DNA of 64,000 nucleotides from Bispira polyomma (taxonomy: Eukaryota), in the NCBI GenBank assembly GCA_965649765.1, contig OZ287753.1, positions 65,348,001 through 65,412,000 on the forward strand, in the 5' to 3' direction. The notes below the pieces were generated by a model. It saw only the letters and a list, made by a program, of their open reading frames with translations, had not been told where the DNA came from and did no database searches. Positions 1-64,000 of this stretch are shown here, piece after piece. A program made the translations under genes and the position numbers. Numbering within the stretch: the first letter of the stretch is position 1; each line of letters begins with the position of its first letter.

Positions 1-229
1 ATGACCTTGAAGTAAGGGTTAACACATAAGTGACAGATTTATATATCTCTAACATTTATTTCAAACATTTAGGTAATCTCAACTACATAACAAATTATCA
101 AATTAGTAATGTTAGTTAACATTGACATACTACTGAAAGAGGTAGGAGTAAACTCCCATGCCCAAAATTTAGGAAGTTGGAAAAATTTGGTAGCAACTAT
201 TTGTGAGACCTGAATGGATTCAATGTAAT

Positions 230-1400
230 CGTATATGGCATTACTTGTCCACTGAGCATGTGACCTAATTTTTTAAAAAGCAAGAAGGGAAAGTGGCACT
301 AGTTCTATGAACGAGTGAAAGGTATAATGATCAGGTTCGAACCCCAGTACCCAAATGATGCTAGCCAACATTTGGCGAACCTTGCTTGGCAACAAAGGGA
401 TAGTGCCCTTAGTAACAGGGAGAAGAACAATTAGGTGGGTAGACAGTGCAGGTAATCTAGTAATCATATATTTAACAGCAGTGGTTGGGCACAGGGGAGA
501 AACACCCAATGCATTGAGTTGGATTACATTAAATTGGTTTGCTTATCAACCCAAAGTGAGCCTATGTACATCAAATATCTGAGAATGGGAAGCGGGCACT
601 AATTTAGACACACATAAAAAGCCCAAAAAGGCCATCAGAAATAGAGTGTTATATACGTAGCCATTCCTAATGGATTCACATTTATGTACAATGTCAAGCA
701 GCATAACAAATGAAATGACACATTTAAACTGAAGTGTATATGTAGAGTTGTTTGCGATGAATTTTAAAAGCAATTTTACTTTTAAATGATTAATATTGGA
801 CATAGGAAATGCAAAATAAGTCAAGTGATGCCAGACACTGGACACATAGTTAAGTATAGAAGCATGACTTTAACCCATTTGTTGCAAATACTCCACAAAC
901 ACGAGTATATAGCATCAATTCCAAAGTAGATTGAAAACTAAGGAAGACCCAGAACTGGGCTATATAGGCCTTTGAGGTTTTTTGTTTGAAACCTAGTGGA
1001 ATCTTAGCACAGGCTGACTTCAGCATGACCGAGGCCAAGGGGTTACCTTAAAATTATATAAAATAGTTAGGCCACCATACACATTGTATCAATGAGTCCC
1101 TAACTTGTTTGTTAACCTTATTATAAAACAATCTGGACAGAGAATCTGCCTGGACATTCCTTACACCTGGAACATGTTCAAGTTTAATTTAGGTATCATA
1201 CATGGCTTGCCCACACCACATGGATCTGGCATACAACATTTAACACACAGTCTTGCCAGAGGTTAATACCTAGACCACAGCCTCGTTATCACAAAATATA
1301 CTCAGATATTTGCCTTTCCACATATGGCCTCATGTTGTTGTTATGACTAGAACATTGCCCATTTCCAGGTACACAATGACAGCTTTTCTAAAGTAAGGTG
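230..1400 (-). mobile_element. Degraded DIRS-like retrotransposon fragment (RNase H plus tyrosine recombinase)
   Basis: Minus-strand frames give RNase H-type motifs (IFCDNEAVV, HVPGVRNVQADSLSR at about 1140-1310) and YR motifs (FLMAFLGFL.VSKLVP, LCP, YTFHSF) across ORFs 850-1038, 546-845 and 273-509. Several stops and frameshifts. Confidence 0.8.
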
Positions 1401-1503
1401 GGATAGTTGCAGCACAGACCTGTGTCCCCCATATTACCCCTATCCCAATTAAATATGCATCTATATAGATGTTTAATAACTAAATCTGATAATATGTGCC
1501 TAA

Positions 1504-1961
1504 TGCCCCAGTCCCACTGACCGTCACGTTAGGAGTTGTTTGAAAATTATTTTTTGTAGCTTTTGCGTAGTATTTGTGGGAGCTGACGTAAAATACATAA
1601 ACATATATAACCTGGCATAAGAGATGAGATGCAAGAAATTTGTAATTTCCAACCGTTTGAAATTTATACACGCAAACCAGGTAAGATTGATGCGACAAGC
1701 AACGTAACCAAAAACGTGGACTTGCATAGATCTATTGCCGAAACGTGGTTTGACGTAGCCAAGGAGTGTTAACGTAATACACATAATACAGCATGAGAAT
1801 ACATAGAAATGATGTAGTATTACATGGATCTCTGCATCAGTTTACACCTTTGACGTAATAAAAAAATATAAATGTACTTCTGTGTGGACTTTTGCATTAA
1901 ATATTTGCGTCAGCCTTGCGTGGTTAACATAGACTAACGTAAATCCGGTGGGACTGGGGCT
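1504..1961. mobile_element. MITE, probably PIF/Harbinger type
   Basis: Terminal inverted repeats gccccagtcccac / gtgggactggggc, flanked by TAA (1501-1503) and TTA (1962-1964). Confidence 0.65.
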
Positions 1962-1984
1962 TTACTGGAAAATGAAGAACATTG

Positions 1985-3110
1985 AAGAACACTTTGAGGG
2001 TAGAGTGAGAAGTGCCTTAGTTTTTAGTAAGGCATGAGTTTAAAGACTCTATCTAACTTAAAGTAGATTTCATGAGTTGGTTACCTACAGTACTTACTTT
2101 TTAATGATTTATTTATTATATTTTTAAGAAAATAAATACATTTCTTTTATGACTTATTTTACTTGGTAAAAGTTTAATTTAAAAACCTGCAGCCAGCTAT
2201 TCTATTTTCGTTGAATGCCTTTGCATGATGGAATAAATGATGATGTATGTTAGTAATCATTCAATCAGAGATCTCAATATGTGTTGCAAACAACATAGTT
2301 CCTCTCCAATGAAAGTTTGAACAACTTGTATTCTGTATGATTGATGTGAAATTATTTAATAACATATTGCATTGCATAACATAAACAATTCTAGTGGTTA
2401 GAATAAAATCTTTCTTGTTTCTGAACTGTAACTTCGCATAATTTAAAGACATTCAAAGAAAAGCAAAAAGATTTCCTCTCTTCTTGTTTTTTTTAAAGCT
2501 TGATAGACCCTTTACGTTTTAGTATACAACTTTGATCAGTGTTAAAATTATATCAATTAAAATAGTTAAACAGTTTTAATTGTTTGTTTTTAATTGCTTA
2601 AGAATTTTTGTGATCACCCATTCAGTCTATCCCCCAACACCTCCCACAGGGATTGTATTCAAATGAGGCTTGACCCACGTTTTGTCTCAGCTGTACAAGA
2701 CATTTGTAGTAAATGTCTTCACTTAGCCCTGTTTGTGACATAGGGGCTGATATTCTCCAAATAAGCTCATGTTTAAACTTGTAAACATCTTAAATAATAA
2801 AGAAATCCTCTTGCATGAAAATAACCTATATACTTTAATACCCATTCATCGTTAATAAAGCTTTCAACACAGCATTGAAATATAATTTAGATATGTTTAC
2901 TCTGTCAGAGTTAATAGAGAACCAAGATTTGAGTTGGTTGAGTATGGGTTTGGTTTGAGCTGAGTAAACATTCTAATACACAAGCCCTGCTCTACGTACA
3001 GCAGCCATTGTCCACACATTTCTTAGATGCCCTGGGGTCGTAGTTCAGTACGAAAACTCCACCAACGTCCCACACCGCCTTTAGTAGAGACCATCTACAA
3101 ACACATCTTC
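1985..3110 (-). pseudogene. Inverted, degraded duplicate of gene A coding exon 5 plus its downstream intron
   Basis: Reverse complement aligns by eye to about 31255-32320 (e.g. ggcggtgtgggacgttggtgga, gaaatgtgtggacaatggctgct|gta, plus long intronic matches). The exon copy has an in-frame TAA and a 1-bp deletion. Confidence 0.85.
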
Positions 3111-3228
3111 AAAATGAAACCAATAGTATGTTTATATGCATAAAGTACATATATTGACACATATAAGTGTATTAAGCCCTTCAAACACCGCCTACGACAC
3201 TACAATACAGAAAATTTAAAATAAAGAG

Positions 3229-6200
3229 TTATAGGAAATAAAGTTTAAAAAATTTGAAATAAGGAAATATATGAAATAAGGTAATTTTTATGTACAGACT
3301 ATACACACTGGCCAAGACACGACAACCCACTAAACCACACTGCACGACACTGCAATTTGACTTGGAGAAATCTCTTAAAATCCTTTCAAACAATATCCTC
3401 TTCACTTTGAGCATTTGTGACCTATCAACAAACATAATAATTGCAGCAGTGTTTGCCATCACATGATTTATATAAGTTCTATTATCTCGAGATTTAAGAA
3501 ACTCCATTCTTCTCTTGGGAATCAGTGGGATAACTTGTGGATGTGACACACTTCTCCAATACTAACTTAAGACTGTCTGCTGCATTAGGACCATCAGTTA
3601 TAAACTTGACTTCTGTCGCACCAGATGTGCCAATATGCTTTACTGCTGATTTGATTTGGCACATGTTTACGGTAGCCCTAGTGATAGCATCAAAGATGGA
3701 CGCTGAGATAGCTGCTGAGTGATGTTCTCTTTGTTCATGAATCCAATCTTTATTCCACGGAGAGATTTTAATGACAGCTTCTTGATTCTATCAGAAACAC
3801 CCTTGCCTTTAAATACAAACATTATCTCCAAGGTATTGTTACATACGAAGGTCCTCAGTGGCCAAGTAGTTAGCAAGTTTGGCATCTAATCACAGGCTAT
3901 CACCTCTGTGGGTTCGCCTCCCACAAGTGACATATGCTGTGGGCCTGTCCCAATACGACCTTGGCTGTTTTACACGAAACATGACTTTATGGTGATAGTC
4001 TTTTCCAAAACAATCATATAAGAAGTTTTGGATTTCTTTGAGCAAAGAAGCATCTGTTGGATCACGTGTCACCTCCAATTTACAGAATACTGGAGGCTGG
4101 CATACAATAACTTGCTTTTTTTTCTGGACAAGATCTTATATGTTTGGTGGACTGCTACACTTATTCATAAATAGTTTATAATTGTCAGGGAGTTCATCAG
4201 CCTCCTCCAGTATACAGCAAACAAAGCCTTTCAAAGCCCTCCCACTATGTACCAATAGTCTCACAGACAGTGATTCTTCTAAGTCAGTCATTGGTTTCAG
4301 AGAACCACTATATTCCAGATCTTGGTAAAATAGGTTCAGCTCTAATGCCACAGTCTCGTGTTGGTTTGTGACTTTCTTACTAACCTTGGGGGCGTGGTGG
4401 CCTAGTGGTTAGGAAGCATTGCGCTTCATAATCACTGGTCTCCCACCTCTGGGATCGGCTGGCGTGGGTTCGACTTCCGTCGATGCCTATGCGGGAAAAG
4501 TGGTAGTTCCTTACTGTGGGCCGCTGGTTTCGGTATAGAACCTTGACTTTATACAGTGTTTCCTCCAGCGTTCCAACTACCCGTCCCAATATAACCTACT
4601 AAAATGTACTAGAGTGGACGTTAAATATCCAAATTCAAATTCAAAATTCAAATTCTTACTAATCCTCGAACAAGATTTAAAATAACATCTTAAGAGTTGC
4701 CTTTTGCCAAAGGTCTGCCTTTGGTGACTGAAATGCTGTCCTATTATAGGTTACCTCTGTTGTCAGTGATACACTTGTCAGCCAGCGTTTTCACTGATTC
4801 TATCACTGTCTCTGGTATAAATACATGGAGGCCAGTGTCTCTTCTTTCAAACTTCACATGATTCTCAACATCATACCCTTGAAAGTTGATGTCGCTTATG
4901 GATGTCTTTATCATTTCCATCAGCCTGATCTGAAATTCATGATCAGTGACATCTAAAACAACAGGCTCAAGCCTTTTAGTCTTATGTCCAGTATCTTCTT
5001 CACTCAAACTCTTTGTGATCAACTCTTTGGCTAATCTGGATAAAAAGCTTAATGAGTCCTGATAACCAGTGGTACAATGTACTCTGGCAGAAAACTGAGC
5101 ACTGCAGGGTGGATTTTCAGATCAAAGGTACATTTCTTTACGAAGCAACAGTAATTAGCAGACCCAAGTCCTCTAAAGCTGCACATCTTTGTACCATACA
5201 CTTCTAGCAGGATATCTTTTAGAACATCATCAACTGCTTCTTCAGCCATTTTTACTAAATAAAAGAGTAACCTCCTCTGGTGCTTCATAGACATCAGTAG
5301 AGTGGCATAGATACATTTAAACAGACTCCACAAGAAGGTCATAAATACCATAGCTTTTGCATTAGAGTGCTTTGGACTTGTACTTAGTCCATTGCCTCAT
5401 GATGTGAACCATACTGTATATGTGGCCGTTTTCCTTATACCATTTTAGTTTCCTCAAATATGGAGATTAGATAGCCTAGTATCAGTAAAAAAATTGTCAA
5501 AAATTTAGCCTGCCTCTGAGATTTGACATAAGCTTCAACAATAATAGAAAAAAACCATTGTCGATACCAGCATTGGCTTTTTTTAAATCACTAACATTTT
5601 AAAGTCTACTGTTCTTTGTTGAAGTTTGTGAAGGTGGAGTAATGTCTACATTCCAAAAGGGATATTTCTTGGTTTGCCCTATAGGGCCAGTTTCTTTTCT
5701 TTGGTTTTAGAAGATACCTTATGTCCAGGTGGGGCAGATTTGGATCTGTTGGCAGTCTTCTGTGCCAACTTTCTCTTTGATGAGGGTGAACTTGATGCAG
5801 AGTACACAGTACTGATTTCCATTGAGCTATGTGTATGCTAGGTTCCTGGACAAGGTCCAGTCTTTGAAATACAGACAACTTACTGCTGCCATCACTGTTG
5901 CCATCACTGCTTCTACAAATCACAAACAGTGAAAACATCTGTATTGATACAATGTCTGTTACTGACGTCATTATGTAACACACTTGTAACAGCAAAGTTC
6001 ATTAACCCTAGTATTGGTAATATAGGACATTTGTTCTCCCTGGCTAGTACAGCTTCATGTGTAAAACATATATCAATTGGGCAACGCTGACATTGGCAAT
6101 TGCCCAAGTGTTTGTTTCACCAGAATTCACTATAAGTAATGAGATTTTCCCTTGTACATAATTCTACCTGTTTTATATTACTCATAAACATCTTTAAGGC

Positions 6201-7184
6201 TGTACTTACACTAGAGAGAACATTATGCTGTTTATTAAACTCTCTGATCTACATTGTCCTGAGTCTTGGTACAACTTTCATTGCCTTTTTTGTGCACATA
6301 CTCTCTGGGTGTTCATAATTTCTGCGTACCATTTTTTTAAATATTGTAACACACAGCTACCTTACCTGATTTTTCTTTTCTCGCACCTTTGTTACAGCCT
6401 GAGCTCTCTGACTTGAGTGCTCTCTGGGTAAAACGCTGCCTGATTTGCTCATATTTACCTAATTGGTCCCACGGCACATATACCTGTTCAATTTCTGAAA
6501 GCACTGGTGCATGGGCCCGTTGAGCCATTCGCCATGGGAGATCTATATCGTCTTGCATGAGTAAGTACTGATAATTAAACTTATCATGTTTTTTTCTCAA
6601 TTCCTCGTCTGCCTCTAGCAATACACGCCGGCAAAACCCAAGACCCATTAAAATATGCTTAGTTCCTCATACATCGGTAGTTTCATGTTTTCTGTCAACA
6701 TGCAGTGTTCATGTGGCCATAAAACAGATTCGCAAACCTGTTGATTCCTAAGCCTATAATGCCCTGATTTAAGACTCCCGCACATGGGAGTCCGTTTGCA
6801 GAAAGTCTAACAACGGCAATCTCTTTGAAGTACTTTGTGGTTCGTGTTTCTCTCCCTTCTCACGACTGTGTTTTAGAGCTTTGGGGAGTTTTGCGCTGAT
6901 CGATGCGACGCAAATGTTGAGCGACTGTCCCTCTGTACTTCTTGACACGACACCCATTGCTCAAAGTACCCAAACGTCTCCAACACCTTATCCAGCTTAT
7001 CTATGACATGCGTGATGCAAATGCATTTGGTAACCGACTTACTCTTTGCCCTCTGCAAAGCTTCTGTCTGTGAATGTGACTGATATGGGCTTGCCTCTGA
7101 GACGATGTAACGGGCACCGATGCGAGAACCTGCTGTTGTGGATCGGACTCTGACATGGTATGTTCTGTGTTCTGTTTTACACAA
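3229..7184 (-). other. Block of closely packed, same-strand short ORFs of unknown origin (possible degraded virus-like or Maverick accessory region)
   Basis: About ten minus-strand ORFs with protein-like composition and no clear splice pattern; interrupted by a SINE. No recognisable domain. Confidence 0.3.
4388..4655 (+). mobile_element. tRNA-derived SINE, copy 1
   Basis: A box (ggtggcctagtggtt), B box (ggttcgacttc), body shared with the copy at 19258, aaattc-repeat tail, target duplication ttcttactaa on both sides. Confidence 0.9.
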
Positions 7185-8599
7185 TTCCCCCCCCCCCCCC
7201 CCCCCCCAGATAATGAGCTTTTACGAAAAGGTGTAACTTCTACAAGCGACATTTCGAGAGAAGCTACATTTGTTTCATTATGTACTAGTATATGTTTTAG
7301 AAAGTAGCTCCAGAAACTGACACCTGATGCTAATGTAGTTAATTTACTGGTTGACATATAGTCAACTAAACTTAAACAAACTACAAATTTACCGCTTATT
7401 CTTATTCTGACGGTATTTTAGCTAGATAATGTACTCTGACCAAAAGCAATTGATCTTACACATAGTTTGAAACAGTACATTTTGTTACTTAATTTGATAT
7501 TTTTATCAGTGGACAGTTAATATAGAACCTGTGTACCTTAAAGGTACTGCTGTGTGGTGTTTAGTAATACACTAAATATGATCCTAAAATTGCTAAACTC
7601 CATTGAGAAATGACAAGGATGCCTTAACCTCAGTAAACCAATTATAACATCTAGAGAGAAAACCATAGAGCCCTCATCTAATGTAGAAAACTTTAAAATA
7701 GAAAGCTCGACACAATATAGCTATTTTAATAAGGTTGACGTTTTCAACCGCAATGCAGGTAAAACGACTTAATGTCAAAAATAATGGTTTTATGTTTCAG
7801 TAAAAAAAAACAAACTGGGCTGTAGTAGTGACAAAAGGGCTAAGCCAAGACTTTGTCTTAGATCTAGTACAGTTATGTACTAGATTTAGGGCTGATTTGA
7901 TTAAGGTTGACAACATTAGATGCTGTCCTCGTATTTAATATTGAGTAGCTAAAACAATCCCTCCAAACTTAATCATAAGTGAATTGCTTCTGTAATATTC
8001 AACCATATTTGACCAGGTTTAATTCATATATCAAAGCTCAAAGCAGTATAAGAATTAAAGCAAATTTTTTATTTATTTTTTGTAATAGAAAGTGCAAGGT
8101 GACCTAATATATTAAATACGTTTGTTTGGCTAAATTTCACAGTGCCAAACATTTTTGGACTTACTTTAACCAGTTTTTGCAAATTTATTCAAAAAAAAAA
8201 TATATATATATATGATTACTATATTATTTAGTTTAAATTTAACAACTGCTTGCCAGCTGTATTTACTACACAGCATATTGACATTCATTAAAAATACAAT
8301 TGTATACTCGTAATAATAATAGTTTGTTTTTTTTTGTCCTCGGGTAAATACAGTAAATACATGTATCATAAATATAGAACTGAAACAATGAGAAACAGAC
8401 ATACTGTTTGCAAGAGCATGGTAAATGTACATAAAATAACCAAAAACATTTAGCTATATAATATTAATGATCCAATGGGTAATTAAACAATTTATTAATG
8501 ACTAAATTATTGTGGGCATCCCAAATTTAAGAATTTAAAACTGGGGAAGCAGTTTTAAGCACGGGTCCATATCTGACTGCTAACCAGTGAAGGCTTTTC

Positions 8600-10170
8600 A
8601 GAACTGGTGATATCAGAAAACTTGGATTTTTTTAGTAACAATGCCATATCAATTCGAAATAGGGTGCCATCGGTTATCGATCTAATTGAAAACCATGACC
8701 TTGATATGGCTTGGTTGTCTGAGACATGGCTGAGCAGCAAGAATACTGATCTTTCCTTTCTGAAGTAACGCCTTCTGGCTAAAAAATATGCTTCACTCCC
8801 ACATGCCTGATAGACACAGAGGTGGAGTTGGTTAAAACACATTCTTTTGAAACATTCCCAATATCCAACCCTCTCAATCCCTTGAAGTATACCTACAAAA
8901 TTTCTAATAGATTTCGAATCATTCCTGGTTTTGTCTCTTTATCAAACTCCAAATTTATTCCTTATCAGCTTTCACCCAAGGTTTTTGTGAATTCTGAGAA
9001 ACCCAGAACCTCTTCCCACCCTAGGCTATTATGCTAGGTGATTTTAATATTAAAGACATCAATAACAGAGTTACCAAATAATTCAACGGCTTCTTTGCAT
9101 TGTTCAAGCAGAGTCTAAACAGGTAAAATTATGTCTCGATGATGTTGGGGTCTCAGACAATCTTGCCATGTTTGCCCATATTACTTTGCCCAGACCAGTG
9201 TCACAAAAGACTTAAAATACTGTAATATTAGAAAATCAACATTGAGAAATATCAGGAAGACATTCTTGCATCTCGCGTCACCTTACATTGTTGTAAAAAT
9301 GTGGACAGCCTTAGCTTGCAATACAATCATACTCTATCCTTTAAATTTATACTCTATAGGTTTCCAAAACCCTCTCACTCTTTAAGCCCCATTGATAGAC
9401 TAACACGGACATGAAGGAGGCCAAATTACGTGAACTTAAATGTCTATAGCATTACACCAAATCACAATTTCATATGCAGAGCCATAGAATTATCACAAAC
9501 CACTTCAATATATAGAAGTGATTTATATAGACTCCATTGTCACCGAAAACTCAAACAGTCTACAAAGTCATGGAAATCAATCAATAAAATACCCAATCAT
9601 ACATCTGAACAAGTTTTGCCTGATGATAACTCACAAGATAAGACAAATCCCTATGGCTTTTCAACAATGTCTCAATTCCGGCATCATTCCCGGATTACAT
9701 AATTTCTAATTTGCTCCAGTTGCACACACTTTAAAAGAATGATGTTCTCCGAACTCTTAAAATCATCTTTTATCAAATTTTGTGAACTGGATGCTATCAC
9801 TGACACTATCCAAACTGAATTCTGAGACATTCTTATTACTCCTGTTACAACTATTATAAATTTTTCACTTTGTGATTGTATTTTTTTTAAAGACCGCTTA
9901 TGTTGCCCCTTACTAAAAAATTTAGGGTTTGACAACAATTAGCTGAAAATTATAGTCTAGTCTCCAACCTCAGCTTTGTCTCCAAACTGGTTGAGAAAGC
10001 TGTTGCAAAACAAATCAACTACAAAAACAGACAAAATATTGCTCACTCACACCAATCTGTTTACAGAATGTTTCAATCTACAGATAGTGCCGTTTGTCCA
10101 TCAGCAATGACATAAACATTGGCTTGGATTAGGATTAAACTGTGGCCCTGACACTTTGAGATCTCTTGTT
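8600..10170 (+). mobile_element. Degraded L2/CR1-clade LINE ORF2 (APE endonuclease plus start of RT)
   Basis: Motifs NAISIRN..LSETWL, LGDFN and SNLSFVSKLVEKAVAKQ in broken frames. Confidence 0.8.
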
Positions 10171-11278
10171 GCTTTAACAAAATCTAAAATGCTTTACCGC
10201 AGAAAATGCCCTCACTGCATGTCCATTTTATATTATTTTCAATTATTATGAAGAACGTATTTGCGTCTGGATGTATTGTGTTGTATGTATGTATATGTTG
10301 TCCAGGTATTTTTTGTTTCAATGTTTTTTTAAATATTACCTCTTTTATCAGTAGAGACATTGTTAGCCAAGCAAAGATATTGTAGTATCAGTTTATCATA
10401 TGAGACTCCCTAATTGTGGAATGGTTTACCTCATAATATGTGTACAGCACCCTCACTTTCCTCCTTTTGCTACTAACTTTTTGTACCTTTTCAGCAAGCA
10501 ATTACAAAACATTTCTTTAATTGAACATGTTATTTTGTTCAACAAGCAATTATTAAACATTTCTTTAATTCAACATGTTATTTTGTCTGTTTTAGTAATT
10601 TGGTTTATATACATGATAAAATATTGCTAGCATAATGTATTTGTATAGGGACTTATAACACGTGCTATTGAAATCACACTAATTGTTGCTCATGTATTAT
10701 TATGTGATATTATAAATATTATACATAATTAAAAAATGCTGGTAGTTTTATAATAAATATTTAATTCCGATTTGTGTCTTTTTACTGTCTTTATAGTAAT
10801 TAGTATGGTATTCTGGGTGTGTATTGGGATTTGTTTTTAAGTGCATTTCCAATTTGATTAAATGAATACCAAAAAAGATGTATTTTTGTAATATATATGG
10901 TATTGTATATCTAGTTTATAACATCTATAAAATATATTACCTGTGCTTATTCACATTATTTAGCCAGTAACTAGTTTGGACTGTTAACTAGCAATCCCCT
11001 AAAAGGGCCTGCTGTGCACAGTCTACTAAAGATATAAGATTTGAAGATCAGTACAAGAGATGCTTGTAAAAGTCAGTGAAAAGATTTTGTTTGAGCTTTT
11101 ATTTATATACATGTTAGTATTAAAAAACAATTTTTGAAATAATGGTTAAAAGTTTAAGTAAATTTTAAGCCCCAAACTAGAAAGAAAGAGGAATGGCTGA
11201 GGCATAGGTATTAGGCACCACTTAGTCAGCCTGAGAAGCCTTTTGTAAATAAGCCCAAACTGAAGAAGATCTCCATAG

Positions 11279-11512
11279 CCATTCAGCACAATGGAAAAAT
11301 ATTTGTTTGCAGAACAGAGTGCAGAACTTTTTGGAGATCAACCATTAATCCACAAGCTGACACAGGAAAATGACCCAGTAAATATTAAAAGATTAGGAAG
11401 AATGATCAAAGGATTCGAAAAGTCTGTGTGGAGAAAAGAGGTTGAACAGATGCTGTACACCAGACTGTTTGAAAAATTTCAGCAGAATCCACAAATAATT
11501 ACAACAGGCTAA
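11279..11512 (+). pseudogene. NADAR (YbiA-like) domain fragment
   Basis: PFSTMEKYLFAEQSAELFGD...DPVNIKRLGRMIKGFEKSVW...LFEKFQQNP matches the central NADAR pattern (F.s.E.Y...A.LFGD....P...K.LGR.v..F....W.......KF.QN). Upstream stop codon and no C-terminal part. Confidence 0.8.
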
Positions 11513-13462
11513 TAACTGATGCCAAAAAGCAACATTACGACTCCATCATCCCTGAAAATCAGGATAATCCCAAAAGGTTATGGGCCTCCATAAACAAAAT
11601 TCTACATCGAACATCAGAGAAAGTTCTCCCCATAAACCACTGCCTTACCTTTTTAGCTGAAAAATTTGGAAAATTTTTTATAGAAAAAATCAGCAACATT
11701 CGTGACGCCTTCCTAACGATACATCACTTCAATCCTCCAGCCCCAGGATATAAGGTTTGTAACCTGTTTCATTTTAGTACACTGTCAGAGCCTGAAGTTC
11801 TGAAACTCATCAAATCCTCTACTATTAAATCTTGTGAATTAGATCCCATCCCAGCAGTTATTCTAAGTCAATGTCTTGACATTCTTGTCACACCCATAAC
11901 AAATATATTAAACTTTTCTCTTCGGGATGGTGTTTTTCCCACCTGTTTCAAGACGGCAAATGTAACTCCCTTGATTAAAAACAAGGGCTTGATAAAAACC
12001 AGCTCAAAAACTACAGACCTGTGGCAAACCTCAGCTTCGTCTCAAAAGTTATCGAGAAACCTGTAGCTAAACAAATTTCTGACCACCTTAATAGACAAAA
12101 CATTGAAAATCGCCACCAGTGTGCTTATAGAAAATTTCGCTCTACAGAAAGTGCCCTTTTTTCCATCAGCAATGATATCAATCTTGCACTGGACCGCAAT
12201 GACACAGTGGATCTCTCAGCTGCATTTGACACTATTGATCATGTCCTGCTCTGCGAAACTCTCAAGCAGTGGTTCGGTATAAATAGCAGTGTCCTTAAAT
12301 GGATCAGATCCTACCTTACTCTTAGGGCACAAAGAATTAAAGTAGATGATCACTTGTCATCTTCCATAAAGCTACCATATGGATTACCGCAGGGATCCGT
12401 CCTTGGCCCTCTACTTTTCACCCTTTATACACATCCTCTCAGCACTGTCATCAATAAACACAATATAAAACACCACATGTATGCAGATGACACTCAAGTC
12501 TATCTCTCTCAATCCACAAAATGCAAATACTAACATAGACCTACTTGCAGACTGTCTTCCCTGATGTCCAGGCGTGGATGAACTACTCCAAACTAAAGCT
12601 TAACCCTGACAAAACAGAATTCATCCTCATAAGAAACAAGAAAAACAGTGAACTCCTAAAATCTTTGTTTCCCATCTCCCTGCTGGGAAAAGACATACGA
12701 CCTTCCGAAAATGCTAAAACCTGGGTGTCACTTTTGATTCAGCTTTTTCGTTCGATACTCATATTGCCAACATCTGTCGCTCTTGCTATTACCACATACG
12801 CGACATCAAAAGAATCGGAAACCACTTGTCCATGGAAACAGCGATAACTGTGGCAAATGCCCTTGTGAGTAGCCGCCTCGACTACTGCAATTCTCTCTTG
12901 TACGGAGCAAACAAGTCACACATTAAAAAGCTCCAGTCCATCCAAAACTACCTATGTAGGGTAATTTTTCGCCTGGGTTGTCGCACAGATGTCACTCCTT
13001 ACCTCAAAAAATTACACTGGCTGCCCATTAAATCTCGAATTTTGTTTAAGATTCACGTTACCACTTTTAAGGCTGTAGTCACTCAACAGCCACCCTACCT
13101 TGCCTCCCTTCTTTCTTTCAGTAACTGCAAGAGAGGCAACAGACTCTCCGTCACTTCGGTCAGACCAATCAGAAAGGCAAGATTCAGAGCGTTCTCCACT
13201 GCAACTCCACAGTTATGGAACAGCCTCCCAGTTGACCTCAGATTAGTTGACACACTTATCGGTTTTAGGAAAAAGCTTAAAACCTATCTTTTTAATCTTG
13301 CCTACCCACCTTAGCTTTCCTCGTGCACGCTCCCACTTTCTTCCTTACGACTTTGCAATTTTCATTGACTTAATGATTGGACTAATGATTCTGCTGTTGC
13401 GCTTTAGAAGATGCCTAGCATCAATAAAGCAGGTTAAAAATCTATAATAATAATAATAATAA
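11513..13462 (+). mobile_element. 5'-truncated L2/CR1-clade LINE (RT and C-terminal region) with frameshifts
   Basis: DLSAAFDTIDH, GLPQGSVLGPLLF, MYADDTQVY, LKLNPDKTE, SRLDYCNSLL, LHWLP, FRKKLKTYLF; (taa)n tail at about 13445-13460. Confidence 0.95.
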
Positions 13463-13469
13463 ATAAAAA

Positions 13470-14670
13470 TAGTACTGATATACAAGGTATTAATGTTGAA
13501 AATCAGGAATATAAAATTTGCCAACTTGCAGATGATACCGCTGTCTTTGTGAATGAAATTAACTCTGTTGTAAACTTGATAAAACTTTTAAATAATTTTA
13601 AAAGTTGTTCTGGTCTGAAAATAAACATTGAAAAAAACAGAAATAATACCCATTGGAAAATGTAAATGCAAAAACATTCAATTGCCAAAAATAAAAGTGA
13701 ATTATTCCTCTTTTAAGACATTGGGCCTGTGGTTCTCTCACAATCCTAATGATGCAACAGATTTAAATTTTAAAAATAAAATTAACAAAATGATAGCTGT
13801 GCTATTGGCAAATACACGTGTTAAAAATTTAGATGAGATATTGGTTGACTTCTTTTGGAACAAAAAGAAAACAAAAGTTAAAAGATCTACTCTTATTGTG
13901 GATTACGACTTAGGGGGGCTCAAAATGCCTGACATTTTCAGTTTATACACCAGTGCCAAAGTAAATTGGATGAGAAGGTTACTTTTAAGTAACACAAAAG
14001 GAAAATGGCAACGGCTAACATGGATTTTATTAAATATGGACCAACATGAAATCAACAACAAAACTGCATTAAATAAAGGTAATATTTGCTTAACAAAATT
14101 TCATAAACAGTTGTTTGAAAGTTGGCAAGAAATTAAGGGTAGGGAACCAAAAACAGTTGAAGAGATTTGCAATAAATTACTTTTTCTAAAATAAATATAT
14201 TTGTTTGAACAAAAGCTCACTCAGAGCAAAAGATTTTAAAGTGATGTACGTATACATGATATTATAAATAATGTAGGTCACATTTTGAGATACAACGAGG
14301 TCATGCCCAAACTGAATTGGAAAATAAATATCTTTAATAATATTATAAGTGCAATACCAAAAGCTTGGAAGGAGAAAATTAGGAATAAATCTATTGGCAA
14401 TCTATTGGGAACCTGTTAATCAAAAGATACAAACAGCAACCGCTATTGAGACATGGATAGACTTACTTCCCTTTATAGAAAATAATTCATGAAAAAGGAT
14501 ATATACAGTCACAACTAAAACAATTAAGGAACCTTATCTACAATCTTTTCATTATAAAATACTAAATAGAGTTTTAAATTGTAATTACAGTTTGCTTAAA
14601 TGGTCAATAAAAGAAAATCCCAATTGTAATTTTTGTCCAATAGTTGACACCATAGAGCATTATTTATTCC
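13470..14670 (+). mobile_element. L1/Tx1-type LINE 3' fragment
   Basis: QLADDT, SGLKINIEKTE, FFW, GGLKMPD and C-terminal CNFC....IEH zinc knuckle; internally deleted. Confidence 0.85.
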
Positions 14671-15113
14671 TATGTTCCTACTTCTGACTTAATAGTGAGC
14701 TTATCATGGAAAAGTCGCGAAAACGCTGGGGAGAGTAAGAGAGATTTGTCTTCAGACTTATCAGTGAGATTATGAAAAGGGTGCGAAACACTGCGGAGAG
14801 TAAGAGTGTTATTTGGTGTTAATATCCTTATGAAGCATTGGGGTCTGTGAGTGACTGTGATAAGCAAATAGTTTTGAAATAGAAGTACAGTAAAGTATAG
14901 CATTTTCACGGCTGACTAGCCATGCTATTTCGTGGCAGTGACGAAGACAGCCGAGTCAAATGAGTTTGAGGTCAAGGTTATAAGATGGGAGTTTGACTTT
15001 GTATGTGAGGTTTTGAAAGGTAAGAGGTCAGATGCAGTTTGGGATATTTATTTAAAAATCTTTAGCTTCCATGTACAACTATACAGTAAAATTTTAGATA
15101 AGAACTAAAATTT

Positions 15114-15950
15114 TTAACATGCCAAAGCCAAACTAAAATTTGGAAGAAACAATAGAAGCAAAAGTGGTGGGGATGATAGAAGAAGCATGAGAAGTATTTT
15201 TAAGTAAGTCCACACTGCATTTGACTTCCAGCACCCATGTTTTTGTATGTGCTGGAGTTTTATGTTAGAATTGAAAGCTAAGGAGGCACCAGAGCGCCTG
15301 AAACAATGAACAGAATGACCTTCAGTGGGAATGTTTAACTGAGTGAGGATAAGTTTTAAAATAGATCTTAACTTGTTGTCAATTAAGCAAAGACCTTTGT
15401 TTGAAGGATTTGCTAAAAGAGGATATATGGGTCCAAGTGGATATATTTGAAAAAGGGACTTTGCAGCCCTAGCAGGACACAGCCAAGGGTTGCTGAGTAA
15501 AGGTAATTGAATAATATCAGGAAAAGTCCTAGCCTGATTTGTCTTAGACCATTTTATAATTAAGTGAAAACCAGGAGGAGCAAATAAGGTATCTAACCTT
15601 GTGAGATGTCTAGTGGGGTCAAAGGGGGTACCCGAAAAGGGTGTCAAATTTGATATTCTTAGGAAATCAAAAAAGGCAAACAGGAAAGCTGTCCTAAATA
15701 ACTAAGGATACTGAAGTTGTTCACATGCTTGAGATATTTGTAGGAGCTGATTCCGGTTAAAAACCCCTTTGACCTTGGGTGTATACTTGGAAGTGATCTC
15801 TAAGGATCTAGTGTAGAGGGGTAATCTGGGATCATAAAGACCAGTATCTTTTATGTTCTGCACTTTGGTGTTGTGTCTTAATGCTGAGAGATAGTTTGTG
15901 AGAGATTCCTGATTGAGTCAAGAATTTAAAGAAATTCATGTTTGACATTG
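15114..15950 (-). mobile_element. DIRS-type tyrosine recombinase (degraded)
   Basis: IKWSKTNQ, LCP, HSVHCFRRSGAS, IQKHGCWKSNAVWTY (YR catalytic H-x-x-R, H/W and Y), plus upstream FLRISNL. Confidence 0.9.
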
Positions 15951-16819
15951 TTCATACTTGTGCCTGATGATTTAACTGGAAAAATGTCATTAATCATGAC
16001 GTCTTCATTATGCACTCATTTAGGTTTTTGAATCATAGAAGTTTCATTATGCACTAATATAGGTTTTTGAATCATAAAGTTGTCATTATGCACTAGTGCA
16101 TTAGCTTGATTCATTTGATACTCAAAAGGTAAGTGTGTTTGATGATTACAGGCTGAATTGCTCTGTTGTTGAAAATTTGATTTGCAAATCTTGTCAATGA
16201 TATCTCTATAATAAAAATTTTGTCCAATTCTTGTGTGTGTATGTGCCACATTATGCTTTGAACGATTTTATTGACTGATTTGATTGAGTGTGGTGTAGTA
16301 TTGTGGCACAACTGGTGTTCACATAGGATAATGTCCATATATGAGCCAGTTTATAGGGGGTTTGTTATAAGTATCACATATTATGACAATAAGTCCATGT
16401 GTATACACCTGAAATACATGACTCATCACGACAAACAATATAATAATAAGTTAGACAATCAGGCTTAAAATTACTGGTGCTAACATAAATGTCTACTATA
16501 TGAAAAACAGCTGATGGGTTTGACCATTTTTATCAGGCTGAAAAGAATCCATAATGTTCAATCTAACAGGCAATTTTTGCCTACATAAGTTATTAAGGAA
16601 AATACTGTCAGGTAATGCTTAACATGTCTGGCATCACCATAACTCAGTTGAGTAATTGACTCATTGAGTTGACAACTAAAATTATTTACGAAATCATTCT
16701 TAATACTGTCTTTCTTACAAATTTTCTTATTAATGCTACTGGTTAAATCACTACTTCCTGTCAGCACACAATGGTCAATAACGACATCAGAAGTAGACTT
16801 AAGGTGAGTAGCTGTGGTG

Positions 16820-17450
16820 TCTGCTGGCAGTCCGTGTTCCTATTGGGGTGCGATCGAGCGCGCATGTGGGCGTCTGTGTATCTTGAAACATTTCGACTCG
16901 GGATGTGGGTTCATTTTCTTGTTGAGTAGGAAGCAGTTGGCACAGGTATGTCTGAATGTAATGTTATTGCCTCATGATCTTTCTGGTGTTAGCAAGCATT
17001 TTTTGATAATGCCTGCAGGGCATTTCATTTTTGTTTGAAGACGAGGCGGAAAACGAACTGCTTCAAGGTGTGGTAGTGGAAGTAGTGCTGGATATAAAGG
17101 CTTGAGAATAATAAAGCTGATTCATGGTCAATTTTGTGTCATTGACCCAACTCAAACGTCCCTCTTCAATATCATGCATATTACTGGCATACGCACCACG
17201 GGCAATCTCCCAAAAGATGTTGGAGGCATCTTTGAGGGTGTCTGCTAGTTGGGAGAGCATAGCTTGTGAAATAGCAGGTTTCTTAAGTTCGAGAATGTTT
17301 TGGATCTGGCCAGCAGTGAACTGGGTGACTGACAATTCATCAAAAGATACTCTTTTTTTGCTAATGCCAGATAGGCAGGCCTCGTTCGGCCAATGCTTCA
17401 TGGGGTCAGATACACATACTTAAAGAGGTATTATAGCGCCCACATTTCCG
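16820..17450 (-). mobile_element. DIRS gag-like region, copy 2
   Basis: FDELSVTQFTAGQ...WEIARGAYAS.MHDIEEGRLSW followed by a Cys/His finger (CRHYQ...HTCANC...HPESKC). Confidence 0.7.
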
Positions 17451-17602
17451 TTTGGTAGTGCACATTTCCGTTTGGTAGTGAGCTTACCTTGAATACTCTC
17501 ATCTGTGGTCCAAGCTTCATATATCACTAGACCTCATTCTGTATGAGAGACGACTGCTTCAGCACTTTGGAAGTCGGAAGAATGGTATCTTTGAAAGCAC
17601 GT

Positions 17603-18650
17603 TCAGTGACGAAGAAATTTATTTAATAAATCCCTGCTGGGTGGTGTTTCACAATAACTTCTGGAAAGTGCATCAGCTGTAACATTTTTCCTTCCTGGAA
17701 TATGTCTGATATAAATAGTGATATCATGTGTAGCTATTATTAAGCATATTTTTCTCAAACAAAGTGCTAGGAAACTATCTTTTGTCTTCTGACTTCCAAC
17801 AACCAGTACAACGGCCATGTTGTCACAGTGAAAAATTAATCTACTGTGTGCTCATTTCTCTGTCCAAATTTTTAAAGCAATGACAATATTGAGTATCCCT
17901 AGATGCACAATAGTTAAGTTTCTGTTATATACGTTGTAATATGGAGTTGAATATAAATTTCTTTGTGTTTTGGTTATGTCTAAATGCAAATGAGAGTCTA
18001 TTTATGAAAGTTTGTGCGGGCCCGTACACACTTGTGGACATATAGCAATTTCCCTAGTAATGATTGAAATTTAGTGCATGAGATATGATGTTTGTTTGAT
18101 ACGTCAGTTACCATTTCTAAAATTTCCACTATTTTTTCTTGTTGTATGCTGATGGTGCCCGCTATTATGTCAAAATCTATGCCTAAACATGTAAGGCGTG
18201 TAGTGGTAGGTGTAAGTTTGTCCGTGTTCATGGGGAGCCCTAAGGCTAGAATTGAATCCATTAAAATTGTGAAACCCTTATCAACGTTGCCTTTATTACA
18301 TACACAAATGTAGTCATCTATGTGGCCAAAGTTCTTGTAACCCTGTTTCCACATGTGTGATGCTATGGCATCTGAACAACACTGAAAGGCCGCGCTTCCG
18401 TGTACCCAGCTGAATGCTACTGCAGGGTCCACATACTGGCCTTCAGCAAACAGGATCCCTAATTTCAAAGCGTCCATTGGATCCACTCAAAGATTACGAA
18501 ATGCTCGGGTCACATCGATTTTAAATAGAACTGGATCTACAGTTGTACTTATTGCTTCCGTTATAATTTTAATAGTGGGAAATTTCAAAGTAAAATCTAT
18601 CCCATCCAATTGTGTTTTATTGGCAATATATTTATAAAAAATCAACACTT
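17603..18650 (-). mobile_element. DIRS reverse transcriptase plus RNase H (degraded)
   Basis: FKIDVTRAFRNL, GSAAFQ, HIDD, TCLGIDFD, SLLGKL; RNase H HCDNMAVV and HIPGRKNVTADALSR. Confidence 0.9.
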
Positions 18651-19257
18651 AATCATGAGGTAAGTCAGTTACAGTATCATGCTTGATTTCATCATCCAGG
18701 CTGTGGTGATACATGTAAACCTTGTAAAGATATACTATGGGAGCCCAAATTAGTCATTGTTCAAAAAATTGTTTCCAATTTGTGACACTAACTGTTATTT
18801 CTACAGACTTACAGTTTTCCTCATTTACAACCAAGTTTTGCTGATCCCCTTTTGCATTCTTACCACAGCCTATGGATTGATTTCCCTCCCCAGAAGTGTC
18901 AGGAAATAAACTGTCAGTCTATCTATTTTCATTTACCTGGACCTGTAAGTACTGTACAGGGTCATTATAGCTTGGCTGAAAACTAAATTAAGAATATGCA
19001 CTCAAATTACATTTTTGCTTTTTGTCAGCCCTGACAGGATTCACCATAACGCCCTCATCTGCGACTTCTGGTACATTGCTATAACAAGTTAAATCAGCAT
19101 TGATATAAACATTATTACTGACAATACATTTTTATCACATTACTTTTTTGATATGTTATACAACATTTTTAATGTTTCTATCATCTTCCACAGTTACTAT
19201 TACTATTCTCAAAATTACTTCTAACCTCATTGTCTATCACTATTCTGGTTTTAATTT

Positions 19258-19535
19258 GGGGCCGCGGTGGCCTAGTGGTTAGCAAGCATTGCGCTTCACA
19301 ATCACTGGTCTCTCACCACTGGGTGGCATGAGTTCGAATCCCGTCGATGCCTATGTGGGAAAGGTGGTAGTTCCTTACTGTGGGCTGCTGGTTTCTCTGC
19401 AGAACCTTGATCAACTGTATGCAGTGTTTGCTCCAGCGTTTCCAACTACCCGTCCCAATATAACCTACTAAAAGGTACTAGAGTGGACGTTAAATATCCA
19501 AATTCTAAATTCTAATTCATTACATCCAAATTCAA
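19258..19535 (+). mobile_element. tRNA-derived SINE, copy 2
   Basis: A box, B box gagttcgaatcc, same body and tail as the 4388 copy, 13-bp target duplication attctggttttaa. Confidence 0.9.
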
Positions 19536-19689
19536 ATTCTGGTTTTAACTTTAGTTCTCATTGTTCGTTCAACTGGCCTTTGAAATATGTCCTAGCTTTA
19601 TTTACCCTGATTTGCTTGACTGTCTAGTTGCTTGCTATTCGTCTTATAGCATTTAAATTCCGGATGATTGGAATCTTTCCCTAAGGTAT

Positions 19690-20420
19690 GGCTACAATGC
19701 CAACAAATATGTCTATAGTTACTGTGGTCAGTCTTGTGACTGCATTTACCGTTGTTATACAACTTACAAATCACTTTTGAATCACTGTTACTGTTCAGAT
19801 TGTTAGATTATTAGGATGCACTCAATCGATTAAGTGGCCATTGGGTGTTGTTCTGGCAGGACAGCCTATCCTCTTCTATCTAATGCATACTGAGGACCCA
19901 GGCTGTCCTGACGACGGGCCAGAAGAGAGACAAATCATTTCTGAGGGCAGAGATTACTTGTCGGATCATGTCCCTCATCTCGTTGGCATCAGGGACTTGG
20001 AGAAAGTTGGCGAGCTGCCCTGCAGCCCACTGTTTCATAGACAACTCGTCAAAGCCGGTTTCTTTCTGGACGAACCTCTTACCCAACCTTTGTTAGGCCA
20101 GCGTAGTCTCGGATCTGCTGTGGTTTTATCAGTACTATTAAACCGACCTGACTTGTGCTTTAGTGATGGCTTACCTTGTGATAGGTTTTGTTGCGCCACA
20201 GCTGTGTACTGTGTCAACTGTCTAGTTACTTCTTTGGAAGTGCTGTTGATATACCAAGTCAGAATTTACAGAGTCGTTGGCACTGCAGATAATGAACTGT
20301 TAAGGTACCTGACCCTTCTTGATATGCTTTGTGGACAAAGGTTTCTTCGTCGATTTCTTGGCTGTACTCTATGTAGGCGTTTTCTTTGTTCTTCCCATCC
20401 TAACGCTCCCAACATATAAC
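19690..20420 (-). mobile_element. DIRS gag-like region, copy 1
   Basis: KHKSGRFNSTD...RWP, FDELSMKQWAAGQ...WPVVRTAWVLSMH and finger CKLYNNGKCSHKTDH...HICWHC. Confidence 0.75.
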
Positions 20421-22262
20421 ACTGTGTAACACGTATATATATAAAACAAATAAATTTAAAAACAATTAAAACCATGTAAGTTCATTTGAAAATATGGGTA
20501 GTGAACGTAACACGTCCAGTTTTAAAACTATGCCATCCCCTTAAAACTCGCCCCCTGTGTAAGTAAGGTGTGTGGTAGTTGTGACCTCACGACGAATGTT
20601 CTGCATGTATGTCGGAATTCCCCTAGCTGAAAGTAATGGCATTGGCTGGTCAAGGAACAGTCCCTAGGCCGTGACATGTAGCTAGAGTGTGACCTACGGG
20701 AAGTGGTTACGCGGACGTGGCCTGTCCATACAGGCCAGCGTTAGCAGAGGACAACTACGATATGTGGCTTACAGAAAGTGAAGCTGTGGGTGCGACCTGG
20801 GCAAACAAGGGTCCGTATGTAGCCCCTAAAGTTTGTGATACGGGCAGTGTGGCTTTTTTTTAGATATGACTAACTGAAGGGCGACGCCATAAAATCGGCG
20901 CCCACCATTTTAGATAAAACTCTTTTGTTATCATATGAAAACATGGCTGCACAACAACACACATGTCCTAGCTGTGTGGGAGAAACCTAGAATAAACTGT
21001 GTAGTGATATGTGATTTGATGTATTGCAAAAAAGGAAATATACAAGAATCAATGTTCTATTGATTTGAGTACGACCTTATGTTAGTTCTGACTTTGCAAC
21101 CTATTTAGTTCAGTTGTATTTCTCCTGTTGTGATAGACATTACATAAAGATGACGTCTTTAAATTTTACAGCTCCAAATATTTTAGTGGTAGGAAAGTCT
21201 GGGGCAACAGACATGTCAGATATCAATAACATAAAATCAGTAACCAAATTTTTTGGGCCTTTTGTACTTCCTACCTTGCTGATAGTCAAAATCTACCTGC
21301 TTCTGTGACTTTAGTGGTTCATCAGGATGGTTTAGAATACATTATTTTGACACTTTGGTTATAGTTTACACAGTAACATCACACATGATCAGTGAAATAC
21401 GAAATACCACAAATTATTAGTTTTAACTACTGAGCAATTATATCAATATAAGATCGAAGAAATAAATAAATTTGTCTTCATTAGTCTTACTGACCTCTAA
21501 GTACTACAGTATAATGATGTCAGCAATTGATCATCACTCAATCATGGAGTAATCAAGGACATACAAGAAACTGTTCAATATTTAAAAAACTTTATATATT
21601 ATAATATATATAAACATATTTCCTCTGCAGTGTGATACTGTGGCCCTAGCTGGGAACACACTAGAGGGGAAAAACAGTTGACCTAGTTTGATCCCTGTCT
21701 GGGTCGACCAAGTATAGGCAGATACATAATGACTAAGATAAGCACTTAATATGGTGAGGCATATTGGTCAGTGGGAGACTAAAACAATGTTAGAGTCTTA
21801 AATCTAGCCAATCAAGGATCCTAAGGTGGGCCAGCATAATTGTTAAGATTGGTCAGATGTCAAGTTGGGCTGCAACAATGCCAAGTTGATATAGTATGCT
21901 TGTTCATTTGCAAAAAAAATAGTGCTGGCAGATGTTTTTAGTTCCAAACTAGTGGACATATATATATATATATATACCATCTAAATATTGGGATTCCAGT
22001 GGTGTTTTTTTGGAGACATAGTCTAACCTCCAACCTCTGCCATTGTAGGTTTAAATCTTAGCCCTGGTTTGTATGTGGAAACATTGGCAGAAGACTTACT
22101 AAAGGGCGGTAGTTTGCAGACCAGAATACCTTAACAACTACACCTGTTTGTAGACACAAGCATCAACGGTTGGAGTTGGAAAATTTGTAATGAAAAATAG
22201 AAATGACGCATATACTAATGTTGCAGGTGTTGTGACAAAAAATCAAAACATTTTAGCTTAGT

Positions 22263-23566
22263 TCACAACGATTTCGTAAGCACAGCCTGCTTACATATTA
22301 TATTTATACGACAACGAAACTTGATAAATGATATATGATAGATTTTTAACGCGCCTAATTGATGCCAGGCATCTGCTAAAGACAAATTTGTAAAAATCAT
22401 AATCCATTTACAAAGCAATATTTTCCTTTGACGTAAATTATTTATCTGTGTAATATATCTGTGAAAATAAGATCCACACTTTTTACCAGATTTATATATT
22501 AAAACTATTATTCCTAGTCCAGTAATGTTATGACACATAAATGAGATAAATATCTTAAACTTATTTAACAATGTTTAAATGGGAATAAAATAATCGGAGG
22601 TGACTGTTCTTGAATATGTCAGATTAACAATTTCATACATATTTAAGAACTCATAAAATTCTTCAATTTAAGGTTAATACTTCAGCAACCTTTAATAATG
22701 TGGGGTGGTCCATAGCTAGGTGACAAAGATGAATAACTTCCGAGTGATCAATATAATTAAGTTTTCATAAACAAGTTTGCTTACATCTGATTTATTGACT
22801 CGTAATCCTTTTCAAAGAACGATTGATCATGTTGTGACTTTAGCAATAACAATTTGGCTGTTTATCAGTGTCACACATGCATCTTCTCTGTCAGAAAGGC
22901 CATTTGTAAAGTGTTCTATGATTGATGTAATTGTTTGTAAACATCACATCCATTGATGTTGATTAGACTGTAACAAATGGATAATAAATTGTTTCTCCTT
23001 TTGCTGTACTCTATAAAGATTTTTTCTGTCACAACGTCTGACTCTAGGTTAATTTAAGTATGTCCTAGTAGTTGATAAGATTTTCTTGACATAATCATCA
23101 TAATAAGCATCAAATTGTCTCACAGAAATGTTGTTATCTCCCCCCTTAGATTATCTAATAATACAAACTCATAATGCAATAATGCTAATAAAACTAATAA
23201 TGCAAACATAAATATTCGGCAGATCTAAGCTTAGTTTTCGAAACCTGCGACATGTCGACAAAGGAGAGTTGAGCGAGGTAAGTGGTAAGTAAACATAATG
23301 TGTAACACATTTGGGTATTTTATTGAACACATACACATTATTACTTATGTACCGCCATAAATTAAAGTCACCCTAATTTAAGGTTGCTCACTCTTATTAT
23401 GCTACTTTAAGGTGACCTTAACCCTTGGAGGTCCCTATACTACCAGGTTAATGCTACTCATATTCGCTTGCTGTTAAAGTGACCTTAAAATAAGACCGCA
23501 TGACCCTAGACATATTTCTAAGGTGACCTTAACCCTTACAGAGGCCGTAAACTACCGAGTACTACT
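22263..23566 (-). mobile_element. Possible terminus of a large DNA element (Maverick-like) with a degraded ORF
   Basis: Ends in ACTACT (23561-23566; AGTAGT on the minus strand), with subterminal aaggtgaccttaaccctt repeats at 23380-23540 and a stop-interrupted reading frame inward. Confidence 0.25.
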
Positions 23567-24587
23567 TGTTAGTACTAGTATATCAACTAAATATTAACAC
23601 TATTTGTATATGCTGTATATAAGCCATATAAGTATATGACTAAGAAAACCAAACCAAATCTCAAACTTAAACATTCTGCAAATCTGAGCTTGTTCACTTG
23701 ATTTTTTCAAAAAGCTTTGAGTAAAAAAAAACCCATTGGATTTCAACAAAAGTCTTAGTTCTTTCCGGCTAGATGAAGAATAGCATGTACCATCTATTTT
23801 ATTGTCATGTTTTTCAATAAAGATTATTGAGTAAGTTGACAGTAATATGATTGAAAATAATTGAATGACCTTCGCATGCATATTATTGAAAGCATATCAC
23901 CAATTTACAATTGATGGGCTGTTAAGTTAGTTACAATTTTTTCAGCATCTGATAAGTCAACCAAAGTTACCTCCCCCCCCCACCCCCCCACCCCCATCCG
24001 CTGTGTCTTTTTAAGACTCAAAATGAATGTTCCAACAAGTTAACTCTTTTATGATAGTGGAGATAATTTTTTAAATTGTAAAAAAAAAAAATCGAATTCT
24101 GTTTACAAGCTATGACATATGAATTAGAGATGCCATTACATATAAAAGGAAATGGTCTTTGTTGGAGTTAGTCAGAGCTTCCATAGCTGCTGTAAGCAAC
24201 GTCAAGGGAGGTTTCTAAAGGACAAATCTTCTGGAACTTTGCTGCAATAAGGTAACACTATATGACTATATGTGATGTAAAAGTTAGAATTTTGTACCAG
24301 TTGCTAGGCTTTTAAATGCTTAAATTATGCAACAAGGTTGTACAAGTTAAACTAAGGGCGGGTTTAATAAACATCAGTTTATATAGCAAACTGGTTATTT
24401 CCAGAAACATTGTAAATTAATAGAAATGGTCATGTTAAGATGGCAGGCTTTCAATGCTACTTGATGTACATGTTTTGTACAATTATACATTATTTCTTGT
24501 TTTAATGGTCATTTTTCAGAATCCACTGACATTCTATGTAAAATATTTTGACATATTTTTCTCATGTCCAACAACGCGTCATAGCTG

Positions 24588-25305
24588 GGATCCTTCTAAA
24601 ACTCGGAAGTGATCGCCTACCTCCTATGGCGATTCAGTGAAATCGCCTAAAATCGCCTAATGCACTTTGTACAGGGTTGGGAAAAATCACCCCAAATCGC
24701 CTGAAATCGCATAAATCTTGAGAGGCAGCTCTAAAATCGCCAAAATCTTACAGTTTGTAGATGATTGCATTTATTTCTGTGTCATGGGATTCTATTCTTG
24801 TACTAGCAAAAATCCTCATCAAAGAAGTTATGTAAGATTGAATTATACTTTTATGTTTAAGATCATAGTCTTGACCAATACATAAACATAAAAGAAGTTT
24901 GAATTTGCTTTCATGTTAAAATGCATGTTATTCAAGAAATTATTTATTTGCTGAAATAAAGTTAGAATAATGTTATAAATTCGCTCACTATTTTTTACTG
25001 ATCTAGTGTTTAATTACTTGTGTTCAATTGTGAACATACAACTACATTGGTCTTTACAGAATAAAAAACCTTTCAAAATTCACAATACTCACTGAAATAT
25101 TGCAAGTTAAAGTGGGACCTAATAATTTTGAGTTACGTCCCAAGATTTGGGCGATTTTGGAGCTACCTCCCAAGATTTAGGCGATTTTCAAGCTACCTCC
25201 CAATATTAAGGCGATTTTCAAGCTACCTCCCAAGATTTATGCGATTTTAGGCGATTTTACCTCCGTACGGTGCTCCGTTGGCAGCTCTGAGTTTTAGAAT
25301 GAACC
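24588..25305. mobile_element. Non-autonomous Mutator-like (MULE) element
   Basis: TIRs ggatccttctaaaactc / gagttttagaatgaacc, perfect 9-bp TSD tcatagctg (24579-24587 and 25306-25314), subterminal ~30-bp aaatcgcc repeats in inverted orientation. Confidence 0.85.
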
Positions 25306-25597
25306 TCATAGCTGACCTAATTAGAATTTAGGTCAAATTTTTGGCAGTAAAAAGAAGGTCACCAATTGGGCCTTGAAGCCACCACAAAGCTCTCATTATG
25401 TACTTTTTGATAGTTTTACGAGTTGCAATTCAAATGCAAAGATATTAAAGGTTATAAAGATATTGTGAGTTAAAGTTGGACTAGATATCCAAAATTGTTC
25501 AAAATTACAAAAAACCCAATCAATTATATGTTTTGATAAAACTCATTTAAATTTTATTATTAGAGATGTGAGTACTGTTCATTTGTCTAGTATGTTG

Positions 25598-25639
25598 TAT
25601 AAAAGCCTCTGACCTGCACAATAGCTGCCATCTTTCAAG
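25598..25639 (+). promoter_or_regulatory. Candidate TATA box and short non-coding first exon of gene A
   Basis: TATAAAAG at 25598-25605 and donor aag|gtatgc at 25639/25640. Confidence 0.35.
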
Positions 25640-26349
25640 GTATGCTCTGAACAAGGAGGTTCTGTCTGAATCTTGGGTTGCGTTGACATACACAACTCTA
25701 TAGCATGTACACATGCACAGTTACATATGAGTTTGACAACTCATAAATTTATTCATTCATTTAGATACACAGCAGTTATAGACTGATTAATACCTAAATG
25801 TACCGATTTCTTAGTGTCACACTCACATTAGTGTCTGACCGATGGCTCCTATAATATGGGTTCTAGAGGTTATACATTGGCCACGGAATCCGTTATGTAA
25901 TGTAAGATAAGTTTGACGGTGGATAAGTGACAGCTTTATCTTGCAAACACAACAGGAATTACTAATTTATTAACTACAAAATAATTATGTGTACAATAAA
26001 TAAGCAATATGTGTGATATGTTACATTATCATGTGTGCTGTTATAAAGTCAAATATAGGAATTGTTCAAGCCGTATTCCTCCTCCAAGTTGTTGATGCCT
26101 GGTTAAATATTTTCACCAATAAAAATATTATATTTTAATATTTCGAGATTTAAATAGTACTTTAAATATGTCAGGTTAGAATCATAATAACTCATTCAGA
26201 ATAAGGGATACACACAAAATGTTACCATGTACAAACACCCAGACCTTATTTTCCTGGTCCTATGCATCCAATAATGGCAAAATTCTCCGTATAGATTCTT
26301 CTTTTAGGCTTGTTAGACCATATTATTTTCACAAGAAATTAACACCTCT

Positions 26350-27030
26350 TTTATTCTGGTGTAAATTCTACTATATCATGATTGCTCAAACATCTATTAT
26401 TCAGGTGTAAATTTTACCATTTCAGGGTTTGTCACACCTTTTTGATTTTCGTGTCAATTCTACTATCCTACAGTTTTTCCCACATCAATTGTGTACGCAG
26501 ATGTAAATTCTACTATCTCATGATTTATCACACATTAATCATTTCGGTGTAAATTCTACTATATCATAGTTTCTCACACATCAATTATTCAAGTGTGGAT
26601 TCTGCTATCTCAGGGTTTCTCACACACCAATAATTCGAGTGTAAATTCTACTATCTCAGGGTTTCCTACACATCAATTATTCAAGTGTAAATTCCACTAT
26701 CTTAGGGTTACTCCCACATTAATTATTCAAGGGGTAAATTCTTAGGTTTCTCGCACGTCCAGTGACCTAGTACAGGTGTATAAAAGAGGCTGTACTGTTT
26801 TAACTATCAGGTATAAGTCAGCGATTCTCTGCCTGATGACCTAGAGGTCACAGATTATTCATTCAGGTGTAAATTCTACGATCTCAGGGTTTGCCATACC
26901 TTTTTGATTTACATTCAAAGGGTACTATCTCAGGGTTTCTCACCCATCAATCAGTTAGTTATAAATTCTACTATCTAAGGGTTTCTCACAGCTGTTTTAT
27001 TTACGTGTAAGTACTACAACTCATGCTTTC
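26350..27030 (+). repeat. Degenerate ~50-bp tandem repeat
   Basis: Recurrent gtgtaaattctactatctcagggtttctcacacatcaatt unit; a second TATAAAAG lies within it at 26779-26786. Confidence 0.75.
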
Positions 27031-27271
27031 CCATGTCTTCTTTTCTAAATGGTATGTGACAGAAGTTTCATATTCTATTTCTAGGGCCGTACAGTTAAAA
27101 GTTTTGGCTTCATATTCGCTGGCCTCTTACCAATGTGAATTAATTAATCAATGTAAATCCTGTTTGTTCCTTTATGCAGTAAGTTTGTGGTTGACAGTCC
27201 TTTAGCACTAGTTTTTCCCACCATTAAATCTGGCCTGTCACCATTAAATCTGTCATATTTTCAGTGAGACA

Positions 27272-27587
27272 ATGAAAACCTTCCACAAGCTGATCATTGG
27301 TCTGGTAATCCTCACTGTTCTATGGCTCACACTGGCCAGCGCAACATCAGAACCGAAAACTCACTCCGGATCCAAATCTGATTCAAAGAGTGGAACGAAA
27401 TCTCATTCAAAAAGTGAAACCAATTCCGATTCAAAAAGTGGAACCAAATCTTCAAAAAGTGGAACCAAATCTTCAAAAAGTGGAACCAAATCTCATTCTC
27501 ATTCTAAATCTGACACAAAAAGTGGAACCAATTCTACTTCATCATCTGATTCCAATTCTCATTCAAAATCTGGATCATCATCCGGAG
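27272..27587 (+). CDS. Gene A coding exon 1: signal peptide plus Ser/Lys/Thr-rich block
   Basis: Acceptor ttttcag| at 27264, ATG 27272, MKTFHKLIIGLVILTVLWLTLASA, donor g|gtgagt in phase 1. Confidence 0.9.
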
Positions 27588-28636
27588 GTGAGTCAAGTAA
27601 AGTCTTAAACTGTCTTGTAAAAATCCTGCATATGGTCATGTTTTTGTGTCTAACTTTTAATTGAGTATATCAGAAGTTATACGTAAACGTTTGTGTAATC
27701 TAGTATGAATTGTTTCCAGATGCTATTTTTACTGTGCCATCTGTACCACTTAGTAGTTTCTGTACTTTCACATTACGATTGCAATCCAGTACAAATTTTA
27801 ATACTCTATCTTTTTGTAGTCAAGCTTTGAAAATGTTTGAGCTTTCTACAGACCAATAACTAATGCACACAAAGAAGCTGCATGTTGTGCCACTGCACAA
27901 AATATATAGATAATATGGTTTGTTACGTATATGCTTATAATTTGTGTGCTTATAATTTGTTTGAGTACTAACATTGACTTCTATATAAGTTTGATTAGAT
28001 TAAATTACTTAAAAATGAATTATATAAATCTATGTTAAGGTGGTGTATTGTTTTACAAAAATGGGACAATGAATCAACAGAACATATTTTAACCAACATA
28101 TTGATTCATAGAGTAGGGTAGCCATATGAAGTCATATGAGAATATAAAGTTTTGTTTAAGTACACACTACTGTAAGTAATCTAGAATAAACAATTAATAA
28201 TCATATGCTTCTAAAATTGCGTAAAATAATATTAATAATATGTCACCTATTTTTTTTATCCAAGGCTAACAATTTCATAATACAGTATAGAGGATCAAAA
28301 TACATTTCTAATGTTGCAACATAATAAACCTCATTGAAGAAACTAGGTAAATCTTGACTTTAAGTTTGTTACTTTGTTTCTAAAAATTCTTGCACATTAC
28401 AGTGCAATACAGTGAATCAAAAACGTTTCTGTTCAGCTAATAACAATACTAATAATACCAGATAAATATACAACCTGCCGCAGCCAGCGTGTTTAAAACA
28501 TAGATCCATATCTGTAATTCAAAATCCAGATCAATGTCTGGAAACAACCAGGAAGTAATTCAGGTACAGTGTTATATCCTGTGTAAGTGTCAACATCCCC
28601 TTGCATCATTGCATTATCATTCAACTCTCCTTGCAG

Positions 28637-29093
28637 GTCCAGACTGTTTTGGCTGTGTACCCGGGAGTGTATGCGATGTTCCACCTTGCGGTTTTGATGG
28701 TTTTGAAAACTGCACTTGTCCTTGTGATGGTGACGATGAAGGAATTCCCTACAAATGTGATGACTATGATTTAGAATGTGATGACGATGATGATGATGAT
28801 GACTCTGAATCAAGCTCCAGCAATAGTTCTGGATCAGGCTCCAGTAAAAGTTCAAAATCAGGCTCCAAAAAAAGTTCAAAATCAGGCTCCAAAAAAAGTA
28901 AGAAATCAAGCTCCAGTCATGGTACAAAATCAGGCTCCAGCAAAAGTACGAAATCTGGCTCCAGCAAAAGTACGAAATCTGGCTCCAGCAAAAGTACAAA
29001 ATCAGGCTCAAAATCTGCTTCAACGAAGTCTGATCATAACAAGAAGAGAAGGAGAAGGAGATCCCACAAAATTGTGAAAAGGTGGATTGAAGG
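28637..29093 (+). CDS. Gene A coding exon 2: Cys/Asp module, poly-Asp, KSGSSK repeats, KKRRRRR and KR sites
   Basis: cttgcag| acceptor in phase 1; gg|gtatgt donor in phase 2; open frame. Confidence 0.9.
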
Positions 29094-29536
29094 GTATGTT
29101 TTAATCCAGTTAGTTCTACTTTGATGGGATGAACAAATATTGATAGTTTAATTCTTTAATTATTTCCTCCAAATGTTTATGCCAAAAGATGATTGTCTCA
29201 CTTTCATAAGCTTCAACAAAACAACACAAAATCTTTGACTGTCATATAACGTGTACAGTAGTACAGATGTCCCGTTTTATACAATGATTGTACAACACAG
29301 CAACTATTGTACATCTTGGTATGTCAATGTCTCTGATTTGCAAAGTTATGATGAATTGGATCATTATGTGTAATTATCAGATTATGTGTAATTATAGTAG
29401 TTAAATGAAATGATGTCCTAGGACTATTCCGGCCATTTGATTATAAAATAAAGCGTGCTTTAAAGTTTTTCAAAAATGTCTTTCATATTGAAAAATAATG
29501 CCTAAGGATTCAAAAATTTTGTTTCACAATTTACAG

Positions 29537-29799
29537 AGAGGGTGAGTCCAACACGAATGATTCAGAAAGTGGCTCCAAAAGTGGTTCGAAGAGTGGCTCG
29601 AAGAGTGGCTCGAAGAGTGGCTCGAAGAGTGGCTCAAAGAGTGGCTCGAAGAGTGGCTCGAAGAGTGGCTCAAAGAGTCACTCGAAGAGTGGCACAAAAA
29701 GTCACTCGAAGAGTGGCACAAAGAGTCATTCGAAGAGTGGCTCTAAAAGTGGCCACAAGAAGAGTTCTTGCAGAAAGCGTCATATTGGAGGGCCTAAAG
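29537..29799 (+). CDS. Gene A coding exon 3: 16 S-x-x-K tetrapeptides, including (SGSK)9
   Basis: ttacag| acceptor in phase 2; 12-bp repeat read as SGSK/SHSK/SGTK; g|gtaatt donor in phase 1. Confidence 0.9.
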
Positions 29800-30846
29800 G
29801 TAATTGTGACTTAATTGGCTCTACAAATTAGAGATGAGACTTTAAATTATAGCAAATATTTTATCTTTATCCTGTAAACTCTTGAGAGCATCTAAATAGG
29901 ATCCAAATGTTACTGGGACCAGAATATATTATATTTACCAGTAATACAATATTTGTATAAAAGTATATGTTGTGTATCTAATCTAATCTAGTCGTACTTT
30001 TACAATGCTTAATCTTTGTACAACAAATTCTAAGGCGCAACAAACCCAAAACATTAATCAAAAATCAAAAATAGTGGGCGGATGGAAGTCATAACCAGGA
30101 AGACTACCCTGAATGGTTGCGACGGCTAAGGTGAAAAACCTGTTCAAAAAGGTAGGCATTTAGCTTACTCCTGAAAGAGGATAAAGTTTGAGCCAGGCGA
30201 ACATGATCAGATAGGCTGTTCCAAATGAGGGGGCCATCATGACTTGTATGTGCTTGTCTTGTGGTGATAGGGCTTCACAATCAACAGAGTCCATAGCTTT
30301 AGACACGGGCGAGACAATGATTCTTGTACTAAAATTACACTTTCTTAATTAAAAGTGTGTGTTTATATTTACACGGTATAGAGCCATTAGGTGCTACAAT
30401 AAAGAACATTTTAAAACATCTATAAGGGAATATTATTTTGAAAGTATAATTTGAGTCGTTTTAAAGTTGGGCTATAGTATAACTGACACCAAAACTAATC
30501 CACACTGATAATACTAGCAATAACCTGTGTCAGGCCAAATATACTGTGATGTAATATTTTACAAGGAGATAACTGCAGTTGGTTTGATAGTGATTCATAA
30601 TGCAGATTTATTCTGCTAAAAACCTATAATGTTCTACAAAATCATGTAATTGCACTATTCTAAACCAGTAACACCGAATCCTTAACTTTTGGAACTTTGA
30701 AACAAACAAATTACGGTGTTTTCGTAAGACTTTTTTTCTAGATCAGTGAACTGCCTGCTGTGATATGACACATGCTGAAAGCGACGTTAAACCCTAAACT
30801 ATCACACACTTCTGATGACATTGTGTTTATTACTTGTATACTCCAG

Positions 30847-30938
30847 GTCACAGGCCAGTCTGCTGGGCTTTTAGTTTTGCAGTAAACATCACAGAGGGAT
30901 ACAAAGATGGCCACAGACAGGAGTGCTTACGTGGACAG
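30847..30938 (+). CDS. Gene A coding exon 4 (GHRPVCWAFSF...ECLRGQ)
   Basis: ctccag| in phase 1, cag|gtaaag in phase 0, 92 nt, open. Confidence 0.8.
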
Positions 30939-30989
30939 GTAAAGATTGCACATTGTGTGTATGACTATACACATATGCTAAGTACTTAG

Positions 30990-31048
30990 AATAGAACCGG
31001 GGACCTTCTGATCATCAGATCAACACCCTAACCACTAGACCACGGGGG
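30990..31048 (-). mobile_element. tRNA-like SINE head fragment in an intron
   Basis: Minus strand reads gtggtctagtggttagggtg...cccggttctattc (A box and degenerate B box). Confidence 0.5.
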
Positions 31049-31236
31049 CTATTTAACACTGCCTGAAGGGGAGATGTCATAATATCTCAATATATTTTAG
31101 TGTACCTTAAATATTGCCATTTAGTGATCTAAATGACATGTTAAAAATTGGGTAGGGGTTTATTTTGGAGGGCTGTATTACAGTAAACATGGTATACACC
31201 ATTAGTTTGAGTTTTGTGAGATGTTCATTTTCATAG

Positions 31237-31360
31237 GATAAATGCATCATAGAAATAGATGTGGATGGGCTCTACCACAGGCGGTGTGGGACGTTGGTGG
31301 AATGTTTTCAACTACAATACAACCCCAGGGCATCTGAGAAATGTGTGGACAATGGCTGCT
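31237..31360 (+). CDS. Gene A coding exon 5 (DKCIIEIDVDGLYHRRCGTLVECFQLQYNPRASEKCVDNGC)
   Basis: ttttcatag| in phase 0, t|gtaagt in phase 1, 124 nt; the same donor position is kept in the inverted paralog. Confidence 0.85.
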
Positions 31361-33114
31361 GTAAGTAGAACAGGGCTTTTGTACATGTGTATTAGAATGT
31401 ATATTAGGAGCTTTATTGAAGTGAATGGTCTTATATATGAACTTATATTTGAGTTGTGTATAAATTTAAGCACGAGTTTATTTCGATAATACCAGCCCCT
31501 ATGTAGTCAGTAACAAATAGGGGCTAAGTGAAAACATTTACTACAAAGTCTTGTACAGCTAAGACAAAGGGTGAGTTCACCCTTATTTGAATACAGCCTC
31601 TGTGGGGAGCTGTTGAGGGAGTGGCAGTAGACGGGATGGGTGATCACAAAAACTCCTAGGCAAGTAAAAAGAAACTATTGATTAAAACTTTGTTTAACTA
31701 TTTTAATTTGTATAATTATAACACGGATGAGAGTTATATATACTAAAGCGTAAATAGTCTATCAAGCTTTTTAAAAACTCCTGTTTGAACTTATACACAA
31801 ACTTCTGCTTTTTTTAAATAGCTTTTAATTATGATGTGTGTTAGGAAAAATGTTCGGATCATTAAATATGTAAAAACATGACCTAAAAATGTTACCCCCC
31901 TCATAAATAAAAAATTCTTTAAGTTATGCGATGCAATATGTTACCAAATCATTTCACATCAATCATAAAGCATACAATTTGTTCAAACTTTAATTGGTGG
32001 GGATTTATGTTTGCTACACATATTGACATCTCTGATTGAGTGATCACTACAATACATCATCATTCATACCATGATGCAAAGGCATTTAAAGAAAATAGAA
32101 TAGTTTAATACAGGTTTTTAAATTAAACTTTTAACAAGTGAAAAAAAGTTAACAAAGAAGTGTATTTTTTTTGCTTGGAAATATCCCAAAATATATAAGT
32201 AAATGAATCATTAGGATTATAAGTACTGTGGGTAACCAACTTTAAAATTAGGTAATCAACTTTAATTGTACTTTACTTGACACAAAGGCACTTATCACTC
32301 TACCCTTAAAGTGTTTTTATACATTTTTACTCTAAAGGTTGTAGTATATTTAATACATGTTATAGTGTGTTTTTGAATATTCATATCATAATTATAAAGC
32401 TGAGTTTTGGAAGCTGTTTGATTTTATTTGACTCATATTTGTCTTTTATCATAATTGGTAAATTTTAAGAATAAATCATTGCAGACAACGCAAAATAATA
32501 ATACAGAATATCAGATTTATTTTTAGACTACACCATAGAAGCATTACAGTTTAAATGTTTTATAAATATAAAAAATATTGTCCAATTATATTTGTTCAAA
32601 CAAGATGCCTGATTACAATAGATAGATAGGCACAACATATTTGCTTGCTGTTAACTCCTGTGTTTGGTGCATACCTTGAAATGGGGGGGGGGGGGGGCGG
32701 GGGGGGGGGGTTGTGGGGAGAGCTTTATTAATTAAAGGAATGTTTGAGATGACAGGGCCATGTTATAAAACTAAACTAAACTCAACTAACATGAAAGTAA
32801 AAAGTATTATTGTTGATTTGTATCCCTGGTTACAAAACTAATTGAAACTGTAATTGAGGTGGTCTCTTAAACCTGTCAATGCGGTTGTTTAGGGATGGCA
32901 TAGTTAGTCAAAGACCGGTTCCAAACATTGGTGAGTGATTGTTGGTAATAATAACAATATCACTAAGACATTGTGTTTAATATTGATATAAAACATGTTA
33001 TATCATGAGACAACCAAATAATGTGCAATCTATGTTGTCCTGTTTAAGTTATAGATGATAGGCTTGCTGCTTATGTTTTTCTAAAAGTATGTTCTTGTTT
33101 GCTATCTTTTGTAG

Positions 33115-33247
33115 CCTTGTTCAACTGCCCGGCTGTTGGCTGTACGTATCAAGAGTCTGTTGTGCCCACTTTAAGTTTTGACAGAGATGGAAACGTCTGT
33201 CGCTGTGACGGCTGGTGCTGGGAACCATACACCTGGGATGTGTACAA
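33115..33247 (+). CDS. Gene A coding exon 6 (LFNCPAVGC...CRCDGWCWEPYTWDVY)
   Basis: ttttgtag| in phase 1, aa|gtaaac in phase 2, Cys-rich open frame. Confidence 0.85.
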
Positions 33248-33544
33248 GTAAACGGACGTTTTCTTTATTTGGTTATTATGTTTGCGCATGCTCGAGGAGC
33301 AGCAGCTATCATCCTCACCTTGCAGTCTCGTGGAGAGATACTTTCCTATAATCTATGGTGCATCTAAATTCCAGTACAAACATCTACACAATTTATAACA
33401 GCTCAGGTTATGCTATAAAATACTTGCTTCTAAGGGTCATATAATATAATAATTGCAACATTTATTTTGCGCCATGTTAAATATAACATCCTGTAAGGCA
33501 CTGATATGCAAAAAAGGGAAAATCAAGGGGAAAGCAAAGGTCGT

Positions 33545-33990
33545 CACCAATAAGCATCCACTAAAGGAAGGGTGACTAAGGAGGGGGGCCGGGCCAGTAA
33601 TTTTATCCTGTGATCTGACAGTATGTGGGAGCTTGTTCCATTCAACAGGAGGTGCAATGGCAATGCAACGCCCACTAATATTTCTGTTAGGTCGGGTTGA
33701 GGAGACAAAGAGGTGGTTTCCCCGGGTAAGGCCACTAGATTTGATTTAAGTGAGGAGAGATAAAGAGGTTGGTTGAGTTTCTTTAGGTAGGGTGAGACAT
33801 GGCTAAGTTTGTTAAGCTTGTACATAATACGGCAGAGGGCATTTTATACTCTTTGGAGCCTTGTTATGTTGACCTTATTTATACCGTACAGCGAGCAGTT
33901 GCAATAGTCTAGCCAGCTGCTCACCATTGCATTAGCCACTTGAACTGCAGTTTTCAAGACTGAGGTGCCTGCGTATTTTGTGCAGATTGA
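33545..33990 (-). mobile_element. L2-clade LINE 3' fragment in an intron
   Basis: NAMVSSWLDYCN..LYG and HVSPYLKKL on the minus strand, homologous to 12826-13314. Confidence 0.75.
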
Positions 33991-34667
33991 GCAGATGGTA
34001 GGCCCAGCAGACACTGGCTTCATGACTCCTGGCTATAAAATAATTGCTTCTAAGGGTTATGCTATAAAAATGTCACTTTTGAATAAAATGTTTAGCCCTT
34101 ACCGTTCTAACATATTTACCTTATTATCTTTGGGTAACACACTATATGAAAAGTACACACGGTTGAAATATACTGTGTGTTCCCAGACTCCAAGCAAATG
34201 TCTGCACAGTTAAGTATTTGTCGTATATAATCTCTATAGCTTACGTCCAAGGTTTTTATCAAACACAGCCTGATATTGTTTTCATAGAGAAAAGGGCGCC
34301 ATCATTTTAGAAATGATATGTATTAGCTTCATGCATCGATTGGAAGCAATTGACACAGCCCAACTGTATCAGAACAATATTATTAGAGGTGCCAAGTGTG
34401 TCAGAGTGTAAAACTTCTGAGTTGTATGTGCTAGTATTCCAGTGTCTGTGGCCTAATAATGCCATGGTAACAATATACATGAGTATACAGTATGATCTGA
34501 TATGGTAAATTAAATCCTCGAAGTGCCTGCAGGTATTATCTCTTCTGTTCCATAACAAGTGTGGAAATTAGTGACTGGGTAGAATTTTTAACATATGACA
34601 CACTGGAATATATGGTGGTTATAACAATGTTTTTCTATAAAAGAGACAACTCGTGTTGTTATTGCAG

Positions 34668-34735
34668 AGCCAGATGTTGTCCAGGTGCTTGCAAGTTCTG
34701 TAGAGCCAAAGGAGATCCAACACATTGTTACCCTG
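34668..34735 (+). CDS. Gene A coding exon 7 (ARCCPGACKFCRAKGDPTHCYP)
   Basis: ttgcag| in phase 2, g|gtatgt in phase 1. Confidence 0.85.
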
Positions 34736-35290
34736 GTATGTAAAGCTATGTTCACATGTATCCTTAAGCTATACATACATCTTAACAGCAAACACCTCAA
34801 TTCAAATGCATCCTTGGAATCAAAATAACAGATTTTCAAAGGTTTCAGGAACAGTTTATGGTTTAAAAACTTTATTTACCTTTTTACTATTTTCCTTGGG
34901 ATACTTGAAGGGCGAGAATACTTTTCAATGGCGCCGCCTTCTTAAAAATAATTTGTAAGGCATTCATAGATTGGTTAAAAGCAATGAGGGGTGTCAGATT
35001 GATATTATCAGGTGGTTATCACAGGCACAGCCGCCATGTTGAGAATATGCAAGACCTTCATGGATTGGTTGAAAGCAATCAAACCGGCGAAACTGAGGGG
35101 TGTTAGTCACACTGTGTGCCGGTGTCTTTAAATAAAGGCAGTCCTTGTTTATCATTAGCTATCCTTAAGCTATGTTAACAGCAGCACTTTAAACACGATA
35201 AAAATAAGTTTATGTTATTTACATTAATTATGATATTATATTATTCACAAGTCTCGATTATTGCAAGTAATTCATTGTTTTGTTTTACAG

Positions 35291-35331
35291 AGGAGATACT
35301 CCAAGAGATAGAAGAACAAGGAGGAAACTAG
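35291..35331 (+). CDS. Gene A terminal coding exon (EEILQEIEEQGGN-stop)
   Basis: ttttacag| in phase 1, TAG at 35329-35331, AATAAA at 35421-35426. Confidence 0.8.
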
Positions 35332-35569
35332 TGAGCTGTGACTGACAGCTGTTAAATTCTCTTATCACGTAGTCATGGCATTTTGACTTAATTCTTTAAC
35401 TGTAAATTTTTGAGAAACAAAATAAATTGATAGTACCACTGTACATATACATGTGTATTATTTTAACTCAATACAAGCAGTAAAACCTACTTATAATTGG
35501 ACACCCATCTAAAAAAAAACATCCAGATTGTTCTGAATGGACAGCTATTAATGTTACTGTTCTATGATA

Positions 35570-35836
35570 TGAAGCTCCTAAGCTGTGGAATAATCTGCCT
35601 CATGATAGTCGCACTGTCTCCTCACTTACCTGTTTGAGAGAGAAGCTCAAAACCTACCTATTTAGCAAGGCTTTTACACCTTAGCCTCCTTACCATTTCC
35701 GCAATTATCTACTGTCATGACCCCTCTACGTCCAATGGCTATACGACATAATGAAAATGATTTTTCTGTGTTATGCTCCTTATAATCTACTAGCACAGAT
35801 ATTAAGTGCTATAAATGTTAGATTAGATTAGATTAT
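35570..35836 (+). mobile_element. L2-clade LINE extreme 3' end
   Basis: APKLWNNLP...REKLKTYLF..AF, followed by a (ttaga)n tail. Confidence 0.75.
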
Positions 35837-38329
35837 ACTGCTGCTACTTGTGTCGGTTGGCCTCTACTTCGATGCAAGGAACAAATTATGGCAGAAAATA
35901 AAACTTTGATGAACAATATTGAATATTCATTGGGGTTAAATATGTGAAAACGTTTGGGCTTCATAGAAATGTTGGACTTGTGACCTTTATATCAAAACAA
36001 GAAAAAAGTGGCCAATGGCCGCGTACCAGACGTTTGCTGTCAATTCCGAAAATAGTGACCCAGTTACTAGTTGGCGGTCAAAATGGATTCCGAAAACGAT
36101 CTATACGTAGGAGCTTCTGTTATCGCCCATTACTCAAATCTGCGGTAGTAATACTATATAAATAGAAACAAAACTTTGCAAATCTCATTTCATATAAACC
36201 ATTGAAGATTGTGGCTTTAAAATTCGATGCAATAGGTCACCTACAGTGTACACACTTGCGCATTTACGCATGCGCATTGAAGATGCCGTGACTTTCAGCT
36301 AATCCTGCCTCGCCTAAGATAAAATTAGGTCGGGCGCCATATTGGATTATTGTTTACCACTATTTATAAACAGAGATCAACCAATAGAAATCGTTGTTAC
36401 AGAAATTTGCAAATAAAGTATAGCTATAAACTACAATACTTTGAGGTAAAAGCGAATCAATTTAATGGTAAACCTTGCCAAAAAATTTTTTAAAAAAAGT
36501 AAAAATAAAATATTTCCTTTGTTGCAATCGACCTCAAAAACAATCTCAGAGCACAAGAAGCCCAACTCTAGGATTGACGCGAATTTCAGACCATAACACC
36601 CCACCAGTTCCGAGATTAATTTGTTCCTACCCAAGAGCTTCAACAGGGAAAACCAACCGCTTGCGCATGTGCAAACATCTGGTTAATGAACTAGAAGGCC
36701 ACACAGTAAGACACATACCTCTGCAAAGGCACCAAAAAACAAAAGGTGAAAATATGCCTGGATCTGCCCATCTACTTAACTGTAGTACATGTAAATAGGT
36801 TTATTTGTTGTTGTTCTTTTGTGTGTAATGCTGGCGACAAACAAAACAAACCAAGAGACAGAGTCAAAAGCATAACGTCCTTGACAAAAGTAGGTAGCTT
36901 AGGTCATATTTGACAGAAATAATAATTATTCAATTTAGATGTGCAACAATGATGGTCTGACCTATGACTGACCTTTGAACTGAGAGTTTTGCCTTTTACC
37001 TTTCCATGTTTTGCCCACACTATATCTCAGGAGCCACCTCTCACTGAAAGTCTATAACTGGTGCTATTCTTAGTTAGATTTAGTATATGAATAATCTAGC
37101 TCTCACTCCAGCTTAACCTCATTCCAAAGATCTCTATATAACTTTACAACGACCTGAAAATAAATGAACAATTGTTTCACTCCTTTGGTCTGCACGAGTC
37201 ACAATCAGATACTCTGATTTTATACAGGAAATTTGTGGACTAAGAATTTTCCGTAGTATTTCATATTGGAGTCATATACATGTATATACATTGTGTATAT
37301 TGTGTGAAAACAGACATTGAACATTTCTTTTCAAAGGGTTTTATCATGTTATATGTTATGACACATCATGTTTTATATCCTCTACTAAATTTAGCCTTTG
37401 ATATAAATATTTACTACTTCTCACTCAATTAATTTTTTTGCCAAATAGAAAGGTATGTATGGTCTTATCCCCAATGAATTCATTACTATTTTCATATTGA
37501 AAAAAACAAAAAACTTTGCTACTAGTTGTTGAACCGTAAAGTAGTTCAAAAAGTCAGCATTTATATTATAATTTTCATTTATCTCCTCCACACTTAATAA
37601 ATTGCCATCTAAGAATAGTAAATCTCCTACAGTATAAATACCCTTTTTATACCAGTCTGGGGAAAATATATTGCTAGTACCTATTAATATAATTATTATT
37701 ATTATTATTTTATTACTATTGTACTAAAAGCATGAACACAAGATATCCTGATTTATTTTTATTTTGGTGGTCTTGGTTACTTCATTCTAACAATCGAAAA
37801 CTGTTGTCCAGAATGGATTCAGTTTGGGTGAGTTACAGACCATTTTGTCTCCACTGTATACAGTTTCTTCATATCTCGTAATGAACTTTGTGCCAGCTTT
37901 TGCGACAATCAGTATTTATATGTTTTATCCAGCTCAGTTTTATTTATTTTTTTTTTAAATTGACCACATTGATTATTTTCAAACCACCATTTAGATAGTC
38001 TTACAGATATATCTTCTTTGACTTTGTTAATGAGTTGTTATAGTTTGGGATATCAGATGAATTCCGAACCAGAATTACAAACTCAGAGTCAATCCATTTA
38101 TGTCCAGACGTTACATTTCATTCTCCACAATCTCTTTTACTACTTATCCAGATCAGTTTTCTCGGTGTTCATTTTTAAGCCTGATTAAGAGCCATAAACT
38201 TCCAACCTATTCATGGTTTCTTGCAAGGAACAACTACTTCCATTAAGCAAAATGAACACATTTTTAATAAACAAACAAACAAAAAGCATGGCTGCAGTTT
38301 TTGACATAGCATTAGTGTTATGTAAATGT

Positions 38330-39497
38330 GTTGAAGCGGACGTGCGGTCTACTTATTCAATAATTAGGAGCTACATATTTCTGCTGGCTCACGTTGTAGA
38401 TATGATTATCTAAGGTAAGTTGTCTTTTATGAAGTGATGTAGTCTCTCTCTAATCTCTATATAGACAGATAGTGGTGCAGTCTATATCTCCATCTCAACT
38501 GCTGCAGAAACAGCATCATCCAATGTTTTGGCTTTTACTTGATAGATCTTCCACTGAAGATCACTGTCATCCAACACGTTGATAAATGAGTCTGGCCCAT
38601 AACATCCTGTGTGGCTGTTGGATAGGCCAGCTGAATTAAACATTGTATACCTTTGTCTAGTTTGGGTAGACTCTGCAATCCCTTTCTTTAAAAGTTTCTT
38701 AATATCGCTCTGATTTGTCTAGTTTGGGTAGACTCTGCAATCCCTTTGTTTAAAAGTTTCTTAATATCGCTCTGACAAGTTCAGTCTGGTTTTCTGGGTT
38801 GCAACCGCGACTTAGAGCGGTCACTAATCCTTGATAATTCTGACATGTCTGTGGAGTTAAAGTCCTTATGAGCTGACAAGCTGCTCCTCTCAGACTAACA
38901 CCGAGATACTGAGCTTTTTGTCTGTCACTCCACTCGTTGAGATCCACACAGATTTTAAAATGGCTAATAAATTCTGACCAGGATCCACATACATTGAAAT
39001 GATATGGCATAAATCATGGACGTTTATTACTGGCCATAACCCCACCTGACTTCCTATTCTCCCTCTCCTGGTATCTCACCGGTTTTGAAGCACTACTTCT
39101 AAACATATTTGGCCATAAGTCGGGTTGTGGAATCTCATTCTCACCTTGTAAGTACATCAGACATTCTGGTGCTGCTTGGAGTATTTCCATTTGGCAATCA
39201 TCCCGAGTATCAATATCTATTAATGATGATCTTTAGGACTAACATCCCCAGCTGCATGCTCTTCCAAGCAAGGTGACATTTCTATGATTATGTCAAGGCA
39301 GAATTCGTACCACTGGAGCTTTAAAAAAAATAACACCAGTTGAAGCAGATAAGCGGTCTACTAATTCAATTATAAAGAGCTAGATATTTCTGCTGGCTCA
39401 CGTTGTAGCTATGACTATCTAAGTTAAGTTGTCTTTTATGAAGTGATGTAATCTCTCTCTAATCTCTATATAGACATGTAGTGGTGCAGTCTATATA
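38330..39497 (-). mobile_element. Internally deleted Ty3/gypsy LTR element (gag remnant between direct repeats)
   Basis: Direct repeats 38330-38487 and 39339-39497; tggtg PBS-like start just inside the upstream repeat on the minus strand; gag-like WSEFISHF..C..LNEWSD.QKA.YL..SLRG.A and TLDDAVSAAVEME. Confidence 0.8.
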
Positions 39498-41209
39498 CTT
39501 ATGAAATGATGTAGTCTCTCTCTGATCTCTATATAGACATATAGTGGTGCAGTCTATATACTTATGAAGTGATGTAGTCTCTCTCTAATCACTATACAGA
39601 CATAAAGTGGTGCAGTCTATATACTTATGAAATGATGTAGTCTCTCTCTGATCTCTATATAGACATATAGTGGTGCAGTCTATATACTTATGAAGTGATG
39701 TAATCTCTCTCTAATCACTATACAGACATATACTGGTGCAGTGTATATACTTATGAAGTGATGTAGTCTCTCTCTAATCTCTATATAGACATATAGTGGT
39801 GCAGTCTATATACTTATGAAGTGATGTAGTCTCTCTCTAATCACTATACAGGCATATAGTGGTGCAATGTATATACTTATGAAGTGATGTAGTCTCTCTC
39901 TAATCTCTATATAGACATATAGTGGTGCAGTCTATATACTTATGAAGTGATGTAGTCTCTCTCTAATCACTATACAGACATAAAGTGGTGCAGTCTATAT
40001 ACTTATGAAATGATGTAGTCTCTCTCTGATCTCTATATAGACATATAGTGGTGCAGTCTATATACTTATGAAGTGATGTAGTCTCTCTCTAATCACTATA
40101 CAGACATATACTGGTGCAGTGTATATACTTATGAAGTGATGTAGTCTCTCTCTAATCTCTATATAGACATATAGTGGTGCAGTCTATATACTTATGAAGT
40201 GATGTAGTCTCTCTCTAATCACTATACAGACATATAGTGGTGCAGTCTATATACTTATGAAATGATGGAGTCTCTCTCTGATCTCTATATAGACATATAG
40301 GGGTGCAGTCTATATACTTATGAAGTGATGTAGTCTCTCTCTAATAACTATACAGACATATACTGGTGCAGTCTATATACTTATGAAATGATGTAGTCTC
40401 TCTCTGATCTCTATATAGACATATAGTGGTGCAGTCTATATACTTATGAAGTGATGTAGTCTCTCTCTAATCACTATACAGACATATACTGGTGCAGTGT
40501 ATATACTTATGAAGTGATGTAGTCTCTCTCTAATCACTATACAGGCATATAGTGGTGCAGTGTATATACTTATGAAGTGATGTAGTCTCTCTCTAATCTC
40601 TATATAGACATATACTGGTGCAGTGTATATACTTATGAAGTGATGTAGTCTCTCTCTAATCACTATACAGACATAAAGTGGTGCAGTGTATATACTTATG
40701 AAATGATGTAGTCTCTCTCTGATCTCTATATAGACATATAGTGGTGCAGTCTATATACTTATGAAGTGATGTAGTCTCTCTCTAATCACTATACAGACAT
40801 ATACTGGTGCAGTGTATATACTTATGAAGTGATGTAGTCTCTCTCTAATCTCTATATAGACATATAGTGGTGCAGTGTATATACTTATGAAGTGATGTAG
40901 TCTCTCTCTAATCACTATACAGACATATAGTGGTGCAGTCTATATACTTATGAAATGATGTAGTCTCTCTCTGATCTCTATATAGACATATAGGGGTGCA
41001 GTCTATATACTTATGAAGTGATGTAGTCTCTCTCTAATCACTATACAGACATATACTGGTGCAGTGTATATACTTATGAAGTGATGTAGTCTCTCTCTAA
41101 ACTCTATACAGACATATAGTGGTGCAGTCTATATACTTATGAAGTGATGTAGTCTCTCTCTAATCACTATACAGACATATAGTGCTGCAGTCTCTATACT
41201 TATGAAGTG
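39437..41209 (+). repeat. Tandem array of 28 x 63 bp derived from the LTR
   Basis: Unit tatgaagtgatgtagtctctctctaatctctatatagacatatagtggtgcagtctatatact starts at 39437, 39500, 39563 and so on to 41201; a single unit is present in the other LTR copy. Confidence 0.97.
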
Positions 41210-44116
41210 CCCTATAAATGGCTGTGTATTGTTTATTATTTTTCCCTAAGATCTTAATTAGTTTTGGGTATGTGTTTAAATAGTGTAGGCCTTAAGTGAC
41301 TTATTCTAATAAAAATAGTCAATTCAACAATGACCTTAAGTAGTCAAGATATATTTATGTACAATCAGACATTTAGTAATATCTATAACTATAATGACTA
41401 CACAGCTAGTTGTAGTTAAATTTTCATCTAACCAGTTATTTAAAAACTAGTCAGTAACTTGGATATAATTATATATAGTACATACTTACAGCAGAATAAA
41501 TAAATGTACTGACATCTATGAATAAGGACAGCCTCAGTACTCTTTGTACACTAGATGAACTGTAGCATCTGTTTATAACAGTTCACAATATCACACAAGT
41601 GATCTACTGTATTTTTACTATAAAATACTACCAAAAGATAAATTTGTAGTAAGATGTCCAAATTTGGTAATGTTTACATGACCTGCACCATAATTACCGC
41701 CAAATTAATATCGGTCAAAATAAGCCTATAATAATAAATCGAGATATAAAATTGATCCCAAATATTAATAAACTACAAATAAAATTACTAACTGTCAATA
41801 CCTGAAAGCTGGTCAAATAAATTGTAAAGACTGAAGAGTTGTCAGAATAACCATTCACATAGGGAGTTTCCAGACTGTCTCCGTCAAATGCACAGAGCAC
41901 AGAGAATTGATACTAATCAATACATTTCCAGGCTAAATAAAAAATTTTAAATCCAGTATAAATGCCCAAATAATCATTCTAATAATTAAATATACTAAAT
42001 AATATTTGATAACATTTATAAAGAAGTTTATCCTGTTTTATAGAATTAAGCTGTTAATGTAAACCTCTACTAAACTTTTTTTATTTCGTACCTCACTTCC
42101 TGTCTGGGAAGCTATAAACAAGAAAATGTCAAACATGGCTAACAGCAGTCAAAATAATTTCATAAACTGGCTCAGAAACAAACATAGAATCAAAAATAAT
42201 ACAACAAACCTCCTAGAAACTACATTACACAAGATCAGTTATTGTTTTTACTAGCTAGATTATATAATAGAGGTACACCGTAATATCAATATATTCCTTG
42301 TAACCTCAGTCTATTTACCAGTCCAAATTCAGGCTCACAGATCAACTAATAGGATAACAAGGTTTAATATTCTGGCTTGTGCCTTGAGTTCTGGCTCACC
42401 CAAGTTCACCCTTGGCTATTATTTACTGATCACAGATATGAGAAGTCTCTTCTCAAATATGTGGTACTGTATAGTTCATTAATTATGCATAGAAAGTGAG
42501 CTCAGTTTTTCCCTAAAATATGCACTGAGTGGTATATATATCACACAGTTTGATATAAGACAATCAATAATATTTCACCCTAGCTGAATGGGAGGTAATA
42601 CCCAGATCCGCTTCAGTATTATAACATGAATGTGTTGCTGACCTTTAAAGTTTCTGTTCGGGAAGCTTACTTGTTCAGTCGAGAAGTAGCCTCCTTTGTA
42701 AAAAACATTTTCTCCTCTCTGGTCAAGGTATGTTTATAATTCTCATTGGTCAGTTTCAGTGGTCAGTTGAGACCTCGTGATCAAGTGTAGCTTGTGGCCA
42801 TTTTGTCTCAGTTTAAATTTTTTTATGGAGAAAGATGGTAATAATTTTTTATTTCACCTATTCTTAATGATCAAACCTCTATGCTAACATGCCAGGACGT
42901 TCTTATCTATGGTATGCTGGGTTGGAGTATGTTAATATATCACACATTGGATGGGCGGGGGGGGGGGGGGGGGGGGCGGTGATTATCTATCCAAATTGTT
43001 TGATATAAAATGCTGCAACAGGACTAAAGCTTGTGGACTAAGTCATTTGACATGCTGACCTATAGCAACAGAACATTTATTCCCAACTGTGATACTTAAT
43101 TTCAGATCATCCTGTGGCAAAGGTTTTATGTCAGAATCAGAGGAGGCCCCATTCTGTCTAACGGCCTTAAACCATTGTGCTTTTTAGAGGCGTCTCAGTT
43201 CCCTGATCCATGGACCATACTGGCTTTCACTGAATTTCTTGTATTTAATCAATTAAAAAAATGGGACTGTCAACTACCATTTGTCTGTGTTGAAGTTATC
43301 TTTTCAATGGTATGACATTTCCATTTCAAATTCAACCAATTTTAAGGTCACACTGGTCCTCTGATTCCATTCAGACTTATCTTAAAACCACTCAGCAGGC
43401 AGCATTCAGGTGTGGTGGTACATACCTTTTAACAACATATTAATTCTTAAAATACACTACTAAATTCATTGGGTTTGGAACTTTGCTGATGTATATTTTG
43501 ACGGTGTAGTAAATTGAGGTCCTAATATATGAGTTATGTACTAATAAGTAAATATCTTGAGTAGAATAAAATTGCCAAAATGGAATTTAGAGATTGTCAT
43601 TGTCTTTCATTGTAACACTCTTACGAATAACATTATAAGGCCTTGACATAAACTGTACTCGGTTATCAATTGTTAATCTTGTATTTGGTCGTATTACCTA
43701 ATACTTTACAGTTTTTCGATTTTTGTTATTAACTTATGCAAACAATTTTTTTTTACCCTTTTTTACCCAGGATGTCATATGACGTCAATGTTTCATATTT
43801 TAGTTTACTCTTCGGTCATAGCTTTTCTTGGGCTTCAATTACCAAGTTTTTCCCAGACTCCTCCCATAATGTATTAAATACGAAAAGTTAGGAATAAGTA
43901 ACCGCAACAATATAATGAGTAGCTTAATCTCTGCATAGACTCAGAAACGCGTTGTGACATCACAGCATTTATCTCAACTTATGGTGACGTATTTCAGTGA
44001 CGTTTCTATTCGACGTCATAATGTAGCAACAAGTGGAGCCCCATTTGTTTGCTTCCGTTTGGAGCCGTTAAATATTTGCTAGATTGTGTCTTGTTTACTG
44101 GTATAATTCAATAAAT

Positions 44117-44235
44117 ATGAAGCTTGCTAGCCAAGGAATCATTTTGCTGCTATTTATGACTGTATACGTCATATGTTCTGACGATAATAACCCACATGTT
44201 GTTGAAAGGCGTGGTTTCGGTGAGCAGAATGACAG
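44117..44235 (+). CDS. Gene B coding exon 1: signal peptide (MKLASQGIILLLFMTVYVICS-DDNNPHVVERRGFGEQND)
   Basis: ATG 44117, hydrophobic N-terminus, ag|gtaaga donor in phase 2. Too short for the ORF track. Confidence 0.75.
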
Positions 44236-44665
44236 GTAAGAGAATACTTGCCTGTGACTGTGAGGGAACAAAGGTTAAAACTTACTACACCCGTGGACAT
44301 TGATTGGAACGATTTTTTTGGTTTTTCTTAATATTTTATTATTTAGAAATATTATTTATTTTGTATTTGTACTTCATAAAATAGGTTATATGACAGCACA
44401 ATTAATAAGTAATAAAAAGGGTCTGAAGTATTTGAAGATTATTCTAGAAATTAAATAATTTCTTCAAATTTTCAAAATCGAAGTGGACATTAATTGGAAC
44501 ACTTTTTTTTTTCGTTGCTCATTTTTTACAATGCTTCTTGATATTAACCAATAAATATCAATGAAATTGTTCTAAATTATATTATTGGCTATGTAGCCCA
44601 ATTTGGTAAAAATTGTGACAGTTAATCTAAAAAAATCAGCCTGAATAAAAAAATAGGCATCCAAA

Positions 44666-44907
44666 TAGATGTGGTTACCGCGGCGATCGTCACTTAGCTG
44701 TCTTATCGCCGTGGCACGAGCCCACATAGAACTGGAGATTTCTAAAAACTTTTAAATTTTTTTTTTTAATATTTTTTTTATTTTTTTTTCAAGTGTTTTT
44801 AAGGTTTTCATTTTTTGTTTTCTGTTTTAAAAAATCTCCAGTTCTATGTGGGCTCGTGCCACGGCAATAAGACAGCTAACTGACGATCGCCGCGGTAACC
44901 ACGTCTA
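44666..44907. mobile_element. Foldback MITE
   Basis: About 80-bp near-perfect inverted arms around a T-rich spacer; 9-bp TSD gcatccaaa / gcatccata. Confidence 0.85.
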
Positions 44908-46010
44908 GCATCCATATTGTCATATTTCGGGTTAAAAATAAATGAAATTGCTATACCGTTTTTTTCTGAAATATCGCCCGGGCGATCATTGTTTTCATAA
45001 TATAATCAGACGGGCGTTAAAACAGACCCGGCGATTATTTGAGTAAGGGCGTTTATTAAAAACTATGAATTTTCATAAACAGTTTACTTACCAAAAGCTA
45101 TTCATTGATCCATTGTAGGTCTAAAATCCTTGAAATAAATATACCGGTACTGGTAAACCTAGTTTACCGTTTCACCTTTCCAGTAGACAGCAATATTTAA
45201 CTGGCAATATAAAACTCCTGTGAGTCCTGTAATATATTTAAATAATTTTCTTCTCTTTTTTTTTAATTTAGTATTTCATGTATTTGTACCAATTTTGCAT
45301 ATCATGTACTGTACAATATTGAAACAAATAAAAACATATTGAAATAAGTGAAACATTTTATTCTATTCTCAAAGTAACATGACAACAAACATTTTTTGCA
45401 CACTAGAAAGTTCTTAACTATAACATTTGAAAGTTCATTTGTAAACTGTAAATGCTAATATTTAGTGCCAATTTGTCAATGTTTGTATTCATCTGAAATT
45501 TCATCACTACAGATTTAACGACATCACACTTGTAAGTTAATTATGCTTAAATACAACAACTTGTTATTTAATAGTAATATGTCAATGTTTGTCAATGTCA
45601 ATCATCTAAAATTTCGTCACTGTCACTTTCAGAACTTTCACTGGTAACAGCATGAGTATCATCAATCTCTTATAAATTTCCATTGCATGCGACCAGCTTC
45701 CTTGATTTTTCTGCAATTTCCTCCCTATATAAATTACAAGCTATAGTTAAAGATACGGTAACTGTACTTCAGATTTTATGTCTCTTTCAACTTTTACTAA
45801 CATGACAGATAATATATTGATTGAAAGAAATCATTACTGGTATGTTTACAAAAGTGATCTTTAGTAATTTGGGTAAAGGAAACCGGTGTAGTTGGTCAAG
45901 ATTACAGTTGTGGTGATAAAAAACCTGTGTGGTGGTGAATGAATATTACAGTACCAGTATTAAATTAAAACTTTCAACAGAGTACTTAGGGAAGTATGGT
46001 ATTGGTACTT

Positions 46011-47686
46011 TTATTTGTGATAATTCCACCTGTAATTAAAGAGACATCCTTTTCCCTTCAAACATTCAATGTATTCATCTTTTGATGAATCGACCTTGTT
46101 ACTAATGGCACAAGTGAAGAAGCTTCGAATTATAAGTTCAGTGGAGAGTCTTGACCATGCAGTTTTCACCCATTGTGCTACCAGAAGCCTTGATGGAGGT
46201 TTAAGATTACCACCAACGGTTACAGGTTTGTCATCCGTCATCATCCACTCTTCACATAGTTCTCGCAAGTGTGCCTTGAAAGGTGCGTTCCGACAAACAT
46301 CTGGTGCCTATGAAAGTTAGGGTTAGGGTTAAACCTAGTGTTAGGGTTAGGGTTAACCCTAGCCCTAACCCTAACTAATTTTCAAAAGTCAATGTTTGAA
46401 GTCAACATTAAGCACTTTTTCTACACTGACACCCATCACCAGATATTGACAGCTACTTTATTACACTCTATCTTGTTGTATCAGAATATAGATTCTAAGG
46501 CACAACATTTAACCAATGTTAGTGACGTAAGGTAAGATTATAACATACCTGTATAATGCCAGTACATCCTCCAGGAATAATTGCCATATCAACCTTCATC
46601 TTCTTGGCTTCACACTTTACAGCCTGTGAAATATAGCATCTGTAGCTGTCCCATACCAATAGTCTTTTGTTGAAAGTCATTCTGCCAAGGATAGAATTGA
46701 GATATTGAAGAGTGAGGTTCTCATTCATCCAACCATTTTCACTCATAACTGGTACAATGCCAGGAAGCATGGCAACCTCTCGATCCATCCTCTTGCCTTT
46801 AAAAATGATCATTGGAGGGAGCTTTGTCCCATTTGCTTTTGCTGTAAGGCACACAGTGATTCTTGACTTTTCATGACCTGTTGTACGTATTGGGATGCTT
46901 TTTTCACCTATTGCAGATATAGTGGTACTTCCTGGCATATCAAGCCATACTGCTGTTTCATCCATGGCATACATGTCTGCCATGCCATAATAATTCTTTA
47001 TTCTGAGGCTACGTATGTAAAATATGAAGTTTTTAAGCTTTGACACATACTGTGCTGGTATCTTTTGGCCCTGTGTTGTCTTGCGGCGTAGTGTTAGATT
47101 ATGCCTTCTGAAAAAGCGATTAAGCCATCCATTACTTGCAACAAAGTTGCTGTCTCCTCTAACTTCTACATCTGAGCGAATCTGGGCATCCTGCCTGCTT
47201 AGCTCTCTTGCTTTGTTCCTTACCAGTTTCCTATTAACTCTATTCCTTCTTTCTCTCATCTCAGATATCCAATCAACAAGTTTTTCTTCCAAAGTTCTGC
47301 TCATTGGTTTCCTGCCTGTACCATCAAGCTTCATTCGTTTTTCACCACCAGATCTTTGTAGGTATTCTTTTAACTGATCCTTTTGCTTTACCCATTCTCT
47401 TGTTCTTTTTGGAGCTACACCATAATTTCTTGCAGCAGCCTCTTTACTAGCCGTCTCCGAAAAAACCACTGCTTCCAACTTAAAAGGTATTGTATAGGAT
47501 TTGTGAGTTTCTTTTCTTTCTGTAGCACTGAGCAATATCCCTATCTTTTTCTTCAATAGTTTTCTTGCGATATGTTCTAGTGCCGGTAACTTCAGCATCG
47601 GTTTCCTTGCCAGTTTCTTCACTAGAACCATCAGCATACTCCAAAGTATCGTTAATGTCTGTATTTGGGTTACAATTTGAAGCCAT
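46011..47686 (-). pseudogene. pogo-like DDE_1 transposase (N-terminal HTH, CENP-B-type HTH, DDD), with a frameshift near 47510 and an intron at about 46308-46549
   Basis: KSYTIPFKLEAV, FVASNGWLNRF, MDET, LLVWDSY, IPGGCTGIIQ|APDV..NAPFK joined across gtatgt...tttcatag. Confidence 0.9.
46316..46376. repeat. Short head-to-head TTAGGG/CCCTAA telomere-like repeats
   Basis: gttagggttagggttaaacctagtgttagggttagggttaaccctagccctaaccctaac. Confidence 0.8.
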
Positions 47687-48994
47687 TTCTTTGGTTAAAT
47701 TACCGGCTGATAAATATTTCTGTCTGCTGGTACAGGAAGACAGTTCGAGATTTACCGGTAAAAAAATCCTTAACACATTACAAAGACACTACCCAAATGT
47801 ACCATATATTCCGATAAATATCAGATGTTAATTTGTTTATGAATCAAAAGATACTGAGTATCCTTAAGTGTCACTATTTTGATAGCTACAGTACTTGGAA
47901 CAAAATGAGGAAAGCCCAAAATGACAAAAACGATCACTGGTTACCAAGGTACCAGACGTGTAACCTTTCTTTATATCGGCGCATGTTGTGTCAACACAGC
48001 GGGAGGGGGGGCGTTAATTCGGATCCGGCGTTTAATTATCTCATTGTCCGTTTGCCCGGGCGTCAATTCGGACCCGGCGATGTTTCGGACCCGGGCGATA
48101 TTTTGGAATAAAACGGTAAAATATTTGTTATTGTTTAACAGGGACATTTATTGGACATAATTATAACGACTTGTTATAAAATATATGCCAGTGGAATTTT
48201 ATTTTAAATTTGTTTGATTTAAGCTATAACCTTGCAATTTACTGTAAAATCGTTCCAATTAATGTCCGTTCTAATCAATGTCCACGGGTGTAGACTTGCG
48301 TGGCGTATGCGTGATAAAAGGCTTTAAAGTCAAATACAGCACATAAACTGACTGTTTGAGTAAATGGCCTTGCGTTGTGTAGAAATCGATCGAACCCACA
48401 TGTTAAGCCTGGAATAAACATGTACAGCCATGCATCATGTTTTCGACGCAATGGGGTTTTTTGACGTACTGTATTTACTTTGTGCATATTTTATGATAAA
48501 TGTAATTTTTTTTAAGTACGTCGGAAACCCCGTTGACCATCATACGCATCCGTATCCGCGTCCGCAGAATCAAATTACACCTTTAGCATGGTTGTTCCAT
48601 ATTCCGGTCTACGTAACTTACAGTGCATAAACTGACTGTTTAAGTAAATGACCTTGCGTTGTGTAGAAATCGATCAAATCCACAAATTAAGCCTAAAATA
48701 GACATGTATGCATCTGCATCCACGTCTACAGAATCAAATTACACCAGTCCTGTACTTATTTTTCATCCGCATCCTTATCCGCATAGTTAAAATAATCATT
48801 GAAGGTGTACTTCTTTGTGTCATATTTTATTTTTTAACAAGCTTTCTCAGGTAGAATGTAGTTTGCTGGTACCAATATGACGTCACTAACTCCACTTCAA
48901 AATTTTAAGAAGGGGTTTGGGGGCTTTTCCCCAATCTTTTGCTAAACTACGATTTATTTCTAATATCATAAACTAGGTAGAGAATATTTAAACC

Positions 48995-49255
48995 ACGGTG
49001 GTATACCATATACAAAAATGTTCGCTTGTATTTCCAACGGCTGTATACCCAAGACAGTTTAGGTCGCTTGTGTACCCAACGGTTGTGTCCCCAAGAAAGA
49101 AACATATTCTTATGTACCCTACGATTGTGTCCCCAAGGAAGATATGTAGTCTTATGTACCCTACTGTTGCGTTCCCAAAACAGAAACATATTATGTACCC
49201 AATGGTTGTGTCCCCAAAAAAGATATGTAGTCTTATATACCCAATCGTTGTGTAA
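48995..49255 (+). repeat. Degenerate ~40-bp tandem repeat
   Basis: Recurrent atgtacccaacggttgtgtccccaag motif. Confidence 0.7.
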
Positions 49256-51024
49256 ATAACCACTTGGATCTATTAATGCTTAATTTTATCTTATTTATGT
49301 AATATTTGCGTCGAAAATGGCACTTTTAAGCTATATTTTTTCCACCATTTTAAAAAAAAAAACGTTTTATGCACATACGTAATTGGTCCGGCAAAGTGCA
49401 TTTGCTCCACTTTCTCTGTTCTCAAATTAGATTTTCAAAGGCAAAACCAAATTGTAGAATGAAGAAAGTTACAGAACAAAATTAAAAAAGTTTTAACCCT
49501 TATCGTTATGATGATTAGTTTATACTGCAGCAGTTTTTCTAAAAATAAGTGAATTTAACCAGGCTTTATGCAACTATCATATGTACAGACAGATGCCATT
49601 TATTATCAGCATTCTAATGATATATAATTTATTAAAATCCATCCATAAATGCTTTGGAACCTAATATGCAAGACACAATACCAAATATAGCTTTAAAAGG
49701 TTATTTTATTCATTGTCCGCATTGGTATCCACATCCGTAAAAAAAAAGGCTCCCATTCCTTAATTTGCGAACGCAAACACCCACATCAAAAACTGCGCCG
49801 CGTGTAGGTCTATATGTCGTAACTATTTCATTTCCATTCCTTATATTTGCGGATAAGGATGTGTAAGGTACTTTGCGTACAGGTCTTTATAACCCCTTAC
49901 AGGGTGGCTATCTTTTACACATACGCAGTGCCGCTTCCACCCTAACCGACGAAAGCAAGTAACAGCAATCCTATTTATCTGGCTTAATGGCTATGTAATT
50001 AAAAAATATATATCACCTATACTTCCACTATATTTGAGCATTTAATCAGTAATATTCTCTGTAAAAGCTTGCATTTCAAACAATTTTGGGTTCTTTCCAA
50101 ATATATGGTACTTCCCAAATATATGGATAGTAGTGACGATTCGACGAACGTCTAAGCGTTTGTTGGTCTATTGACCACATAGATGACGATTGGTGAAGAT
50201 CATCAGAAAATCGATCATTACAGTCCGACTTTAACTAATAATATCCTTATTACCATATCATTTGAATTGAAATTTGTGATACCTATCACAAAGTACAGAA
50301 TAAGAGCTTTTTGGTAAAACCAAAACAAATATTTTAGAAGTATTCATATATGATACAGCCATTTGATAATTGAATACACCAGTATAAAATTTTTTTAATA
50401 AAAACTGGCTATATTGTCAACTGGCCATTTAAATATTGTGAAATGCAGCAATGACAAGCCAGTCTAAAAAGCTATTATTAAAAAGACGTCTTCGGCATTT
50501 TCTATGAATAGTTCATTTAAATATTGTTAAATGAAGCAAAATTGACCAGTATACATCTATATCAATAACATAAAGCCGCTTTTATAAGCAACTATACGAG
50601 AAATCTTCACAATTTGAGCCGTTTTTATCAAAAATGGGCTGTATTTGTCATAAAAGTCGTTTTCGTCATTCAGGAACACTGCGCAATGCCTACATTTTTA
50701 TTGTGTGACAATTTATTTATCCCATAATGTACACATCTGGTGAGTTTTATACAAACGCCTAAGGTATGTATGCAAGAGCCTACGCAAATTCAAGTTTAGT
50801 GAGTTTTTAGCCCTAAGATAGGACTGTATAATGAAAATCGCGTATCCGCACACTGACAGTCCTATCGGCTTCCACAAGAAAAATCTAAGGTTTTCAAACT
50901 TTGGCTTTAGACTCTGTATATAATAAACATTTGACTGTCCCTATGTGTCCCAAGTATTCTCTGTATATTGTATTAACAGTCAAAAACATAACTTTGAAAC
51001 CAGCCTGCACAAGGCAAATAATAT

Positions 51025-51403
51025 TAGGGGTGGGACGGGCCCTAAAAAAGCACCCCGAATAATCGCTAGCGTCTAACCGGTTCGAAACCGGGTACCCGTA
51101 AATTTAGTATGCACCAATCTCAGAAACCAGCCTAACAAAATGGCGGCTGATGTAAACAAAATCTTACAAAAAATAAAGGCAAATATCTGGGGGAATATTG
51201 GAAATTAGAAGAAAAACGTATGTTGGATGCTAAAATTTAACCAAAGTTATTGTTTTGGTGAAGTTATTTATAATTACAAGCTATAATATAAGAGTTTTAA
51301 CTTAAAACGTACACGTTTTCGAGTCCCCGAATCGCAAATTTCACTCTGGTTTCCCCCAAAATCGACCCGTAATCGGGTAACCGGTCCCCCTGTCTCACCC
51401 CTA
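51025..51403. mobile_element. Non-autonomous hAT-type element
   Basis: TIRs taggggtgggac / gtctcaccccta; perfect 8-bp TSD aataatat (51017-51024 and 51404-51411). Confidence 0.85.
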
Positions 51404-53231
51404 AATAATATCCAACTCGATTGCTGTAATTTTTACAGCTAGAAACTTTATAGCATCCATGTTTGTTTGTAGAAGTTGCTAAGCTTCAAAATCTACCAAA
51501 ATTGGGTCAAGGCTATCTTTCATTCATATAATTAATATAATCCTATGATGAATGTATTGTTCTCTCAAAAACAGAGTAAAATTGTATGAAGTATTTAAAT
51601 ACTTGTCTTACTGTTACACATCAAAAATCTATATTGGAAATGATAATAATTGGATGTCACATGTTTTTTTGTCTGTTTCTTAAATTATTTTCTTGGTAAA
51701 GAGTTTAATTAAAAAAAAGAGAGAGAGAATTCTTGTTTATTATAGTGCCACCTGCTGCATATAGATTACATTTTTACAACTGCATAACAAAATACTGCAC
51801 ACCAGCTAAACAAAACTTACAATACTGCAGGTGATTTTATTTGCCCGAAATAGTAGATAACCTTCTAAAATGCCCGAAATAGTAGATAACCTTCTAAAAT
51901 GGTAGGCTGCTCAATGCCTGTGAACACGTCTTTTGCGCAATGTTTTAAATCTGTGTAAAACACTTTGTAGTCTGTATAATGCAAGGTAGGTTGTTTACGT
52001 TCTGCATGGTAAGTTGTTTATGTTCTTCCATTAATCACCCTTGATACTCTTCTCTATTTAAACTTGTATGATGTTCCACCATATATTTCAAATTATGTAA
52101 CGTCACAATACAAGATTCGCTATACTACTGTTTTTAATGATTTTCAATTGAAATGTTTAAGTTTTAAATGCTTTGTGCAAATAAAAATGGGTTAAACGGT
52201 CACGAAAGAGCCAGTTTGAAGCCACTGTATAGGGGATATGTACAAAAATTAAAATTTCTAAACGCAGCATAATTTCTCAGAGGTGCATTTATGTGTTTAC
52301 GTTCAAAGCCCCTTAAGTATACTCCTAATACTAGGTGGCTGTATATTTAAAATTCATTGCAAAACGTAACTGCTTCCGTTGCACGGCTTTTAACGAGGCC
52401 AATAGCGTCATAATAACTATATGACACACGTCTTTACTAGGATAATGGATCACATGTTCAACCAGAACCATAGACTTTACAGGTAGGATGCACATGTAGG
52501 TGTGACCAGCCCATTAGTGACATCCTATTGGTACCAGTAAACTGCATTCTAGCCAAATATTGAATATTCTTTTTATTTTGAAGAGTTAATCTGAAATTTA
52601 TGGTTCATTTAAATCACAGAAACTTAGTATCTATCAGATAATGTAAAAAGAAAAATCGATGCATATTGTGTCACTTCCGGAAAGTGCTTTAAATCAATAT
52701 ATTGCAGTGTACAACTAAATATTTCCTAGCATAATCTTGTAGTTTTTGTGTCACATCTTGTATTTTTATAAACCTTCTCTAAATTTGTTTTATTAAAATT
52801 TCAGAAAAAAAAATTCAGTGGTAAAAAACTTATAATGTTGACCAAAATCGACCCATACTGCATGGCCCGGTGTATTTCTATTTGTCCGACAATTTTTCTG
52901 GTTAATAGAAGCAGTGATCGCAAATACTGTATACATGTATTTGATTTTTAAGTTATTTCATTTTACTCAGTGCACTGATAACAAAGTGCACTGATAACAA
53001 TTGGGCCATTGCTAAAGCCTAAACCTAGATCTATCATCTTCATATTGAACGGTTTTATACATTAAATTTTACCAATAATATTGACTAGACCATGCTTCAC
53101 ATTATTGTAAATTGACTAGTTGACACAGCTTCTGATAAAGGATGATTACCCATGTCATCAATTATTTTTCTTATTCAAGAAGGTGATCTCTTACCAAAGG
53201 ATTTATGGCACATTTATGAGACTTTTATTAT

Positions 53232-53265
<34 letters not shown>

Positions 53266-53275
53266 TGATGAAAAG

Positions 53276-53679
53276 TTTGAATGGAGATGAGGACAAAGTG
53301 GTGAAGGTCCCAGCTGAAGAGACAGAAGTAGAGGCTTTGGAAGGGAGTAACCATGTGGATGAAGATGAGGACAAAGTGATGAAGGCCCTAGCTGAGGAGA
53401 CAGAAATAGAGGCTTTAGAAGGGAGTAACCATGTGGATGGAGATGAGGACAAAGTGGTGAAGGCCCTAGCTGAAGAGACAGAAATAGAGGCTTTAGAAGG
53501 GAGTAACCATGTGGATGAAGATGAGGACAAAGTGATGAAGGCCCTAGCTGAGGAGACAGAAATAGAGGCTTTAGAAGGGAGTAACCATGTGGATGAAGAT
53601 GAGGACAAAGTGGTGAAGGCCCTAGCTGAAGAGACAGAAATAGAGGCTTTAGAAGGGAGTAACCATGTGGTAAAGAGAT
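53276..53679 (+). CDS. Gene B coding exon 2: five 26-aa acidic repeats ending in HVVKR
   Basis: Long T tract then aaag| in phase 2; 78-bp repeat encoding (G/E)DEDKV(V/M)KALAEETEIEALEGSNHVD; t|gtacgt donor in phase 1. Confidence 0.8.

Positions 53680-64000: not shown

Follow-up and report, generated by a model that had tools for sequence, protein, structure and literature searches.

The cement of sabellariids, tube-building annelids of a worm family other than the fan worms, contains secreted, low-complexity proteins (Pc-1 to Pc-5, Sa-1, 2, 3A-C, and 5) (PMC12621633, PMC4275877). This cement divides its charges between distinct proteins of ~130 to 400 amino acids, Pc-3 (73% Ser) being the polyanion and others the polycations, with no conserved domain reported. 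The kinase of polyphosphoserine glues has so far only been proposed, FAM20C being the candidate for sabellariid cement (PMC12621633), and a route of S-x-pS or polyserine phosphorylation has been described (PMC12621633, PMC12650399). Caddisfly H-fibroin, a protein of >300 kDa secreted under water, alternates Ser with an aliphatic residue or Arg in (pSX)n stretches of n = 4 to 5 that are Ca bridged if phosphorylated (PMC4929942). Diatom silaffins (Sil1p and tpSil3) combine a signal peptide, an acidic part, Ser/Lys repeats, and proteolytic maturation, and may be zwitterionic (PMC4557024). Vertebrate FAM20C substrates (SCPP/SIBLING proteins and phosvitin) are secreted, Ser-rich, and of low complexity, some being released by proteolysis, and they are acidic and rich in S-x-E. 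Sabellid fan worms are tube builders, and they make soft tubes of protein and sediment. Published analyses describe sabellid tubes as chiefly protein plus sediment, with protein making up 82 to 88% of Sabella tubes (PMC4375521). Polysaccharide is also present in these tubes, and no sabellid tube protein sequence was found in the literature.

Here we describe a gene of the sabellid Bispira polyomma that, from its sequence, is a good candidate for encoding a phosphorylated glue or fiber of the worm tube, because some of its sister genes adjoin genes for secreted-protein kinases. The mitogenome (15,503 bp, 38.7% GC) agrees in skews and strand layout with that of 'Bispira sp. 2' (PMC13602327), consistent with a sabellid host. 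The gene lies on contig OZ287753.1 within a 64,000-nt window, the whole stretch of DNA analyzed (positions are window coordinates, plus strand unless stated). Eight exons, all with GT-AG ends, join into 1494 nt that encode 497 amino acids and a stop without internal stop codons. Exon 1 (27272..27587) encodes a signal peptide predicted by hydropathy (aa 1-24, ending at 27343), then Ser/Lys/Thr/His block 1, in which 34 of 81 residues are Ser and 14 are Lys. Exon 2 (28637..29093) encodes an acidic module with nine Cys (aa 109-153; ending at 28779), a run of eight Asp (28780-28803), Ser/Lys block 2 (28804-29040), the polybasic site KKRRRRR (29041-29061; aa 241-247), and KR (29077-29082; aa 253-254). 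Exon 3 (29537..29799) encodes block 3, which is 16 S-x-x-K tetrapeptides (29568-29759) with a 12-bp period across 29568-29753, followed by the Cys that opens the C-terminal domain (29769), RKR (29772-29780; aa 337-339), and a conserved GGPK end. The C-terminal Cys domain continues through exon 4 (30847..30938), its best-conserved part with five genome matches and RQECLRGQ at its end, exon 5 (31237..31360), and exon 6 (33115..33247), and is closed by CC-x3-C-x2-C in exon 7 (34668..34735). Exon 8 (35291..35331) encodes a short acidic tail and the stop and has a counterpart in a tandem paralog, which also keeps the 3′ untranslated region (35332..35430, with AATAAA near 35422). Because a splice-acceptor-like site (in 27250..27271) lies 6 to 7 nt 5′ of the ATG, in a context shared with the tandem paralog, a noncoding exon probably lies upstream of exon 1. 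An additional in-frame donor lies 9 nt downstream of the exon 1 donor, where the paralog has its own. On the minus strand, a decayed, inverted family fragment (1985..3110) retains exon 5, with one stop and one frameshift, and ~0.8 kb of intron 5. The exon structure is that of the first-pass annotation and is confirmed by splice ends, open frame, and paralog structure; the order of modules was also as annotated, and the 16 tetrapeptides were verified by count.

The protein contains 27 Cys, 18 of which are in the C-terminal domain, and is 23% Ser and 13% Lys, with no hydrophobic segment beyond the N terminus. Inside the three blocks Ser rises to 42 to 51% (106 Ser in all), and the tetrapeptides of block 3 comprise 10 SGSK, 3 SHSK, 2 SGTK, and 1 SGHK. 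Unmodified, the blocks have net charges of +8, +17, and +13 and a pI of 10 to 11, and phosphorylation of half of the Ser would bring the computed charge to about −20 to −26 per block. Ser or Thr occupies the +2 position of 79 block serines, and the longest alternating run is (S-X)22. S-x-E is absent from the target and from paralog P2 and occurs twice each in P3 and P4; with no S-x-E and only two S-x-D in the target, an S-x-pS chain would therefore have no obvious primer. Ser-Gly pairs follow the Asp tract and occur in 13 of the 16 tetrapeptides, five N-glycosylation sequons are present, and none of the nine Tyr falls in a block.

Relatives were found only in this genome, where a small family of five members (the target and paralogs P2 to P5), four of them intact, lies on one chromosome. 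The tandem paralog, 38 kb upstream, has eight exons with identical phases, the three intact paralogs share the Cys-domain intron phases of the target, and the two distant paralogs, which have these phases also, are open in phase throughout. Between the target and the tandem paralog, exons 4 to 7 gave a dS of 0.242, a dN of 0.059, and a dN/dS of 0.24, indicating that the Cys domain is under purifying selection. A chance open reading frame or repeat artifact was ruled out because the paralogs keep exon structure and phases and dN/dS is low. Every intact member has the polybasic site at mid-chain, and the exon 2 Cys module occurs in four members; the signal peptide, the blocks of alternating Ser, and the 18-Cys domain are likewise conserved. 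Lys enrichment is paralog specific, Arg, His, or Asn standing in its place elsewhere, and in two sister genes Ser/His blocks, together with a Tyr/Lys/Arg exon, replace the Lys-rich blocks. Exon 3 keeps the first C-terminal Cys and GGPK across the family but not RKR. Because distant paralogs lack RKR and this motif trails the conserved domain Cys, the mid-chain polybasic site is the only conserved cut site predicted, and RKR was rejected as a conserved cut site. The first-pass view that the protein is a Ser-rich precursor, modular, secreted, and probably processed, was upheld.

A basic precursor with a convertase site could instead serve mucus defense or metal handling, releasing cationic Ser/Lys peptides with antimicrobial or antifouling activity together with metal-binding Cys/His/Asp modules. 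The pI of the unmodified blocks and the polybasic site would suit such a role, and one study reportedly addresses defensive activity of sabellid mucus. However, the blocks are non-amphipathic, Lys content varies across paralogs, and the one conserved cut site would yield two big chains, and we consider a role in defense or metal handling very unlikely.

The same composition bears on the silaffin likeness drawn in the first-pass annotation. The Ser/Lys blocks do recall the silaffin precursor, as do the acidic tract and the sites for proteolysis (PMC4557024), and K-x-x-K occurs 10 times in the target (twice in P2 and once in P3). The target, with neither RXL nor homology, is nonetheless not a silaffin, and the likeness was weakened: RXL motifs number zero in the target, one in P2, and zero in P3; K-x-x-x-K outnumbers K-x-x-K in the target, 28 to 10; and the paralogs do not share the Lys enrichment. 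Moreover, a calcareous tube is reported for one sabellid only, and in vitro silica precipitation by a synthetic Lys-rich peptide need not mirror its natural role. We know of no biosilica in fan worms. A mineralization role is unlikely because sabellids make soft protein-and-sediment tubes, and a silaffin-like template for silica or calcium carbonate is highly improbable. The predominance of protein and sediment in those tubes weakened the mineralization option accordingly (PMC4375521).

Exon-by-exon searches of Pfam and PDB sequences with queries of 30 to 80 amino acids returned no homologue. An exon 5 profile found no true homologue among 1.84 billion representative proteins, both of its matches being tandem-repeat artifacts. 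The Cys module, the Tyr exon, and exon 6 also drew a blank in a word-index search, which sees only proteins of similar length; metagenome contigs and the ESM Atlas held no homologue of the queried exons; and no match to Pc-1 to Pc-5 came from Cys or Tyr exons in the large protein sets. Weak hits (methanol dehydrogenase, lamin, and viral E1) had E > 0.02 and were dismissed as noise. These blanks are weak evidence, the queries being short, the word index restricted by protein length, and sabellid proteomes possibly absent from the protein sets searched. The earlier view that the protein belongs to no named family was supported. AlphaFold2 gave the exon 2 Cys module a pLDDT of 44.7. In exons 8 and 9 of P4, the C-terminal domain contains C-x-C-x3-C-x5-CC-x-D-x4-C, which resembles the Cys pattern of somatomedin B (SMB), and exon 6 of the target encodes the first half of such an SMB-like pattern. 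The target has a 12-residue spacer where SMB has 5 to 6, and single-exon Pfam and PDB scans, in which this intron-split domain is divided, gave no SMB match. The SMB likeness is a lead only.

Kinase genes of the Fam20C family (K1 to K4) immediately follow P3, P4, and P5 in head-to-tail orientation. Four of the eight Fam20 loci in the genome are <60 kb downstream of these paralogs on the same strand, and all four keep the DRHHYE codons and a Pfam match. K1, the linked kinase whose sequence was read, is closest to FAM20C (E = 6.5e-10, versus 0.44 for xylosylkinase), not to FAM20A or xylosylkinase; its catalytic Lys and DRHHYE are present, as is the catalytic Glu, a residue missing from FAM20A. 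In one exon, K4 is identical to K1 and K2 is 39% identical. No Fam20 gene lies beside the target, the nearest of the eight loci being ~15 Mb away. The probability of such linkage by chance is ~0.003, a rough value computed post hoc, and we count the linkage once because it probably arose as a single event that was copied later. The adjacency of Ser-rich family members to Fam20C-family kinase genes is new: no literature case of FAM20C substrates clustered with their own FAM20C paralogs was found, and we know of none for SCPP/SIBLING- or phosvitin-type substrates. Clustering of tyrosinase genes with the family was rejected, as the nearest of 38 genome matches is ~1.8 Mb distant.

The kinases bear on two further explanations. 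Were the protein a proteoglycan or mucin-like core, Ser-Gly after acidic tracts would carry glycosaminoglycan or O-glycan and form hydrated mucus rather than phosphate glue. The Ser-Gly pairs after the Asp tract and in block 3 are arranged comparably to serglycin-type attachment sites, and the sequons, the lack of S-x-E, and the polysaccharide of sabellid tubes all agree with such a core. Lys-dense surroundings are, however, atypical for xylosylation, and the readable linked kinase resembles FAM20C rather than xylosylkinase, making this explanation quite unlikely. The protein might also be a phosphorylated or disulfide-linked structural component of chaetae or uncini, cuticle, radiolar skeleton, or egg coat or spawning mucus: the module anatomy indicates only that it is secreted, of low complexity, Cys capped, and processed, many secreted proteins are Fam20C substrates, and any phosphoprotein matrix would suit the kinase linkage. 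We regard these structures as unlikely, since no chitin-binding, collagen, or ZP domain was found exon by exon in Pfam and the blend of Ser, His, and Tyr modules resembles underwater adhesives.

Roughly even, in our judgment, is the chance that the target is a furin-cut, phosphoserine-bearing precursor of fan-worm tube cement or lining. A Fam20C-type kinase in the Golgi would phosphorylate many of the block Ser, converting the blocks from polycations into zwitterions or polyanions, and a furin-like convertase would cleave at KKRRRRR, separating block 1, the Cys module, the Asp tract, and block 2 (the N-terminal chain) from block 3 and the 18-Cys domain (the C-terminal chain). The chains could condense in secretory granules through phosphoSer-Lys pairs and Ca/Mg bridges and then harden in seawater, where they would bind sulfated polysaccharide and grains of sediment. 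Assembly or cross-linking would use the Cys domains as folded ends, while DOPA chemistry could come from the sister proteins rich in Tyr/Lys/Arg. Sabellariid cement relies on three chemistries, and the family has modules for each (Ser-rich, His-rich, and Tyr/Lys-rich); the cement or adhesive option of the first-pass annotation appears strengthened by the tube-building host, the paralog Tyr/Lys and His modules, and the linked kinases. Also in favor are the high protein content of Sabella tubes, the 38 tyrosinase matches in the genome, purifying selection on the Cys domain, and the resemblance of the (S-X)22 run and of the 79 block serines with Ser or Thr at +2 to caddisfly (pSX)n. Against tube cement or lining, the target has no S-x-E, no adjacent kinase, and no Tyr in its blocks, and Cys domains of this size are missing from known cement proteins, to which the Cys and Tyr exons showed no homology. 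More tentatively, and doubtful as a whole, fan worms may have evolved a tube-glue kit independently of sandcastle worms: a private family of processed precursors, each chain bearing both anion and cation, with genes arranged in substrate-plus-kinase units whose dedicated, diverged Fam20C paralogs phosphorylate alternating Ser in basic context without S-x-E. We conclude that the first-pass interpretation is partly supported.

The family provides named candidates for sabellid tube proteins, in tubes that are mostly protein. The head-to-tail Ser-rich and expanded Fam20C genes would be matched enzyme-substrate pairs and bear on whether Fam20C can act on Ser-Lys repeats. If true, a zwitterionic glue made of one chain would be a new underwater-adhesive design, and the 18-Cys domain may represent an undescribed fold.

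Among known systems, sabellariid cement resembles the family in secretion, low complexity, tube-building annelid host, and shared chemistries. No sequence homology between the two was found. Unlike that cement, the target alternates Ser and Lys in one chain and has a polybasic site plus two domains rich in Cys; its Ser content and 27 Cys contrast with the ~73% Ser of Pc-3, which has no folded domain. Caddisfly H-fibroin likewise alternates Ser-X but is unrelated, X in the target being Lys, Gly, or His and n reaching 22 in a far shorter chain. Like silaffins, the target has a signal peptide and an acidic part, repeats of Ser and Lys, probable maturation by proteolysis, and a possibly zwitterionic character, whereas it shows no homology to them, no RXL, no repeat-by-repeat release, predominant K-x-x-x-K, and large Cys domains. 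Finally, vertebrate FAM20C substrates are also secreted, Ser-rich, and of low complexity, but where they are acidic and S-x-E-rich, the target has basic blocks without S-x-E.

Joining the eight exons proposed in the first-pass annotation (window 27272-35331, + strand) gave GT-AG boundaries at every exon and 1494 nt, which encode 497 aa and a single stop. Every module named for the protein was found, and the S-x-x-K tetrapeptides number exactly 16. Hydropathy analysis indicated that the N-terminus is the sole strongly hydrophobic stretch (peak 2.8, and 1.0 past residue 30), which makes a soluble, secreted product the most likely. A 46-bp array lies immediately upstream of the gene (window 26351-26742), and TATAAAAG occurs beside it, near 26779. 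Searches with the individual exons of the spliced model found no homologues in databases outside the worm's own genome, although the short queries make these weak blanks.

A search of the worm's own genome returned a family of five members, every one on contig C6. The tandem copy P2 (C6:65,336,833-65,345,720, +) lies 38 kb upstream of the target and encodes 437 aa in eight exons with the same phases. DNA identity between target and P2 is 88-93% in exons 4-6 and their flanks and approximately 72-75% in the alignable parts of introns; exons 4-7 gave a dN of 0.059 and a dS of 0.242 (ratio, 0.24), and the 3′ UTR and AATAAA are retained. Two distant paralogs, P3 (C6:7,210,891-7,219,332, +; 435 aa) and P4 (C6:7,207,187-7,197,825, -; 422 aa), are both intact, with nine exons apiece, and lie head to head with 3.7 kb between them. 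P5 (C6, ~80.084-80.087 Mb) was copied recently from P4, and its own 5′ part was not found within 11 kb upstream; a decayed, inverted exon-5 fragment of the family lies at window 1985-3110. Judged by comparison with its paralogs, the target gene is real.

Common to all four intact members are a signal peptide and the first Cys module, a Ser-rich block with a polybasic site at its end (KKRRRRR, KRRRRRK, RRKR, or RHKR), a further block of alternating Ser, and a C-terminal domain in which 18 Cys are shared and the intron phases are identical. Structure prediction for the first Cys module yielded no fold. A Cys pattern in the latter half of the C-terminal domain, seen most clearly in P4, may be of somatomedin-B type. 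Lysine is not conserved: P2 is richer in Arg, and P3 and P4 carry Ser-His-Ser-Asn/Gly repeats. Past the polybasic site, P3 and P4 also contain an extra 81-aa stretch with 16 Tyr, 10 Lys, 8 Arg, and 9 Asp. Between P3 and P4, the exon rich in these residues (C6:7,214,560-7,214,949 in P3) shows 96% DNA identity, against only 47-80% identity for their Cys domains, which suggests recent gene conversion of this exon. The RKR ahead of the C-terminal domain was ruled out as a family-wide cut site, as it is absent from P3-P5 and in the target follows a conserved Cys. Because Lys varies and RKR is not general, the family signature is alternating Ser, Cys domains, and one convertase-type site rather than Ser/Lys as such.

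A Pfam Fam20C search of the genome indicated eight kinase loci, five of them on C6. Four are found downstream of a family member, on its strand and no more than 60 kb away: K1 after P4 (7.168-7.184 Mb, -), K2 and K3 after P3 (7.247-7.262 and 7.273-7.276 Mb, both +), and K4 after P5 (80.109-80.118 Mb, +). The chance of such proximity for one of eight kinases is ~0.003, a rough value computed after the fact. K1-K3 thus form a cluster around P3 and P4, with K4 as a further copy beside P5; the fifth C6 locus, at 9.98 Mb, shares their last-exon layout. An exact whole-genome search for DRHHYE codons returned five sites, four in K1-K4 and one in a Fam20 locus on contig C9. Two exons of K1 matched human FAM20C best (E, 6.5e-10; FAM20A, 1e-5; xylosylkinase, 0.44) and retain both the catalytic Lys and a Glu residue replaced by Gln in FAM20A. 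A putative first exon of K1, with a probable type II anchor, begins 13.9 kb past the P4 stop. One exon compared between K1 and K2 shows just 39% identity, so the two inverted gene-plus-kinase units are an old pair; K4 was copied recently from K1. We conclude that the gene-kinase link probably arose once. No kinase lies near the target or P2.

The most likely role of the protein, to which we give an even chance, is as a precursor of tube cement or lining. Phosphorylation in the Golgi would take its Ser blocks from net charges of +8, +17, and +13 to roughly -20 to -26 if half the sites were occupied; lower occupancy would give balanced zwitterions. Convertase cleavage would fall at aa 241-247, and the chains, joined by phosphoSer-Lys and Ca/Mg bridges, could then condense and set in seawater, a scheme already proposed for sandcastle-worm cement. 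Histidinoalanine links may form where His adjoins phosphoSer, and the Tyr-rich sister proteins could yield DOPA, possibly via the many tyrosinases. The genome has 38 tyrosinase matches; a cluster of six lies ~0.2 Mb from a Fam20 locus on contig C1 (104.69-105.11 Mb). The main weakness of this mechanism is the lack of any S-x-E site in the target; the kinase-adjoining P3 and P4 have two each. Phosphorylation of the target would thus require an S-x-pS or polyserine route or an altered kinase specificity. Among other roles for a secreted Ser- and Cys-rich protein, a place in another extracellular structure is unlikely, a Ser-Gly proteoglycan or mucus core is improbable, and a defence or metal-binding precursor is quite improbable.

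The host is a sabellid fan worm. Protein genes occupy both strands of the mitogenome (C75:1-15503; 15,503 bp, 38.7% GC, type III skew), eight on one and cox1-3 plus nad3 on the other, and its length, GC, both skews, and strand layout agree with summary values, rather than an alignment, for 'Bispira sp. 2' (PMC13602327). Genes for extracellular globin linkers agree with an annelid. Sabellid tubes are gland secretion mixed with particles, Sabella tubes are 82-88% protein, and calcification is reported for only one sabellid (PMC4375521). These protein-rich, mostly uncalcified tubes favor the tube reading and lower that of a mineral template, which is the least probable role considered.

A second secreted gene in the window (44117-60425, +) has a signal-peptide-like exon at 44117, an acidic 78-bp repeat exon (53281-53670), and helical exons near 57168 and 58684, with no significant Pfam match among the exons tried. 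The window also contains a Pogo/Tigger-type transposase ORF (46519-47637, -; HTH_Tnp_Tc5, DDE_1), remnants of a LINE reverse transcriptase (11500-13314; RVT_1) and a Harbinger-type element (62800-63560; DDE_Tnp_4), and a 63-bp tandem array of 28 copies (39436-41209).

The first-pass annotation proposed a secreted, silaffin-like precursor. That interpretation is borne out in part: the real Ser-rich protein stands, with a tube or cement role favored, but it is not a silaffin, as the target has no RXL, and K-x-x-K is neither dominant nor conserved in the family. Because of the unexpected tie to expanded Fam20C genes, whether the protein is phosphorylated can be tested directly. From its sequences, the family is apparently undescribed and lineage restricted yet of a known functional kind. 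We conclude that the protein probably works in the manner of the phosphoserine cements of sabellariids and the (pSX)n silk of caddisflies, while belonging to neither.
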